Source of the DNA: a virus | Taxonomy: Duplodnaviria; Caudoviricetes | IMG/VR virus record: IMGVR_UViG_3300017751_000024 | Coordinates: 1 to 52,776 of that record | Length of the DNA stretch: 52,776 nucleotides | Direction: 5' to 3' (one strand) | In this document: positions 1 through 52,776 of the stretch, piece after piece | How the letters are laid out: each line of letters opens with the position of its first letter | Position numbering within the stretch: position 1 is the stretch's first letter | The notes under the pieces: generated by a model | What the model saw: only the letters and a program-made list of their open reading frames with translations | Told to the model about the DNA's origin: nothing | The model's database searches: none | Translations under genes and position numbers: made by a program

Positions 1-123
1 CTCTTTTTCTTTTCCATCTTTCTTACCACATCGCATAGCATACTTCATTATATTACCAATACAAAAACCTTCACCGTGTCCAGCATCAATAATCATATCT
101 GTTGCTTGATACTTACCTTTGCC
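1..123. repeat. Terminal direct repeat, copy 1 (circular assembly overlap)
   Basis: 1-123 is identical to 52654-52776, and a gene reads in frame across the join. Confidence 0.97.
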
Positions 124-201
124 GTAATGCTGGTCATAAGTGTTTCCGATATAAGCCTTTACTTCATTTAAGATTTTATCTTCATTAAACTTATAATTCA
201 T
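1..201 (-). CDS. DUF3310-like protein, 5' part (87 aa in total; continues 52653 to 52591 across the circular join)
   Basis: Not in ORF track. ATG at 201 overlaps the upstream TAA. Translates MNYKFNEDKILNEVKAYIGNTYDQHYGKGKYQATDMIIDAGHGEGFCIGNIMKYAMRCGKKDG; the HY...GN..KY..R.GKK pattern is typical of DUF3310. Confidence 0.8.
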   Translation of the reverse strand, partial: MNYKFNEDKILNEVKAYIGNTYDQHYGKGKYQATDMIIDAGHGEGFCIGNIMKYAMRCGKKDGKEKE

Positions 202-542
202 TAGAACTTTATTCCTGTATTAACTCCCAGGCCTGAAGGTGTTTCTGCTTTATCTTCTAATAACAAAGTGTGGTTTATATCTTCTAAACCATATCCTTTC
301 TTTATTAGATTTTTAATTTGTTTTTCTACCCACTTAAGAGTCCAGACTGATAAGTGTAAAGTATTCTGATGAAAGTAATGAGTTTGCTTTGGTATCATTG
401 TCATCATATCTTTCTTTACCTCACTATCAACAACAGGCTTCATAGTGTTTCTTTCTTCTTCAGATAAACATTCAAATCTTATCCAGTCATATAACACTTG
501 ATAACTTTTCTTTCTTATAGCTTTAGATTTTTTTGCATTCAT
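201..542 (-). CDS. Hypothetical protein
   Basis: 113-aa ORF, translationally coupled on both sides within the replication arm. Confidence 0.7.
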   Translation of the reverse strand: MNAKKSKAIRKKSYQVLYDWIRFECLSEEERNTMKPVVDSEVKKDMMTMIPKQTHYFHQNTLHLSVWTLKWVEKQIKNLIKKGYGLEDINHTLLLEDKAETPSGLGVNTGIKF

Positions 543-1348
543 ATAGTTGTTGAGTCGTAATTTTTAACTAACTTCCAATAGGTTAATAAACTGTTAAACA
601 TCTCCACATGTTTTATGTGTGATTCATCATCCCAAATATAGCCTAAAGCTAAGTCTGTTTTTTCTCTGTCAACAAATACAGATACACGTTTAGGAGTATC
701 AAAGCCACACCCCTGTGCATAGGCTGATAACTGCATACCATGTTCATCATAAACTAATTTAGCTGGGTCTTTACCTTCTAGGCCATCTTTAGTTTTAAAG
801 TCCACAAATATACCTGACTTAGAATATAAATCTATCTTACCTCCGTACCCTAATTTTGAGCAAAAAGAATCCTCGGCAATCCATTCCTCTCCTGGAAAGT
901 AATCGTCTAAGATTTTCTTTACGGCACGATACGATTCATTGTCTGTCTTACCTTCAAATCCTTTTTCAATAAGGGCATGTATCTTAGTACCCAAGGATGC
1001 TGCCGTTTGTCCTATATCTCTTTGAGCAGTCTTACACCTGTAAATAAATTCTTCGTTTGATTCTTCCTCGCCTTGTTGTAATTCAATGGAAGCCTCAAGA
1101 GCTTTATTTACTTTCCAGTTTTCTAATGAAGGTTTAGCTACAATGTTAAGAACTGTAGTCACAGAAGGTACTAGCCCTTCTTTCTTGGCATCTCTTAATG
1201 TTGTGTTTCTTTCTTTACCGTTTGCACCAATGATGGTGTAAGCTGGAGACCCTTCCCTATCATACCAATGTCCAGCTTCCGATGTGAACTTATTATTATA
1301 CACCTGACTTTGCGATTTATCGATAGGCTCTTCAGTTTTTGTCGTCAT
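539..1348 (-). CDS. PD-(D/E)XK exonuclease-like protein
   Basis: PSVTTVL, GTKIH, GKIDL, VDFKT and QLSAYA motifs of the RecB/Cas4-like PD-(D/E)XK family. Confidence 0.75.
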   Translation of the reverse strand: MTTKTEEPIDKSQSQVYNNKFTSEAGHWYDREGSPAYTIIGANGKERNTTLRDAKKEGLVPSVTTVLNIVAKPSLENWKVNKALEASIELQQGEEESNEEFIYRCKTAQRDIGQTAASLGTKIHALIEKGFEGKTDNESYRAVKKILDDYFPGEEWIAEDSFCSKLGYGGKIDLYSKSGIFVDFKTKDGLEGKDPAKLVYDEHGMQLSAYAQGCGFDTPKRVSVFVDREKTDLALGYIWDDESHIKHVEMFNSLLTYWKLVKNYDSTTI

Positions 1349-1769
1349 TTTTTTGTCCTTTGTCTAGCTCTTCTTTAAATGCTTTGATAACATCACTAGA
1401 GAAAAGCTTTTGTAAGTTTACAAGATACATTCTACTAGCGTTATGGTCGCCTCCTGATACCGTCTTGAATGTGTCTAATTGATTTACTATTAATCTTAAC
1501 ATCTCAGTATCAAAAACAATAGTACAAAATTCTTTGTCTCCTACACATAGATTATGAAACCAATAGTCTGATTCCGTTGCTCTTATACCAGATGGCTTGC
1601 TCCAGGATTCGTATTCAATACAAATGTTTCCTGTCTCCATCCATCTACCACGTTCAGATTTAACTTCTATCTTTTTGTTTTCTAACATGTCCCTGATTTT
1701 ATCTTCTCGTATCTCTCCATACCTTAAGTCCAGGTCAAATTTCTTTTGGTCTTTCTTAGTGGGTTTCAC
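1332..1769 (-). CDS. Putative PD-(D/E)XK endonuclease-like protein
   Basis: IEVKSE motif followed by TGNICIEY...SGI..T.SDYW, a common phage nuclease-like pattern. Confidence 0.55.
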   Translation of the reverse strand: MKPTKKDQKKFDLDLRYGEIREDKIRDMLENKKIEVKSERGRWMETGNICIEYESWSKPSGIRATESDYWFHNLCVGDKEFCTIVFDTEMLRLIVNQLDTFKTVSGGDHNASRMYLVNLQKLFSSDVIKAFKEELDKGQKNDDKN

Positions 1770-3504
1770 TCCAGTTTCCTCCTACTTTATACTCAGCATC
1801 TAGAGGACACCTCATATCATAGTATTCAGCAGTTTCTCTTATTGCTCTTATTCCCATCTCTCCTACAAAGTCTGCTGTTTTCTCTGTAGTTTCTATCTGC
1901 CATTCATCGTGTACGTTGGCTACAATTTTATAATCTATTGTGTTTAGTTTTAATAAATCAACTAACTTTACTAAAGCTCTTTTCATTACTACTGCTCCAC
2001 CACATTGTAGTAGTGTATTTAAAGCAGCATGTTTATGTCTAAGTCTTATCTTCCTACCGTCTAAACCTTTCAAGAATCCTTTTCTTGTTGCTGATTCAAC
2101 TCTGTTCTTAAGATTGTTAAATGATGGGAGACTATTGAGAAAAGACTCTCGCATTCTCTTGCCTTCTTTTCTATTTCCTCCAATGATTTTGCCAATCTTT
2201 TCGTCTCCTGCTCCGTAAATGAGGGCATAGATGAAAGTTTTTGCCTGGTCTCTTGATTCAAGTCCTGCAAGGTTTTGGTTAGCTGTGTGAATGTCTCCAT
2301 GTAATATTTCATTTATATACTCCGTGTCTGCCATATAGTGTGCTAATAATCTAAGCTCTAACTGACTCGCATCTATACCTACAAGCCTGTTGCCTTCTTC
2401 AACCGTCCAACATTGACGACACTCTTTGCCGTATACATTATGTATGCTAGGAACTTGAGCCATGTTGGGGTTGTTGTGTGTCATTCTACCTGTGATAGCA
2501 CCATTACTTATTACAAAGCCATGCACCCTGCCGTCATCTTCAACAGCATCTATCCATGATTGTATTTGTGCTACCCTCTTTTGTAATAATAAAAACTCTG
2601 CAATTAAGTTGGCCTCATGTATGTGGTCAATCCTTTTTAGTGTACCTTCATCTACAATAGGTTGTCCAGTAGGTGTAAATCTTTCAGGCTTCCATCCAAA
2701 GTCAATTAAGTATTCTCCTATCTGCTTTCTACTACCTAAGTTAAACTCTACTAATTGTTTTCTAATAAACTTATAATCTTTTGGCATGGGTACATTTGAA
2801 AACTTTTCTAATAAACCATTGTACTCATGTTCACTAAGCCCTTGCTTTGATAACGTTCCGTCTTTCTTTAAACGTGGTTCAACTTCTTTTATATCAACCC
2901 ATTTAGGTTTAAATGTTTCGTGGACTTCATCCTCAACCTCCTTACGTCTCTCAACTAATGTGCTTAGTAAAGCCATAGCCACATACATATCAAACTTGAA
3001 ACCGTCTTTTCGTTGTTGGTTTATAATTTTAAAAACAGAATGCTCTAGGTTTACACACTCCTGGGAGAAACCTTTGACATGTTGTTGTAAGTGTTGATAA
3101 AGTTTCTTATTAAGTTCTACATCTAGAACACAATAGTCCAGCATTTCTTTACTGTAGATAGTGAAGTCTTCAGGGGGTGTTCCTTTGTTCTGTCCTAAAA
3201 TAAACCCCCAGTTTTTTAAGCTGTGTCCTTTCTCTTTGTTGGGATTTATTAATCTAGATATAACAAGAGTATCGACAATATGTTTACTGTGAAGGTCAAC
3301 ACCGTATAGTTTTTTTATTACTGGAATATCAAAGCCTAATATGTTGTGGCCTATTAAGGTGTCAGCCTTTTGAAGATAGTCGATACCGTCTTGTATCTGC
3401 TCAGGGTCAAATGTCTTAACGTTGTTCTCTTCATCTATTGCTACAATACACCATATCTTATTTGCCTCAAGGCCATCAGTCTCAATATCAAAGACTAACT
3501 TCAC
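1756..3504 (-). CDS. Family A DNA polymerase (T7-like, with 3'-5' exonuclease; Tyr at the position equivalent to E. coli 762)
   Basis: ExoI FDIETDG, ExoII GHNILGFD, motif A DASQLELR, motif B RDQAKTFIYALIYGAG, motif C VHDE. Confidence 0.96.
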   Translation of the reverse strand: MKLVFDIETDGLEANKIWCIVAIDEENNVKTFDPEQIQDGIDYLQKADTLIGHNILGFDIPVIKKLYGVDLHSKHIVDTLVISRLINPNKEKGHSLKNWGFILGQNKGTPPEDFTIYSKEMLDYCVLDVELNKKLYQHLQQHVKGFSQECVNLEHSVFKIINQQRKDGFKFDMYVAMALLSTLVERRKEVEDEVHETFKPKWVDIKEVEPRLKKDGTLSKQGLSEHEYNGLLEKFSNVPMPKDYKFIRKQLVEFNLGSRKQIGEYLIDFGWKPERFTPTGQPIVDEGTLKRIDHIHEANLIAEFLLLQKRVAQIQSWIDAVEDDGRVHGFVISNGAITGRMTHNNPNMAQVPSIHNVYGKECRQCWTVEEGNRLVGIDASQLELRLLAHYMADTEYINEILHGDIHTANQNLAGLESRDQAKTFIYALIYGAGDEKIGKIIGGNRKEGKRMRESFLNSLPSFNNLKNRVESATRKGFLKGLDGRKIRLRHKHAALNTLLQCGGAVVMKRALVKLVDLLKLNTIDYKIVANVHDEWQIETTEKTADFVGEMGIRAIRETAEYYDMRCPLDAEYKVGGNWSETH

Positions 3505-5159
3505 AATAGCAATTCCTGGTCATCTGGTTCGAGGTCTGATAAATCCTGTTCGGATAGTCTACCTGTATCAACATCATAGATAAGATTTGTAGCTAGGCCT
3601 ACGTCTCCTGTATATCTTGACTTAAGTATTCTTAGCTTAGTTGTCCTAGATACTAACTCGTCATCACTTTGTTGGTTTCTTTCTAAAGCAATAACACAAT
3701 CAGATAGCTGTGCAATACTGTTAGAACCTCTCAAGTGTGATAGAGAAACTTCTATACCATTCTCATGTCCTTTGTTGCCGTCTACTCTTCTAAGGTGACT
3801 GACTAAAATAATACCAGCTCCTGTCTCTTCAACCATGCTTCTAAGCCTGGTCATAATATTATCAATAGCTCTCCTCTCATCCCCTTCTCCAATAGCTGAT
3901 ACCAGCATGTGAAGATGGTCTACTACAACCCACTTACAATCACATCCAATTATTAAGTATCTTAGTTTTGAAAAAATACTCTCAATATCATTAGTGCCAA
4001 AGTGAGCATGGACAAATACCCTATCTCCGTCAAAGGTTCTATCATACATATCCTCCAATGTTTTCCTGTCAAACTTATCTCTTTCCTGGTCTATGTATAT
4101 CCTGGCATTTGCTTCTATGGATAACACACCGTCAACTGTTCTTCTCCAATCCTCTTCAAGAGCTATGATGCCTACGTTATCTGCTGTCTCATTGATAAGC
4201 CAATGCTCAAGTTCCCTAGTGACACTTGATTTACCTAGGCCTGTACCACCTGTAAGTGTTAGTAGCTCCCCTTGTCGCAAGCCATATAGTTTTTTGTTTA
4301 GTCCTTCCCATGGATAAGCAACACATTCTTTCTTTTCTCTTTGAAAGAACTGGTCTTTCTTTTCAGATACTCTGATAATACCAGAGGGTGTAAAGACTTG
4401 TGCATCCCACCATGCTCTAACAAAATGTTCAAACTTCTTCTGCTTGAGCATATCGTTAGCATCTTTAAAACCATTTGGTAAAGTCATTATCTTTGCCTTA
4501 CCTGGCTTAAGTATAGATGCCACTTCTTTAGATGCTTTTATTCCTGGAGCATCACCATCAAAACAAATAACAATATGGTCAAAGCTTTCTACATATTCTA
4601 AGTTTTCTTTTATATCTTTGACTGCTGATGAAGCCCCTCTTTTAATTGATACTGAAGCCCACTTAGAACCCATGAGTTCAAAGGCCGACATAGCATCTAC
4701 CTCACCTTCAGTAATGGTAAGGAACTTACCTCCTTCCTTAAATAAATGCTGTCCAAATAATCCTGTTCCTTGTATCTGTCCCTGGCATAAAAACTTTTTG
4801 TCCCTGGTATACCTTATCTTGTTAGCTGTAAGCTCATGTTTAATATAGTAAGGATATACATGCTGTGCTATATCTCCCTGGCTATCATAGACAACCTTAA
4901 CACCATACTTCTTAGCTGTCTCAGAGCTTATGTTTCTATCTTTTAAGGATGCAAAAGAAGCCCCATGTACGTTTAACAAGGGAGCTGACTTAGGTTCTGG
5001 GGTATAGAATTCATCTTTATTCTCTTCAAACTTAGGGAAGAATTTGTCACAGCTAAAACACTTAGCTGAACCATCCTCGTTGACTGATACTGCATCTGAA
5101 CTATTACATGCTGGACATGGTAGATGATACTTTTTAAATTTACTTTTTTGTTCGTTCAT
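3501..5159 (-). CDS. T7 gp4-like primase-helicase
   Basis: Zn ribbon CPAC...CFSC, TOPRIM TEGEVD and FDGD, Walker A GGTGLGKS, VVDHL, LRGS. Start moved to ATG 5159, which follows an AGGAGA SD. Confidence 0.95.
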   Translation of the reverse strand: MNEQKSKFKKYHLPCPACNSSDAVSVNEDGSAKCFSCDKFFPKFEENKDEFYTPEPKSAPLLNVHGASFASLKDRNISSETAKKYGVKVVYDSQGDIAQHVYPYYIKHELTANKIRYTRDKKFLCQGQIQGTGLFGQHLFKEGGKFLTITEGEVDAMSAFELMGSKWASVSIKRGASSAVKDIKENLEYVESFDHIVICFDGDAPGIKASKEVASILKPGKAKIMTLPNGFKDANDMLKQKKFEHFVRAWWDAQVFTPSGIIRVSEKKDQFFQREKKECVAYPWEGLNKKLYGLRQGELLTLTGGTGLGKSSVTRELEHWLINETADNVGIIALEEDWRRTVDGVLSIEANARIYIDQERDKFDRKTLEDMYDRTFDGDRVFVHAHFGTNDIESIFSKLRYLIIGCDCKWVVVDHLHMLVSAIGEGDERRAIDNIMTRLRSMVEETGAGIILVSHLRRVDGNKGHENGIEVSLSHLRGSNSIAQLSDCVIALERNQQSDDELVSRTTKLRILKSRYTGDVGLATNLIYDVDTGRLSEQDLSDLEPDDQELLL

Positions 5160-5266
5160 TGGTTCTCCTAATAGGTGTTGAAGCAAGAGATGGAGAACAA
5201 ATATACACTACGATATAACTCACTCCAACACCATGCTACTTTTATGGAGTAGCCAACCATATTAAT

Positions 5267-5494
5267 TTACTCGTCCTCGGATGAATCTTCCATCAAAGAT
5301 TCAGGACATGCCTTGCAAATATCTTCAAGGTTTTTACGATGTACAACATTAGCTATCTGCAATGCTTCTCTTTGTATTTCAAGTGTAGATACTTTCCTTA
5401 CTAAGACTTCTGCTTGTACTCTGCTATCTTTGTTCTTAATAGCATTTGTATCGTACTCAGATACACCGTCTGTGGTTTCTATTTTAACTATCAT
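5267..5494 (-). CDS. Hypothetical protein
   Basis: 75-aa ORF coupled (TAATG) to ssb. Confidence 0.7.
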   Translation of the reverse strand: MIVKIETTDGVSEYDTNAIKNKDSRVQAEVLVRKVSTLEIQREALQIANVVHRKNLEDICKACPESLMEDSSEDE

Positions 5495-5931
5495 TAAAAC
5501 TCCTCGCCACCTTCTACTGAACCAAGCTCGTCACCATCACCACTTCTATAAGATACCAGGTCAAGAACCTGCATGGCTTGTAAGTCTAGCCCTTTAAAGT
5601 CTCCGTACTTATTGGTGGTTTCCCACTCTGCATATTGTACTTTGACTTCACTTCCATTACCTACTACTTCATCCATAGGTACTTTATCTTTATCAAAAAG
5701 CTTTGGAGCTTGTCTAGTTCTACCGTCTGCTCCTTCTACCTTTCTCTTGATAGTTATTGCTTTGCCTACCTGCTCATCGTTGATACTAAGTTCTTTAACT
5801 TTGAATCCACGTGCCTGGAAGTCATCAGCCGTTTTGTCATCTATCACCAAGTCTACTGTATAGACTGGGTCATACGTTGTGTTAGGGCTTGTCACAGAAG
5901 CCCAATAAGCTTTACCACTTACTACTGCCAT
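5494..5931 (-). CDS. ssb: Single-stranded DNA-binding protein (T7 gp2.5-like)
   Basis: Lies upstream of the primase; GNGS.V.V and QAMQVLDLV motifs; acidic tail ending in Phe (GGEEF); AAGGAG SD. Confidence 0.85.
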   Translation of the reverse strand: MAVVSGKAYWASVTSPNTTYDPVYTVDLVIDDKTADDFQARGFKVKELSINDEQVGKAITIKRKVEGADGRTRQAPKLFDKDKVPMDEVVGNGSEVKVQYAEWETTNKYGDFKGLDLQAMQVLDLVSYRSGDGDELGSVEGGEEF

Positions 5932-5973
5932 ATTATATTCTCCTTTGAATACTGTAGTTAGATTTAAACATAA

Positions 5974-6177
5974 CTATAAATTCAATGCAACTACTAAATC
6001 ATTGAATTTATTTTCGTCTTCTTCAAAGACAGAAACTTTAAAAGTATTTCGATGTGCTTCATCATCCTGCACAAACTCAACCATATAACTACTAAGACCA
6101 TGTTCTGTATTACAAAACTTTCTATACTGCTCGTAGCTCATCTCTTTTGTAATGAATGTGGCCTTGTCTTTACTCAT
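5974..6177 (-). CDS. Hypothetical protein
   Basis: 67-aa ORF overlapping the upstream stop (ATGA). Confidence 0.6.
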   Translation of the reverse strand: MSKDKATFITKEMSYEQYRKFCNTEHGLSSYMVEFVQDDEAHRNTFKVSVFEEDENKFNDLVVALNL

Positions 6178-6338
6178 GTTAACTTATGTAATAATTCTCT
6201 TATGGTTTTTAAATCATACCATCTACAATTAAACGTCATTGTTCCCATGTCACTATCAACTTGATAACAAGGCTCATCGTATGTGTTCTTAACTTTATAA
6301 ACAATGAACTCACCAACGCTTGTAATAAATAATCTCAT
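6174..6338 (-). CDS. Hypothetical protein (54 aa)
   Basis: Start revised to ATG 6338, coupled to the upstream TAA. Confidence 0.5.
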   Translation of the reverse strand: MRLFITSVGEFIVYKVKNTYDEPCYQVDSDMGTMTFNCRWYDLKTIRELLHKLT

Positions 6339-6529
6339 TAATATCCTTGTGTCATATGGACGTAGCAATTATCTTCTACGTCTTTGTAATAATCTTCACT
6401 TAGTTTACGGCCACATAAACATGTGTCGTCATCGTCAATAAAATTAGGGTTGGAGTCCAGGGCTTGTTCATTAGATGATGAACCTGCTAGTGTATAATTT
6501 AAATGACTTACACGTTTCTTTTTTGTCAT
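6338..6529 (-). CDS. Small hypothetical protein, possibly Zn-binding (CLCG...CYVH)
   Basis: AGGAGA SD; Cys/His pattern. Confidence 0.6.
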   Translation of the reverse strand: MTKKKRVSHLNYTLAGSSSNEQALDSNPNFIDDDDTCLCGRKLSEDYYKDVEDNCYVHMTQGY

Positions 6530-6546
6530 CCCTGTTCTCCTAAAAC

Positions 6547-7314
6547 TTATTCTACATTAATTCTGAAAGGTAGTCTACAGTTTCTACCTTCAGGGTCAAC
6601 TACAATAGCACTAGCTAGTAAATACTTTTCTAGTGCTTCAAACAATCTATTACCAGCATTGCCGTCAATGTCAGTAAAGAATATATTAGTTATGTCACCG
6701 TCAATAACATCATAATTTAATACAACAGTTGTTGTCTTTGTGAACTCTATTCTTCGTATGTACCTGTTAAGGTCTACACTTTTGTCCCTTTCTGGACATG
6801 TGAAGATTAGGGCTGGTTCTATAGGGGTTAAGATTTCCAGCCCCTCTACTTCTTCCTCTGCAAGTGTGCCTTGCTCTTCCTCTTCTACAAACGGCTCGTC
6901 CATTGGCTCATCAATATTAGCTGGCATGGGTAAGACCTCATGTCCTGTTAGTACACCGTAGCCACCAGTAGCTGATGACATCTCTTCTATATCCTCAGCC
7001 ATTGTCTCCTGGTTTCCTGCTACCTCATTAATACTTGCAACCAGCTCTGTAGTATTACTATCCATTTGTGACTTCAAAGTATTTATACCGTCACGGTAAA
7101 CAGCCATTAGCATTAAAAGTTTCTGTTGTTTATTGGTGGCCTCCGTTAATTGTTTTTGTACAGTATCATACTTTGCATTTAATTCATTTACTCTTTCGTC
7201 AAGCATCTTTCTATCTTGCTCTACAAGATTAAAAGATACTGTCAATCCAAAAGACAATCCAACTAATAGCAGTACCGCTATCATTGACATCACATATTGT
7301 TTAGCTATGCTCAT
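6547..7314 (-). CDS. Membrane-anchored coiled-coil protein with TonB/TolA-C-like C-terminal domain
   Basis: N-terminal hydrophobic helix, coiled coil, acidic/Pro linker, about 80-aa C-terminal alpha/beta domain ending ...CRLPFRINVE. The fold call is inferred. Confidence 0.55.
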   Translation of the reverse strand: MSIAKQYVMSMIAVLLLVGLSFGLTVSFNLVEQDRKMLDERVNELNAKYDTVQKQLTEATNKQQKLLMLMAVYRDGINTLKSQMDSNTTELVASINEVAGNQETMAEDIEEMSSATGGYGVLTGHEVLPMPANIDEPMDEPFVEEEEQGTLAEEEVEGLEILTPIEPALIFTCPERDKSVDLNRYIRRIEFTKTTTVVLNYDVIDGDITNIFFTDIDGNAGNRLFEALEKYLLASAIVVDPEGRNCRLPFRINVE

Positions 7315-7427
7315 TTCTTTCTCCTTTTACGTTTCATTTCGTCTACTATCATGGTGCTTTCCCAGGCAAACCAGCCTGCACCTATCAAAAATAATATTCC
7401 AAATATGTTATTTATTATCTCTTCCAT
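7311..7427 (-). CDS. Small membrane protein (38 aa)
   Basis: Not in track. MEEIINNIFGILFLIGAGWFAWESTMIVDEMKRKRRKK; its stop overlaps the next start. Confidence 0.55.
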   Translation of the reverse strand: MEEIINNIFGILFLIGAGWFAWESTMIVDEMKRKRRKK

Positions 7428-7665
7428 GTTCCACTTTTGTTATTTGAAAACCCCAACACCAATGCTTGTTGTCTAGTCCTAAAATACATTCTCTATTTCT
7501 TACAAAGTTCCAATGTAGACTACCCACATCATCTCCGTACTTTGTGCCTGGTTCAACTACGGTAATAGTCTCCACCTTTGCTTTCTTTGGTGGCTCATGT
7601 CCCCACCCCCCAGACCATAACACTATGTCCCCTGGGTATAAAAAATTCTTATCGTTAATAATCAT
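7408..7665 (-). CDS. Hypothetical protein
   Basis: 85-aa ORF with AAGGAG SD. Confidence 0.7.
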   Translation of the reverse strand: MIINDKNFLYPGDIVLWSGGWGHEPPKKAKVETITVVEPGTKYGDDVGSLHWNFVRNRECILGLDNKHWCWGFQITKVEHGRDNK

Positions 7666-7814
7666 ACGTTCTGCTCCTTCTCACATTGTGTTAGCCAGTC
7701 GTCAAAGTCGTTAGCTAATTCATTAGGCATATCGTTATTTAAAACAACTGGTTTAGGGTCATCACTCCATTCAACTAAAATAGTAGTTGATACTATTCTT
7801 CTTGTATTACTCAT
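7662..7814 (-). CDS. Hypothetical protein (50 aa)
   Basis: Not in track. MSNTRRIVSTTILVEWSDDPKP...; GAGGAG SD; ATGA coupling. Confidence 0.65.
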   Translation of the reverse strand: MSNTRRIVSTTILVEWSDDPKPVVLNNDMPNELANDFDDWLTQCEKEQNV

Positions 7815-7974
7815 CGTCTTGCTCCTCATCTGAGCTATAAACAGATAACTGTTCTACATAGCCACTATTTCTATATAACTGCTCCTCTATATAATCGTTA
7901 GCTTGTTCTTGTGATTCAGCAAATACATGAAAAGTTCCACTTACTTCAACTGTATATTCTTGTTCTTCAAACAT
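7807..7974 (-). CDS. Acidic hypothetical protein (55 aa)
   Basis: Not in track. MFEEQEYTVEVSGTFHVFAESQEQANDYIEEQL...; coupled to the upstream TAA; GAGGAG SD. Confidence 0.65.
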   Translation of the reverse strand: MFEEQEYTVEVSGTFHVFAESQEQANDYIEEQLYRNSGYVEQLSVYSSDEEQDDE

Positions 7975-8276
7975 TAGCTTTGCTCCTCTACTAAGTATCT
8001 AAAATGTGCTGGCATCTTTTCTTTTTGATAGTCCTTAGCCATTCTATCTAAGTCTTTAGAGGACATAGTATCTGCTGTTTTTTGTACAAGCCATTCAACT
8101 ACTAGCTGTAGTATTGGAAACTCTCCTTCATAATCCTCAACGTAGGACATGACATGCTCAATCAAATCATCTCTTAAGTCGTCTCGCATACCGTCTAGGC
8201 CAGGTATGTTTTGTAGGCTAAGTTGCACTAGGCCTAGTCTTTCTTCTAAAAATTGTGTGTGTCCTTCGTGGCTCAT
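7974..8276 (-). CDS. Hypothetical early protein
   Basis: 100-aa ORF, coupled. Confidence 0.7.
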   Translation of the reverse strand: MSHEGHTQFLEERLGLVQLSLQNIPGLDGMRDDLRDDLIEHVMSYVEDYEGEFPILQLVVEWLVQKTADTMSSKDLDRMAKDYQKEKMPAHFRYLVEEQS

Positions 8277-8527
8277 CCGTTGCCGTCCTGGTCTTCTGTC
8301 ACATTGTTATAGTTCATATCATAGAATTTTAATTCAATCGGCCACTTATAATCAGCATCAAGATGCTCTCCATCAACCTCATGTGTCGTGCCGTCTTTCA
8401 TTTCTATGTATAACGTTCCGTATTTACACCAATGATGCTCAATGTCATCGTAATTTATTTTAAGGTGGCTGATATCAATGTGATACGGTTGCATATACTC
8501 AGCTTCTGCGTACATTAATTTACTCAT
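8273..8527 (-). CDS. Hypothetical early protein
   Basis: 84-aa ORF, coupled. Confidence 0.7.
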   Translation of the reverse strand: MSKLMYAEAEYMQPYHIDISHLKINYDDIEHHWCKYGTLYIEMKDGTTHEVDGEHLDADYKWPIELKFYDMNYNNVTEDQDGNG

Positions 8528-8694
8528 TTGCCACCAGCCTTTCTTAAGACTTCATAGTCTTTTTGGCTGGCCTTACCGTCCAACATCTTGTCTAGTGCTT
8601 TGAGTTCTCTGAGTGAAAATGATTTAAGTCTATCTACGTTGACTGTCTGATGAAAGTCTGGAAGCGTAATTTCTTTTTTAAATTTATAGTCCAT
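8524..8694 (-). CDS. Hypothetical early protein (56 aa)
   Basis: Not in track. MDYKFKKEITLPDFHQTVNVDRLKSFSLRELKALDKMLDG...; AGGAGA SD directly after a sigma70 promoter. Confidence 0.7.
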   Translation of the reverse strand: MDYKFKKEITLPDFHQTVNVDRLKSFSLRELKALDKMLDGKASQKDYEVLRKAGGK

Positions 8695-8723
8695 ATTTTG
8701 TTTCTCCTATATAGTCTTAATAG

Positions 8724-8753
8724 AATATAGAACATATAACTTTATATTGTCAA
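8724..8753 (-). promoter_or_regulatory. Sigma70-type early promoter
   Basis: TTGACA-N18-TATATT about 30 nt before ATG 8694. Confidence 0.7.
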
Positions 8754-8905
8754 GTAGTTTTTATAAAATAATTATAAAGAAATATAAAGATATATATTTA
8801 TTCTATTAAGAATCTATGATACTATCTAGTCTATAAAGATTATATAGAGGCACATAGACTGATTCTGGGCAGTATTTAACTATTTCACATTGATATTCCA
8901 GACAC

Positions 8906-8929
8906 AAAAAAGCCCCAGTTAAGGGGCTT
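8906..8929 (-). terminator. Rho-independent terminator
   Basis: AAGCCCC-TTAACT-GGGGCTT followed by a T run on the minus strand, after the ORF ending at 8950. Confidence 0.8.
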
Positions 8930-8949
8930 CTAGTGATAGTGTTTACTTA

Positions 8950-9501
8950 CTAACCGTAGTATTCTTCTATCTCTTCTTCAGTAGCCTCACGTTCCCAGGC
9001 ATACTCACCTATCTTAAAAAGCTTTGATACCTTTTCGATATCTAACCCATGGTCAACACTTCTTTCCAGGTAATATATTAAGCCATCTGGGTCAAGATAT
9101 TGCCCTTCACCCCAACTCATACCCCAGGTACTATATTCTGGTTCACTCACGGCCTTAAAGGGGTCATCCATGAAATGCTTTTTAGATTCATAAGGACATA
9201 TACTGCTCGCAACAATATCGTCCATGTTGCCAGTATATTTATCATAGCTATGAGAAAATGAGAACATCTCCTCAATCAAATCAGCTACGTATTCTGTGAT
9301 TGTATAATTGGTCATGTTAAAGGTTGCAACATTTCCCTCGCTTATACTATGCTTAGTAAGATAATTATTATCTTCCTCACATTCAATCCAATACCTACAT
9401 TCCATTAGTCCTAAAGAAATAGCCCATACTTTAAGGATAATATTTCTTTCATCTACTGGGCGGTCACTCCAGATTTCGTTATTAGTTTTCTTTGTTGTCA
9501 T
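8950..9501 (-). CDS. Hypothetical early protein (183 aa)
   Basis: Start revised to ATG 9501 after a GGAGA SD. Confidence 0.75.
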   Translation of the reverse strand: MTTKKTNNEIWSDRPVDERNIILKVWAISLGLMECRYWIECEEDNNYLTKHSISEGNVATFNMTNYTITEYVADLIEEMFSFSHSYDKYTGNMDDIVASSICPYESKKHFMDDPFKAVSEPEYSTWGMSWGEGQYLDPDGLIYYLERSVDHGLDIEKVSKLFKIGEYAWEREATEEEIEEYYG

Positions 9502-9533
9502 ATATTTATTCTCCAATAGTTATATATACTTTT

Positions 9534-9563
9534 AGTTTAATATGAAAGTAAAAGAAAAGTCAA
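9534..9563 (-). promoter_or_regulatory. Sigma70-type early promoter
   Basis: TTGACT-N18-TAAACT directly downstream of a terminator. Confidence 0.65.
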
Positions 9564-9565
9564 GC

Positions 9566-9590
9566 AAAAAAAACCCCTCACTAAGAGGGG
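9566..9590 (-). terminator. Rho-independent terminator
   Basis: CCCCTC-TTAGT-GAGGGG followed by T8. Confidence 0.8.
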
Positions 9591-9609
9591 CTATTGATAA
9601 GGATTATAT

Positions 9610-9849
9610 CTAGTCTGGGAACTTCTGATTTAGTTGCCAAAGATTCATTACCTTTGCCACGTCATCGTGATTCAGTCCTAGGCTACGTCTCATAAATGTA
9701 AACGTTCTAGGGTCATCCTCTGGGACATCCTCTAAATAGTCATAGCATGTACCACCGTTGCTAAGCTCTTCCGTCTCTAAATTATTCCAGTTTATCTGCC
9801 TGGAACTTGTGATATTTTCATCATCTAAGTATTCTTTTGCTGTTCTCAT
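9610..9849 (-). CDS. Hypothetical early protein
   Basis: 79-aa ORF, AAGGAG SD. Confidence 0.7.
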   Translation of the reverse strand: MRTAKEYLDDENITSSRQINWNNLETEELSNGGTCYDYLEDVPEDDPRTFTFMRRSLGLNHDDVAKVMNLWQLNQKFPD

Positions 9850-9852
9850 TAT

Positions 9853-10095
9853 TTACTCTCCTTGCTGGGTTTTAGCTCGTTCTTGTGAAATCATAAGATT
9901 ATATAAAGACGTTTGCTCATCTCTTTTTTTTATTATTCTTTCTATCTGTCGCTCATACTTATCATTGATGCAATCAATAGCATCTAAATATTTTTGCACT
10001 CTTTTTGGATTATATGTCTCATTAGGATATGTATCATTAGGCTTGTGATGACCATGCTCATCCATTTTTGAGTCTAGTGTTGTTGTTGTTATCAT
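9853..10095 (-). CDS. Hypothetical early coiled-coil protein
   Basis: 80-aa ORF, AAGGAG SD. Confidence 0.7.
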   Translation of the reverse strand: MITTTTLDSKMDEHGHHKPNDTYPNETYNPKRVQKYLDAIDCINDKYERQIERIIKKRDEQTSLYNLMISQERAKTQQGE

Positions 10096-10121
10096 ATATT
10101 GGTTCTCCTTTTAGTTAATAT
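10092..10121 (-). repeat. Repeated early-gene leader/SD, copy 1
   Basis: 29/30 identical to 10741-10770 (ATATTAACTAAAAGGAGAAYCAATATATGA on the minus strand). Confidence 0.85.
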
Positions 10122-10129
10122 GAAACTAT

Positions 10130-10159
10130 AAAATAACAGACCGTCAAACAATTAGTCAA
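10130..10159 (-). promoter_or_regulatory. Sigma70-type early promoter
   Basis: TTGACT-N18-TATTTT with TGn extension. Confidence 0.55.
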
Positions 10160-10336
10160 GGCATCTATAAAAAATATATACTTTTTTTCATTTAGGGGTT
10201 GACTTTCACAGAATCCATTCTTTTATGTGGTGGTATACCGTAGCTTTACTTCAAGTAAAAATTCAATAAGCGAGCTTAGAGAGAGTCCGATAAATTCTAG
10301 TTATGTTATATTATAAGTCGTCTTTATATTATAAAA

Positions 10337-10350
10337 AGTAAGTGCTTACT
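10337..10350. promoter_or_regulatory. Palindromic protein-binding site (SlmA-site-like)
   Basis: AGTAAG-TG-CTTACT in intergenic DNA. Confidence 0.4.
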
Positions 10351-10364
10351 AACTTATTACAGAC

Positions 10365-10391
10365 AAAAAAATCCCCAGCATTTGCCAGGGT
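10365..10391 (-). terminator. Rho-independent terminator
   Basis: CCCTGGC-AAAT-GCTGGGG followed by A and T7. Confidence 0.7.
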
Positions 10392-10414
10392 CTTTTTAGG
10401 GGGTCAGTCTTTAT

Positions 10415-10744
10415 TTAATAGCCATATCCAGCGTAGTGATTATCTGGATTAAGCTGTTGAAATTTTATCTGGCCTTCTTTGATTCTCTTTTTAGTCTCTT
10501 GAGTATCTAAGCCAGTAAAATTATTTCTATGTCTGCTGGTTGTCCTGGAGTAGTTCCAGTAGTCAGCATCAAAGACCAGCCCCCCTTCTGTATAACCAGC
10601 AACTATTGTGCCGTAGCTCTGGAAAAAAGTCCCCTCAGCCGTAGTTATAACGAACTGATTTGCTACCTTGTTGCCGTTGCTATTGGTCAAGCTTTTAACC
10701 TTTAAACCTTCGGCACTTACTGGGTTTTTACTTTCATTCTTCAT
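10415..10744 (-). CDS. First early gene, conserved phage hypothetical protein
   Basis: 109 aa with FQSY..IVA...YSRTTSRH pattern; has its own promoter, SD and terminator. Confidence 0.75.
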   Translation of the reverse strand: MKNESKNPVSAEGLKVKSLTNSNGNKVANQFVITTAEGTFFQSYGTIVAGYTEGGLVFDADYWNYSRTTSRHRNNFTGLDTQETKKRIKEGQIKFQQLNPDNHYAGYGY

Positions 10745-10770
10745 ATATTGATTCTCCTTTTAGTTAATAT
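10741..10770 (-). repeat. Repeated early-gene leader/SD, copy 2
   Basis: 29/30 identical to 10092-10121. Confidence 0.85.
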
Positions 10771-10778
10771 ATAAGTAA

Positions 10779-10808
10779 AGTATAACATTGGTTTTATTTC
10801 AGTTGCAA
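10779..10808 (-). promoter_or_regulatory. Sigma70-type early promoter
   Basis: TTGCAA-N18-TATACT with TGn extension and an upstream T tract. Confidence 0.7.
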
Positions 10809-10825
10809 GTAAAAAAATAAATTCG

Positions 10826-11148
10826 CTACTTAACACCGCCCCAGGCTTATTAATATTTATATGCTGTAAAGCTTGCCAGGTTGCTAGGGAATAACTAACT
10901 AAGCCTATAAGAACTGGGGAGTTTTTGAAGTTCTTCTGGGGCTTCTCTGGTTCACGTCTCGGGTCTTTATAAGTTGTTATAGGTTGTTAACTTGTCAGAG
11001 CTTGCCAGGTTCTTTTGGTTTCTCTTGCTAGTCTTGAAAGTCTGTAAAGTCTTCAGAGTCTAAAGGGGGAGGGCAGGCTACCACCCCACCCTACCATGTA
11101 TATATGCTAGTGGTCGAATATTTTTAGAAACTTCTCGGTGTTAAGTAG
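10826..11148. repeat. Non-coding repeat region, probable packaging/terminus region
   Basis: 13-bp inverted repeat CTACTTAACACCG (10826-10838 / 11136-11148); 13-bp direct repeat AGCTTGCCAGGTT (10870, 10999); four 9-nt AGTCTnnnn units at 11030-11065; lies between the divergent arms next to terS. Confidence 0.55.
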
Positions 11149-11239
11149 GGCTAGAAATTCGCCCCTCCAACAGAGCATGAGGTGCTGTTGGTCGAGGGAG
11201 GCTGTATAGACTATATAGACCCCCCACGGACACATCCTC

Positions 11240-11268
11240 ATTATACAGTTGAGATAGTGGTTTGTCAA
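11240..11268 (-). promoter_or_regulatory. Consensus sigma70 promoter facing the non-coding region
   Basis: TTGACA-N17-TATAAT on the minus strand. Confidence 0.8.
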
Positions 11269-11286
11269 TAGATTTTTGATAAAAAC

Positions 11287-11314
11287 TTGACAAGCTTGAT
11301 AGTAGCCTTATAAT
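11287..11314 (+). promoter_or_regulatory. Consensus sigma70 promoter for terS and the structural arm
   Basis: TTGACA-N16-TATAAT, 7 nt before the terS ATG. Confidence 0.8.
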
Positions 11315-11321
11315 AATAGAC

Positions 11322-11738
11322 ATGAGTGCTTTAACAACCAGAAAGCTTACAGAAAAGCAAGAAAGTTTCTTGCAACATTTAGTAGATACCAAGGGTAACT
11401 TAAAGCTCTCAGCCGAACTCGCAGGTTACTCAGGCAATCATTATCAAGTAATTAATAGTCTTAAAGAGGAAATAATTGATTTGGCCTCGAATGTACTTGC
11501 AAGGGAAGCACCTTCAGCAGCTTTCAAGCTTGTAGAGATTATGCATAGTGACGAGGCCGTTCCTCAAGCTAATGTAAAACTACAGGCAGCACAGACTTTG
11601 TTGGATAGAGTAGGTGTTATAAAGAAAGAGAAGCTTGACATTAATCACAATGTCACAGGGGGAATTTTTATTCTTCCACAAAAAGAAACCATAGACTTAT
11701 CAGCAGATGATGGCGAATATACAGAAGTCGATGGATGA
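11322..11738 (+). CDS. terS: Terminase small subunit
   Basis: LTEKQESFL...SAELAGYS HTH, LQAAQTLLDRVG, GGIFILP; first gene of the packaging arm. Confidence 0.8.
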   Translation: MSALTTRKLTEKQESFLQHLVDTKGNLKLSAELAGYSGNHYQVINSLKEEIIDLASNVLAREAPSAAFKLVEIMHSDEAVPQANVKLQAAQTLLDRVGVIKKEKLDINHNVTGGIFILPQKETIDLSADDGEYTEVDG

Positions 11739-11907
11739 AAGAGTTTATGCAACTGAGTTCTTAGATGATGACTCTAGAATTGTTCTAGGCCCATTTATAA
11801 AAACCAGTTCATATAAAGAAGCACAGAGCTTAGCAGAATACTACGGTCTTATTATCGTAGGAGAAGTATCAGACTTTGTGCCTAAGAAAGAGGTAACATT
11901 ACACTAA
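11713..11907 (+). CDS. Hypothetical protein (start uncertain, possibly ATG 11731)
   Basis: ORF between terS and the basic-protein cluster; stop coupled to the next ATG. Confidence 0.55.
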   Translation, partial: ANIQKSMDERVYATEFLDDDSRIVLGPFIKTSSYKEAQSLAEYYGLIIVGEVSDFVPKKEVTLH

Positions 11908-12095
11908 TGCCAGCAAAGAAAAAAGCTAAATCAAAAGTAAACGCAGCAGGAAACTACACTAAACCAACTCTAAGAAAACGGATTTTCAACCGTATTAAAG
12001 CTGGTGGTAAGGGTGGTAATCCAGGACAATGGTCAGCTCGTAAAGCTCAGATGCTAGCCAAAGCCTACAAGAAAGCAGGTGGAGGTTATAAGTAA
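11907..12095 (+). CDS. Small Lys-rich protein
   Basis: GQWSARKAQ...YKKAGGGYK, a common phage motif; GAGG SD. Confidence 0.75.
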   Translation: MPAKKKAKSKVNAAGNYTKPTLRKRIFNRIKAGGKGGNPGQWSARKAQMLAKAYKKAGGGYK

Positions 12096-12328
12096 TGAAG
12101 AAGTCTCAACTATCTTTAAAGAAGTGGGGGCAACAGAAGTGGAGAACTTCAGATGGCAGTCCAAGTAAAGGTAAGAAAAGATATTTACCTGATGCAGCTT
12201 GGAAGGCTTTAAGTGCTTCAGAAAAGAGAGCAACTAATAAAGCTAAAGCAGAAGGTAATAAAAAAGGTAAGCAATTTGTTAAACAACCTAAAAAGATTGC
12301 TAAGAAAACTAGAGCATACAGGAAATAA
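12095..12328 (+). CDS. Small Lys-rich protein
   Basis: SLKKW..QKWRT...RYLP..AW; coupled. Confidence 0.75.
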   Translation: MKKSQLSLKKWGQQKWRTSDGSPSKGKKRYLPDAAWKALSASEKRATNKAKAEGNKKGKQFVKQPKKIAKKTRAYRK

Positions 12329-12594
12329 TGGCTAAGAAAAAAGACCCTAGGCTAGCAAGAGCAGGTGTATCAGGTTATAATAAACCTAAAAGGACACCTG
12401 GTCATAGAACAAAGTCACATGTAGTTGTTGCAAAGCAAGGTGAACAAGTAAAGACTATTCGTTTTGGACAGCAAGGTAAAACTGGTGATAGAACTATGAC
12501 AAAAAGAGCTAAGTCATTCAAGGCTAGACATGCTAAAAACATTAAGAAAGGAAAAATGTCAGCAGCATATTGGGCTAATAAGGTGAAATGGTAA
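12328..12594 (+). CDS. Small Lys-rich protein
   Basis: KTIRFGQQG...FKARH...SAAYWANKVKW; coupled. Confidence 0.75.
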   Translation: MAKKKDPRLARAGVSGYNKPKRTPGHRTKSHVVVAKQGEQVKTIRFGQQGKTGDRTMTKRAKSFKARHAKNIKKGKMSAAYWANKVKW

Positions 12595-12595
12595 G

Positions 12596-12775
12596 ATGCC
12601 ACAGATTGGTAGCGATGATAGTAAAAACTCCGTCCCTTTAAGACGTAGTATGTATAGAAATCCAGCAGGTAAAGGTGCAAAACCTAGGCCTAGAGAAATT
12701 TCTAAAGAACAATACGAAGAAAATTGGGACAGAATATTTAAAAAAACTAAGAATCAAACCAAGGAGCAGTCCTGA
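12596..12775 (+). CDS. Small basic hypothetical protein (59 aa)
   Basis: Not in track. MPQIGSDD...GKGAKPRP...YEENWDRIF; AAGGTG SD. Confidence 0.65.
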   Translation: MPQIGSDDSKNSVPLRRSMYRNPAGKGAKPRPREISKEQYEENWDRIFKKTKNQTKEQS

Positions 12776-12854
12776 GTTATGCCTAAGACCTTTTTAGAAT
12801 ATAAAAATCATTATTTCATCTAGGTAATGTCTTCTAAAAGGGCAGCTTTTAATT

Positions 12855-14750
12855 ATGTCTAGTATTCCTACTAACTACATTAAGAAAAAATCAGCAACCA
12901 TTCCGTTTGGTTACGAAGTTAGTGAAGTCAAGGGCTATCTAAAGCCTATTCCAGAGCAACTGAAGGCTCTCAACAAATATCTCAAAAGTATTTACAACAA
13001 AGCCTACTCATTACGTGAGGCAGCTACGCTATTGTCCGAAGAAACTGGTAGGAAGATTAGCCATGTAGCATTAAAGAAAAATTTAGAAAAAGATTTATGG
13101 GAAATCTTCCCAGAAGACTACGAAACTAACAAAGATGGCTCGTTTGTTTTGACTGAAGCAGGTAATCCTAAGAAAAAAACAGGAAGACCTAAAGGAGTTA
13201 CCTCTCAATACAACTATTCAGCAGAAGAAAAGAGAAAAATAAAAATAAGGCAACAGAAAGTTAAGCTACAAAAGGAGAAAAAGAAACTTGCCAAACAGGA
13301 GAAGAGACTTAAAACGGAAGAAGAAGTTATTGCAAAGGTTACGGAGAACACGGACTCTAAACTGGTCACAGAAGATGAACTTTCAGAAACAACAGACAGA
13401 CTTAGAGAAACAATAAAAGATAGTAAGGTTATATTCCATGCTAATGATGGGCCTCAAACAGATTTCTTAGCAGCAGGTGAAAAAGATGTGCTATATGGAG
13501 GAGCTGCTGGAGGTGGTAAGTCTTATGCTATGCTTGTTGACCCATTACGCTATGCACATAAGAAAGACCATAGAGCTTTAATACTTAGAAGGTCTATGCC
13601 AGAGCTAAGAGAACTAATAGATAAGTCCAGGGAACTATATCCACAAGCTTTTCCTGGTGCAAAGTTTAGAGAAGTAGAGAAGTTGTGGAATTTTCCTAGC
13701 GGTGCTAAGATAGAATTTGGTTTCCTTGAGCGAGATGCTGATGTTTACCGATATCAAGGTCAAGCTTATTCTTGGATTGGCTTTGATGAAATCACACATC
13801 TACCAACAGAGTTTAGTTGGAACTACCTTGCATCTCGTTTAAGAACCACAGACCCTACTATACAAACATATTTAAGATGTACTGCTAACCCTGGTGGTGT
13901 TGGCTCACAATGGGTAAAGAAAAGATATATAGAACCTTACGAGCCTAATAAAAGTTTTGAAGGTAAAGACGGACTAACAAGAAAGTTTATTCCTGCTAAG
14001 TTAGCTGATAACCCTTACTTAGCTAAAGATGGTGTTTATGAAAAGATGTTAGAATCTTTACCGCCTATACAAAGGAGACAGCTACTAGAAGGAAACTGGG
14101 ATGTAGCAGAAGGTGCAGCCTTTGTTGAGTTCGCACCTGAAGTACATATAGTAACTCCATTTGAGATACCATTACCCTGGGAAAGACTAAAAGGAATTGA
14201 CTATGGTTATGCATCTGAGTCTTGTTGTTTGTGGGGGACTGTAGACATAAATGACGGAACTCTTATAATATACCGTGAATTATACAGAAAAGGCTTGACA
14301 GGAGTCGATTTGGCATCTATAATAACAGATATGGAAATGGAAGACCCATTTTCTGTATCAGGTGTATTAGATACTGCTGCATGGGCGAAGACTGGTACAA
14401 CAGGCCCTACTGTAGGTGAATCTCTAGTTCGAGCTGGTCATAAGCTTAGACGAGCAGATAAGAACAGAGTACAGGGGAAAATACAAATACACGAATATCT
14501 CAAGGTTAGAGAAAGTGGAAGACCTAAGTTACAGATATTTAATACATGTCCTAACTTAATAAGAGAATTACAGTCTATACCTCTATCTAAAACAAATCCA
14601 GAAGATGTTGATACACATGCATCAGACCATGCATACGATGCGTTAAGGTATATGATAATGAGTCGACCAAGGATGGAAAGCTCATGGGACAGAATAAAAG
14701 GGATTAAAAGGGACTTATACCAACCTTTTGACTCTACTTTTGGTTATTAA
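12855..14750 (+). CDS. terL: Terminase large subunit with N-terminal HTH-like extension
   Basis: Walker A GGAAGGGKS, Walker B IGFDE, TANPGG, nuclease GIDYG...DHAYDALRY. Confidence 0.96.
   Translation: MSSIPTNYIKKKSATIPFGYEVSEVKGYLKPIPEQLKALNKYLKSIYNKAYSLREAATLLSEETGRKISHVALKKNLEKDLWEIFPEDYETNKDGSFVLTEAGNPKKKTGRPKGVTSQYNYSAEEKRKIKIRQQKVKLQKEKKKLAKQEKRLKTEEEVIAKVTENTDSKLVTEDELSETTDRLRETIKDSKVIFHANDGPQTDFLAAGEKDVLYGGAAGGGKSYAMLVDPLRYAHKKDHRALILRRSMPELRELIDKSRELYPQAFPGAKFREVEKLWNFPSGAKIEFGFLERDADVYRYQGQAYSWIGFDEITHLPTEFSWNYLASRLRTTDPTIQTYLRCTANPGGVGSQWVKKRYIEPYEPNKSFEGKDGLTRKFIPAKLADNPYLAKDGVYEKMLESLPPIQRRQLLEGNWDVAEGAAFVEFAPEVHIVTPFEIPLPWERLKGIDYGYASESCCLWGTVDINDGTLIIYRELYRKGLTGVDLASIITDMEMEDPFSVSGVLDTAAWAKTGTTGPTVGESLVRAGHKLRRADKNRVQGKIQIHEYLKVRESGRPKLQIFNTCPNLIRELQSIPLSKTNPEDVDTHASDHAYDALRYMIMSRPRMESSWDRIKGIKRDLYQPFDSTFGY
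14295..14323 (+). promoter_or_regulatory. Consensus sigma70 promoter internal to terL
   Basis: TTGACA-N17-TATAAT, exact consensus. Confidence 0.65.
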
Positions 14751-16907
14751 ATGGCAGACACAGACAACACAATTCTTAGTGCAGATAACATCTACATGGA
14801 AGTAGAAGGTGAGTCTGGTCAGCAATTAGAATTAGAAGATGACCAAAAATTAAATCTCGTAGGTATAATCAATTCTAGATTTGACTCTGCTGAAGATGCT
14901 AGAACATCTGACGAAACACGTTGGATTACAGCATTTGAAAATTACAGAGGTCTATACAAAAAGAACAAACGATTTAGAGAATCTGAAAAATCACGTGTCT
15001 TTGTTAAAATTACAAAAACTAAAGTCCTTGCTGCCTTTGGACAGTTAGTTGATGTTATTTTTGGGACAGGTAAGTTTCCTATTGGTATTAGTGAAACAAA
15101 GATTCCAGAAGGAGAGTTAGGTCAATCTCATCTTGATATTAACAATCCTCAACCTGGTATAGAAACCAGCGAACCTGAAATACCTGATGATATAGGAAAT
15201 CTTAAAGATAATCCTTATGACGTAGGTTATGAAGGTGATGGTAGAACATTAGGCCCAGGCTCTACCTTTATGAAAGGTGAAGTATCTAAGCCTATAGAAA
15301 ACCAAGTTCCTTTAAAAGAAGGAGCTATACCTATACCTAATATACCAGAGGTTAATCCAGCACAAGAATCTGCTAGGAGAATGGAACGTTTAGTCCATGA
15401 CCAAATAGAAGAATCTAATGGTTCTTCAGAGATTAGAAATGCTTTACTAGAATCAGCATTGCTAGGTACAGGTATAGTCAAAGGCCCATTTAATTTTAAT
15501 AAAAGATTAAACAAATGGACTAATACTCCTCAAGGAAGAGAATATAGTCCAATAGATGTGAGAGTACCTCGCATAGAGTTTGTAAGTTGTTGGGACTTTT
15601 ATCCTGACCCTTCAGCTACAGACATGGATGAATGTGAATACATCATTCATAGACACAGAATGAATCGTAGTCAACTAAGAGCATTACGAAACATGCCTTA
15701 CTTTGATGAAGATGCTATAAGAGATTGTCTAAGAATGGGGCCAAATTATGTAGATAGGGGATATGAAGCTCATTTAAGAGATGAGAACAATGCTTATGAC
15801 TCTCAAACTACATTTGAAGTATTAGAGTATTGGGGTATTATGGATGCTGAGTACGCTAAAGAAGCAGGCATTGATTTACCAGAAGACATAGACGAACTAG
15901 ATGAAGTTCAAATAAACGCATGGGTATGTGGCAATAAACTACTAAGAGCAGTAGTAAATCCATTTACACCATTTAGATTACCATACAATGCATTTCCGTA
16001 TGAACGTAACCCTTATAACTTTTTTGGTATAGGTGTTGCAGAAAATATGGATGACTCACAGCAGATTATGAACGGCCATGCAAGAATGGCTATTGATAAT
16101 TTAGCTTTAGCAGGTTCATTAGTTTTTGATGTTGATGAGTCTGCTCTTGTTGGAGGGCAAAGCATGGAAGTATATCCAGGTAAAGTATTCAGAAGACAAG
16201 CTGGAATGCCTGGACAATCAATATACGGATTAAAGTTTCCGAATACTGCACCTGAAAACATGATGATGTTTGATAGGTTTAGACAGTTAGCTGACGAACA
16301 AACAGGAATACCTAGTTATTCACACGGTCAAACAGGTGTTCAGAGTATGACAAGGACTGCTTCTGGTATGTCCATGTTGCTAGGAGCATCAAGTTTAAAT
16401 ATTAAAACTGTTATCAAGAACCTTGATGACTTTTTATTGAAACCTTTAGGAGAAGCTTACTATCAATGGAATATGCAATTCCATGAAGGTGACTTGGATA
16501 TAGAGGGAGATTTAGAAGTTAAGGCAACTGGTACTAATAGTTTAATGCAGAAAGAAGTTAGAAGTCAAAGACTTACTATGTTCTTACAAACTGCTCAGAA
16601 TCCAACTATTGCACCGTTTGTTAAAGTTTCTAAATTGGTTAGTGAACTTGCCTACAGCTTAGATTTAGACCCAGATGAAATTCTGAACGACCCTGAAGAA
16701 GCTGCAATCATGGCACAAATAATAGGAATGCAAAATGCTGGACAAAACGTTAGCGAAGAAACTGAATCCCCTGGTCAACCATCCCCAATGGGAGGGGTTC
16801 AGGGAGTACCTGGAACACCAGCAGGCCTTGATAGTCAAGGAACTGGTGGCGGCACAATCGGAACAGGTAATGTACCGACTCCAGGGGAAGATGAATTTGC
16901 TGGATAA
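14751..16907 (+). CDS. Portal protein
   Basis: 718 aa directly after terL; FYPDP, FFGIG and RTASGMSML motifs of podovirus portals. Confidence 0.92.
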   Translation: MADTDNTILSADNIYMEVEGESGQQLELEDDQKLNLVGIINSRFDSAEDARTSDETRWITAFENYRGLYKKNKRFRESEKSRVFVKITKTKVLAAFGQLVDVIFGTGKFPIGISETKIPEGELGQSHLDINNPQPGIETSEPEIPDDIGNLKDNPYDVGYEGDGRTLGPGSTFMKGEVSKPIENQVPLKEGAIPIPNIPEVNPAQESARRMERLVHDQIEESNGSSEIRNALLESALLGTGIVKGPFNFNKRLNKWTNTPQGREYSPIDVRVPRIEFVSCWDFYPDPSATDMDECEYIIHRHRMNRSQLRALRNMPYFDEDAIRDCLRMGPNYVDRGYEAHLRDENNAYDSQTTFEVLEYWGIMDAEYAKEAGIDLPEDIDELDEVQINAWVCGNKLLRAVVNPFTPFRLPYNAFPYERNPYNFFGIGVAENMDDSQQIMNGHARMAIDNLALAGSLVFDVDESALVGGQSMEVYPGKVFRRQAGMPGQSIYGLKFPNTAPENMMMFDRFRQLADEQTGIPSYSHGQTGVQSMTRTASGMSMLLGASSLNIKTVIKNLDDFLLKPLGEAYYQWNMQFHEGDLDIEGDLEVKATGTNSLMQKEVRSQRLTMFLQTAQNPTIAPFVKVSKLVSELAYSLDLDPDEILNDPEEAAIMAQIIGMQNAGQNVSEETESPGQPSPMGGVQGVPGTPAGLDSQGTGGGTIGTGNVPTPGEDEFAG

Positions 16908-16962
16908 CTTAGAAAAGTTACCAGAGAAAATTAAAGAAGCATTAACTAGAGGAGAACAATAA
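16735..16962 (+). CDS. Conserved small post-portal protein, overlapping the portal 3' end
   Basis: Helical W..F.EYL...YRLQGK..LL pattern; AGGA SD; its stop is coupled to the next ATG. Confidence 0.7.
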   Translation: MLDKTLAKKLNPLVNHPQWEGFREYLEHQQALIVKELVAAQSEQVMYRLQGKMNLLDNLEKLPEKIKEALTRGEQ

Positions 16963-17138
16963 TGTTAGATTTATTAGATACAATTTTAAAAATAGTAGGC
17001 GTAGTACCTTGGATAGTTTCAGTCTGTTCAATGATTGCTGCTTTAACACCTACACCACACGATGACAATTTAGTAAGCAAAGCTTACAAAGTTATTGATT
17101 GGTTTGCCCTTAATATAGGAAAAGCCAAGGAGAAATAA
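16962..17138 (+). CDS. Small membrane protein, holin-like (58 aa)
   Basis: Not in track. MLDLLDTILKIVGVVPWIVSVCSMIAALTPTPHDD...FALNIGKAK; GAGGAG SD. Confidence 0.65.
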   Translation: MLDLLDTILKIVGVVPWIVSVCSMIAALTPTPHDDNLVSKAYKVIDWFALNIGKAKEK

Positions 17139-17139
17139 G

Positions 17140-17817
17140 ATGGCAAGTATTTTATCACCAGACGACATACAAGGTTTACCTAACGAAGGACTACAGAAGC
17201 TTGCTAAAGAAGCACCTGAAGTAGTTAAAAGAATGGGTTATGAAGAAGGTGGTGTAGCTATTATGATTGCACCAAAAGGAAAAGAAATGGATGAAGAGAT
17301 GCCTGAAGCAAAACCTTTATCATCTGATGAAGAGATGGAGAACAACTATTTAGATTTTGTTGTAGAAGAATCTCTTTCCGAAGGTGAAGAAAAATACTTA
17401 CTAGAAAAATTAGAACAAGATGACAGACTAAGCATGATTTTTGATAAAGTCATGGAAGTCGCAACAGAATTCGCTGGGTCTGGTGCTGTAGAAGGCCCTG
17501 GCTCAGGAGTCTCTGATTCGATACCTGCAAGGTTATCGGATGGAGAATTTGTCTTTACTGCGAAAGCTGTGCAAGAAATCGGAAGTGACAACCTTCAGAG
17601 AATGATGGAAGAAGCTGAGATGAATGCAGATGCTCCAATGGAAAGACAAGCCAGACGTACTGGTGGGAAAATAGGGTATATGATGGACGATGTTCGTAGG
17701 GACACTTTTGGTTCAACTGACCCTGAAAATATTTACGACCTCAACAGAGCAGAAGTTGAAGATACTGAAAAGAGAATCGCTGATGAGATGATTGCAGGTG
17801 GTATACCTATCAGATAA
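17140..17817 (+). CDS. Acidic head-associated/virion protein
   Basis: GPGSGVSDSIPARLSDGEFVFTAKAV motif, common in phage virion proteins; lies between portal and scaffold. Confidence 0.65.
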   Translation: MASILSPDDIQGLPNEGLQKLAKEAPEVVKRMGYEEGGVAIMIAPKGKEMDEEMPEAKPLSSDEEMENNYLDFVVEESLSEGEEKYLLEKLEQDDRLSMIFDKVMEVATEFAGSGAVEGPGSGVSDSIPARLSDGEFVFTAKAVQEIGSDNLQRMMEEAEMNADAPMERQARRTGGKIGYMMDDVRRDTFGSTDPENIYDLNRAEVEDTEKRIADEMIAGGIPIR

Positions 17818-17824
17818 ATTAACC

Positions 17825-17931
17825 GTAAAGCTACCTACATTACGTCTGTAGCCCTTTACATAAATCACCAGAAAGGCTACCTTTACAACAAGCCCTCTAG
17901 TCGACATAGAGCTACCTTGTAAACAAGCCCT
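17825..17931 (+). promoter_or_regulatory. Triple GCTACCT...AGCCCT structured leader of the scaffold gene
   Basis: Three motif pairs at 17830/17850, 17876/17891 and 17911/17926, ending just before the AAGGAG SD. Confidence 0.6.
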
Positions 17932-17947
17932 GAGTAAGGAGAGAAAA

Positions 17948-18838
17948 ATGGCAACTAAACAAGTCGCACAAAAAGAGGAACAAGCCAATCCTTATAACCA
18001 AAAAAAATCTTGGCATAAACCTGATACAACTAAGTTTGTTTCAGCACATGATAGTTTATTCTTTGAAGAACCTCAGAATAAATTATTTGACAGTAACGAC
18101 ATAACTCAAGCTGAGAATGTTAATACTGAGGAGTTAGAATCTAAAAAACAGGAGATATCAACAGATACTCCTTATCAGAAGGCTGACTGGAAAAAACGTT
18201 ATGATGACATGAAACGTCATTATGACAGTAAACTAGAAGAGTGGAAAACTAAAGAACAAGAGTTGTCACAAGCAGCGAAAGCTCAGTATCAACCTCCAAA
18301 GTCTTTAGAAGAACTTGAACAGTTTAAACAGGAACATCCTGACTTTTATGCAGTTGCAGAAACTGTAGCTCATCTACAAAGCAATGATAGAGTTCAAGAT
18401 TTAGAACAAACTATTGCAGACATGAAGGGTAATGAAGTTAAGATGAAGAAAGGTCAAGCTGAAGTTAGATTGAGAGAAAGACATCCTGATTTTGATGATA
18501 TCAGAAATAGTGATGACTTTCATGGTTGGGCTAAGACACAACCTCAATCTATTCAAGATTGGATTTATAGCAATGCTGAAGATGCTGACTTAGCATCAAG
18601 GGCTTTAGATTTATTTAAAAAGGATTTAGGCATAGAACTTCCGAGTGTGAAGCCTATTTCTCAAAAGCCTGTTCAATCTGCTGCTGATATGGTGTCAACT
18701 AAAACAACAACTGTTGACCCTAAGCAAGAGAGAGTATGGACAGAAAAGGAGATAAATGCTTTGAGCATGGATGAGTTTGATAAATACGAAAGTGAAATAT
18801 CAGAAGCTATGCAACAAGGTAGAATTATCAAAAATTAA
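17948..18838 (+). CDS. Capsid scaffolding protein
   Basis: Charged coiled coil with WKKRYDD, HPDF and C-terminal EI..A..QGRI; directly before the MCP. Confidence 0.85.
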   Translation: MATKQVAQKEEQANPYNQKKSWHKPDTTKFVSAHDSLFFEEPQNKLFDSNDITQAENVNTEELESKKQEISTDTPYQKADWKKRYDDMKRHYDSKLEEWKTKEQELSQAAKAQYQPPKSLEELEQFKQEHPDFYAVAETVAHLQSNDRVQDLEQTIADMKGNEVKMKKGQAEVRLRERHPDFDDIRNSDDFHGWAKTQPQSIQDWIYSNAEDADLASRALDLFKKDLGIELPSVKPISQKPVQSAADMVSTKTTTVDPKQERVWTEKEINALSMDEFDKYESEISEAMQQGRIIKN

Positions 18839-18868
18839 CAATTATTTTAACTTAAAGGAGAAAGTATC

Positions 18869-19843
18869 ATGGCTCAATATTTTGAACCCTCAACAGATAC
18901 CGATGCTAACTTTGCGAACTCCGTAGCAGGACAAAATAATAGTTTCTTTTTACCTTCCGTTTACTCTAGAAAGGTTTTAAACTTTTTCAGAAAAGCGAGT
19001 GTAATTGAAGCTATAACAAACACCGACTATGCTGGTGAAATTTCTGCTTTCGGAGACTCAGTAAAGATTATCAAAGAACCTGTAATCTCAGTATCAGACT
19101 ATACTAGAGGTTCAGACACAACTGCTACTAAGTTGACAGACCAAGAACTAAACCTAGTTGTTGATAGTGCTAAAGCTTTCAAATTCATCGTAGATGATAT
19201 TGAAACTAACATGTCACATGTAAACTTCAAGGAAATTGCATCTTCAAGTGCAGCTTATGCTCTTAAAGATTCATACGATGCTGCTGTGTTAGCATCTATG
19301 TTCGCAGGTATTTCAGCTTCAAGCCCAGACCATATTATTGGTTCTGATAGTGCTACAGCAGATGCAACATTGTCACATGCAACCAATTCAGTCGACCTAT
19401 TAGGTTCTGACGGAACTGGTGTTGATGCATTAGACTTAATGGCTAGAATGGCTAGAAAATTAGACGACCAAAATGTACCTGAAGAAGGTAGATGGTTTGT
19501 CGCAAGCCCAGACTTCTATGAAGAGCTAGGCAAATCTGGTTCTAAGCTATTGTCAGTTGACTTTAACGCAGGTCAAGGTTCTATTAGAAACGGTTTAGTT
19601 TCAAGTGGAAAACTTAGAGGATTTGATATGTACAAATCTAACAATATCGCTGCTACATCAAATGCAAGTGGTAAAGTTATGGCTGGACATATGTCATCCA
19701 CAGCTACTGCTAATACAATCCTTTCAACAGAAGTTATCAGAGACCCTAGTTCTTTTGGTGACATCGTGAGAGGCCTTCATGTTTACGGAGCGAAAGTTCT
19801 TAGACCTGAAGCATTAGTAAGTGCGTTCTACGTTATTGACTAA
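18869..19843 (+). CDS. Major capsid protein (HMO-2011/P22-coat-like)
   Basis: F.P.VYS.KVL..FRK...ITNTDYAGEI...GDSVKIIKEP...DIVRGLHVYGAKVLRPEAL; strong SD; followed by a terminator. Confidence 0.93.
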   Translation: MAQYFEPSTDTDANFANSVAGQNNSFFLPSVYSRKVLNFFRKASVIEAITNTDYAGEISAFGDSVKIIKEPVISVSDYTRGSDTTATKLTDQELNLVVDSAKAFKFIVDDIETNMSHVNFKEIASSSAAYALKDSYDAAVLASMFAGISASSPDHIIGSDSATADATLSHATNSVDLLGSDGTGVDALDLMARMARKLDDQNVPEEGRWFVASPDFYEELGKSGSKLLSVDFNAGQGSIRNGLVSSGKLRGFDMYKSNNIAATSNASGKVMAGHMSSTATANTILSTEVIRDPSSFGDIVRGLHVYGAKVLRPEALVSAFYVID

Positions 19844-19852
19844 TAACTATTC

Positions 19853-19882
19853 GGAGGGGTCTTAATTGACTCCTCCACTTTT
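19853..19882 (+). terminator. Rho-independent terminator after MCP
   Basis: GGAGGGGTC-TTAATT-GACTCCTCC-ACTTTT. Confidence 0.75.
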
Positions 19883-19896
19883 AAGTAGGAAAAATT

Positions 19897-20034
19897 ATGT
19901 ACGGTAAAGATAAGAAAAAGAAAATGATGAAAGGCGGAATGGCTAAGAAGAAGTCTATGTATAAAGACGGTGGAATGGCTAAGAAAAGAATTATGTATAA
20001 AGATGGTGGGATGGCTAAAGCCAAACCTTGCTAA
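19897..20034 (+). CDS. 45-aa basic protein with three [YM]xxGG repeats
   Basis: Not in track. MYGKDKKKKMMKGGMAKKKSMYKDGGMAKKRIMYKDGGMAKAKPC; AGGA SD. Confidence 0.75.
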   Translation: MYGKDKKKKMMKGGMAKKKSMYKDGGMAKKRIMYKDGGMAKAKPC

Positions 20035-20035
20035 A

Positions 20036-20209
20036 ATGAAAGGTGTAAAACACTACAAACGAGACGGTACTGAACATAAAGGCGGTACACATAAAATGCC
20101 TAATGGACATTTACATTCTAACAAGTCTCACACCAAAACAAGTGTAAGACTTTTTCACTTTAAAGATTTAAGTAAGAAAGCAAAACTAAAAGCTAGAGGC
20201 AAGAAGTAA
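20036..20209 (+). CDS. Small His/Lys-rich protein (57 aa)
   Basis: Start revised to ATG 20036; HKMPNG.LHS motif. Confidence 0.7.
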   Translation: MKGVKHYKRDGTEHKGGTHKMPNGHLHSNKSHTKTSVRLFHFKDLSKKAKLKARGKK

Positions 20210-20976
20210 TGGCAACAACCTATTTAGAATTAACAAACCAAGCTTTAAGAGAACTTAATGAAATACCATTAACACCTGTTAATTTTGCAGATGCTGTGGG
20301 TTTACAACAGTTTGTTAAAGATTCTATTAATAGGTCAATTTTTGATATTGCCAATGCAGAACCTCAGTTACCTTTTTTTAGTGCTGGAGTAAGTGGAAGT
20401 ACAGACCCTTTTTATGGAAATGTAACTGTGGCTACTGTAGCAGGACAAAGATGGTACAAATTAAAAGCTAACAGTACAGATATAACAACAGATTTTGCTT
20501 CAATAGATTGGGAAGATTTTTTTATTACGACAGTAGGTGTATCTGGAGAGTCTTCTCCATTTGTGTCTAAAGGATTAAATTTTATTACTTTAGATGAATG
20601 GACTAGATATTATAGAGACCAAGAAAATTTAGATGATGCTGACAGTCAAAAGCATGGTGAACCAAGTAGAGTGTATAGAAGTCCAGATAATAGAAAGTTT
20701 GGATTAAGTCCTATACCTGATAAAGCTTATAACATTCACTTTTATGCTTTTGAAAAACCAGTAGCTTTATCAGCTCACGGAGATACAATAGCTTTTCCAG
20801 ACCAGTATTCAACTGTTATTACTGCTAGAACTAGATATTATGTTTGGCAGTTTAAAGATAGTCCTCAACAAGCAGCTTTTGCTTTGGAAGATTATAAGAA
20901 AGGTTTAAAACAAATGAAATCAAATCTTATGAATCCTCAACCTAAATCTATTACTGATGATAGGACTTACTTTTAA
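20209..20976 (+). CDS. Head-tail adaptor / tail tubular protein A
   Basis: MATTYLELTNQALRELNE N-terminus; size and position after the MCP. Confidence 0.8.
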   Translation: MATTYLELTNQALRELNEIPLTPVNFADAVGLQQFVKDSINRSIFDIANAEPQLPFFSAGVSGSTDPFYGNVTVATVAGQRWYKLKANSTDITTDFASIDWEDFFITTVGVSGESSPFVSKGLNFITLDEWTRYYRDQENLDDADSQKHGEPSRVYRSPDNRKFGLSPIPDKAYNIHFYAFEKPVALSAHGDTIAFPDQYSTVITARTRYYVWQFKDSPQQAAFALEDYKKGLKQMKSNLMNPQPKSITDDRTYF

Positions 20977-22601
20977 TGGCAAACTCACAACCATTTACAG
21001 TAGCTTGCGAAGGTGGATTAATAAAATCTACAAACTCATTAGCTTTATTAAGAACTCCAGGATTTGCTACAAAGCTTAGAAACTTTGAAGTAGGTACAGA
21101 AGGGGGTTATAGACGTGTTAGTGGCTTTACTAGATTTGGTGAAGACAACGCTGTAAATCCTAGCGGCACAGATAAAGTATTAGGATTACAAGTTTATGCA
21201 GACGGAGTCATAGCTTGTGCAGGAGATGGAATATTTTTTAGTCAGGATGGAACTAGCTGGCTACAAATAAATAGAACAGGAGTTTCTGCTAGTGGAGATA
21301 ATTACTCTACATTTACAGGTAGAAGCGTATCAGCTAGAACTAATCAAGGACAATGTACATTTGATATCTTTGAAGGTGCTAGTGATTTTGGTGATGTCTT
21401 AATAGTAGACGGAGCTAATAAACCATTCAGATTTAGAATGGAAGGAACAGGAGTTCTAACAAGTAGAACTTTTATAACAGAAGAGATTACAGTAAGTGGA
21501 ACTGTAGCTCCAAAAGTAGGAACAATACACGACAAACACTTTGTTGTTGCTGGTGATTCTTCTCAAAAGAACGTTATATTCTTTAGTGGAGTCAACGAGA
21601 TAAACAACTTTAGTGCAGCTACGGCAGGTAATATATCTTTAGAAGATGCTGTAGTTGGAATTAAAAGTTTCCGTAATGAATTATTTATATTTTGTAGAGA
21701 AAGTATTCATAAGTTAGTAAATATAAATGATTTAAATACAATAGCTATAGTACCTGTTACAGACAACGTTGGTTGTTTAGATGGACAAAGCATAAAAGAG
21801 ATTGCTGGTGACTTAATATTTTTAGCACCAGATGGTTTCAGAACAGTTGCTGGTACATCAAGAATTGGTGATATTGAGTTAAGTAGTATTAGTAAACAAA
21901 TACAGCCTTTAGTTCAAAAGATAGCAAAAGGAATAAATAACTTTACTATTAGTAGTGTAGTTATAGGAGACAGGTCACAATATAGATTATTTTACGTAGA
22001 TGCAAGTGCAGACACTACATCTAGTTCTAAAGGAATTATAGGAACACTAAGACCAGGTTCTACTTCTAATCCACAAGCAGGATTTCAATGGTCAGAAACA
22101 TTAGGCATTCAATGTCCAGCTATAACAGCAGGGTTTGATAGCCTAGGACGAGAAAAATATTTTCATGGAGATTTACAAGGTAAAGTTTATCTACATGATG
22201 AAGGTAATAGTTTTGATGGCTCAAATGTAATTGCTGAGTACGAAACTCCAAATATTGATTATGGAGACTTAGGAACATTAAAGACTTTACATTTTATAAA
22301 AATATCTTTTGGGCCAGAGGGTGAAGTAACTCCAGTATTGAGAGTTAGATATAATTATGATGACCCTAATCATCCTCAACCAGCAGATTTTATATTAGAT
22401 AGAATACCTCCCCCATCACTATTTGGGGATGCTAAGTTTGGCATTGGAGCAGTTTTTGGTGCTTCAGAAAAACCGTTAGTAAGACAACAACTACAAGGGA
22501 GTGGACATAGTAACATGTTCAGAATCAGAAGTGACGATACAAAGTCTCCATATACAGTAAATGGTTTCTTTGTAGATTACGTACCTTCAGGCAGGAGATA
22601 A
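20976..22601 (+). CDS. Tail nozzle / tubular protein B
   Basis: Beta-rich, with NFEVG..GGYRR and VGC...SI.EI.GDLIFLAPDG.RT; synteny. Confidence 0.8.
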   Translation: MANSQPFTVACEGGLIKSTNSLALLRTPGFATKLRNFEVGTEGGYRRVSGFTRFGEDNAVNPSGTDKVLGLQVYADGVIACAGDGIFFSQDGTSWLQINRTGVSASGDNYSTFTGRSVSARTNQGQCTFDIFEGASDFGDVLIVDGANKPFRFRMEGTGVLTSRTFITEEITVSGTVAPKVGTIHDKHFVVAGDSSQKNVIFFSGVNEINNFSAATAGNISLEDAVVGIKSFRNELFIFCRESIHKLVNINDLNTIAIVPVTDNVGCLDGQSIKEIAGDLIFLAPDGFRTVAGTSRIGDIELSSISKQIQPLVQKIAKGINNFTISSVVIGDRSQYRLFYVDASADTTSSSKGIIGTLRPGSTSNPQAGFQWSETLGIQCPAITAGFDSLGREKYFHGDLQGKVYLHDEGNSFDGSNVIAEYETPNIDYGDLGTLKTLHFIKISFGPEGEVTPVLRVRYNYDDPNHPQPADFILDRIPPPSLFGDAKFGIGAVFGASEKPLVRQQLQGSGHSNMFRIRSDDTKSPYTVNGFFVDYVPSGRR

Positions 22602-22604
22602 AAA

Positions 22605-25600
22605 ATGGCAGGATATATACGACAAAGCACGTTTTCAGATGGCGATACCATCACAGCAGCAATATTTAATAATGAATATAATGGCTTAGCAAATGCTTTT
22701 AGCAATCAAACAGGACATAAGCATGACGGCTCAGCAGCCGAAGGCCCAGTTATAGGCGTTATTGGAGATGCAGGAGTAGTTGCTCCTCTTAATAAAGTAT
22801 TAATAGATACTACAAATGACCACATTGAGTTTTACATAGATGATTCAAGTAGTTCAGTACAGCAAGCTTATATAGGTAATGGAGTTATCGCACCTGTCAC
22901 AGATAGCGACATTGACTTAGGTACTAATGCTTTACGTTTTAAAGATGCTTACATAGATACAATAACTACAACAAGTAATGTTTCTGTAGGTGGAAACCTA
23001 ACTGTTACAGGTACTACTACATTTAATGGAGGAACATTAACATTAGGAGATGCATCATCAGACAATGTTGTTTTTGGTGCAGATGTAGACTCTAGTATTA
23101 TTCCAGATGATGATGATACATATGATTTAGGTTCAGCCACCCAGGAGTGGAGAAATTTATTTATTGACGGTACTGCTAATATTGATAGTTTAGTATTAGG
23201 TAGCGGTGAAACTGTCACAAGTATTCTTGATGAAGACGGATTAACTTCTAATAGTGCTAGTGCTTTAGCGACTCAACAATCTATCAAAGCTTATGTTGAT
23301 GCTCAAGTAACAGCTCAAGACTTAGACTTTCAAGGTGACTCAGGTGGAGCATTATCTATTGATTTAGATAGTGAAACTCTTGACATAGCTGGTGGTACAG
23401 GTATTGACACAACAGGCTCTGGTAATACACTAACAGTTGCTATTGATTCTACTGTAGCCACTTTAACAGGCTCACAAACTTTAACAAACAAAACAATAGA
23501 TGTAGATAACAATACGTTATCTAATATAGAAGTAGATAATCTTAAGTCTGGAGTTTTAGATACAGACATATCTTCAGTAGCAGGAACAGATACAACACTT
23601 GCTTCAGCTAAAGCTATTAAGACTTATGTTGATGCTCAAGTAACAGCTCAAGACTTAGATGCTACTACTGATAGTGGTACAGTTGCAATAGACCTGGATA
23701 GTGAAACATTAACTATTGCAGGTGGAGAAGGTATAGATACTTCAGGTTCTGGCAATACAATTACAATCACAGGTGAACTAGCTACAGAAACAAATGCTGG
23801 TGTTGCTACTTTTGATGGTACTGACTTTACAGTATCTTCAGGAGATGTAACTTTAAATGCAGAAAGAATACAAGATATTACTGGTGCAATGTTCTCAGGA
23901 AATACTGAGACAGGTATTGGAATTACTTATGATGATAGTGATGGAACAATAGATGCAGTAGTTACTTTATCTCCTTTTGATACAGACAATTTATCAGAAG
24001 GCTCAAGTAATTTATATTATACAGATGCTAGAGTAAGAAGTCATATCACAGGTTCGGAATTAGATATGGGCGGTAATAAAGTATTATTTGCTAATGTTTA
24101 TTCTAATGAAGCTGATTTACCAAGTGCATCAACATATCACGGTATGTTTGCACATGTCCATGCAACAGGTAAAGGTTACTTTGCACATGGAGGTGCATGG
24201 CATAAATTATTAGATGAAACATCTTCTGATACTGGCGATTTATCAGAAGGTAGTAATTTATATTATACAAATGCAAGAGCAGATGCAAGGATAGCAGCAG
24301 CTACAACAGATGACCTTTCAGAAGGTTCAAGTAATTTATACCATACAACAGAAAGAGTACAAGACATAGTAGGTGCTATGGTTGCTTCTAATACTGAAAG
24401 TGGTATGAGTGTAACTTATGATGATAGTGATGGTACTCTAGATTTCAATGCAGATGATTTTACAATTACATTAGGTGGAGATTTATCTGGTAATGTAACT
24501 ATTACAGATTTAGCAAATGGAACATTAGATGCAACTATAGTAGCTAATTCAGTTGCTCTTGGAACAGATACAACAGGAAATTATGTTGATAGTTTAGTTG
24601 CAGGGACTGGTGTTACTCTAAGTAATAATTCAGGCGAAGGTGCTACACCTACAGTAGCTATTGGACAAGCAGTAGCAACAAATTCAAATGTAAACTTTGG
24701 TTCGGTTACAACTACAGGTAATGCTACCGTAGGAGGAAATTTAGTTGTAAACGGAACTACAACTACTCTTAATACTGCTACATTAGATGTTGAAGATAAT
24801 AACATAACACTTAACAAAGGTTCAGGAGATACATCAGGTTCAGCAGACGGTGCAGGTCTTACAATTCAAGATGCTGTAAATTCTTCTACAGATGCAACTA
24901 TAGCCTGGAATGCAACTAATGATAACTTTGTGTTTTCACATGAAGTTGTTGCTCCAAGTTTAGATATATCAGGTAATGTAGATATTGACGGAACACTAGA
25001 AACAGATGCCTTAACTATTAACGGTACAGCTTCAGTTCCTTTTGAATCTGCTGACCACAATAAATTAGATGGCATAGAGGCTAATGCAACAGCAGACCAA
25101 ACTGCTTCTGAGATTAGAACATTAGTTGAAGCAGCAACAGACTCTAATGTCTTCACAGATGCTGACCATACTAAACTAAATGGAATAGAAGATAATGCTA
25201 CAGCAGACCAAACAAATGCTGAGATTAAAACTGCATACGAAGCTAATTCAAATACAAATGCATTTACAGATGCTTCAGTAACTAAACTTAGTAACATAGA
25301 GACTGGTGCGACAGCAGACCAAACAGATGCAGAAATAAGAACTGCAATAGAGTCAGCTACAGATTCAAATGTATTTACTGATGCAGACCATACTAAACTT
25401 AATGCTATTGAAGCAAATGCTACAGCCGACCAAACAGATGAAGAAATACAAGATATAGTAGGTGGAATGCTTGATAGTAATACTGAGACAGGTATTACAG
25501 TTACATATCAAGATAGTGACGGAACAATAGACTTTGTTGTAGCATCACAAACAGATGAAAACTTTACAACTGCTGACCATTCTAAATTAGATGGTATAGA

Positions 25601-28600
25601 AGCTGGAGCTACTGGCGACCAAACAGCAGCAGAGATTAGAACATTAGTAGAATCTGCTAGTGATTCTAACGTGTTTACTGATGCTGACCACACTAAGCTC
25701 AATGGTATTGAAGCAAGTGCTACAGCCGACCAGACAGCAGCAGAGATTAGAACATTAGTAGAGTCAGCAACAGACTCAAATGTATTTACAGATAATGACC
25801 ATACTAAATTAAATGCTATAGAGGCTAATGCTACCTCAGACCAGACCGCTTCTGAAATAAGAACTTTGGTTGAATCTGCTACAGACTCAAATGTATTTAC
25901 AGATAATGACCATAGTAAATTAAATGCTATAGAGGCTAGTGCTGATGTTACAGACTCAGCAAATGTAGGAGATGCATTAACAGGATTTAGTACAACAACT
26001 GATGCAACCTCAACAGACTTAGTTGCTTTCTATGATGTCTCAGCAAGTGCTTGGGAAAAAGGAACTATAGAAGATATAGCTTTACAAGGCACGAAAGGTC
26101 AAAAAGGTGCAGGTGGAGTTCTTGGCTCTAAAGGACAAAAAGGTGAAGTAGGTCAGAAAGGACAGAAAGGTGAAGTAGGTCAGAAAGGACAGAAAGGTGA
26201 AGTAGGTGCTGATGGAAGTAACGGTACTTCAGGTAATGATGGAGCTAAAGGACAGAAAGGTGAAGTAGGTGTTACTGGAGCTAAAGGACAAAAAGGTGAA
26301 GTAGGAGCTACTGGAGACAAAGGACAAAAAGGTGAAGCTGGTATTGACGGAGCTGCTTCAGACGGTACTAAAGGACAGAAAGGACAAAAAGGTGAAGTAG
26401 GTGTTACAGGTGCTAAAGGACAGAAAGGTGAAGTAGGAGCTACAGGTAGTGCTGGTTCAAACGGTAGCAATGGTTCTAAAGGACAAAAAGGTGAAGGCGG
26501 TGCTACAGGTGCTGGTGGAAGTACAGGTTCTAAAGGTCAGAAAGGTGAAGTAGGAGCTAACGGAAGTAACGGAAGTAATGGTTCTAAAGGACAAAAAGGC
26601 CAAGCTGGTTCTAATGGTTCTAATGGTTCAAAAGGTCAGAAAGGTCAAACAGGTGCTACAGGTGCTGGTGGTGATGACGGTAATGATGGCTCTAAAGGTC
26701 AGAAGGGTGAAGTAGGTGTTACAGGTTCTAAAGGACAGAAAGGTGAAGTAGGTCAGAAAGGACAAAAAGGTGAAGTAGGAGCTACAGGTTCTAAAGGACA
26801 GAAAGGTGTAAAAGGACAAGAAGGAAACTTCGGTGGTCAAACATTTGCTTATGACTTTGATACAAGTACATCAGATGCAGACCCAGGTAACGGTGAGTTA
26901 AGATTAAATAACGGTACTGTATCTAGTGCAAGTATACTATATATTGATGACCAAGATTCAGGTGGTACTGATATACAAAGTTATTTAAGAACTATTGATG
27001 ATAGTGACTCTACTATTAAAGGTCACGTAAGAATATCAAACAAATTAGATGCAACAGACTTTGCTCTATTTACAATTAGTGGTTCAATAACAGAAGCTTC
27101 AGGATATTTCAAAGTTCCTGTAGGTTATGTAAGTGGTTCAGCATCTTCATTCTCAAGTGGTGAAGACTTAATTGTAACCTTTGCAAGAACTGGAGACCAA
27201 GGTGATAAAGGTCAGAAGGGTGAAGTAGGAGCTACAGGTTCTAAAGGACAGAAAGGTGAAGTAGGTCAGAAAGGACAAAAAGGTGAAGTAGGTCAGAAAG
27301 GACAGAAAGGTGAAGTAGGAGCTACAGGTTCTAAAGGACAGAAAGGCCAGACAGGTGCAACAGGTGGTGCTGGTAACGATGGTAGTAATGGTTCTAAAGG
27401 ACAGAAAGGTGAAGTAGGTGCTAATGGAAGTAATGGAAGCAATGGCTCTAAAGGTCAGAAAGGCCAAGCTGGTTCTAATGGTTCTAATGGTTCAAATGGT
27501 TCTAAAGGACAAAAAGGTGAAGTAGGTACTACAGGTGATACAGGTGGAACAGGAGCTAAAGGCCAAAAAGGTCAGGCTGGTTCTAACGGTTCTAATGGTT
27601 CTAAAGGCCAGAAAGGTGAAGCTGGTTCTAATGGTACAAACGGTTCTAAAGGACAAAAAGGACAGAAAGGTGAAGTAGGTGGTACAGGTGGAACAGGTTC
27701 TAAAGGACAGAAAGGTGAAGTAGGTGGTACAGGTGGAACAGGTTCTAAAGGACAGAAAGGTGAAGCTGGTTCTAATGGTACAAACGGTTCTAAAGGACAA
27801 AAAGGCCAAGCTGGTTCTAATGGTACAAACGGTTCTAAAGGACAGAAAGGTGAAGCTGGTACTAATGGTACAAACGGTTCTAAAGGACAGAAAGGTCAAA
27901 CAGGGGCTGATTCGACAGTAGCAGGTGCTAAAGGTCAGAAAGGTCAAACAGGTGCTGCTTCAACAGTAGCAGGTGCTAAAGGTCAGAAAGGTGAGCAAGG
28001 TGCTTCAGTTACTGGTGCTAAAGGCCAGAAAGGTGAAGTAGGTGCTACAGGTACAGGTACTAAAGGACAGAAAGGTGAAGTAGGTGCTAAAGGACAAAAA
28101 GGTCAAACAGGTGCTGCTTCAACAGTAGCAGGCTCAAAAGGACAGAAAGGTCAGACAGGTGCTGATTCAACAGTAGCAGGTGCTAAAGGACAGAAAGGTG
28201 AAGTAGGTCAGAAAGGACAGAAAGGTGAAATAGGAGCTACAGGTGTAGGCCAGAAAGGCCAGAAAGGTGAAGTAGGTTCTAAAGGACAAAAAGGTCAGAC
28301 AGGTGCTGATTCAACAGTAGCAGGTTCTAAAGGTCAAAAAGGTACTACAGGTACTGGCTCTAAAGGACAGAAAGGTGAAGCAGGAGCATTTACCACAAGT
28401 TCAAATGCTCAAGTTAATAGTTTAGGTGTTAACACAGCAGGCTCAGGTACAGCAGGTGAGATTAGGGCAACTAATAACATTACGGCTTTCTATTCTGATG
28501 CAAGACTAAAAGACTTTGAAGGTACTATACCAAATGCTTTAGAAAAAGTATTAGCTCTAAGTGGTTATTACTTTAGAGAAAATGAAGTAGCTAAAGAACT

Positions 28601-28847
28601 AGGTTACGAAAATGATAAAAGACAAGTTGGTGTATCAGCTCAAGAGGTACAAGATGTATTACCAGAGGTAGTAACAGAAGCTCCTATTGATGATAAATAC
28701 TTAACAGTATGGTACGACAAGTTAGTTCCTTTATTAATCGAAGCTATTAAAGAACTAGCTGAAGACTCACATCCTGCAAAATGTTTACAAGACATGGAAG
28801 GTTTTGAAGATATACAAAGAAGGTTAGAAGACTTAGAGAATAAATAA
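22605..28847 (+). CDS. Long tail fibre with collagen domains and C-terminal intramolecular chaperone (peptidase S74-like)
   Basis: Capsid-proximal MAGYIRQS...GHKHDG domain, repeat modules, two Gly-X-Y blocks, YSDARLK...GVSAQEV..VLPEVV...LIEAIKEL. Confidence 0.9.
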   Translation: MAGYIRQSTFSDGDTITAAIFNNEYNGLANAFSNQTGHKHDGSAAEGPVIGVIGDAGVVAPLNKVLIDTTNDHIEFYIDDSSSSVQQAYIGNGVIAPVTDSDIDLGTNALRFKDAYIDTITTTSNVSVGGNLTVTGTTTFNGGTLTLGDASSDNVVFGADVDSSIIPDDDDTYDLGSATQEWRNLFIDGTANIDSLVLGSGETVTSILDEDGLTSNSASALATQQSIKAYVDAQVTAQDLDFQGDSGGALSIDLDSETLDIAGGTGIDTTGSGNTLTVAIDSTVATLTGSQTLTNKTIDVDNNTLSNIEVDNLKSGVLDTDISSVAGTDTTLASAKAIKTYVDAQVTAQDLDATTDSGTVAIDLDSETLTIAGGEGIDTSGSGNTITITGELATETNAGVATFDGTDFTVSSGDVTLNAERIQDITGAMFSGNTETGIGITYDDSDGTIDAVVTLSPFDTDNLSEGSSNLYYTDARVRSHITGSELDMGGNKVLFANVYSNEADLPSASTYHGMFAHVHATGKGYFAHGGAWHKLLDETSSDTGDLSEGSNLYYTNARADARIAAATTDDLSEGSSNLYHTTERVQDIVGAMVASNTESGMSVTYDDSDGTLDFNADDFTITLGGDLSGNVTITDLANGTLDATIVANSVALGTDTTGNYVDSLVAGTGVTLSNNSGEGATPTVAIGQAVATNSNVNFGSVTTTGNATVGGNLVVNGTTTTLNTATLDVEDNNITLNKGSGDTSGSADGAGLTIQDAVNSSTDATIAWNATNDNFVFSHEVVAPSLDISGNVDIDGTLETDALTINGTASVPFESADHNKLDGIEANATADQTASEIRTLVEAATDSNVFTDADHTKLNGIEDNATADQTNAEIKTAYEANSNTNAFTDASVTKLSNIETGATADQTDAEIRTAIESATDSNVFTDADHTKLNAIEANATADQTDEEIQDIVGGMLDSNTETGITVTYQDSDGTIDFVVASQTDENFTTADHSKLDGIEAGATGDQTAAEIRTLVESASDSNVFTDADHTKLNGIEASATADQTAAEIRTLVESATDSNVFTDNDHTKLNAIEANATSDQTASEIRTLVESATDSNVFTDNDHSKLNAIEASADVTDSANVGDALTGFSTTTDATSTDLVAFYDVSASAWEKGTIEDIALQGTKGQKGAGGVLGSKGQKGEVGQKGQKGEVGQKGQKGEVGADGSNGTSGNDGAKGQKGEVGVTGAKGQKGEVGATGDKGQKGEAGIDGAASDGTKGQKGQKGEVGVTGAKGQKGEVGATGSAGSNGSNGSKGQKGEGGATGAGGSTGSKGQKGEVGANGSNGSNGSKGQKGQAGSNGSNGSKGQKGQTGATGAGGDDGNDGSKGQKGEVGVTGSKGQKGEVGQKGQKGEVGATGSKGQKGVKGQEGNFGGQTFAYDFDTSTSDADPGNGELRLNNGTVSSASILYIDDQDSGGTDIQSYLRTIDDSDSTIKGHVRISNKLDATDFALFTISGSITEASGYFKVPVGYVSGSASSFSSGEDLIVTFARTGDQGDKGQKGEVGATGSKGQKGEVGQKGQKGEVGQKGQKGEVGATGSKGQKGQTGATGGAGNDGSNGSKGQKGEVGANGSNGSNGSKGQKGQAGSNGSNGSNGSKGQKGEVGTTGDTGGTGAKGQKGQAGSNGSNGSKGQKGEAGSNGTNGSKGQKGQKGEVGGTGGTGSKGQKGEVGGTGGTGSKGQKGEAGSNGTNGSKGQKGQAGSNGTNGSKGQKGEAGTNGTNGSKGQKGQTGADSTVAGAKGQKGQTGAASTVAGAKGQKGEQGASVTGAKGQKGEVGATGTGTKGQKGEVGAKGQKGQTGAASTVAGSKGQKGQTGADSTVAGAKGQKGEVGQKGQKGEIGATGVGQKGQKGEVGSKGQKGQTGADSTVAGSKGQKGTTGTGSKGQKGEAGAFTTSSNAQVNSLGVNTAGSGTAGEIRATNNITAFYSDARLKDFEGTIPNALEKVLALSGYYFRENEVAKELGYENDKRQVGVSAQEVQDVLPEVVTEAPIDDKYLTVWYDKLVPLLIEAIKELAEDSHPAKCLQDMEGFEDIQRRLEDLENK
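25053..25950 (+). repeat. 37-aa (111-bp) tandem repeats in the tail fibre
   Basis: Six full and two partial DHxKLxxIExxATADQTxxEIRTLVESATDSNVFTD units. Confidence 0.9.
26088..26834 (+). repeat. Collagen-like block 1 (GxKGQKGE)
   Basis: Near-continuous Gly-X-Y, about 36 Gly-X-Lys triplets, no Pro. Confidence 0.95.
27192..28385 (+). repeat. Collagen-like block 2 (GxKGQKGE)
   Basis: Gly-X-Y with short STVA interruptions, about 57 Gly-X-Lys triplets, no Pro. Confidence 0.95.
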
Positions 28848-29467
28848 TGGCGTATACTTGTAGAGATTTAACTATTGAAGAGGCTACACATTTAGAAGAA
28901 AGTGGAGTGATAGATGAGTTTTATCTCGCAAGTGAAAAATACTTAGACGAAGATAAGAACTTTAATTATGCTAACTGTGAGATAACTACAGAGCAGTTTA
29001 ATAATCTAACACAAGACCAAAAAAAATCTTTTTGGAGGTTGTTTCCAAAAGCAATAGGTAGGATTTTTGAACCAGTACCGTTTGAAGAACCATCACATAT
29101 TGTATATAAAACTTTAGCTTTACAAGCTCCAGATGGATATATATTACATCTTTATAATGGATATATAGATAATAATATTTGGGTAGAGGAAAGAGGTTTA
29201 ATAAGACCTGATGCTAATGGCTCAAGAGCTTATACATATACAAATGATTTTTGGACTTCTAAGTATACTTATTTAAAAAGTTTAGGCATAACTAAAATGA
29301 CAAGAATTGTAGAGACAGATTCAAAGCTTGCTACTTTATTAGCTAATCCAGATACATATAGTCATAATTCACATTTAGATATTTCAACATTAGTAATTGA
29401 AGACAAAGTAAGTAGCTACTCTTGGGCTGACGTAACACATAAACATATAACAATAGATTTAACATGA
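28847..29467 (+). CDS. Hypothetical protein (tail-fibre locus)
   Basis: 206-aa ORF coupled to the fibre gene. Confidence 0.7.
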   Translation: MAYTCRDLTIEEATHLEESGVIDEFYLASEKYLDEDKNFNYANCEITTEQFNNLTQDQKKSFWRLFPKAIGRIFEPVPFEEPSHIVYKTLALQAPDGYILHLYNGYIDNNIWVEERGLIRPDANGSRAYTYTNDFWTSKYTYLKSLGITKMTRIVETDSKLATLLANPDTYSHNSHLDISTLVIEDKVSSYSWADVTHKHITIDLT

Positions 29468-30267
29468 GTACATTAAAAGATACAAACGTAAGCTTTGATG
29501 GCATGAGAGATGTTTTTGATACTATGAATAGTAATGGAAGCACCTCTGCTTGGTCATTAAACAATCAAAAACATATTGACCGCTCACCTTTTATTAATGG
29601 TGGTCAAGGTGATGGAAAAGTTCCGCAACTGTTCAATGATAATGAAGCTACTTCAACAACTACGATGTTAGCATCCGATTTTAAAAGTATTATGAAAATT
29701 GATAGTGGGAGTGCATCAGCAACTACAGGTACTAATAAAAATCAAACGAACCATTTCATTCAAGGGTGGGGAACACTTCACGGTATGTATGCTGCTAGTG
29801 AAGAATATATAACAAACAATAATAGCGGTATTGGTACAGCATATGATGGAACTAATAGCTATGTAGGAACTGGAAACCCTTCAGGAGTTAGTAATCAAAA
29901 CTTTATACCTTTTACTAACTTTAATAGTAATTTTAATTCTAATAAAGATATTGCTGCCATTGGACTTTATACTGGAGGATTTCTGGGTCAGAACAGAAAA
30001 GTAAAATTAGTTTTTAGAGGCTCAGGAGCTAGTGCAACTGATACTGACTGGAGTAATATGTATCTAAGACAAGTAGATGATACTTACTTTGCTGGTGATG
30101 AAGCTTCTAATGTTCAGAGAGGTGTAGAACTATCTAGAACTAGCCTATCTGCATCAGTAACAACTTATTCAAATATTCTTTATGGTAGTTATTATGTACA
30201 TACATGGTCTTTACCTAGTCTAGTTAGTTTTAGTAGTACATCTACAACCTGGGTTAAGTTTGATTAA
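29464..30267 (+). CDS. Putative fibre-tip/receptor-binding protein
   Basis: S/T/N/G-rich beta-type composition; position after the fibre gene. Confidence 0.5.
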   Translation: MSTLKDTNVSFDGMRDVFDTMNSNGSTSAWSLNNQKHIDRSPFINGGQGDGKVPQLFNDNEATSTTTMLASDFKSIMKIDSGSASATTGTNKNQTNHFIQGWGTLHGMYAASEEYITNNNSGIGTAYDGTNSYVGTGNPSGVSNQNFIPFTNFNSNFNSNKDIAAIGLYTGGFLGQNRKVKLVFRGSGASATDTDWSNMYLRQVDDTYFAGDEASNVQRGVELSRTSLSASVTTYSNILYGSYYVHTWSLPSLVSFSSTSTTWVKFD

Positions 30268-30269
30268 TA

Positions 30270-30278
30270 TGATACAAT
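30270..30278 (+). promoter_or_regulatory. Extended -10 promoter candidate
   Basis: TG-A-TACAAT, 6 nt before ATG 30285, with no SD. Confidence 0.45.
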
Positions 30279-30284
30279 CTTATA

Positions 30285-32117
30285 ATGAAAAAATTAGTTA
30301 TAAGCTTACAAAGAAGAACAGATAGAAAAAAAGAATTTTATAAAAATAATTTAATAAATTATGAATTTATAAAAGCAATAGACTATAAAAGATTAGATGA
30401 CTTTATAGTTGATGAAGGGTTTAAAGACCCATTTAAAAATAGACCAGTTTTAGAAAGTGAAGTAGCATGTTTCTTATCTCATAAAAAAACATGGGAAAAA
30501 TGTTTAGAATTAAATGAGCCTGTAATTATCTTAGAAGATGATGCAGTAATAAATGAAAGATGGGATGAAGAATACTACAAAGACTTAATAAATAAATACG
30601 ATTTTATATACTTACAAAAGAATGAGAACGAACCTGACAAAGTTATAAGTATAGATAATAGATTAGAAATACCTTCTTATCCTTATAATTTAACAGGCTA
30701 CATAATAAAACCTTCAACGGCAAAAATTTTATTAGATAATATAGATAAAATTATTCCTGCTGATGAGTATGTACCTAAATTAATAAAGGAGAAAATTTTG
30801 AATAATGTAGTTTCGCTAAAACAAGATTCTTGTAATCAGATATCTAGGGATGTAAGCCCAAGTGATATTGAAGTCTCTTCAGGTATAGCTAGAAACTTTA
30901 AAGTACATCCGCTTACTATTGGAACAGATAGAAAGAAATGTTCTAGATTATTTACAAGTGCTAGAAGTTGTGGAGTAGATGTAGTAAATCTAGGAAACAA
31001 TGTAGAGTGGAAAGGTACTGATATGTCTGGCCCAGGTGGAGGCATGAAAGTAAACTTGTTAAGAAAATATATTAATAAGTTACCAGACAATGATGTAGTT
31101 TTATTTACAGATGCGTATGATGTTTTTTATGCAGATAATTTAGAAACTATTACAGAAAGATACTTAGGATTTAATTGTAAGGTTTTATTTTCAGCAGAAC
31201 AATACTGCTGGCCTGATGCAGATTTAGAACATGTGTTTCCAGATGCTCCTACTAAATATAGATTTTTAAATAGTGGAACATTTATAGGTGAGGTAGGTGA
31301 GCTTAAAAAGATACTAGAAACTGATTCTGTAAACGATGATGGAGATGACCAGTTATATTATCAAAAGATATTTTTAAGTGATAAGTTTGATATACAACTA
31401 GACTATGAAGGTTATATATTCCAAACACATGAAGCAAGTGCCACAATGCTTGAAGGACAACTTCATAATCCAGTAACAGGATGTTGTAGTTGTATTTACC
31501 ACGGTAATGGAGGGGACTTAACAAAGAAGAAATTTGACCAGATGTATGACAGATTTTTTCCAACTCCTAAAGAATTATTTACAACACACGAAGGTTTTGA
31601 AATATTAGATGATGACATATTGCTTGTAGATTTTATGACACAAGAACAATGTGAAAGAATGATTGAAATAGCTGACAATCATGGAGACTGGGGTTCTTTA
31701 GATTATGATAAGTTCCCAGCACAAGAGATAAGATTAAAAGAGTTAGGACTTTGGGAAGAACTAGAAAGTCATTGGCAAAAAAATATAGTTCCAATTATAG
31801 AAAATTATTGGAAGCCAATGGAAATGTACGGACTTAGAGATGCGTTTGTAATGAGATACTCAGTCGATACACAAAAAGATTTACCTTTACATACTGATGC
31901 TAGTTTAGTTACAGGAAGTGTAAAATTAAACGATGATTATGAAGGTGCTGATTTAGTTTATCCAAGACAGAATTTTAGTAATAAAAATATACCTGTAGGA
32001 AAATGTATATTATTTCCTGGAATGGTAACACACGGACATGCATGTCGAACCTTAACCAAAGGAGTTAAATATAGTTTTACTATATGGTCAAACAGATATC
32101 CTGGGGACGGTATGTAA
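30285..32117 (+). CDS. Trifunctional GT25 glycosyltransferase / PLOD-type glycosyltransferase / lysyl-hydroxylase-like 2OG-Fe(II) dioxygenase
   Basis: GT25: ISL.RR.DR, CFLSH..W, ILEDD. PLOD-GT: GGG.KV, FTDAYD, FSAE..CWPD, RFLNSG.FIG, DDQLYY, HGNG. LH: FVMRY, HTD, LN.DYEG, FPG.VTHGH, GVKY. Confidence 0.88.
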   Translation: MKKLVISLQRRTDRKKEFYKNNLINYEFIKAIDYKRLDDFIVDEGFKDPFKNRPVLESEVACFLSHKKTWEKCLELNEPVIILEDDAVINERWDEEYYKDLINKYDFIYLQKNENEPDKVISIDNRLEIPSYPYNLTGYIIKPSTAKILLDNIDKIIPADEYVPKLIKEKILNNVVSLKQDSCNQISRDVSPSDIEVSSGIARNFKVHPLTIGTDRKKCSRLFTSARSCGVDVVNLGNNVEWKGTDMSGPGGGMKVNLLRKYINKLPDNDVVLFTDAYDVFYADNLETITERYLGFNCKVLFSAEQYCWPDADLEHVFPDAPTKYRFLNSGTFIGEVGELKKILETDSVNDDGDDQLYYQKIFLSDKFDIQLDYEGYIFQTHEASATMLEGQLHNPVTGCCSCIYHGNGGDLTKKKFDQMYDRFFPTPKELFTTHEGFEILDDDILLVDFMTQEQCERMIEIADNHGDWGSLDYDKFPAQEIRLKELGLWEELESHWQKNIVPIIENYWKPMEMYGLRDAFVMRYSVDTQKDLPLHTDASLVTGSVKLNDDYEGADLVYPRQNFSNKNIPVGKCILFPGMVTHGHACRTLTKGVKYSFTIWSNRYPGDGM

Positions 32118-32118
32118 A

Positions 32119-32358
32119 ATGGAAGATATGCATTTTTTTTGGAACGTAATATTAACTTTAGTTGTAGCTCCTATAATTTTTTCAATACGTAAAAATGAAA
32201 CAGAAGCTAAAAGGATAGATATATTGGTAAATAAAACTAGAGAAGAACTAGCAAAAGAGTACGTTACTAAACAAGAAGTAAAAGAAGATATGGGAATGCT
32301 AATGGAAAGATTAGAGAAGCTACATGAGAAAGTAGATAAATTATTTGAGGTGAAATAA
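32119..32358 (+). CDS. Small membrane protein with coiled coil
   Basis: One N-terminal TM helix; EYVTK.E...L.EKVDKL. Confidence 0.7.
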   Translation: MEDMHFFWNVILTLVVAPIIFSIRKNETEAKRIDILVNKTREELAKEYVTKQEVKEDMGMLMERLEKLHEKVDKLFEVK

Positions 32359-34781
32359 TGGCGAGAAAAAAGTCAAACAGAAAAAGAGCCAAACAAAAAA
32401 GACAAGACTATAGAGTTGGTGGAAACGTATTTAATCCAAACAGGGTAGATAGCTCTATGCCTGTTAAACAATCAGTAGGGAAGCCTGAAGAACAAATGTT
32501 TATTCAGAGGCCATCAGAGGCAGTATTAAAGCCTAAGCCATTTCAACCTAAGCCGATTGATAAGGTTACAACACCTCCTCCAGTACAACAGAAACCTCAG
32601 CCTAAACCTTCTGTAGCTATATCTAGTGGCCCAGGATTTACAACTGGAACAGATGCTTCTAATAGAGAAGACTATATAGACAGAAACCTGGGTAGACGAA
32701 GAACTCCAATAGATGACAGAGATGACAGAGATGAGAGAGATGAGAGAGATGAACCTAGAGACCCACCAGGCGGTAATGCAACAATAATTGTTAATGGTTT
32801 CATTTACAGATGGAACGGTTATACGTATGTAAATACAGGTCAGAGAGCTGGTGGTCAGGATGACGGTGGCGGAGATGACAACGGTGGTGGTAATGATAAC
32901 GGTGGCGGTGATGAAGGTGGTGGTAATGAACCAGACCCAGACCCCTTAGAGACTATGACTGATGCTCAAAGACAAGCAGCATTTGAACAAGAAAGAAGAA
33001 TAAGAAATATTGAAGAAGGAAGAACATCTCAAGATATAGCTTCAGGTAATATACCAGAAGGTACTGTACCAGTTCCTACAGTTATGGGAATAGGTAGAGA
33101 AGGTACAGAAGCACCTATTGTTCAATCTCCAGATGCAGGACAAGCAAGTACATTTGATATAGACCCAACACCAGAAGAAACAATTAGTCAGGTAGAAGAG
33201 GTCTCACAAATAGACCCAGCCAGAGAAGTTACAACTACAGCAACACCTACAGCAAGTGTAGATAAAGCTGCTGAAGCCAGGGCTGCTCAACAAGATAAAG
33301 AAGAACTTAGACTAGCAGAAGCTGCTGAAGTAGCTGATGTTACTCCAGTTGAAGATGTCGATGTTGTTGTTACACCAGGAGCTGTAGCTAAAGTTGTTAC
33401 AGGAACATTAAGTCCTGGAGCGAAAGCAAGAATTGTAGAAAATACAGGTACAAATTTAGCTAGAGTTACAAGAGCTAAAAAGCAATTAGCTAATGCTGGC
33501 TTAGAAGAAGGAGCTATACAAGAGTTAGGTAAAGACCCTGAAACTCTTGAAGCTAGACTTACAGATTTTACAGAAGAAGAAAGAGGTATTATAGAAGGAT
33601 TACCTGAAGAAGCTTTAGTATCTAATCAACTTGAAAGTTTATTAACTGGTATAGAAGAAGGAGAGATTCCAACATGGGCTAGACCTGCTGTTGCATCTGT
33701 TGAAGCTATGTTAGCTAAAAGAGGATTAGAAGCATCTTCAATAGCTAGAGATTCATTAGCTAATACTATTATCCAAGCATCTTTACCTTTAGCTCAAGCA
33801 AATGCTCAAGCTATTCAAGCTAGTGTATCTCAACAAAGAAACATAGAGGCTGCTGTATCTGAGGCTAATGCTCAAAGAGAGCAACAAACTGTATTAAAGA
33901 ATGCAGAGAATGTATTTAAATTAGATATGGCTAACATGGCTGCTGAACAACAAACTGAATTAGCTAACAGTAAGTTTTTACAAACAGTTAATTTAACAGA
34001 AGCTAATCAAGAACAGCAAGCAGCAGTTTTAAATGCAACTAATATTGCAAGAGCTGATTTAGCTGAAGCTGACTTTTATCAGAAAGCACAGATAGATAAT
34101 GCAAAGAATTTCTTAGCTACTGATATAGCTAATTTAAATAATAGACAACAATCAAATGTTATTAAAGCTCAGTACGAACAGCAAAGATTATTAAGTAATC
34201 AAGCAGCAGAAAATGCTATGGGTCAGTTTAACGCTACTAATGATAGACAGGCTCAACAGTTTATGGCACAAATTGAAACACAAATAAGACAATACAATGC
34301 AGGCTATATAAACGCTACAAATCAATTTAATGTACAAGCTCAAAATGCTGCTGAAGCTAGAGATGCTAATAGAGTATCAGATGTTAATAAAGCTAATGCT
34401 GCAATTATGAATCAAGTAGAACAGTTTAACGAGCAATTAAATTACAATAGACAACAATGGAATGCTGCTAATGAACAAGCAGTTATTAATTCTAATATAG
34501 ACTGGAGAAGAAGAGCAAATACTGCTGATACTGCTGCACAAAATGCAGTTAATCAACAAAATGCTCAGAATGCTTTTGGGTTGACTCAAGCTGCACAGTC
34601 TTTTTTATGGCAAGAATTAAGAGACCAAGCTGATTATGATTTCAGATGGGCTACTGATACAGCTAATAGAAAAGTACAAGCTATGATGTCTGCTGCAACT
34701 GCTGAAGGAGATGCTGCAAAGAATTGGGGTTCTAATTTTAGAAGTGCATCTTCAACAATCAACAGCTTATTTGGAAGTTAA
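32358..34781 (+). CDS. Internal virion/ejection protein, Q/N/A-rich coiled coil
   Basis: Long QFNA-type heptads, low-complexity N-terminal region, position in the ejection-gene block. Confidence 0.7.
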   Translation: MARKKSNRKRAKQKRQDYRVGGNVFNPNRVDSSMPVKQSVGKPEEQMFIQRPSEAVLKPKPFQPKPIDKVTTPPPVQQKPQPKPSVAISSGPGFTTGTDASNREDYIDRNLGRRRTPIDDRDDRDERDERDEPRDPPGGNATIIVNGFIYRWNGYTYVNTGQRAGGQDDGGGDDNGGGNDNGGGDEGGGNEPDPDPLETMTDAQRQAAFEQERRIRNIEEGRTSQDIASGNIPEGTVPVPTVMGIGREGTEAPIVQSPDAGQASTFDIDPTPEETISQVEEVSQIDPAREVTTTATPTASVDKAAEARAAQQDKEELRLAEAAEVADVTPVEDVDVVVTPGAVAKVVTGTLSPGAKARIVENTGTNLARVTRAKKQLANAGLEEGAIQELGKDPETLEARLTDFTEEERGIIEGLPEEALVSNQLESLLTGIEEGEIPTWARPAVASVEAMLAKRGLEASSIARDSLANTIIQASLPLAQANAQAIQASVSQQRNIEAAVSEANAQREQQTVLKNAENVFKLDMANMAAEQQTELANSKFLQTVNLTEANQEQQAAVLNATNIARADLAEADFYQKAQIDNAKNFLATDIANLNNRQQSNVIKAQYEQQRLLSNQAAENAMGQFNATNDRQAQQFMAQIETQIRQYNAGYINATNQFNVQAQNAAEARDANRVSDVNKANAAIMNQVEQFNEQLNYNRQQWNAANEQAVINSNIDWRRRANTADTAAQNAVNQQNAQNAFGLTQAAQSFLWQELRDQADYDFRWATDTANRKVQAMMSAATAEGDAAKNWGSNFRSASSTINSLFGS

Positions 34782-34792
34782 GGAGAAAGTAA

Positions 34793-35962
34793 ATGGGATT
34801 TTTAAGTAAAATATGGAAAGGTATTAAGAAGACTGTCAAGAAGATAGGTAAACGAATTAAAAAAACTTTTAAAAGTGTTATGAAAGGTATTGGTAAACTA
34901 GGAATAGTAGGTCAAATAGGTATGGCATTTTTAATGCCTTATGCTATGGGAGCTGTAGGAAGCCTGTTTGGAACAGCAGGCAAATTAGCTAGCTGGTCTA
35001 CAAAACTACTTGGGCCTAATGCAAACTTTTTTTCAAAGGTTTTAGGTAAAACTATAGAAGCTGTTAATGTTGGCGGTACTTGGATTAAGAATGCATATAC
35101 AAGTGTAAGTACAGCTATAAGTAATGGTATTGACAGAGTAGGAAACTTTTTCAAAGGTAAAGGAATGACTTTAAGTGAAGGCAAAACATCTGTTTTTTCT
35201 AAAGACTTTTCATCTTCTTTAGATACTTTACCAACTCAAACAGGAATTAAGTCTGACCAAATTCAAGCTCAACTATCTGAGACTATTCCAAGAGCTTTGG
35301 ATAAACCATTAGACTTCAATAAAGACACCTTAAGTTATGAGCTACCTGCACCAGGCGAGGTAAGAATACCTGAGTTTGGTAAAACAGGAGAGCTTACTAG
35401 AGGCATGAACTTTGAATTAAATAATAATGAGTTATTTAAAAATACTAAAGTAGGAGTAGATGCTATAGGAGATATAGCTGCTAGCTCAGATGCCTTAAGT
35501 GAACAAGCAGCTTCATTGTTATCTCCAAAAACAGATAAGCCAAGTTTCTTAGAAAATATTAATGTATTTGATAAAGACTCTGGTATTAGAAAAGATATAG
35601 CAAACTTTGATTTATATGATGCTGGTAAACAAAAGATAACAGATGGGTTATTAAGTGGCCTTGAAAGCCGAGCATACGAGGCTGTGGGTGTAGATATGAC
35701 ACCTCAATACACTTATAACAAAATTAATATACCTAACATTATGGGTATTGGCAGTACACCTACAATTAGCTTAGGAGCTATAGACCAGTTCTCAGCTCCA
35801 AGAGGTAATTCTTGGCAAGCTACAAGTATGTATTCAAGTGGTATTTTAAATGATATTTTAAATAGAGATGCTGGACAGGACTGGAGAAACTGGATGAATA
35901 GTTTTGCTTTACAGAATACTACGAATCCGACAACCCCAGGTGGAGCAGGAGTATATAGATGA
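34793..35962 (+). CDS. Internal virion/ejection (pilot-like) protein
   Basis: Amphipathic basic N-terminal helix MGFLSKIWKGIKKTVKKIGK followed by a Gly-rich hydrophobic segment. Confidence 0.6.
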   Translation: MGFLSKIWKGIKKTVKKIGKRIKKTFKSVMKGIGKLGIVGQIGMAFLMPYAMGAVGSLFGTAGKLASWSTKLLGPNANFFSKVLGKTIEAVNVGGTWIKNAYTSVSTAISNGIDRVGNFFKGKGMTLSEGKTSVFSKDFSSSLDTLPTQTGIKSDQIQAQLSETIPRALDKPLDFNKDTLSYELPAPGEVRIPEFGKTGELTRGMNFELNNNELFKNTKVGVDAIGDIAASSDALSEQAASLLSPKTDKPSFLENINVFDKDSGIRKDIANFDLYDAGKQKITDGLLSGLESRAYEAVGVDMTPQYTYNKINIPNIMGIGSTPTISLGAIDQFSAPRGNSWQATSMYSSGILNDILNRDAGQDWRNWMNSFALQNTTNPTTPGGAGVYR

Positions 35963-36600
35963 TAGAAAAAAATATAGGCGAAGAAATGAATCCAGAAGCT
36001 GTTGAAGCTTTTGCGAGTAGAGGATATCCAATACCAGGTCAATCCTGGACACAACCTGTAGAACAAAGAAGGCCTTTTGAAGGGAAACCTGATTTTACAG
36101 ATATGAGAGAAGCTTTAGAGTATACAGCTTTAGAATTACTTGATGAAGAAAATTATACTCCTATTGTTCTTGCAATGGGTGATGGAGTTCCAGTCATGGA
36201 TTTAGCCTTACAAATGGGTTATGTAGGTTTTAGAGAAGGTAAATGGAATCCTGATTTAATGCTTATGTTACTAGAACCATTTGCATTTTTACTTATGTCT
36301 CTTGCTGAAAAATCTGGAGTAAAATATAGAATAGACTCAGACGATTCTTCAGCTTTATTAGATATGGAAGATGGAGAGACTGACGAAGAGGAAGAGATGT
36401 TAGTGGCTAAGGCAAAGAACGTGGCTGAGGTTGCTAAGAGAAAGCGAGCAAGAGAAGGAGGAATACCTGAAGGGGTATTGCCTCAAGCAGTAGTAGAAAA
36501 AATAGAGGCTTTACCTGAAATAGGATTATTAGATAGACAACCAGAAGAGATAGTTGAACCTACTAATGATAGTCTGTTAGCTAGAGGAGAGGACGAATAA
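35959..36600 (+). CDS. Conserved virion-associated hypothetical protein
   Basis: PIPGQS.T...GF.EGKWNPDLM pattern; synteny. Confidence 0.65.
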   Translation: MIEKNIGEEMNPEAVEAFASRGYPIPGQSWTQPVEQRRPFEGKPDFTDMREALEYTALELLDEENYTPIVLAMGDGVPVMDLALQMGYVGFREGKWNPDLMLMLLEPFAFLLMSLAEKSGVKYRIDSDDSSALLDMEDGETDEEEEMLVAKAKNVAEVAKRKRAREGGIPEGVLPQAVVEKIEALPEIGLLDRQPEEIVEPTNDSLLARGEDE

Positions 36601-38765
36601 TGGGATTATATGATGACGGTGGTGTTGAATTTGCTAAACAAGCATTCAATGATGCAAATGAAAGGGGTATAAAGCAAGCTAAAGAAGCTGATAAAGAAGG
36701 CTACAAAAAAAGTTTAGTTAGAGGATTACTTATAGAGCCTGCTATTGGAGGTATCTTTGGAGAAGTTAGAAATGCTTTTGATTCAAAAGGACAGGCTTTG
36801 CAAGATAAAAATATACCTATGCGAACCTATCTTCAAAGTTATTTATCTAATCAAGAAGGTCAAAGACAAAGTTTAGAATACAATGATGAAACTAATAAAA
36901 CTGGATTTGTTGTAAATGGTACTGTAGATATACAAAGACTACAGAATTATATTGCAGCAGACTTAAGAACTAGATTACAAGATGAAAGTTTTGGCGGTGA
37001 GTTTACTAATTTAAATCCTGTGCAATTAGCTTCTTATGTAACTTCTGAGTCAAAAATACAAGCAGAGAAATTAAAAGGTTATTATCAAACTTTATATAAT
37101 GAAAGTATGGATGTTCCTGATATGGAAACAATATTAAGTCAGTTTGATAAATGGAATAGTAGAGAAAACCCTAAAAATGTATTTGGTAGGATTGGTAAGG
37201 GTATACAAAAATTACTAGGTTCAGAAACAGAAGAAACTATAGACTTTAAAAATCTTGAAGCCCATGAAAACTTACGTTTAACATTAGGCGAAGGGACATC
37301 AAAAGAATTAATAGATTTAAAAAATGCTGTAAGTGCATACGACACAGCAGCTACAGACCAAGGCAGTAGATTTAATATTGATGGTCTAATAGAAGGAATA
37401 AGAGCTAAAATAGGTAAACCACCTTCAGAGGGAGGTATTCAAGGAAAGCCTATAGAAAGTACGTTCCAGATAAAAGATAGAACTTATATAAGTGGTGGTG
37501 ATGAGTTTACATATCAAGAAGGACAGTATTTATCTTACGACCAAAACGGTATTCCTGTATTATCTAATGCTGGTGTAAATGAACCTACAAGAACTAAAGT
37601 AGCAGAGATTAAACCTCCTAGTGACTTACAAGTAAAAGCTGCTGAGTCAGCTATGATGTTAGTTTTAACTGATGGTTCTAATCCTGACATGAATCCTCTT
37701 TATAATCAGGTAATTAAAGGTAAAGGACGAACTGCAACTGACCCTCAAAATACTGTAAAAAATTATGGTGTTAAAGTTGCTTATGCAGCTAATCATATTA
37801 GAGGACAAGTAAAAGATTATAATTTAAATATAGCAGAGGGAGATATTGATTACCTTGCAGCTATGTATGTATTAACTCAAGTAAATGATGGGTATAAAGA
37901 TTCTATATCTAAAAACCCAACACATGATAGTTCATATCAACAGTTATTAATGAATAATCCTAATACTACTCCTGACTTATATGACTTAATGAACGTAGCT
38001 AAAATAAATACTGTAGGTAATAATGGAGAATTAAGTTTACTAATTCAAATACCTAATATAATTAGAGATATTAGAGGTAGTGGTAAAACTGAATCGGAGC
38101 AAAACAATAGGTTCAAAGAAATTGTAATTGACTTACAAGGAACGATTGTAAAAGAAGGTAGAAACTTTACAGGAACTGCTGAAGTAAATTTACCAGAGTA
38201 TATAGCTAAGTATGAAGGTACTAATGAAGAAAAAGTTTTACAGTATGAACTAGAAAAAATTAATCAAATAAATAGTTTATTCCCTGAAGAACTTAGATAC
38301 GTAGACTCTAGGTATGATGGGGTTATACAAAAGTTTGGTAACACAGGAACATTACCAGAAGTAATAACAGAACCTATGGAAATAGAAGAGGGTAATACTT
38401 CTGATGCAACAGACACAAATCCTCCTCCAGTAAGTACGGAGCAAAACAGAGAGCTTAAATTCTTTGCTAAGCAACCAATAAGTAAATTACAAAAAGCTAT
38501 TGAGCGTATGGAGGCAGGTCAAACAACTGTTTATAATAGTGCAAACTTTAGAAAATTTGTAGAAGATAAAACAGACGGTGGTAAATTATATGGTAAAAAT
38601 AAAATATCTGATGAGCAAGAATTATCTTTAATGAAAGAATATCTTCAAAGTTTATTAGACGACCCTGATAATTATAAAGCTCCTAAAAAAGAGCTAACAG
38701 AGGAGCAGAAACAAGAAATACAAAGACTTCAAGATGCAGCTTTGAGTGTCGGTGGAACAGACTAA
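36600..38765 (+). CDS. Putative internal virion protein
   Basis: 721-aa coupled ORF in the ejection block. Confidence 0.6.
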   Translation: MGLYDDGGVEFAKQAFNDANERGIKQAKEADKEGYKKSLVRGLLIEPAIGGIFGEVRNAFDSKGQALQDKNIPMRTYLQSYLSNQEGQRQSLEYNDETNKTGFVVNGTVDIQRLQNYIAADLRTRLQDESFGGEFTNLNPVQLASYVTSESKIQAEKLKGYYQTLYNESMDVPDMETILSQFDKWNSRENPKNVFGRIGKGIQKLLGSETEETIDFKNLEAHENLRLTLGEGTSKELIDLKNAVSAYDTAATDQGSRFNIDGLIEGIRAKIGKPPSEGGIQGKPIESTFQIKDRTYISGGDEFTYQEGQYLSYDQNGIPVLSNAGVNEPTRTKVAEIKPPSDLQVKAAESAMMLVLTDGSNPDMNPLYNQVIKGKGRTATDPQNTVKNYGVKVAYAANHIRGQVKDYNLNIAEGDIDYLAAMYVLTQVNDGYKDSISKNPTHDSSYQQLLMNNPNTTPDLYDLMNVAKINTVGNNGELSLLIQIPNIIRDIRGSGKTESEQNNRFKEIVIDLQGTIVKEGRNFTGTAEVNLPEYIAKYEGTNEEKVLQYELEKINQINSLFPEELRYVDSRYDGVIQKFGNTGTLPEVITEPMEIEEGNTSDATDTNPPPVSTEQNRELKFFAKQPISKLQKAIERMEAGQTTVYNSANFRKFVEDKTDGGKLYGKNKISDEQELSLMKEYLQSLLDDPDNYKAPKKELTEEQKQEIQRLQDAALSVGGTD

Positions 38766-41700
38766 ATGTCAAACTTTAATTATTCTCCCAGTTTTTCTAA
38801 AAGAAATCAACAAAGCACACCTATTCAACAATATGACTTAAATGATTTAGAAGGAGATAAAGAGTTCCAGGCAGTCTCTGAAAGATTCTTAGGTTCTATT
38901 GGTGAACAAAATGATATCTTTGAGTATTTAAGAGACTCTGATTTTAACCTTACGTCAGCTATGAAAAGATATGCTGACTCTAATAAGTTTACTGAACAAC
39001 AAAAGAAAGACTATCAATACTTAAGAACTATGTTTGATGGTGCAGATATAGGTAGTACAGGACAGTTCCTTGAATTAGTTAAAGACGGAGCAATAGATAT
39101 GGTTACTGACCCTACTCTAATACTAGCTGCTTTGTTTACTCCTTTTACAGGAGGCGGAACATTAGCTACTAGAGCTACAGTAGGTAAAGGAACTGCTCAA
39201 GCTTTGAAGATGTTAGGTCAAGCTAATAAAGGAGCTTTAAATAAAACACAGCTTAAAAAAGCTATTGCTGATGGGTCGCTAGAAGAAGCTGCAAAAGCTG
39301 CAACAAAAGTAGCAGGCGGTATGGGTGCAGTAGAAGCTGGTGGCTGGATGGGTTTACACAACCATGCTAATCAAAATATAGAAATAAATACAGGCTTAAG
39401 AAGAGCTTACTCATCAAAAGAGTTAGTAGGCTCAACTGTTGCTGGTGTTTTACTAGGTGGTGTTGCTGGCTATGGTGGACAAAAGTGGTCTAATTATTCA
39501 AATCCAGTTTTACAAATAAACAATAAACCTAAAGTCTATAGAGACGATAGTATTATAGATAATGTCCGATTAAAGTTTAATCAAGCCTGGGACAATACTG
39601 TAGGTAGAGTTATATTAGGTAATGCTGCTCAACTAAGAACCTTAGAAAAACAAGGAGTAAAGTATGCATCTTACTTCAGAGGTTTATTAGACCATGATTC
39701 TCAGTTAGGTATAGGTAAGAGAAGTAATAAAAAAGTAGAGTGGAGTTTTCCTGAACAATTAAATGCAAGACGAGGCAATTATATGTTCATGGAAGAAGGA
39801 CAGCGAGTAGGATTTTTTAAGACTATAGAGCCTATAGCTCCTGATGGAGTTATGATGCAAGCCGATGAGCTTGCTATTATTAGATTCTTAAGAGGAAATA
39901 AAAAAGCATTACAAGGAAGAAGCAAAGAAACAAAACAAGTAGCTAATGATTTAAGAAAATGGTTTGATGGTATAGCTAGAGATGCTCAAGAAGCAGGTTT
40001 TGGTGATATAAGAATAGAAGATTACTTTCCAAGAGAATGGAATAGACAAGCTATAAAAGATAATAAACCAGAGTTTGTTGCACAGTTATCTAAGGATTTA
40101 AAAATATCCAAAAAAGAAGCAGATGATATTGCAGAGGGTATGTTAAATATTAATAATGAATTATATGCTAGCCATAGCAACTTACTTACTCACGGTAGAA
40201 AATTAAAATTAGATGACAATGCTTATGAAAAATATCTAACTAATGAATTAATACCTGTTAGTGCTAGTTATGGTTTAAACGCTGCTAATACAATACAAAC
40301 TAAACTAAGCTTTTTAGGCGGTGCTAAATCTAATGTAAAGGTTGTAAAAAGCAAAGACATAGAAGGTAATGAAGTATTAACATTTCAAAGCTTAAGACAA
40401 AATAATATAGATGATTTTATAAGAACTCACGTAGACCCTTTAGATGAAGACGTGTTCAAAACTTTAGGTAGACGTTTAACAGCTACAGAAAGAAAAGACA
40501 TGATAGAATCTTTCAAGTCTGTTACAGGTGCGGTAAACTTTTTTGAAGGGCAAATAAAACAAGGAGTATATGATGGCCTCAAGCTTGCTAATGCTATGGC
40601 TTACCTACCTTTAGCTACTGTCTCTTCTTTCTCAGAAGGTTTGATAGCAGCTTCTAGAATATCAGGAAAGCAATCTGTAAAAAACTTTCAGTACCAACTA
40701 GAAAATGGTATGCAATTTTTAACATCGGATTTAAAAAGTTTGTTAAAAGAAAGGAGAGGCCTATCAGAAGTTGTAGCTAACAGAGAAGCTAATAGAGTTT
40801 ACTTAGCTGTAGATGACGTGCAAGCAGATTTAACAAATAGATTAGCTGGTGATGGATTACAAAACGCAAGTCTACAAAAAGGAGCTAGAGTATTTTACAA
40901 AGCCAACTTACTATTACCTTGGACAAAGACTATTGAGCTTGCAGCTTTTAATACAGGTAGAGATATAGTTGAAGAATCATTAATTCAGTTAAGTAAACTA
41001 CAAAAAGCTGGAGTAAAAATCTTTGATGATGTTGATACTTTTGTAAACTCAACAACAGGTAAAGATAAAGACATACTTAAACAACTAGATAGTATGGATG
41101 GAGTTTGGGCTGGTAAAGGTAATCTTTATAAAAGAACAAATTATTTAAAAGAACAAATACAAGACATGGGTATAAGTGTCAAAGAAGGATTGGATTGGTT
41201 AGAGTCTGGTGCAAAAAGAAATAATAATTTTTGGACACAAGAGATGTCTAAAGCAGGTGGTAGATTTGCAAGAAGTGTAATCTTACCTACATCTAGAGAA
41301 TTTTCTAAAGTGCCTAGATATATGACTAATCCTAAATGGGATATATTTACACAGTTTTTAAGATACCCTACAGCGTTTAGTAATACTGTATTAAAAAACT
41401 TTGCTAGAGATACTTTAAATAGTCCTGGAATGTCAGCTCCAAGGTTTGCTGCTTTTGTAGCAGGCTCAACAGCTATTGCAAGAGGTACTAATTACTGGAG
41501 AAGTAGTCCAGAACAACAAGCAAAGTATGACCAGTTTGCAAGAAAGCCAGGAACTGATTTAAAAGGTAAAGCTTTCGATGTTTTTGTAGCTAGAAGTGCA
41601 GAAGAAAACCTTAGAGCTTTTCAAAGAGTAGGTTTATTAGGCCCAATAGAATATGGTTTAAGATTTGCAGATGCTTATAGAGCAAATCCAAATCCTTTAG

Positions 41701-42500
41701 TAGCTGTATCAAGTTTAGGTGGCCCTGTTATGGGAGACATTACAGGCTCTACAATCTACAACAGAGGATTGTTTGAAACGTTAGCAAGAAAAACTCCTTT
41801 GATAGGTATTAGACATCCACTTAAAAAATACACAGGCTTTGACCCCTTTGAACCAATCATTGAAGGCGGTAGATTTATAGACGAAGAAGCTAGATACCAA
41901 CTACAACAAGGTATTGAAGATGTACTACCACCAAGAGTAGGTTATAAGAAAGGTGGGATTGTAAAAGAAACATTTAAAGAAATGGGACGTATGCAATATA
42001 ACACAGGAAGTCTTGTAATAAATGATAAAACTATTGATAAAGAAACAAGAATAAGATTTGATAATATAGATAATGATTTAAAAAACTTAGGATATGGTAA
42101 AGTTGCTAGAGCAGCTATTCTTGGTAATATCCATGTAGAGACAGGTGGTACTTACGACCATCAACAAAAACAAGACAAGGGTAATGGTTATGGTCTTTAT
42201 CAATTTGATTTTCAAAAAAAATATTATATGGAAAATGAAGATAGCTATTTGACATCAAACAAGTTTGAAGATACCCCCATGAATCAAACTATGTTTATGC
42301 ATGAAAGTATAAATCAATTAGCACCAGGAAAACACACAGTAGATAAAAATAAAATAAGCCAGTTGCAAAGAGATTTACAGGGTGATGATGTAGCAAGAGC
42401 AGCTATTTCATTTTCTGAAAATTATCTACAGCCTGGAACACCACATATAGATAGAAGAAGAGATGCATCCAGAACTATATTTAAAGTATTAGGAGATTAG
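38766..42500 (+). CDS. Large internal virion protein with C-terminal phage-tail-lysozyme-like domain
   Basis: EDYFPR and QFLRYP motifs of large ejection proteins; C-terminal AAILGNIHVETGG...GYGLYQF...F.ENYLQPG.PH..RR. Confidence 0.78.
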   Translation: MSNFNYSPSFSKRNQQSTPIQQYDLNDLEGDKEFQAVSERFLGSIGEQNDIFEYLRDSDFNLTSAMKRYADSNKFTEQQKKDYQYLRTMFDGADIGSTGQFLELVKDGAIDMVTDPTLILAALFTPFTGGGTLATRATVGKGTAQALKMLGQANKGALNKTQLKKAIADGSLEEAAKAATKVAGGMGAVEAGGWMGLHNHANQNIEINTGLRRAYSSKELVGSTVAGVLLGGVAGYGGQKWSNYSNPVLQINNKPKVYRDDSIIDNVRLKFNQAWDNTVGRVILGNAAQLRTLEKQGVKYASYFRGLLDHDSQLGIGKRSNKKVEWSFPEQLNARRGNYMFMEEGQRVGFFKTIEPIAPDGVMMQADELAIIRFLRGNKKALQGRSKETKQVANDLRKWFDGIARDAQEAGFGDIRIEDYFPREWNRQAIKDNKPEFVAQLSKDLKISKKEADDIAEGMLNINNELYASHSNLLTHGRKLKLDDNAYEKYLTNELIPVSASYGLNAANTIQTKLSFLGGAKSNVKVVKSKDIEGNEVLTFQSLRQNNIDDFIRTHVDPLDEDVFKTLGRRLTATERKDMIESFKSVTGAVNFFEGQIKQGVYDGLKLANAMAYLPLATVSSFSEGLIAASRISGKQSVKNFQYQLENGMQFLTSDLKSLLKERRGLSEVVANREANRVYLAVDDVQADLTNRLAGDGLQNASLQKGARVFYKANLLLPWTKTIELAAFNTGRDIVEESLIQLSKLQKAGVKIFDDVDTFVNSTTGKDKDILKQLDSMDGVWAGKGNLYKRTNYLKEQIQDMGISVKEGLDWLESGAKRNNNFWTQEMSKAGGRFARSVILPTSREFSKVPRYMTNPKWDIFTQFLRYPTAFSNTVLKNFARDTLNSPGMSAPRFAAFVAGSTAIARGTNYWRSSPEQQAKYDQFARKPGTDLKGKAFDVFVARSAEENLRAFQRVGLLGPIEYGLRFADAYRANPNPLVAVSSLGGPVMGDITGSTIYNRGLFETLARKTPLIGIRHPLKKYTGFDPFEPIIEGGRFIDEEARYQLQQGIEDVLPPRVGYKKGGIVKETFKEMGRMQYNTGSLVINDKTIDKETRIRFDNIDNDLKNLGYGKVARAAILGNIHVETGGTYDHQQKQDKGNGYGLYQFDFQKKYYMENEDSYLTSNKFEDTPMNQTMFMHESINQLAPGKHTVDKNKISQLQRDLQGDDVARAAISFSENYLQPGTPHIDRRRDASRTIFKVLGD

Positions 42501-42501
42501 A

Positions 42502-42945
42502 TTGGGATTTCCGTTTGAAATAATTACTATGCTTGCATCTACAGTCCTAGGTGGACTAATGAGTGTATGGGCTGAAAGTAGAAAAGCTAAAGCAGAGCAA
42601 CAAAAGCTACTCATTACACGTGGGGAGTTTGAGATGAAGGCTAGAAAGCAATCACTTGACCACGGCTTGAAGGATAAAGGTTTTGCATGGACAAGAAGAA
42701 TCATAGCATTAACATCAGTCTTTGCTATTGTTTTATTACCTAAACTTGTAGCTGTATATTATCCAGATGTATCAGTAACTGTTGGATATACAAATTGGAA
42801 TCCAGGTTTTTGGTTCTTTAAAGAAGGCAGGGATATTTTTGAATGGATAACTTTTCAAGGTTTAGTAATTACACAATTAGATACTAACTTAGTATCAGCT
42901 ATTATAGGTATGTACTTTGGTGGCAGTTTAGTGAAAGGTAAATAA
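42502..42945 (+). CDS. Holin-like membrane protein
   Basis: Up to three hydrophobic segments, WTRR.IAL and IIG.YFG; TTG start after AGGAG. Confidence 0.55.
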   Translation: MGFPFEIITMLASTVLGGLMSVWAESRKAKAEQQKLLITRGEFEMKARKQSLDHGLKDKGFAWTRRIIALTSVFAIVLLPKLVAVYYPDVSVTVGYTNWNPGFWFFKEGRDIFEWITFQGLVITQLDTNLVSAIIGMYFGGSLVKGK

Positions 42946-43232
42946 TGGACACTAGAGACTTTATGACTGTCTTGGAAACTGTAGGTATTCCTGCTGCTTT
43001 TGCATGTGCTGCTGGGTGGATGGTATATAAATTATTTAATGCTTTGATAGCAGACGTACATAAAAAATTAGATACGCAACACGGTATGATAGTTGCATTG
43101 ATAGATAGAGTAAGACAAATGGACAATGACATGATACGAATAGACTCAATGGTAAGAACTGCTATGGGTGTACAAGTAGATGTCGATAGATTAGCGAGAG
43201 CAGATGGAAAGAAAGACCAAAGGAAAGATTAA
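42945..43232 (+). CDS. Single-TM coiled-coil membrane protein
   Basis: VGIPAAFACAAGWMVYKL helix; coupled. Confidence 0.65.
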   Translation: MDTRDFMTVLETVGIPAAFACAAGWMVYKLFNALIADVHKKLDTQHGMIVALIDRVRQMDNDMIRIDSMVRTAMGVQVDVDRLARADGKKDQRKD

Positions 43233-43722
43233 ACTTATCCCAACATTTAAAAGTAAGAAGGCTGAAAGAAACTGCGAGTTCTGTATGTTCTTTTGGTCTA
43301 TATTAGTTGTGTTTTGGTCTCTTAATAGTATTGCAGATGAAATGGTACATAAGTTTAAGAACCCATCATTTAGTGGTATAGGTACATCAGCACATTATTT
43401 AACTATAGAGAACCAAGAGTTTACTAGAAAGATGAGTATAAAAGAAGAACTCAAAGCTCTACAAGAACAAATAGAAAGAGATAAGGAGAACACAACATTA
43501 GCTAGATTTATCAGGAATTTAGAATCTAGAATATATGCACAACTATCTAGACAATTAGTAGAAAATTTATTCGGAGAAAATCCTAGCACAAATGGCATAC
43601 TAACTTTAGAAGGTAATACTATAGAATACAGTATAGAAGACGGAATAATAACACTAACTATAACAGCAAGCGATGGAACACAAACAACTATTCAGTTGCC
43701 TATTGGTGATTTTTCTTTTTAG
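43204..43722 (+). CDS. csgF: Curli assembly protein CsgF-like (start may be ATG 43285)
   Basis: Signal peptide, then F.NPSFSG...IENQ, ESRIYAQLSRQL..NLFG and C-terminal G..T.I.LP; adjacent to csgG. Confidence 0.85.
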   Translation: MERKTKGKIKLIPTFKSKKAERNCEFCMFFWSILVVFWSLNSIADEMVHKFKNPSFSGIGTSAHYLTIENQEFTRKMSIKEELKALQEQIERDKENTTLARFIRNLESRIYAQLSRQLVENLFGENPSTNGILTLEGNTIEYSIEDGIITLTITASDGTQTTIQLPIGDFSF

Positions 43723-44482
43723 TGGATGTGCAGTATTAAGTAAGAATGACGACTTAGTTCTATCGAAAAAAATACAGCCTTCAACCATATTAGAAATACA
43801 ATCAGATGAGCTATTTAAAATGCCTGGTGCTAAACAACAACCAGTTGTTGCGGTATACCCTAATAGTTTTAAAGATTTAACAGGGCAAAGAAGAAGTAAT
43901 AGTTCTTTTGCTTTATTTAGTACAGCTATAACACAAGCTCCAGAAGCAATATTGATAAGGGCTTTGAAGCATACATCAGATGGTAAGTTCTTTAAAGTAG
44001 TAGAACGTGTTGGACTTGATGACCTTACAAAAGAAAGACAATTAATTAGGACAACTCGTAAAGAGTTTAAAGAAGATGCAAAATTACAGCCTTTGCTTTT
44101 TGCAGGGCTTATGTTCCAGGGAGGTGTAATCTCGTATGAGGCTAACCTACAATCTGGAGGTGCTGGTGCTAGATACCTAGGAATAGGTAACAGTAAACAG
44201 TATAGAGAAGATACTGTAATTATTTCACTACGATTAGTTTCAGTATCTACAGGTGAAGTGTTAGTAGAGACATCAGTTTCTAAAAGCATTTTATCTACAA
44301 GTGTTTCTCAGGACGTGTTTCGTTTTATAGAAGCTGGCACAGAGCTGGTGGAAATAGAAGGAGGAGTAGCTGAGAACGAATCTATCGCTATTGCTTTAAC
44401 AAAAGCAGTAGAGACAGGTGTACTAAATATAATAAAAATAGGAATAGGGAGAGGCTATTGGGAATATGAAGAATCTAATTAG
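43673..44482 (+). CDS. csgG: Curli secretion pore CsgG-like lipoprotein
   Basis: Lipobox FSGC; F.DLTGQR, STA.TQ, VVER.GLD.L.KERQ.IR, LLFAG, GG.GARYLGIG..KQYR.D, SLRLVSV.TGEV. Confidence 0.93.
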   Translation: MEHKQLFSCLLVIFLFSGCAVLSKNDDLVLSKKIQPSTILEIQSDELFKMPGAKQQPVVAVYPNSFKDLTGQRRSNSSFALFSTAITQAPEAILIRALKHTSDGKFFKVVERVGLDDLTKERQLIRTTRKEFKEDAKLQPLLFAGLMFQGGVISYEANLQSGGAGARYLGIGNSKQYREDTVIISLRLVSVSTGEVLVETSVSKSILSTSVSQDVFRFIEAGTELVEIEGGVAENESIAIALTKAVETGVLNIIKIGIGRGYWEYEESN

Positions 44483-45173
44483 TATATTAGTTATGTTGTC
44501 GCTAAGTGCATTAGCAGATAATGAAATATATATTGACCAATCAGGCGATACCGCCAATATTGATTTAGAACAACTAGGAGGAGATAGTAACATCATTGCT
44601 GGGTTAGAAAGCACAGCAGGAAATTTAACACCGTTAGATTTAGATGGAGACAGTCTTACTCTAGACATAAATCAAATAGGTGGTTCTAATACTTTTCTAG
44701 GAGATATTTGGGCTGACAATTTTACAGGCTATTTTAATTTTGATGGAAGCAGTAATGATTTCACAATTCAAGTAGACCCAAGTAACACTTATGGTGCAGA
44801 CAGTTCAGATGTTAACATTGACGTGTCAGGTAGTAGTAATGATTTTACGCTAGACTTAGCTACAACAGCTATGGCTAGTAATACAGACCTTGACTGGATT
44901 GTAAATGGCGATGGAAACGTATTTGATTTTGATATTAATTATGATGGAGCTACAAACTATGTAGACGTTGACGGTGATTCAAACACAGTTAACTTTGAAG
45001 GTAGTGGTTATGCTGGTGGGTATTTTTACCTAGACCAGACAGGCGACTCACGGACTTTTGACATCCAACAATTAAGCACATTAAATAATGATTGGCTCAA
45101 AATTATATCCAATGGTTCTAATGGCAGCGTGTGTATTATCCAAGACGATAATGGCACAGCCGTTGGATGCTAG
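44466..45173 (+). CDS. Secreted curlin-like beta-solenoid protein
   Basis: Signal peptide ending ALA; repeated Q/D-x-G-x-x-N units (NEIYIDQSGD, LEQLGGDSN, INQIGGSN, LDQTGDS); next to csgG. Confidence 0.65.
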   Translation: MKNLISILVMLSLSALADNEIYIDQSGDTANIDLEQLGGDSNIIAGLESTAGNLTPLDLDGDSLTLDINQIGGSNTFLGDIWADNFTGYFNFDGSSNDFTIQVDPSNTYGADSSDVNIDVSGSSNDFTLDLATTAMASNTDLDWIVNGDGNVFDFDINYDGATNYVDVDGDSNTVNFEGSGYAGGYFYLDQTGDSRTFDIQQLSTLNNDWLKIISNGSNGSVCIIQDDNGTAVGC

Positions 45174-46197
45174 CATTGGCAACATAACCGAACTTAACGG
45201 AACAGGCAGGATTGTAAGGGATAAACCTTATGATGCTGCCTTATCTTTTAATATAGAAAGCTTTGACAATGTACAAACTTCAGAAGGTCGGATAGGGATT
45301 ACATTCCTAGACGAAAGCCAAGTTAGGCTAACAGAACATTCTGAACTTATTATAGACGAGTTTATCTATGACCCTGACCCATCTAAATCTAAGATGGCTT
45401 TACAGTTTGCTAGTGGTACTGCAAGATTTATCACAGGAAAACTAGCGACAATCAATAAAGAAAATATTTTTATAGAAACCCCAAGTGCTACTATTGGTAT
45501 TCGTGGTACAGACTTTACTGTTACTATAGATGAACTTGGAAGGTCTCTTATTATTTTATTACCTGATGAAAATGGTTTACCAAGTGGAGAGATAGTAGTA
45601 GCTACGGCTATGGGTGAGGTGGTTTTAAATCAACCTTATCAAGCTACATCAGTATCTACATTTGAAAGCAAGCCTGCAAAGCCTGTAGTGTTAGACATAA
45701 CTACAGAGCTAATAGATAACATGTTAATAGTTAGCCCACCACAGGAAGAGTTTAATGTTAATGAAGAAAATGTATCGGACAATAGTAGTAATATACTTGA
45801 TGTGGATTATCTGGAGTTTGACGACCTAGATATAGATTTATTAAAAGATGATAGCTTGGAATTTACAGAGCTAGATATAAATTATCTAGATGTAAATTTC
45901 TTAGAAGACTTGCTAGATATAATAGAAGAAGTAAACGAGCTAGATGAAACAGAAAGTTTACTGAGAACAGATGTAAATTTAAAAGGTACACAGGTGGGGT
46001 TCGACCCTAATACTCAGATAAATACTTTTATTACAGACCGACAGATAAGTTTACTTAGAAGTGTAGAGCATACAGTAAAAATAGATTTAGATAAATCAGG
46101 AGCTTATACCGTTATACTAATACAAGAAGGTAAGAGTACACAGCTTATAGTAAATGGTGGTGGGGATTCTGTTATAAAAATTAAACAGAGTAACTAA
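45088..46197 (+). CDS. FecR-domain periplasmic protein (start possibly 45112 or 45121)
   Basis: IG.I.EL.G, D.VQT..G...I.F.D.S...L.EHS.L.IDEF, TPSATIGIRGTDF. Confidence 0.85.
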   Translation: MIGSKLYPMVLMAACVLSKTIMAQPLDASIGNITELNGTGRIVRDKPYDAALSFNIESFDNVQTSEGRIGITFLDESQVRLTEHSELIIDEFIYDPDPSKSKMALQFASGTARFITGKLATINKENIFIETPSATIGIRGTDFTVTIDELGRSLIILLPDENGLPSGEIVVATAMGEVVLNQPYQATSVSTFESKPAKPVVLDITTELIDNMLIVSPPQEEFNVNEENVSDNSSNILDVDYLEFDDLDIDLLKDDSLEFTELDINYLDVNFLEDLLDIIEEVNELDETESLLRTDVNLKGTQVGFDPNTQINTFITDRQISLLRSVEHTVKIDLDKSGAYTVILIQEGKSTQLIVNGGGDSVIKIKQSN

Positions 46198-47927
46198 TGA
46201 AGTGGGCTAGTTTATTAATAGGATTATTAGCTCTTCCTTTATTATTTAATGTAGCTCCGTTAGAAACATTAAGACTTAAAACATTTGACAGGCTAGTAAA
46301 TACACCTGAGCCTACAGGATATTTTACAATACTAAATATAACTGAAGAGTATATAGATAGTCAGGGTGGTTATCCATTACCTAGAGAAACACTAGCAGAT
46401 ATCCATGTAAAGCTTTTACAAGAAGGAGCAATAGGAGTAGGGTGGACTATGTTATTCCCTCATCCTGATAGGTTAGGCGGAGATGAAAAGTTTGCTAAAG
46501 CCTTATCATTTTCTCCTAGTATACTTGCAATGCCTGAAGTACCTAATAGTATATATCCTAAAACACATGGTACAGTCATCCGAGGGCCAGAAGTAAATCT
46601 ACCAAAAGCTCAAGGATTCTTACAGAACATAGACATACTTAAAAATAATTCTAGCCAGGGAGCTGTGTCTGCTCCTGTTGATGTAGACAATCTTGTTAGG
46701 CAAATACCTTTAATGCAACAAACACCTAATGGGTGGGTCGCATCTTTTGGGACTGAAGTATTAAAAGTATTAGGTGGCGGTAGTACGTATCAAATTATTA
46801 CCAACGAGAATGGTATAGAGATGGTGAGAGTCAAAGGACTAGACCCTATACCTACTGATAGCTATGGACGTAAATGGATTAGTTGGGTAGATACACCACA
46901 GACTACACTAGATAATTTAAATGTAGCAGGTAAGTTTGTCTTTGTAGGTTTTACAGCTAAAGGTATAACAAGTCAGCTAGCAACTCCTGTTGGATTACTT
47001 GAGCCTCACAAAATTCAGGCAGCTCTTGCCGAGTCAATATTATTAAATACACCACAGATACCAGACTACAGATTGTTTGTAGAGCTACTATTATTATGTG
47101 TCTCTGGTCTTCTTATAGCTCTTGTAATACATTCTTTTGGTATGACACTATCAATGGTATTAGCTGGTGGTTTGTTTGCTTCAGTAGGTTATCTTGGATA
47201 TTACTTTGTATCTATTGGTTATCTTATAGATGTCACATGGAGTATGACGAGTATGATACTTTTGTCTTTACAACAATTCTATTTAAGATTTAGACAGCAG
47301 TATAGATTAAGACAACAAATAAGAAAACAGTTTGAACATTACCTTGACCCAAGACAAGTTGCCAGGCTACAAAAAAATCCAGGGCTTTTAAAATTAGGTG
47401 GTGAAAGAAAAAGATGTACGATTATGTTTACAGATGTCAGAGGCTTTACAAGTCTATCAGAAAAGTTAGAGCCTGAAGAAGTTATAAAAATTATGAACAA
47501 AGCCTTGACTGTACAAGCTGATGCTGTTCAAAGGAATGGAGGGATGGTAGACAAATATATAGGGGATGCAATGATGGCTGTATGGAATGCTCCATTAGAT
47601 GTAGACAATCAAGAACAGTTAGCTATTGAGACAGCTCTTCAAATACAACACGACATGCAAGAAGCAGAGTTAGAAGTTGAAATTGGTATAGGAATAAATA
47701 CAGAAATAGTTTGTGTAGGTAATATGGGGTCAGCTTCCAGGTTTGAATATAGCTGTTTAGGTGATGCTGTAAATTTAGCTGCTCGTTTGGAGTCTTCATG
47801 TAAGTCTGTTGGTAAAAATTTAGTCATAGGTGAGGAGACAATTAATAATTATCAGGGTGAATATACAGAATTAGAACCTATTTTTGTAAAAGGTAAAGAA
47901 AAAGAGGTCAAAATCTACACAATATAG
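46197..47927 (+). CDS. CHASE2-domain class III adenylyl cyclase
   Basis: TM-CHASE2 (YPLPR, FPHPDR.GGD..F, DVDNLVR.IPL)-3TM-cyclase (FTDVRGFT, DKYIGDA, GNMGS..RFEYS.LGD.VNLAARLE). Confidence 0.93.
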   Translation: MKWASLLIGLLALPLLFNVAPLETLRLKTFDRLVNTPEPTGYFTILNITEEYIDSQGGYPLPRETLADIHVKLLQEGAIGVGWTMLFPHPDRLGGDEKFAKALSFSPSILAMPEVPNSIYPKTHGTVIRGPEVNLPKAQGFLQNIDILKNNSSQGAVSAPVDVDNLVRQIPLMQQTPNGWVASFGTEVLKVLGGGSTYQIITNENGIEMVRVKGLDPIPTDSYGRKWISWVDTPQTTLDNLNVAGKFVFVGFTAKGITSQLATPVGLLEPHKIQAALAESILLNTPQIPDYRLFVELLLLCVSGLLIALVIHSFGMTLSMVLAGGLFASVGYLGYYFVSIGYLIDVTWSMTSMILLSLQQFYLRFRQQYRLRQQIRKQFEHYLDPRQVARLQKNPGLLKLGGERKRCTIMFTDVRGFTSLSEKLEPEEVIKIMNKALTVQADAVQRNGGMVDKYIGDAMMAVWNAPLDVDNQEQLAIETALQIQHDMQEAELEVEIGIGINTEIVCVGNMGSASRFEYSCLGDAVNLAARLESSCKSVGKNLVIGEETINNYQGEYTELEPIFVKGKEKEVKIYTI

Positions 47928-48044
47928 TGTAAATGCTCTCTCGCTTACGGAGAAGCTCTCTAACGAATTTTATGTTTTTCTATACCTAAGACATTACTTA
48001 CATGCTAATCGTCCAGCACAGGACATCCTATGAGGTCGTTTTTC

Positions 48045-48269
48045 TTATAAAGCTTGAATTTCACGTTGTAAGTAAACATGTAATGGTTCAAGCTTAGCTT
48101 TTGCTCTTTGAAGCAAAACTCTGATGATATGTCTATCCATTTCTGAAAATACTACATCAACTTCATCAACTGGAAACTCAGATATCTCTGAGACTATTTT
48201 ACCTTCTGGTGTAAGTAGCACCGAAAAACTTATTAGGTTGCCCTCACTCTTTTGTTTTTTCCTTTTCAT
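48045..48269 (-). CDS. Hypothetical protein
   Basis: 74 aa, AAGGA SD; last gene of the minus arm. Confidence 0.65.
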   Translation of the reverse strand: MKRKKQKSEGNLISFSVLLTPEGKIVSEISEFPVDEVDVVFSEMDRHIIRVLLQRAKAKLEPLHVYLQREIQAL

Positions 48270-48696
48270 TTCTTTTCCTTAATTCAGTAGTGCTAAATCT
48301 GTGTCCCCTCTTGTTATAATATATTTCTATTCCTCTTTCTTTACATAAACCTCTGCCAGTAAATACAGAGTTTCTATATTCCTCTCCTATAATTCTTACA
48401 TCTATAGGAAAGGTATATAAAATATCTTCTAGCTCATCCTCTCTATGGTAAACAATAATATCATCTACCCACTTTATTCCTTTTAATTGTATTTGTCTTT
48501 CTACAATACTTTGTAAAGGTTTATTCTTTTCTGGTCTATCTGTAGAAGGGTCAGTCTGTAATGCTACAATTAGATAGTCACATATTGTCCTGGCTTCTTC
48601 TAACATAGTAACATGTCCTGCATGTAATAAGTCAAAAGCTCCGCAAGTAATACCTACTTTAGACTTAAGTCCTAGTATGTCATACTTTCTACTCAT
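48244..48696 (-). CDS. Cytidylyltransferase (TagD/glycerol-3-phosphate CTase-like)
   Basis: GAFDLLHAGH HIGH motif, YLIVALQTD, R.H.FSTT.LR. Confidence 0.88.
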   Translation of the reverse strand: MSRKYDILGLKSKVGITCGAFDLLHAGHVTMLEEARTICDYLIVALQTDPSTDRPEKNKPLQSIVERQIQLKGIKWVDDIIVYHREDELEDILYTFPIDVRIIGEEYRNSVFTGRGLCKERGIEIYYNKRGHRFSTTELRKRNEKEKTKE

Positions 48697-49667
48697 TCAG
48701 ATAAATCTGCAAAAGTAATATTATTATGGCTACCTCTTAGTCCTGCTTTCATATATGTGGTAGCTCTACCCTCAAAGAAGTTTTGGTGTTCTACACCCAT
48801 GACTTCATCTAACCAGGGTAAAGGATTTTCTTTTTGATTGTAATTAGGTTTTAATCCTAACTGTAATAATCTTCTATCAGCTATGTATCTATTGTAAGCA
48901 TACATATCTTCTTTAGTAAGTCCTGGTAAGTCTCCCATATCAAATACTAAATCAAGGAACTTGTCTTCAAGCTTTACCATCTCTCTACATATTTGATATA
49001 TTTCTTTTTTAAATTCATCAGTCCATATATTTAAATTTTCTTGTATAAACTCTCTAAACAATTTAGTCATAGCTTCAACATGCATTGACTCATCACGTAT
49101 AGAGTAGGTAACTATCTGTCCCATGCCTTTCATTTTACCGAACCTTGGAAAGTTTAGTAAGATTGCAAAGCTACTAAATAATTGTAGGCCTTCTGTAAAG
49201 GCTGAGTAAACTGCTAAAGTTTTAGCTATAGTTTTCTTATCAGACTTTAGTGGTTTAAAGTTACCAACGTAATCATGCTTGTCAGCCATCTGTTCATACT
49301 CTGCAAAAGCTTTGTACTCTATCTCAGGCATTCCAACTGTATCTAGTAACAAGCTGTAAGCATCTTGATGTATTGACTCCATGTTTGCAAACGATGACAT
49401 CATCATCCTTGCTTCTGGTTTTTTAAATATAGGCATGTATTTATCTACATAACCTGCACCTACATCCACATCTGATTGTGTAAACAATCTAAATATTTGA
49501 GTAAGTAAATACTTTTCTTGTTCTGTAACGTCCTGCCAGTCTTTTACATCATTGTGTAAAGGAACTGACTCAGGCATCCAATGCATTTGATTTTGTAGTT
49601 TGTAATAATCATACATCCACGGATATTCAAATGGTTTGTAGTAGTCTCTGTCAGTTAATAGTGCCAT
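48693..49667 (-). CDS. nrdB: Ribonucleotide reductase class I beta subunit
   Basis: YKPF.YPW, FTQSD, E.IH..AY, TEG.QLFSSF, RDESMH, NFFE. Start revised to ATG 49667 after an AAGGAG SD. Confidence 0.95.
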   Translation of the reverse strand: MALLTDRDYYKPFEYPWMYDYYKLQNQMHWMPESVPLHNDVKDWQDVTEQEKYLLTQIFRLFTQSDVDVGAGYVDKYMPIFKKPEARMMMSSFANMESIHQDAYSLLLDTVGMPEIEYKAFAEYEQMADKHDYVGNFKPLKSDKKTIAKTLAVYSAFTEGLQLFSSFAILLNFPRFGKMKGMGQIVTYSIRDESMHVEAMTKLFREFIQENLNIWTDEFKKEIYQICREMVKLEDKFLDLVFDMGDLPGLTKEDMYAYNRYIADRRLLQLGLKPNYNQKENPLPWLDEVMGVEHQNFFEGRATTYMKAGLRGSHNNITFADLSE

Positions 49668-49818
49668 GTTTATTCTCCTTATATCGTTTATCTGGTGTAC
49701 CATCTTTCTTAAGACGTACCCTTTTTATTTTTTGTTTTTCTCCTAAGCCTACCATCTTCATTATCTTAGGTAATCTAGCAGACTTCATTAGTTTGTGTAA
49801 GTACCTACCGAACTGCAT
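49651..49818 (-). CDS. Small basic protein with KKDGTPDKRY motif (55 aa)
   Basis: Not in track. MQFGRYLHKLMKSARLPKIMK...LKKDGTPDKRYKEN; GAGGA SD; fills the fkbM-nrdB gap. Confidence 0.55.
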   Translation of the reverse strand: MQFGRYLHKLMKSARLPKIMKMVGLGEKQKIKRVRLKKDGTPDKRYKENKHGTIN

Positions 49819-50371
49819 ATATATCCTCACCCTCTGTCCATGTTAGATAACCTAGACTTTGTAATATACCTACAGCTTTAATATCATCAATATGTTTATG
49901 CTCCATCTTTATGAACGTAGGCTTAATGTCCCAAGTGTAATCTTCCATGATATTCATTTCATGTCCTTCAACATCTAACTTTAAAAAGTCTATAGTCGTA
50001 ATTGCATTATCATAAAGAATAGTATCTAATCTTTTACAAGGAACTTCTATAATCTTATCTAGATATTCTTCTTTACTCCAAGACTCATACTCAAATATCC
50101 TACCGCCTTTGTGGTTGTCAGACATAATAGATGACATACCTCTAATACTTGCATCAGGATAGTCTTGTTTGGCTACACCTAATTGTATTGTGCCGTCATA
50201 GTCAGATACAGCACATTGTAAAGTTATTACGTTAGGATAGTCTTCCATTGCTTTGTTCATATTTTTAAAAGCTACTGGGTTAGGCTCTACCATAATTCCT
50301 TGCCATCCGTTATCAGCTAACTTTTGACAAGTATCAAAATCACACGTTCCAATTTCTATAAATGTTTTCAT
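49805..50371 (-). CDS. FkbM-family SAM-dependent methyltransferase
   Basis: FIEIG, GW.G..VEP, AVSD, IDFLKLDVEGHE. Confidence 0.88.
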   Translation of the reverse strand: MKTFIEIGTCDFDTCQKLADNGWQGIMVEPNPVAFKNMNKAMEDYPNVITLQCAVSDYDGTIQLGVAKQDYPDASIRGMSSIMSDNHKGGRIFEYESWSKEEYLDKIIEVPCKRLDTILYDNAITTIDFLKLDVEGHEMNIMEDYTWDIKPTFIKMEHKHIDDIKAVGILQSLGYLTWTEGEDIYAVR

Positions 50372-50712
50372 TTTTTCCTCATATTCTTATGTAGTTTAAT
50401 AAAAAATTCTGCATCAATAACTACTAATGGTTTATGTCTATTCTTTTTTATTACAACTAGGGGTTCATACTTCCCACAGTTTACCGATGCTTGTTCGTAG
50501 GATGTCCAGACATTAACTCGTTCTTGATTTTTACATTCAACCGAGTAAGGAAAATTCTTCCTTGCAGCTCTTGCCATAATAAGGTCTTCACCAGAAGAAC
50601 CCATAGGGCGACTTTCAATATCTTCAACATGTATCTTTAACTCTTTAATAAGCTTGTCTCGAGTCCACTTCTGTAGATTTCTACCTTTTGCTTTTGCTGA
50701 TTGTGTCTTCAT
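50368..50712 (-). CDS. Holliday-junction-resolvase-like PD-(D/E)XK nuclease
   Basis: SAKAKGR, GEDL, SVECKN, PLVV. Confidence 0.7.
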   Translation of the reverse strand: MKTQSAKAKGRNLQKWTRDKLIKELKIHVEDIESRPMGSSGEDLIMARAARKNFPYSVECKNQERVNVWTSYEQASVNCGKYEPLVVIKKNRHKPLVVIDAEFFIKLHKNMRKK

Positions 50713-52601
50713 CCTTCACAGGCTATACATTCTACATCGTCTAATTTTATTCTAGGTACTTTAATATTTACATTCTCTACATTCCTTGCGGCATTTGACC
50801 TGAAGTAATATAAAGATTTTAATTTATTCATACCGTACCAATGAACATCATTTACATATTGCATGTAGTCGTCATGTATTTCCTGAGCCTCCGTTGTTTT
50901 GGGTAAAGTAAAAAATAAGTTTACTGATTGTGCTTGACATATATATTGTTGTCTTTGATATGCATGCTCTACTATCCATATTTGATTTATTTCATTAGCT
51001 GTCTTAAATATTTCTTTCTCTTCCTCTGTAAGAATATCTAACTGCTGAACACTTCCTTCGTTTGCTGTGATACTCTTCCAGGTTTCTTCTAATTTTTTTC
51101 CTCTAAGTTTTTTTTGCTTGAAGATGTTTGATAGGTATTTGTTTTTGACTTGGTAAGAACCTGATAAAGTTTTGTGGGTATATGCATTAGCACGGTAAGG
51201 CTCAATGCTAGGGCTAGTACCACTACAAATAATCCCAGAGCTAGCATTAGGAGCAACAGCAAGAAGGTTAGCATTACGAAGCTTGCCACCATGTAGGTCA
51301 GGACATTCGCCACGTAAATCGCAAAGTCTTGTAGAAGCTTCTGTGGCTGAATTTTTAATGAAGCTAAATGCTTGGTGGTTAAAACTCGTAGCGAAGATAC
51401 TTTCAAACGAAATGTTTTTAGACTGGAGATAAGCATGGAAACCCATTGCTCCCAGACCAAGAGACCTTTCTCTATAAGCAGAGTAAGCAGACTTAACAAA
51501 GCCTTCTTTCCCAGATTTAATATACTTTTTAAACCTTTTAAAATTTGCAATGTACCCTCCTAAGTTTGATGTATCTATGGCATTCTCAATGTAATGTTCA
51601 ATCACATTATCCAGCATTGTTATTAAGTCTTGAATGAATAAAGGTTCTTTAGACCAGGTGTCAAAGTGTTCAAGGTTTACACTAGACAAACAACATACTG
51701 CTGTTCTTTCTTCATCTGTTGGTAATGTAATCTCAGAACATAAGTTACTTTGTTTTATACTCAGGCCTAATTCTTTTTGTTGTTCAGGTAAGCTTTCATT
51801 ACACGTATCTATATTAACCATGTAAGGCTCGCCTGTCTCAGCCCTAGCATTTAATATCTGCCACCATAAATCTCTAGCCTTTATAGTCCTTACTGCTTCT
51901 TTTGTTTTAGGGTCAATTAATCTCCAGTCTGCATCTTCTTTTACTGCTTTAAGATAATCATTAGTTATGTTTACTCCGTTATGTAAGTTAAGAGACTTTC
52001 TATTTATATCACCACCAGATTCTTTTCTAATATTTATAAACTCTTCTATCTCAGGATGTGATATATCCATATAAGCAGCATAGCTACCACGTCTTGTAGT
52101 GCCTTGATTAAAGGCTAACATCTGTGAGTCTACTACATGGATGAAAGGAATACTTCCAGTAGAACGAGAGCCATGAGCAGTAGATATCCCATTACTCCTA
52201 ACATCCCCCCAATATCCACCAATCCCTCCACCTGAGCTTGCGAGCCACATATTCTCATCATAATGAGTAGAAAGACCATCCCTACTGTCAGGTACGTAAT
52301 TAAGAAAACAACTGATAGGAAGCCCACGTGTTGTTCCTCCGTTACTAAGTATAGGAGTGCTGAACATGAACCAGCGACTGGAACAGTACGAGTAAAGTCT
52401 TTGAGCCAGTTCAAAATCTGTCTCACCTTTGTAGGTTGCTCCGAATACGGAGGCTCTTGCGAATGCTTCTTGTGCATGTGTTTCATTATCCCATAAATAT
52501 CTATCTTTTAAAGTATCTAAACTAAATTTATCAAACTCTTTTTCTTTATCGTAATCTATTGTGATACCTAAATAAGGTTTCTTTCCTATTTTATCTTCCA
52601 T
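50709..52601 (-). CDS. nrdA: Ribonucleotide reductase class I alpha subunit (no ATP cone)
   Basis: TP.LSN, ISCF, SNLCSEI, APNASS, LYY, C-terminal CIAC. Confidence 0.96.
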   Translation of the reverse strand: MEDKIGKKPYLGITIDYDKEKEFDKFSLDTLKDRYLWDNETHAQEAFARASVFGATYKGETDFELAQRLYSYCSSRWFMFSTPILSNGGTTRGLPISCFLNYVPDSRDGLSTHYDENMWLASSGGGIGGYWGDVRSNGISTAHGSRSTGSIPFIHVVDSQMLAFNQGTTRRGSYAAYMDISHPEIEEFINIRKESGGDINRKSLNLHNGVNITNDYLKAVKEDADWRLIDPKTKEAVRTIKARDLWWQILNARAETGEPYMVNIDTCNESLPEQQKELGLSIKQSNLCSEITLPTDEERTAVCCLSSVNLEHFDTWSKEPLFIQDLITMLDNVIEHYIENAIDTSNLGGYIANFKRFKKYIKSGKEGFVKSAYSAYRERSLGLGAMGFHAYLQSKNISFESIFATSFNHQAFSFIKNSATEASTRLCDLRGECPDLHGGKLRNANLLAVAPNASSGIICSGTSPSIEPYRANAYTHKTLSGSYQVKNKYLSNIFKQKKLRGKKLEETWKSITANEGSVQQLDILTEEEKEIFKTANEINQIWIVEHAYQRQQYICQAQSVNLFFTLPKTTEAQEIHDDYMQYVNDVHWYGMNKLKSLYYFRSNAARNVENVNIKVPRIKLDDVECIACEG

Positions 52602-52776
52602 TGTTTCTCTCTATGTATATGGCTATAATCGCATAGTGTATTATTTTTAATAACTCTTTTTCTTTTCCATCTTTCTTACCACATCGCATAGCATACTTCA
52701 TTATATTACCAATACAAAAACCTTCACCGTGTCCAGCATCAATAATCATATCTGTTGCTTGATACTTACCTTTGCC
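52591..52776 (-). CDS. DUF3310-like protein, 3' part (joins 1-201)
   Basis: Frame stays open to TAA at 52591: ...KEKELLKIIHYAIIAIYIERNNGR. Confidence 0.8.
   Translation of the reverse strand, partial: GKGKYQATDMIIDAGHGEGFCIGNIMKYAMRCGKKDGKEKELLKIIHYAIIAIYIERNNGR
52654..52776. repeat. Terminal direct repeat, copy 2
   Basis: Identical to 1-123. Confidence 0.97.

Follow-up and report, generated by a model that had tools for sequence, protein, structure and literature searches.

Mimivirus L230, an 895-aa bifunctional collagen lysyl hydroxylase and hydroxylysyl glucosyltransferase, hydroxylates and glucosylates viral collagen lysines, and mimivirus R699 glucosylates galactosylhydroxylysine (available parts of PMC9614988, PMC9546862 and PMC12279948). 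L230 acts on a collagen-like protein of mimivirus itself, in which Lys occupies the Y position (available part of PMC9614988). The accessible text of the published L230 descriptions covers just the N- and C-terminal domains. Judging from P0193, a 911-aa protein representing its class, L230 itself appears to contain a central PLOD-type glycosyltransferase (GT) domain as well; the C-terminus of P0193 matched the L230 lysyl hydroxylase (LH) chain with an E-value of 1.8e-54. In humans, LH3/PLOD3 and COLGALT1 (GLT25D1) provide the three chemistries as two polypeptides, which form the heterotetrameric 'KOGG' complex in the ER. For phages and bacteria, Iyer et al. 2010 described tandem dioxygenase arrays in cyanophages and, for some bacterial dioxygenases, predicted collagen-like or tail-collar proteins as substrates; in the main-text passages covered, a PLOD/GT25 fusion tied to phage tail fibres was not found (PMC2938197). 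Our literature search found no report of such collagen-lysine modification in tailed phages.

The window, that is, the whole stretch of DNA analysed, is a complete 52.8-kb genome of an HMO-2011-type podovirus of marine origin, nearest to Pelagibacter phages. We estimate a probability of roughly three in four that its 610-aa protein modifies collagen lysines as a compact, self-contained enzyme of the LH3/COLGALT1/L230 kind and acts on the phage's own fibre. Like the L230 class, the protein is viral and carries, from N- to C-terminus, GT25 (GLT25D1-like), PLOD-type GT and LH domains. P0193 and the phage protein are colinear: aa 1-379 of the latter pair with residues 1-418 of P0193, and aa 441-596 with residues 740-904, at 31% identity each. 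The E84-D85-D86 of the phage protein corresponds to E106-D107-D108 of L230. Unlike the L230 class, it lacks about 320 residues that make up the accessory (AC) domain region, and its Lys595 stands at the position of Arg887 in L230, where P0193 also has Arg. The phage infects bacteria rather than amoebae and would use the enzyme on a tail fibre. Compared with the human complex, the phage protein is a single, presumably cytoplasmic chain, shares just 16-31% identity with LH3 and COLGALT1 in Foldseek alignments, and is missing both the LH3 AC domain and the extra N-terminal GT domain of COLGALT1. The central domain resembles that of R699, a collagen galactosylhydroxylysyl glucosyltransferase (phmmer E 4.6e-26; fold rmsd 2.4 Å over 235 columns), and the N-terminal domain resembles the putative GT25-like mimivirus R655 (E 1.7e-4; Foldseek E 1.1e-9). 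These two are separate proteins in mimivirus, whereas the phage fuses both types to a hydroxylase. R699 also has an AC domain, through which it dimerises (available part of PMC12279948), while the phage enzyme has none. An earlier note on this DNA had proposed a fusion of all three steps in one phage protein. The three domains are indeed there, but the fusion is not unique to phages, since the 911-aa protein has the same order plus an accessory domain. The '2OG-Fe(II) oxygenase' genes (phrog_61) of cyanophages S-PRM1, S-CAM9 and S-8S53/55/56 belong to the same family as the phage enzyme.

The tail fibre and the downstream genes

The tail fibre gene (22605-28847, + strand), the proposed substrate gene, was called as an ORF of 2080 aa. 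Its N-terminal anchor (aa 1-369) was 63% identical to the HMO-2011 fibre, and aa ~806-1122 showed 40-67% identity to cyanophage and podophage Lau218 fibres among the tblastn matches listed. Collagen block 1 (26088-26840, + strand; fibre aa 1162-1412) comprised two runs of Gly-X-Y triplets, 30 and 53 long, and was rich in x-K-G-Q-K-G-E-V-G. Block 2 (27192-28358, + strand; fibre aa 1530-1918) consisted of one 80-triplet run and eight short runs, split by interruptions of 2-4 residues. The Pfam Collagen match to the fibre had an E-value of 1.5e-73. Counted in runs of at least four, the two blocks held 204 triplets. Lys took the Y position in 89 of them and never the X position, and Pro was absent, in agreement with the two blocks and some 90 Gly-X-Lys triplets reported earlier; the overlapping count of G-x-K-G was 93. 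A Peptidase_S74 C-terminal intramolecular chaperone domain followed (28494-28673, + strand; fibre aa 1964-2023, Pfam E 1.7e-10). Chaperone domains of this type trimerise fibres and are cleaved off afterwards.

Two genes without a Pfam or PHROG family, of 206 aa (28847-29467, + strand) and 267 aa (29464-30267, + strand), lie between the fibre and the gene for the proposed lysyl hydroxylase with two glycosyltransferases (30285-32117, + strand; 610 aa). The latter is the third gene downstream of the fibre in the ORF table, as the earlier note had placed it. All are co-directional and abut or overlap, and the + strand searched from 25777 to 34464 was without a terminator-like site. The 206-aa gene is kept in the closest relatives, for example as a 206-aa ORF in the table for locus L004, and its product returned viral hypothetical clusters only from the Atlas. 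Every Atlas lead for the 267-aa product stayed below 0.9, and its similarity to the ORF at the same position in L013 was not significant.

Domains, active sites and predicted fold

Together, Pfam and PDB searches gave the three domains named in the earlier note. The GT25 domain (30288-30767, + strand; enzyme aa 2-161, Pfam E 4.9e-23) is of the COLGALT1 catalytic-domain type, the PLOD-type GT domain (30903-31535, + strand; aa 207-417, Pfam GT_PLOD E 4.7e-52) of the LH3/R699 type, and the 2OG/Fe(II) dioxygenase domain (31599-32090, + strand; aa 439-602) of the LH3/L230 lysyl-hydroxylase type. In PDB sequence searches, the LH3 GT domain matched aa 217-384 and the LH3 LH domain aa 444-598 (i-E 6e-6), and the enzyme also matched the L230 LH domain (E 1e-6) and the COLGALT1 C-terminal domain (E 2e-9). 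The PHROGs family phrog_61 covered the full length (E 9.1e-114) and is labelled merely '2OG-Fe(II) oxygenase'. Every LH3 GT motif listed beforehand was present, as GGGMKV, DAYD, FSAEQYCWPD, RFLNSGTFIG, DDGDDQLYY and HGNG.

Alignment placed R14, S65, E84-x-D86 and D160 of the GT25 domain at COLGALT1 R354, S415, E435-x-D437 and D522, the roles of which are given in the available part of PMC11897130. In the PLOD-type domain, W242, D276-x-Y278-D279, W309, D354-D355 and H406 corresponded to LH3 W75, D112/Y114/D115, W145, D190/D191 and H253. K255 corresponded to LH3 K89. In the LH domain, Y525, H536, D538 and H585 aligned with LH3 Y656, H667, D669 and H719. Here the iron triad H536-x-D538...H585 and the Lys595 noted earlier were both recovered, Lys595 aligning in HMMER to R729, the 2-oxoglutarate-binding Arg of LH3. 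L557 occupies the place of LH3 C691 in the same pocket. The roles of the LH3 GT-domain residues, K89 apart, follow PMC6082870, in which mutation of the Arg at the R729 position abolished the activity of LH1 and L230. The replacement of R729 by Lys and of C691 by Leu counts against the enzyme reading. So do two UDP-contact residues of COLGALT1 that the alignment did not confirm: G377 aligns to Tyr34, and T571 falls outside the alignable region.

We examined conservation in 129 homologues of 42-88% identity. E84, D86, H66 and D160 of the GT25 domain were kept in all 129, and D85 in 128. The PLOD-type domain retained W242, K255, D276, D279, D355 and H406 throughout, D354 in 128 and Y278 in 112, with Phe in the other 17. 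Y525, H536, H585 and K595 of the LH domain were present in every homologue, and D538 in 128. On this alignment, all mappable catalytic residues are invariant or nearly so, and the Lys-for-Arg swap is family-specific.

The structure model of the enzyme had a pLDDT of 90.3 and a pTM of 0.84. Its PLOD-type domain superposed on the human GGT domain 6wfv (TMt 0.84, rmsd 2.2 Å, 228 columns), its LH domain on the L230 LH domain 6ax6 (TMt 0.76, rmsd 1.7 Å, 170 columns), and the model matched COLGALT1 9evk with an rmsd of 3.2 Å over 220 columns. In the comparison suggested in the earlier note, each domain matched LH3, COLGALT1 or L230 in sequence and in fold, and the domain identities and the intact, conserved active sites are established. 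The LH-domain homodimer prediction scored 0.62, against 0.00 for the best of three controls, and its runs showed at least 84% contact agreement with a partner pLDDT of at least 86. Among proteins of solved structure, 20 of 30 one-chain pairs and 1 of 23 single chains reached the mark for a homodimer. The predicted interface took in residues 578-584, the strand bearing the L230 dimer residue Leu873, so that the dimer would use the same strand as that of L230. Because LH3 and L230 dimers are already solved, the predictor may have reproduced them in this pass.

Proposed course of the modification

The enzyme would act in the host cytoplasm on nascent, still unfolded tail-fibre chains. The C-terminal dioxygenase domain, probably working as a tail-to-tail dimer in which Lys595, in place of Arg, grips the C5 carboxylate of 2-oxoglutarate, would turn the Y-position Lys of X-Lys-Gly into 5-hydroxylysine. 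The GT25 domain would then attach a first hexose to the hydroxyl, which would be Gal if the domain works like COLGALT1 or Glc if it works like L230. The central PLOD-type domain would add the second, which is Glc in LH3 and R699. Finally, the fibre would trimerise from its S74 chaperone domain and zip up as a triple helix, each chain of which would bear up to ~90 modified lysines. Homology and gene linkage point to such activity, and from them we infer which protein is modified, in what order and with which sugars, as well as the possible benefit, be it helix stability, protease shielding or adhesion. The earlier note had spoken of an animal-type pathway. This fits all three domain types, but the Gal-then-Glc order, drawn by analogy with animals, is not given, as L230, the closest viral enzyme to have been characterised, adds Glc straight to hydroxylysine (available part of PMC9614988). 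The earlier interpretation is supported by these comparisons, with qualifications as to the chemistry, the sugar order, the uniqueness of the fusion and the Pro/Thr contrast.

It is also conceivable, if unlikely, that the enzyme hydroxylates fibre Lys and adds one sugar or none, one GT domain being structural or UDP-sugar-binding, as in the N-terminal GT of COLGALT1 and the GT domains of LH1 and LH2. COLGALT1 GalT-N binds UDP-sugar and is probably non-catalytic (Peng 2025, available part of PMC11897130). Glc-hydroxylysine is the sole L230 product reported in the accessible part of PMC9614988, where mutants of the GT25-like domain were unstable and the active GT domain was consequently never pinned down. 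Two working transferases are therefore not guaranteed. Natural two-domain variants also exist, one with PLOD-type GT and LH domains (P0144, 417 aa), whose locus L185 also bears a Lys-at-Y collagen fibre, and one with GT25 and PLOD-type GT domains (P0151). However, the mapped metal-binding and catalytic residues of both GT sites were kept in 129 or 128 of the 129 homologues. The retained features include the LH3-specific W145 loop and poly-Asp repeat, the former unconserved in other LH enzymes and the latter likewise non-conserved according to Scietti 2018 (PMC6082870).

Linkage of the enzyme to Lys-at-Y collagen

Pelagiphage-like podoviruses, cyanomyoviruses and Roseobacter phage CRP-6 all combine the enzyme with Lys-at-Y collagen fibres. 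Upstream sequence of 4.6 kb or more was present at 28 related loci, and every one of them had a same-strand upstream collagen ORF, with 59-339 triplets, 17-96 Lys at Y and none at X. Eight further loci with shorter flanks had a truncated collagen ORF. Lys-at-Y collagen was also present in the three enzyme-bearing phages S-8S53, S-8S55 and S-8S56 (3/3) and in 3/3 MAG loci whose upstream flank measured 2.4 kb or more. The replication set comprised 23 loci with an upstream flank of 1.7 kb or more, and 19 of these carried it. Among the four loci without adjoining collagen, one record was long enough to test, and it held two collagen ORFs 15 kb off (Lys at Y 21/26 and 12/26, at X 0). Collagen was not seen in L210, L212 and L213, contigs merely 2-10% complete. 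The genomic coupling is strict. The loci are non-independent: many are close relatives, and enzyme identity suggests perhaps 6-10 lineages. Both the counts and the Mann-Whitney p (1e-13) therefore overstate the support.

For controls, a generic Gly-X-Y DNA pattern was used to pick out 80 viral loci; the three-domain enzyme was in none of the 71 searchable records. The median Lys-at-Y fraction was 0.013 in 79 control collagen loci, compared with 0.35 in enzyme-linked fibres and 0.44 in the window fibre. These fractions, together with the domain and collagen E-values, exclude chance. At 11 of the 79 control loci the fraction was at least 0.15 and the enzyme was not found, most of the records being incomplete; Lys at Y is thus insufficient for enzyme presence. 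HTVC104P, HTVC115P and HMO-2011, the closest relatives without the enzyme and of the same phage type, were absent from the 11 enzyme matches, and their structural regions were without any collagen run.

It is very improbable that the gene has an auxiliary or host-takeover role and that its product remodels LPS or other molecules at the surface or in the cytoplasm of the host, with the fibre adjacent by accident. Homologues are labelled 'GR25 family glycosyltransferase involved in LPS biosynthesis' in the sources, the PHROGs category is 'moron, auxiliary metabolic gene and host takeover', and GT25 contains bacterial LOS galactosyltransferases (PDB 8xlz family). At L211, moreover, the enzyme gene adjoins radical-SAM and small oxygenase genes, with the collagen genes 15 kb off. 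However, the labels stem from automatic annotation, and the best matches of the PLOD-type GT and LH domains are by far collagen enzymes. The enzyme tracks Lys-at-Y fibres in podo-, myo- and CRP-6-type phages alike, whose hosts (SAR11-like, Synechococcus, Roseobacter) belong to three unrelated groups with differing envelopes, and it is missing from sister phages that infect the same hosts but have no collagen.

K-G-E and K-G-D pairs give electrostatic triple-helix stabilisation, so the Lys pattern could be explained without an enzyme. Of the 81 residues that follow K-G in the fibre, 29 were Glu and 50 were Gln, and certain control collagens show Lys at Y although the enzyme was not found with them. 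That Lys at Y serves only this stabilisation of a hydroxyproline-free helix, the enzyme modifying another virion or phage protein, is nevertheless scarcely probable, for apart from the fibre no ORF in the window has at least eight triplets in runs of at least five, no sufficiently long record was seen with the enzyme but without a Lys-at-Y collagen protein, and known LH enzymes including L230 target X-Lys-Gly (available part of PMC9614988).

The earlier note had expected the enzyme to accompany GxKG-rich rather than Pro/Thr-rich fibres and had linked it to a Pro-free helix. The co-occurrence with Lys at Y held and the window fibre has no Pro, but the contrast was too sharp, since many linked fibres are Pro/Thr-rich; among the tabulated enzyme-linked fibres with at least 50 triplets, 18 of 36 were Pro-rich. 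K-G-Q-K-G-E islands occurred in all four Pro-rich enzyme-linked fibres displayed. The constant trait of enzyme-linked fibres is Lys at Y, never at X, rather than a Pro-free helix. Small P4H-type oxygenases (PF13640) were encoded between fibre and enzyme at 12 of 18 Pro-rich loci and at none of 18 Pro-free loci.

A lysine-rich collagen fibre and a three-domain enzyme

The window is a complete 52,776-bp virus record with direct terminal repeats. It encodes a T7-type DNA polymerase, a primase/helicase, ribonucleotide reductase, terminase, portal, major head protein, tail proteins and large downstream virion-type proteins. The large terminase shared 67% identity with its counterpart in Pelagibacter phage HTVC115P and 64% with those of HTVC103P/104P, and the HMO-2011-type roseophages came next. 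We take the phage to be an HMO-2011-type podovirus, and its host is probably a SAR11-like bacterium. Its structural genes all lie on the + strand. The tail fibre gene (22605-28847, +, 2080 aa) is followed by two small genes of 206 aa (28847-29467, +) and 267 aa (29464-30267, +) and then by the 610-aa enzyme (30285-32117, +). These genes overlap or abut, and no terminator-like site was found on the + strand between 25777 and 34464, so that co-transcription late in infection seems likely. The 206-aa and 267-aa genes returned nothing usable from Pfam, PHROGs and two Atlas look-ups, and the ORF at the same position in L013, another locus with the enzyme, was not detectably related to the 267-aa gene.

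The earlier note had described a collagen fibre with Lys at the Y position and a three-domain enzyme three genes downstream, which the ORFs, Pfam searches and PDB matches bore out. By script, the two collagen blocks of the fibre (aa 1162-1412 and 1530-1918) together hold 204 Gly-X-Y triplets. Lys occupied Y in 89 of them and X in none, Pro was absent, and the commonest unit was x-K-G-Q-K-G-E-V-G. Gly-X-Y runs of 30, 53 and 80 triplets and a trimerisation domain mark the protein as a trimeric collagen-like fibre, with Pfam matches to Collagen (E 1.5e-73) and to a C-terminal Peptidase_S74 intramolecular chaperone (E 1.7e-10). The N-terminal 369 residues shared 63% identity with the HMO-2011 fibre and the stretch at residues 806-1122 resembled cyanophage fibres, indicating a mosaic into which collagen had been inserted.

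In the enzyme, Pfam assigned residues 2-161 to Glyco_transf_25 (PF01755; E 4.9e-23, 82.5 bits against a gathering cut-off of 24) and residues 207-417 to GT_PLOD (PF25342; E 4.7e-52, 177.1 bits against a cut-off of 27). The best solved relative of the GT25 domain was the C-terminal domain of human COLGALT1 (E 5e-10, aa 5-168), and mimivirus R655 matched more weakly. The central PLOD-type glycosyltransferase (PLOD-GT) matched the GT domain of human LH3 and mimivirus R699 among PDB sequences, and phmmer related the C-terminal lysyl hydroxylase (LH) domain to that of LH3 (i-E 6e-6) and to mimivirus L230 (E 1e-6). The comparison of modelled domains with known structures, suggested in the earlier note, was run on an AlphaFold2 model from 60 homologues (mean pLDDT 90.3, pTM 0.84). 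Foldseek retrieved the human GGT domain 6wfv, of GT-A fold (TMt 0.84, rmsd 2.2 Å), and R699 (rmsd 2.4 Å) for PLOD-GT, the L230 LH domain 6ax6 for LH (TMt 0.76, rmsd 1.7 Å, 170 columns, E 1.8e-12), and COLGALT1 for GT25 (9evj, E 6.3e-13; rmsd 3.2-4.1 Å). The LH domain adopted the 2OG/Fe(II) double-stranded β-helix and was closest to LH domains. No accessory (AC) Rossmann domain followed the GT; about 20 residues separated its end (aa 417) from the start of LH (aa 439).

Active sites and relation to known enzymes

Residue roles were taken from the available text of Scietti 2018 (PMC6082870), Peng 2025 (PMC11897130), Guo 2018 (PMC5802723) and the R699 paper (PMC12279948), and were mapped through HMMER alignments with chain offsets of +23 for LH3 and +27 for COLGALT1, checked on the V80K mutant and E435. 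Conservation was counted over 129 family members, 42-88% identical, aligned with MAFFT. The LH Fe2+ triad H536, D538 and H585 corresponded to LH3 H667, D669 and H719 and was kept in 129, 128 and 129 of 129 sequences, and the 2OG-binding Tyr (Y525; LH3 Y656, L230 Y814) was present in all. The signature of the LH family for the 2OG C5-carboxylate, Arg plus Cys691, was altered in the enzyme family. Lys595 stood in place of LH3 Arg729 (L230 R887), which preserved a basic residue, and Leu557 in place of Cys691, each in 129/129. These fixed residues set the family apart from every LH described in the available text of the papers used for residue roles. The replacement of the 2OG-binding Arg by Lys, which the earlier note had pointed out, is by this invariance a trait of the family rather than a lesion. 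Some other 2OG oxygenases use a Lys to anchor 2OG.

In the PLOD-GT domain, the non-canonical Mn2+-binding DxxD motif with its stacking Tyr was represented by D276, Y278 and D279 (LH3 D112, Y114 and D115; 129, 112 with a further 17 Phe, and 129 of 129). H406 (LH3 H253) and W242, equivalent to the uridine-stacking glycoloop Trp75, were found in all 129 homologues, and K255 was invariant or nearly so. The catalytic features specific to LH3 were also recovered, with W309 at the gating Trp145 (Trp in 89/129 and Tyr in 40/129) and D354 and D355 at the poly-Asp D190/D191 (128 and 129 of 129). GT25 residues R14, S65, E84, D86 and D160 aligned with COLGALT1 R354, S415, E435, D437 and D522 and were invariant or kept in at least 128 of 129, R14 being counted in 60 sequences. 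In the GalT-C site of COLGALT1, E435-x-D437 binds Mn2+ and D522 is the proposed base, according to the available text of PMC11897130. COLGALT1 G377 aligned to Tyr34, which is Gly in most homologues, and the alignment ended before T571 and E572.

For activity, the LH family needs a tail-to-tail homodimer whose contact strand precedes the second His and holds Leu873 in L230. Prediction of two copies of the LH domain scored 0.62 against 0.00 for the best of three controls, a score that likeness to the solved LH dimers may explain. Agreement between runs was at least 84% of contacts, with pLDDT of at least 86. Among proteins of solved structure, 20 of 30 that form pairs of one chain passed the dimer mark, as did 1 of 23 single-chain proteins. 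The modelled interface would include residues 578-584, the strand equivalent to that holding Leu873.

The nearest characterized relatives are mimiviral. The available text of PMC9614988, PMC5802723 and PMC9546862 describes L230 (895 aa) as a bifunctional protein with an N-terminal GLT25D1-like domain (E106-D107-D108) and a C-terminal PLOD-like hydroxylase, which hydroxylates collagen Lys and adds Glc. The COLGALT1 class transfers Gal from UDP-Gal to hydroxylysine, whereas the homologous GT25-like domain of L230 is reported to use UDP-Glc (PMC9614988, available text). In the mimivirus work, as far as available, R699 glucosylates Gal-Hyl and R655 is GT25-like and untested. An exhaustive search of representatives found proteins of about 880-990 aa with GT25, GT_PLOD, a gap and a C-terminal dioxygenase. 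One of L230 class (P0193, 911 aa) matched COLGALT1 at 2-178, whole LH3 at 243-911 and the L230 LH chain (E 1.8e-54). It was colinear with the enzyme except for about 320 residues of AC domain, a region shared with LH3 for which the enzyme has no counterpart. The earlier note had placed all three steps in one phage chain. The three domains stand, and the three steps probably share one chain in the L230 class too. We therefore class the enzyme with the L230/LH3 and COLGALT kind, as a compact, AC-less member of Lys595 type.

Other domain arrangements also occurred within the family. Variants comprised two GT25 domains with PLOD-GT and oxygenase (P0122, 942 aa), a methyltransferase with GT25 and PLOD-GT (P0132, 875 aa), PLOD-GT with LH only (P0144, 417 aa) and GT25 with PLOD-GT only (P0151, 440 aa). 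The C-terminal part of P0132 aligned to the enzyme through aa 608, and Pfam listed no oxygenase family there. The family amounted to at least 810 clusters at 90% identity (E 1e-3, among 8000 candidates scored), or 213 representatives at 50% identity (E 1e-30).

In the main texts, titles and abstracts covered, no PLOD/LH-type enzyme or hydroxylysine was reported in a tailed phage; the supplements of PMC6082870, PMC12279948 and PMC2938197 could list phage homologues. As far as their available text shows, PMC4691112 deals with glycosylation of large DNA viruses and PMC10765305 with designer collagens. Iyer et al. 2010 (PMC2938197, available text) put forward collagen-like proteins as predicted targets of certain bacterial dioxygenases and suggested secondary metabolism for the dioxygenase arrays of cyanophages. 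We regard the chemistry and the domains as known, and the architecture, host range and substrate context as new.

Co-occurrence of the enzyme with Lys-at-Y collagen

A tblastn search of 50,697 phage records found the enzyme in 11, representing seven distinct viruses. In six of the seven, a collagen fibre gene lay a short way upstream on the same strand, with Lys at Y and never at X: 23 of 59 triplets in S-PRM1, 22 of 59 in S-CAM9, 24 of 55 in each of S-8S53, S-8S55 and S-8S56, and 26 of 99 in CRP-6. The upstream flank of the seventh, AG-345-L05, is just 1.8 kb. Among 49 IMG/VR loci taken together with L001-L003 (S-PRM1, CRP-6 and S-CAM9, which are thus counted twice), a collagen ORF with 17-96 Lys-at-Y triplets and none with Lys at X was present in all 28 loci having at least 4.6 kb upstream. 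Eight further loci had a truncated collagen ORF, and 16 had none, all with 2.4 kb or less upstream. In a replication set, found through two architectural variants, 23 loci had 1.7 kb or more upstream; 19 of these carried Lys-at-Y collagen, among them L185, the locus of the PLOD-GT plus LH variant P0144. Loci L216-L220 from the P0151 scan gave GT25-only or weak partial matches, are not family members and were excluded from the counts. Wherever an examined enzyme locus had a collagen ORF, Lys was at Y and never at X. Known LH enzymes hydroxylate Lys in X-Lys-Gly of collagen chains, and this placement is indirect evidence that the phage enzyme may do the same. Many of the enzyme loci are close relatives.

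The four exceptions in the replication set were L210-L213. No collagen was detected within 8 kb of the enzyme in L211 and L212, nor anywhere on the partial contigs L212 (24 kb, 10% complete), L210 and L213 (4.6 kb, 2% complete). In the 81-kb record of L211, a pair of collagen ORFs lay at a distance of 15 kb; Lys was at Y in 21 of 26 triplets of one and 12 of 26 of the other, and at X in none. On this T4-like contig (1-7430, -, and 7450-8001, +) the enzyme adjoined, beside baseplate-like genes, several ORFs with radical-SAM-like Cys motifs and several small ORFs resembling the small 2OG oxygenases, both judged by eye. The neighbourhood suggests a larger protein- or peptide-modification island.

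The reverse control used a generic period-9 pattern of Gly codons, which yielded 80 viral collagen loci with at least 118 stretches. Among the matches listed, the 79 control loci with at least 10 triplets had a median Lys-at-Y fraction of 0.013; 11 reached 0.15, and 30 had Lys at X. For the 29 enzyme-linked fibres the median was 0.35 and the range 0.146-0.77. The three-domain enzyme turned up in 0 of 71 control records, most of them incomplete, in whole-record searches that did recover it from the record of the window; one control record gave a weak match (E 2.7e-8) to a 208-aa stand-alone oxygenase. The association of homologues with Lys-rich collagen that the earlier note had anticipated was seen in 28 of 28 IMG/VR and named-phage loci with sufficient flank and in 19 of 23 of the replication set, against no enzyme in the control records searched. 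As some Lys-at-Y collagens lacked the enzyme, the enzyme predicts the collagen type, and the collagen type does not predict the enzyme.

Taken together, every computational test available agreed with the interpretation in the earlier note. We estimate a probability of about three in four that the predicted enzyme hydroxylates and glycosylates the fibre lysines, judging from sequences and models, and are less sure that both transferase domains act. In databases the family appears as '2OG-Fe(II) oxygenase', as 'LPS glycosyltransferase' or as an auxiliary metabolic gene, names that prompt a reading in which LPS or another host target is modified. We rejected this as the leading interpretation, since the gene accompanies Lys-at-Y collagen in unrelated hosts and sister phages without collagen lack it: HTVC104P, HTVC115P and HMO-2011 had no enzyme, and no collagen run in their structural regions. 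A bacterial or prophage origin was also rejected, on a screen of 185,579 prokaryotic species at one genome per species, with two peptide patterns only and so blind to distant cellular relatives. It gave five loci, all on MAG contigs of 2.5-61 kb; a Lys-at-Y collagen fibre lay upstream in all three with at least 2.4 kb of upstream sequence. A Pro-free helix, which the earlier note had thought the modification might stabilise, fails as a defining feature, as linked fibres hold 0 to 115 Pro each.

Proline-rich fibres, neighbouring genes and implications

In the Pro-rich fibres of L001, L013, L038, L049 and the S-8S phages, lysines were grouped in K-G-Q-K-G-E islands among G-P-T/G-P-Q repeats; another Pro-rich fibre, that of L024, had mostly A-K-G-A-T-G instead. 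Of 18 loci with Pro-rich collagen, 12 had small PF13640 (P4H-type) 2OG oxygenases between the fibre gene and the enzyme gene, and of 18 Pro-free loci none did; the six Pro-rich loci without them belong to one lineage. Examples were S-PRM1 (L001, 8839-10001), S-CAM9 (L003, 8839-10004), L024 (4479-5512), L038 (8872-9426) and S-8S53/S-8S55/S-8S56 (L181-L183). The pattern is consistent with a modular cassette for collagen maturation, although it is a correlation and the loci are related. The fibres of S-PRM1 and S-CAM9 had Pro at X (30 and 31 triplets), so that the target position of hydroxylation would differ from the classical Y position.

One lineage (L030-L032 and L044; fibre ORF about 100-5326) had a different Lys-rich unit, (G-T-K-G-A-K)n: Y was Lys in 54 of 70 triplets, and K-G-Q-K-G was absent. 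Its enzyme lay 4.7 kb downstream, after two further large ORFs. If this collagen is the substrate, recognition would need no Q-K-G-E context. A nucleotide-sugar/NAD-dependent epimerase was annotated 4-7 kb downstream of the enzyme in the cyanomyoviruses S-PRM1 (L001, 15428-16219) and S-8S53/S-8S55/S-8S56 (L181, 11879-12580; L182, 18881-19579; L183, 18880-19581) and could supply a UDP-hexose donor. The 10 kb downstream of the enzyme in S-CAM9 carried no such annotation, and none appeared among the window ORFs scanned.

A broader reading, which we regard as rather unlikely, is that a portable cassette is carried by abundant marine phages whose hosts are SAR11-like bacteria, Synechococcus and Roseobacter. 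It would comprise K-G-Q-K-G-E collagen in the tail fibre, a minimal one-chain hydroxylase with two transferases, and prolyl-hydroxylase-like genes where the collagen has Pro. Glycosylated hydroxylysine, deemed a feature of animals and giant viruses, would then be made on a large scale in bacteria, and the AC-less, Lys-using enzyme would be a minimal, possibly ancestral form of PLOD plus COLGALT. Were this true, the animal collagen glycosylation toolkit would be rooted in the virus and bacterial world. 

On the main reading, if the fibres do carry glycosylated hydroxylysine, this would be the first such collagen in a virus of bacteria and the first synthesized in the bacterial cytoplasm, and would surprise collagen and phage specialists alike. 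A large, widespread phage gene family, abundant in the ocean, would gain a function, and part of the puzzling cyanophage dioxygenase arrays would be fibre-maturation genes. The claim can be tested directly, for example by mass spectrometry, since S-PRM1, S-CAM9, S-8S53/55/56 and CRP-6 are cultured carriers.

A soluble 610-aa enzyme from a bacterial context, perhaps covering all lysine steps, could help to make modified recombinant collagens in E. coli, a goal named for L230 and R699 in the available text of the mimivirus papers (PMC9546862). It also offers a minimal model for passage of the substrate chain between three active sites, which Peng 2025 (PMC11897130, available text) left open for the human complex.

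The window further encodes a 1244-aa protein with a C-terminal Phage_lysozyme2 domain (38766-42500, +; E 1.3e-15), preceded by proteins of 807, 389, 213 and 721 aa without a family; these five are probably ejected internal-virion proteins of the podovirus. Three consecutive + strand genes (43673-47927) encode a CsgG-like curli-secretion-channel protein (43673-44482; PF03783, E 2.4e-47), a FecR-domain protein (45088-46197; E 1.3e-10) and a CHASE2 plus adenylate/guanylate cyclase protein (46197-47927; E 2.3e-28 and 9.8e-21), an envelope and signalling set unusual for a podovirus.

What the first reader, a model, noticed from the sequence alone, without database searches (positions are those of the whole stretch)
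43204..47927. Five-gene trans-envelope module: CsgF-CsgG pore, curlin-like protein, FecR protein and CHASE2 adenylyl cyclase
Seen: five overlapping or coupled genes whose products span outside/outer membrane (curlin-like, CsgF, CsgG), periplasm (FecR domain) and inner membrane/cytoplasm (CHASE2-cyclase). No csgE, csgC or csgD is present. Established: CsgG/F form the type VIII secretion channel; csgF/csgG pairs have been reported in marine T4-like myophages; FecR domains relay outer-membrane signals; CHASE2 cyclases are receptor cyclases. Inference: rather than making biofilm curli, this may be a phage-installed surface sensor that converts an external event (superinfecting phage, contact, nutrient) into cAMP in the infected cell. 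The full chain in a 52-kb podovirus is unusual.
Basis: partly seen in the sequence, partly recalled or inferred. Interest (0 to 1): 0.85.

Follow-up and report, generated by a model that had tools for sequence, protein, structure and literature searches.

The report
Known pelagiphage curli-plus-cyclase gene module
A tightly packed gene cassette in a marine SAR11-type phage joins a curli-style outer-membrane pore and fibre protein to a periplasmic FecR-domain protein and a membrane receptor adenylate cyclase; it is real and very common in the ocean, but it was already described in 2022 and its function is still untested.

Summary
Five overlapping + strand genes at 43204-47927 encode CsgF, CsgG, a weakly curlin-like repeat protein, a secreted FecR-domain protein and a CHASE2 class III cyclase with its catalytic residues in place. 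A sixth gene, p95 (42945-43232), travels with them.

The module is not new or unusual. It is annotated in the myophages HTVC008M and Melnitz. PMC9599517 (2022) describes it, FecR and cyclase included, in podovirus pelagiphages. In IMG/VR, 366 contigs carry a close CsgG relative. All 41 fetched loci with room on both sides hold all six genes in the same order.

Bacterial CsgF-CsgG-curlin loci lack FecR and the cyclase (0 of 20). The nearest bacterial CHASE2-cyclases lack CsgG (0 of 80). Instead, 29 of 80 sit beside FecR-domain proteins, often giant repeat proteins, and 19 of 80 sit beside an ABC exporter plus HlyD pair. The FecR domain folds like the periplasmic signalling domain of PupR.

Novelty: already known. 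Interest: modest.

The parts
42945..43232 (+). p95: a 95-aa protein with a moderately hydrophobic N-terminal segment, a helical middle and a charged C-terminal tail. It is the sixth conserved member of the module and is probably the gene that PMC9599517 labels 'histidine kinase'.
   Evidence: phrog_18771, E = 1.5e-22. No Pfam or NCBIfam family. Present upstream of csgF in 76 of 76 IMG/VR loci with room and in both myophages. Among 50,697 phage records it is found only in the 6 that also carry CsgG, at two places in each. At 95 aa with no HisKA or HATPase match, it is not a kinase by any test run here.
43204..43722 (+). CsgF homologue (the type VIII secretion accessory protein that caps CsgG)
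   Evidence: Pfam CsgF, E = 8.4e-18. A profile of phage and bacterial CsgF finds E. coli CsgF of the CsgG:CsgF complexes 6l7a, 6lqh and 6si7 at E = 5.6e-13. The motif just after the signal peptide aligns. The first 27 residues may lie upstream of the true start.
43673..44482 (+). CsgG homologue (outer-membrane lipoprotein secretion pore)
   Evidence: Pfam CsgG, E = 2.4e-47. It aligns over residues 9-266 with E. coli CsgG (3x2r, 6l7a; E = 8e-43), and the lipobox Cys aligns. The residues before the conserved FSTA stretch of the constriction loop differ from E. coli.
44466..45173 (+). Secreted D/N/G/S/T-rich repeat protein, probably a divergent curlin-type subunit
   Evidence: Signal-peptide-like N-terminus; composition D 14.5%, N 10.6%, G 11.1%, S 10.2%. 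Curlin_rpt E = 9.7 (not significant); the Melnitz gene in the same position scores 26 bits against a cut-off of 20.7. NCBIfam CsgB E = 1.1e-4, below its cut-off. The viral family profile hits true Curlin_rpt proteins beside bacterial CsgF/CsgG in 2 of 20 loci. The AF2 model is all-beta with repeating strand pairs but has pLDDT 64. Foldseek finds no hit at E < 0.1 and no CsgA.
45088..46197 (+). Secreted FecR-domain protein: signal peptide, FecR beta-domain (about residues 28-200), acidic linker (residues 216-300, 33% D+E) and a small C-terminal region
   Evidence: Pfam FecR, E = 1.3e-10. In the AF2 model residues 28-200 have pLDDT 75-88 and the rest is low. Foldseek matches the PupR C-terminal cell-surface-signalling domain 6ovk_R at E = 4.8e-5, TM 0.51 and rmsd 3.1 A, and the putative anti-sigma factor 4m0n at E = 4.3e-5. 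There is no anti-sigma domain and no membrane-spanning segment beyond the signal peptide.
46197..47927 (+). Receptor cyclase: N-terminal hydrophobic segment, CHASE2 domain (12-305), hydrophobic block from residue 290, class III cyclase domain (405-575)
   Evidence: Pfam CHASE2, E = 2.3e-28, and Guanylate_cyc, E = 9.8e-21. The best solved relatives are class III adenylate cyclases: 6fht E = 5.7e-31 and CyaB 3r5g E = 8.7e-22. D413, K453, D457 and R530 are invariant in 6 phage and 20 phage-plus-bacterial sequences, and N526 in the 20. Position 519 is Ser.
42502..42945 (+). p147: a 147-aa membrane protein; a variable neighbour, not a core member
   Evidence: phrog_38283, E = 1.5e-8. One hydrophobic segment at 61-88. 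Present in 16 of 41 loci that hold the whole module. Absent from the two myophage loci.

Best explanation
This is the pelagiphage 'viral curli / type VIII secretion' module already described in the literature, here in a complete 52.8-kb podovirus related to Pelagibacter phages HTVC115P and HTVC103P. It is a phage-made join of two units that are separate in bacteria. Unit 1 is csgF-csgG plus a curlin-type subunit. CsgG forms an outer-membrane pore capped by CsgF, through which the Sec-exported repeat protein is most likely secreted and laid down on the surface of an infected cell that has no curli genes of its own. Unit 2 is a secreted FecR-domain protein plus a CHASE2 class III adenylate cyclase, a periplasm-to-cytoplasm signalling pair. 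The FecR domain would act as a protein-binding adaptor in the periplasm. The CHASE2 domain would read it. The cytoplasmic domain would then make cAMP, which only a host receptor could read. My reading is that the phage couples the state of the exported surface structure, or of the envelope, to cAMP in the infected cell. Shown here: the gene identities, the intact cyclase catalytic positions, the fold of the FecR domain, strict co-travel of six genes in the phage loci examined, and separate origins of the two units in bacteria. Inferred: secretion of the repeat protein through CsgG, FecR-CHASE2 contact, cAMP as the product, the direction of signalling, and any benefit to the phage.
For: Identity: Pfam and PDB matches. 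The same gene order is annotated in HTVC008M and Melnitz. PMC9599517 describes HK-CsgF-CsgG-CsgA/B-FecR-(CsgA/B)-AC in 9 podovirus genomes (passages). Co-travel: of the 80 IMG/VR loci fetched (best of 366 relatives), curlin-like is present in 69 of 69, FecR in 59 of 59, cyclase in 44 of 44, CsgF in 78 of 78 and p95 in 76 of 76 loci with room. All six are colinear in 41 of 41 loci with room on both sides. Two origins: CsgG, CsgF, curlin-like and p95 are found in 0 of 80 bacterial loci anchored on the nearest CHASE2-cyclases. FecR and the cyclase are found in 0 of 20 bacterial CsgG loci, 7 of which have the adjacent CsgF-CsgG pair. FecR-CHASE2 partnership: a FecR-profile hit lies within 10 kb in 29 of 80 cyclase loci, and within 300 bp in 12 of those 29, against 0 of 20 control loci (Fisher p = 6e-4). 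On S. meliloti pSymB a FecR+TPR gene overlaps the start of a CHASE2-cyclase gene. In Burkholderia a periplasmic LysM-FecR gene precedes a CHASE2 histidine kinase gene in a biofilm-control operon (PMC5192318 passages). Link to secretion: 19 of 80 cyclase loci have an ABC exporter plus HlyD pair against 0 of 20 controls. The FecR proteins sampled carry cadherin-like/Big_9, RTX, FG-GAP or TPR repeats. One HlyD is fused to a cNMP-binding domain. The FecR fold matches the PupR periplasmic signalling domain. Cyclase competence: D413, K453, D457, N526, R530 and K565/K567 are present. Precedent: outer-membrane NsrA to CHASE2 cyclases to cAMP to Clr; deleting CHASE2 from CyaD1 gives constitutive cAMP (passages).
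Against: No bacterial locus in my samples joins the two units, so their functional coupling rests only on conserved synteny in phages, which co-transfer of a block would also produce. [quoted passage not shown] The curlin assignment is weak for this protein. Melnitz cultures showed no clumping in cytograms or TEM (PMC9004378 passage). [quoted passage not shown] No cNMP-binding domain is found in 5 phage records, and I could not check the host. The bacterial counts come from stop-to-stop ORFs and home-made profiles in high-GC genomes. Three of the query ORFs come from the searched set. The control set is small (20 loci).
Confidence: 0.45

Rival explanations
1. Fibre-only reading (PMC9599517, PMC7029224). 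The module exists to build curli-like fibres that aggregate cells ('sibling capture') or shield the infected cell from other phages. FecR and the cyclase only regulate expression or secretion and do not sense the fibre or the outside.
For: CsgF, CsgG and a curlin-type gene are the conserved core. The myophages add a second Curlin_rpt gene, at 33.1 and 21.8 bits. One bacterial cousin has a cNMP-binding HlyD, which fits cAMP acting on secretion. The hypotheses are stated in passages of PMC9599517 and PMC7029224.
Against: No clumping was seen in Melnitz cultures. CsgE is absent from 0 of 5 records searched. CHASE2 is an extracytoplasmic sensor domain, so some periplasmic input is expected. No transcription factor of the CsgD type and no cNMP receptor is encoded in the phages.
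Confidence: 0.22
2. Pore reading. CsgG/CsgF serve as an open or gated outer-membrane channel. It would either time lysis (pinholin or secretin-like, PMC9004378) or import cofactors and nutrients (PMC9599517, PMC7029224). The repeat protein is not a fibre.
For: There is no CsgE gate. In the window the module follows the 1244-aa late-operon ORF and two small membrane proteins on the same strand, with no strong terminator between them. p95's nearest named Atlas clusters are holin-like, at a score of 0.86, which is a lead only.
Against: This reading does not explain why a Sec-exported repeat protein, a FecR protein and a receptor cyclase are kept in 41 of 41 loci. In the myophages the module lies elsewhere, between replication and baseplate genes. 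p95 is module-specific and is not a general lysis gene of these phages.
Confidence: 0.12
3. Independent takeover enzyme. The cyclase raises cAMP to reprogram host metabolism regardless of the upstream genes. Co-location reflects transfer of one block between phage families.
For: The bacterial units are separate (0 of 80, 0 of 20). PMC9599517 reports that AC is not always present. 51 of 80 bacterial cousins show no FecR hit within 10 kb.
Against: The FecR stop overlaps the cyclase start by 1 nt. The pair is kept in both myo- and podoviruses at 33-40% identity. FecR genes are enriched beside CHASE2-cyclases in bacteria.
Confidence: 0.12
4. The cyclase makes a pyrimidine or other cyclic nucleotide and is related to Pycsar defence cyclases, for example acting as a decoy or counter-defence.
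For: PADLOC PycC profiles hit the cyclase domain; the best is E = 3.3e-28 at 96.9 bits.
Against: PycC shares the class III fold, so a cross-hit is expected. The window enzyme has Lys453 and Ser519 at the two base-specifying positions, which is the adenylate type by my recalled knowledge of class III cyclases. There is no Pycsar effector and no cNMP-binding protein. The CHASE2 architecture matches the Sinorhizobium AC/GCs.
Confidence: 0.03

Closest known systems
Pelagiphage viral T8SS/curli module (PMC9599517, mSystems 2022; earlier PMC7029224 and the HTVC008M and Melnitz annotations)
   Same: Same genes in the same order: small upstream gene(s), CsgF, CsgG, curlin-type gene, FecR, cyclase. Same virus type (podovirus pelagiphage relatives). 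No CsgE.
   Different: The window lacks the second curlin-repeat gene between FecR and the cyclase that both myophages carry; here the FecR stop overlaps the cyclase start. The 'histidine kinase' and 'iron-dependent regulator' labels are not reproduced by my Pfam or NCBIfam scans.
E. coli curli system (CsgA/B, CsgE/F/G, CsgD)
   Same: CsgG aligns end to end, lipobox included. CsgF shares the N-terminal motif seen in the pore complexes. One secreted repeat protein has weak CsgB/CsgA similarity.
   Different: There is no CsgE, no separate nucleator gene, no CsgD-type regulator, and extra FecR and cyclase genes. The subunit fails the Curlin_rpt threshold.
Sinorhizobium meliloti NsrA - CyaD1/CyaD2/CyaK - Clr pathway
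   Same: CHASE2 plus class III cyclase architecture. The cyclase domain is 44% identical to a pSymB CHASE2-cyclase. An outer-membrane protein is needed upstream of the cyclases, and the output is cAMP. A FecR-domain gene sits directly upstream on pSymB, and one is in the Clr regulon.
   Different: The outer-membrane partner is a beta-barrel, NsrA, not CsgG. The signal is a plant protein. The FecR protein SMc02177 was not needed for signal perception. That the pSymB gene is CyaK is my recollection and was not verified.
Bacterial units of FecR-domain repeat protein, type I secretion genes and CHASE2-cyclase
   Same: The nearest relatives of the phage cyclase (28-34% identity, full length). A FecR domain with the shared IDxFVYDPD and TPSAtiGIRGT motifs. 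The association with an export system for a surface repeat protein.
   Different: The export route is type I (ABC plus HlyD), not CsgG. The FecR domain is fused to cadherin-like, RTX, FG-GAP or TPR repeats in proteins of 900-2100 aa, not to a short acidic tail.
Burkholderia BiofilmReg operon (PMC5192318)
   Same: A periplasmic FecR-domain protein is encoded directly upstream of a CHASE2 membrane sensor. The operon is linked to biofilm formation.
   Different: The output is a histidine kinase with a response regulator, not a cyclase. The FecR protein carries LysM. There is no secretion pore in the operon.
FecR/PupR cell-surface-signalling anti-sigma regulators
   Same: The fold of the periplasmic domain.
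   Different: There is no cytoplasmic anti-sigma domain, no membrane anchor, no ECF sigma factor and no TonB-dependent transducer in the module. Nothing ties it to iron.

Membership tests
Pelagiphage viral T8SS module (PMC9599517) | Conserved order: small upstream gene(s) - CsgF - CsgG - curlin-type - FecR - (second curlin) - adenylate cyclase | tested here: met
   Window ORFs. Identical order in 41 of 41 IMG/VR loci with room on both sides and in HTVC008M and Melnitz. The optional second curlin gene is absent from the window.
Pelagiphage viral T8SS module (PMC9599517) | Carried by a pelagiphage-type podovirus or myovirus | tested here: met
   Nearest cultured relatives are Pelagibacter podophages HTVC115P and HTVC103P (portal 78% and 76% nt; capsid 59% and 51% aa). 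G000 is a complete virus record with terminal repeats. The host of this phage is not known. Assignment to the HTVC023P type itself was not tested.
Curli / type VIII secretion system | CsgG outer-membrane lipoprotein pore | tested here: met
   Pfam 161.4 bits. Aligned over residues 9-266 with E. coli CsgG, including the lipobox Cys.
Curli / type VIII secretion system | CsgF with the N-terminal segment that inserts into CsgG | tested here: met
   Pfam 65.2 bits. The profile hits CsgF of 6l7a, 6lqh and 6si7 at E = 5.6e-13 with the N-terminal motif aligned. Actual binding was not tested.
Curli / type VIII secretion system | Secreted subunit made of curlin repeats (Pfam Curlin_rpt) | tested here: inconclusive
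   Window protein: Curlin_rpt E = 9.7; CsgB E = 1.1e-4 and CsgA E = 4.8e-3, below their cut-offs. The Melnitz counterpart passes at 26 bits. The family profile hits true curlin proteins in 2 of 20 bacterial CsgG loci. The fold model has low confidence and gives no CsgA hit.
Curli / type VIII secretion system | CsgE periplasmic gate/adaptor | tested here: not met
   PF10627 found in 0 of 5 phage records; the control rings in E. coli.
Curli / type VIII secretion system | Extracellular amyloid fibre is formed | not testable with these tools
   Needs EM or amyloid dye binding on infected or expressing cells.
Class III adenylate cyclase | Two metal-binding Asp, adenine-specifying Lys plus Asp/Thr/Ser, transition-state Asn and Arg, and a terminal Lys | tested here: met
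   D413, D457, K453, S519, N526, R530 and K565/K567 are seen in alignments to CyaB 3r5g and 6fht and are conserved across phage and bacterial relatives. The roles of these positions are recalled from the class III literature, not computed here.
Class III adenylate cyclase | Product is cAMP | not testable with these tools
   Needs an enzyme assay.
CHASE2 membrane receptor | CHASE2 domain between an N-terminal membrane segment and a block of membrane segments, with the output domain in the cytoplasm | tested here: met
   Pfam CHASE2 over residues 12-305 at 99.9 bits. Hydrophobic segments at 1-25 and from 290. The number of helices in the second block was not resolved.
FecR/PupR anti-sigma cell-surface signalling regulator | Periplasmic FecR-type domain | tested here: met
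   Pfam FecR 42 bits. Foldseek 6ovk_R at E = 4.8e-5, TM 0.51.
FecR/PupR anti-sigma cell-surface signalling regulator | N-terminal cytoplasmic anti-sigma domain, a single membrane span, and a partner ECF sigma factor and TonB-dependent transducer | tested here: not met
   The only domain found is FecR, after a signal-peptide-like helix. No such partners are among the module genes. It should not be called an iron regulator.
Pycsar defence system | PycC cyclase plus an adjacent cNMP-binding effector | tested here: not met
   PycC profiles hit the cyclase fold, but there is no effector. cNMP_binding is found in 0 of 5 phage records, and the other six module proteins have no PADLOC hit.
Histidine kinase (label used for the upstream genes in PMC9599517) | HisKA/DHp and HATPase domains | tested here: not met
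   p95 (95 aa) and p147 (147 aa) have no Pfam or NCBIfam match at E <= 0.1. I could not see how the paper derived the label; its supplements are closed.

The most novel reading that the evidence does not exclude
FecR-domain proteins and CHASE2 sensors may form a general, so far undescribed 'exported surface protein to second messenger' unit. In Alphaproteobacteria the FecR domain is the N-terminal, periplasm-retained end of type-I-secreted giant adhesins, and it reports their state to a CHASE2 cyclase. Pelagiphages have rewired this unit onto a CsgG/CsgF pore. The FecR protein's long acidic linker would pass through, or dock under, the pore. The infected SAR11 cell would then gain a physically continuous tether from a surface fibre to a cAMP-producing enzyme, working as a phage-installed contact or superinfection sensor.
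Probability: 0.2. Interest if true: 0.75.

Novelty: already known. Interest (0 to 1): 0.35.

Why it matters
The module is one of the most widespread auxiliary gene sets of phages that infect the ocean's most abundant bacteria. PMC9599517 reports viral curli proteins at all 65 GOV2.0 stations. Here I found 366 IMG/VR contigs with a close CsgG relative and 3175 database proteins related to the repeat protein. It gives a host with no curli genes a new envelope structure and a receptor cyclase, and nobody has shown what it does. That points to a concrete test (does the FecR domain control the CHASE2 cyclase?), and it argues against the 'iron regulator' and 'histidine kinase' labels in the literature. 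Two cultured systems exist in which to test it: HTVC008M on HTCC1062 and Melnitz on H5P1.

Tried and rejected
1. FecR C-terminus as a curlin repeat. By eye the last 30 residues looked curlin-like. A profile-profile comparison of the FecR family (A4) with the curlin-like family (A2) gave probability 0.2% and E = 0.29, so I dropped the idea.

2. Fold test of the curlin-like protein. The AF2 model had pLDDT 64.4 and pTM 0.64. Foldseek against the PDB gave 0 hits at E <= 0.001 and a best E of 0.13. The list is dominated by parallel beta-helix proteins and does not include CsgA. The model's confidence is too low for this to count either way.

3. Complex prediction of the CHASE2 periplasmic part (residues 22-290, alignment A3) with the FecR domain (residues 24-215, alignment A4) returned no verdict: score 0.00 against a mark of 0.32, and the controls were not run. 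This is not evidence for or against binding.

4. The look-up of sequencing runs, kind rna, for window 38500-48400: no RNA holder was listed.

5. Sequence search of the PDB with CsgF alone and with the curlin-like protein alone gave no hit at E <= 1 and E <= 10 respectively. The CsgF profile then worked.

6. A promoter/terminator scan of 38000-48600 found fewer promoter-like sites than in shuffles (22 against 39.3 +/- 6.1) and no convincing terminator inside or just after the module. It says nothing firm about transcription units.

7. The protein Atlas search for p95 returned only viral clusters. The holin-like and YvrJ neighbours scored 0.86-0.89, which is a lead only.

8. SAR11 cAMP receptors. 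A paper search gave nothing usable from its listing, and I had no way to pick out a Pelagibacter genome among the unnamed handles. The host side of cAMP signalling was therefore not examined.

9. The identity of the pSymB CHASE2-cyclase as CyaK is recalled. The plasmid record carries no annotation in the collection, so this is unverified.

Supplementary files of PMC9599517 (Fig. S3, Data Set S1) were not available. They may list the genomes, the basis of the 'HK' label and the expression data.

Papers. For PMC9599517, PMC9004378, PMC7029224, PMC5192318, PMC5498481, PMC7529298 and PMC13001267 I saw search listings and the passages returned by 'find', not the whole texts. Garnerone et al. 2018 (NsrA) I saw only as a reference entry. 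The roles of class III cyclase residues, the retention modules of type I adhesins (LapA, MpIBP) and the nature of PDB 5ix9 are recalled. My statement that the bacterial FecR-adhesin/T1SS/CHASE2-cyclase arrangement is not in print rests on two searches only, which returned 4 papers for 'CHASE2' plus 'FecR', none describing it.

Full report
**What is there.** The window is a complete 52,776-base virus record with direct terminal repeats. Its nearest cultured relatives are the Pelagibacter podophages HTVC115P and HTVC103P (portal DNA 78% and 76% identical; capsid protein 59% and 51%).

Each overlaps the next, by 50, 17, 86 and 1 nt. Four family calls are solid:
- CsgF, 65.2 bits
- CsgG, 161.4 bits
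- FecR, 42.0 bits
- CHASE2, 99.9 bits, with Guanylate_cyc, 74.6 bits

All are above Pfam's curated cut-offs. CsgG aligns over residues 9-266 with E. coli CsgG, including the lipobox cysteine. A profile of phage and bacterial CsgF finds E. coli CsgF from the solved CsgG:CsgF pore complexes at E = 5.6e-13, and the conserved motif just after the signal peptide aligns. CsgE is absent from all 5 phage records searched, with E. coli ringing as the control.

**The third gene.** 'Curlin-like' is the weakest call. The protein has a signal-peptide-like N-terminus and is rich in D, N, G, S and T. It misses Pfam Curlin_rpt (E = 9.7). Its NCBIfam matches are sub-threshold: CsgB at E = 1.1e-4 and CsgA at E = 4.8e-3.

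Indirect support comes from three results:
- The Melnitz gene in the same position passes Curlin_rpt at 26 bits against a cut-off of 20.7.
- The window protein matches both myophage counterparts by tblastn, at 28-31% identity.
- A profile of the viral family picks out, next to bacterial CsgF-CsgG pairs, ORFs that are true curlin proteins, at 230 and 32.7 bits.

The fold prediction was of low confidence (pLDDT 64). It gave an all-beta repeat model with no significant PDB match and no CsgA among the hits. I call this gene probably a divergent curlin-type subunit.

**The cyclase.** The catalytic domain is closest to solved class III adenylate cyclases: 6fht at E = 5.7e-31 and P. aeruginosa CyaB 3r5g at E = 8.7e-22.

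These positions are all present and are invariant or nearly so across 6 phage and 20 phage-plus-bacterial sequences:
- the two metal-binding aspartates, D413 and D457
- the base-specifying lysine, K453
- N526 and R530
- the C-terminal VKGK

The second specificity position is Ser in the window, and Thr, Ser or Asp in the relatives. From what I recall of class III cyclases, these are adenylate-type residues. The enzyme therefore looks active and most likely makes cAMP, but the product is inferred. PADLOC's Pycsar cyclase profiles hit the same fold. There is no Pycsar effector anywhere in the phage.

**The FecR protein.** It consists of a signal peptide, a confidently modelled beta domain (residues about 28-200, pLDDT 75-88), an acidic linker (33% D+E over residues 216-300) and a poorly modelled C-terminal part.

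The domain matches the periplasmic cell-surface-signalling domain of the anti-sigma regulator PupR. That structure was solved in complex with the signalling domain of its outer-membrane transducer (6ovk, E = 4.8e-5, TM 0.51, rmsd 3.1 A). The protein has no anti-sigma domain and no membrane anchor. It is therefore not a FecR-type regulator of iron uptake; it shares only the protein-binding periplasmic domain.

A weaker match (E = 0.02, 61 columns) is to PDB 5ix9, titled 'cell surface anchoring domain'. I note it as a lead only.

**A sixth member.** The 95-aa ORF at 42945-43232 (phrog_18771) overlaps csgF by 29 nt. It is present in 76 of 76 viral loci with room and in both myophages.

Among 50,697 phage records it occurs only in the six that carry CsgG, at two places in each. 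It is absent from the module-less podophage relatives. [quoted passage not shown] No Pfam or NCBIfam kinase domain is detectable, and 95 residues cannot hold one. Its role is unknown.

**Already known, and common.** HTVC008M and Melnitz carry the same cluster, annotated in part. PMC7029224 (2020) reported the curli cluster in pelagimyophages. PMC9599517 (2022) described the full set, with FecR and adenylate cyclase, in nine HTVC023P-type podovirus genomes. It noted the lack of CsgE, found the genes at all 65 GOV2.0 stations, and argued for transfer between phage families.

In IMG/VR, 366 contigs encode a close CsgG relative. In the 80 loci fetched, every gene is present wherever the contig has room. 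All six genes are colinear in 41 of 41 loci with room on both sides. These 80 are the closest relatives (73-96% CsgG identity), so the count does not contradict the paper's remark that FecR and AC are sometimes missing.

**What bacteria show: two units, not one.** I anchored on the cyclase in genome contigs. They are 28-34% identical over the full length and are mostly Alphaproteobacteria, with SAR86 and a few others.

With profiles built from the viral proteins, none of the 80 loci has CsgG, CsgF, the repeat protein or p95 within 10 kb. What they do have:
- 29 of 80 have a FecR-profile protein. It lies within 300 bp in 12 of the 29, and directly upstream on the same strand in 9.
- 26 of 80 have a type I secretion-type ABC exporter.
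- 23 of 80 have a HlyD-type protein.
- 19 of 80 have both the exporter and HlyD.
- 7 of 80 have a match to a cNMP-binding domain.

Pfam on 18 sampled ORFs shows the FecR domain at the N-terminus of proteins of 900-2100 aa. These carry cadherin-like/Big_9/serralysin-C repeats, RTX repeats, FG-GAP repeats or TPR repeats. One HlyD, immediately upstream of the cyclase in locus L151, is fused to a cNMP-binding domain.

In the reverse direction, CsgG-family genes occur in 52 of 401 sampled genomes of the same class. Around the 20 best, FecR and the cyclase are found in 0 of 20. The 7 best have the adjacent CsgF-CsgG pair. The same 20 loci serve as a rough background for the first scan: 0 of 20 have FecR, ABC exporter, HlyD or cNMP hits (Fisher p = 6e-4 for FecR). 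Five genomes that carry the FecR/cyclase unit have no CsgG match with this query.

Caveats apply to these counts:
- They use stop-to-stop ORFs in high-GC DNA and home-made profiles.
- Three of the query ORFs belong to the searched set.
- An ORF that overlapped the cyclase ORF was skipped.
- The control set is small.

**Literature that fits.** In Burkholderia a periplasmic LysM-FecR gene directly precedes a CHASE2 histidine kinase gene in an operon whose disruption abolishes biofilm (PMC5192318 passages).

[quoted passage not shown] A CyaD1 lacking CHASE2 is constitutively active. A FecR-domain gene, smc02177, is in the Clr regulon but was not needed for signal perception (PMC5498481 passages).

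On pSymB I found a FecR+TPR gene whose stop overlaps the start of a CHASE2-cyclase gene. That cyclase domain is 44% identical to the phage's.

**How it most likely works.** The phage cassette joins a curli-type export unit to a FecR/CHASE2-cyclase signalling pair. In bacteria the relatives of that pair accompany a different export route and other surface repeat proteins. What is constant across these contexts is the pairing of a FecR domain with a CHASE2 sensor.

The simplest reading is that the FecR domain is the periplasmic input to CHASE2, and that the pair reports on, or controls, an exported surface protein. In the infected cell this would link a new surface structure to cAMP.

Every functional step remains inferred. 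The interaction prediction gave no verdict (see Tried and rejected). The two halves have no shared history outside phages. No cAMP receptor is encoded by the phage, and I could not examine the host. The published rivals are not excluded: fibres for aggregation or superinfection defence, a pore for lysis timing or uptake, and an independent takeover cyclase.

**Verdict.** The thing itself is already known. Interest is modest (0.35). The open question of function is a good one, and the bacterial context found here sharpens the experiment to do, but a specialist in marine phages would not be surprised by the locus.

Noticed in passing
L151:5921-12265 and L151:17989-20934 (marine alphaproteobacterial single-cell genome, locus): The arrangement is a C39-peptidase ABC exporter, then a HlyD fused to an N-terminal cNMP-binding domain, then a CHASE2-cyclase, with a FecR+RTX protein of 982 aa nearby. 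It suggests that a cyclic nucleotide acts directly on a type I secretion adaptor.
   Followed up: partly
L213:205-5813 (S. meliloti 1021 pSymB, record 1567228-1572836): A 1219-aa FecR+TPR ORF ends at the start codon of a 649-aa CHASE2-cyclase ORF. The collection's record has no annotation here, so the gene names could not be checked.
   Followed up: partly
window 38766-42500: A 1244-aa ORF lies directly upstream on the same strand. By position it looks like an internal virion or ejection protein, and by eye its C-terminal part looks lysozyme-like. It has no NCBIfam hit. Its identity among module-carrying loci ranges from 23% to 94% while the module stays at 65-98%, so a mosaic boundary lies just upstream of the module.
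   Followed up: no
L038, L041, L060, L061, L062, L069 (IMG/VR loci), between the FecR and cyclase genes: Six of 41 complete loci have an extra 350-500 nt between FecR and the cyclase. That is too short for the second curlin gene of the myophages. Its content was not examined.
   Followed up: no
L001:6639-7964 (HTVC008M): The extra gene between FecR and the cyclase in HTVC008M, annotated as hypothetical, has a PA14 domain (E = 2.7e-6) followed by five Curlin_rpt stretches (33.1 bits). It is a carbohydrate-binding-type domain fused to curlin repeats.
   Followed up: no
window 26001-28000: GC content rises to 0.43 and GC skew to about 0.4 inside the 2080-aa ORF (22605-28847), well above the window's 0.32-0.39.
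   Followed up: no
window 48045-52601, - strand: A convergent - strand block begins 117 nt after the cyclase stop. The 74-aa ORF at 48045-48269 (phrog_27180) travels with the module in many podovirus loci. By eye the next two ORFs look like a cytidylyltransferase-type nucleotidyltransferase and a ribonucleotide reductase small subunit. This was not tested.
   Followed up: no
window 46197-47927: The cyclase domain scores higher against one PADLOC Pycsar cyclase profile (PDLC00734, 96.9 bits) than against Pfam Guanylate_cyc (74.6 bits). I read this as a shared fold, but the product of this cyclase clade has not been measured.
   Followed up: partly
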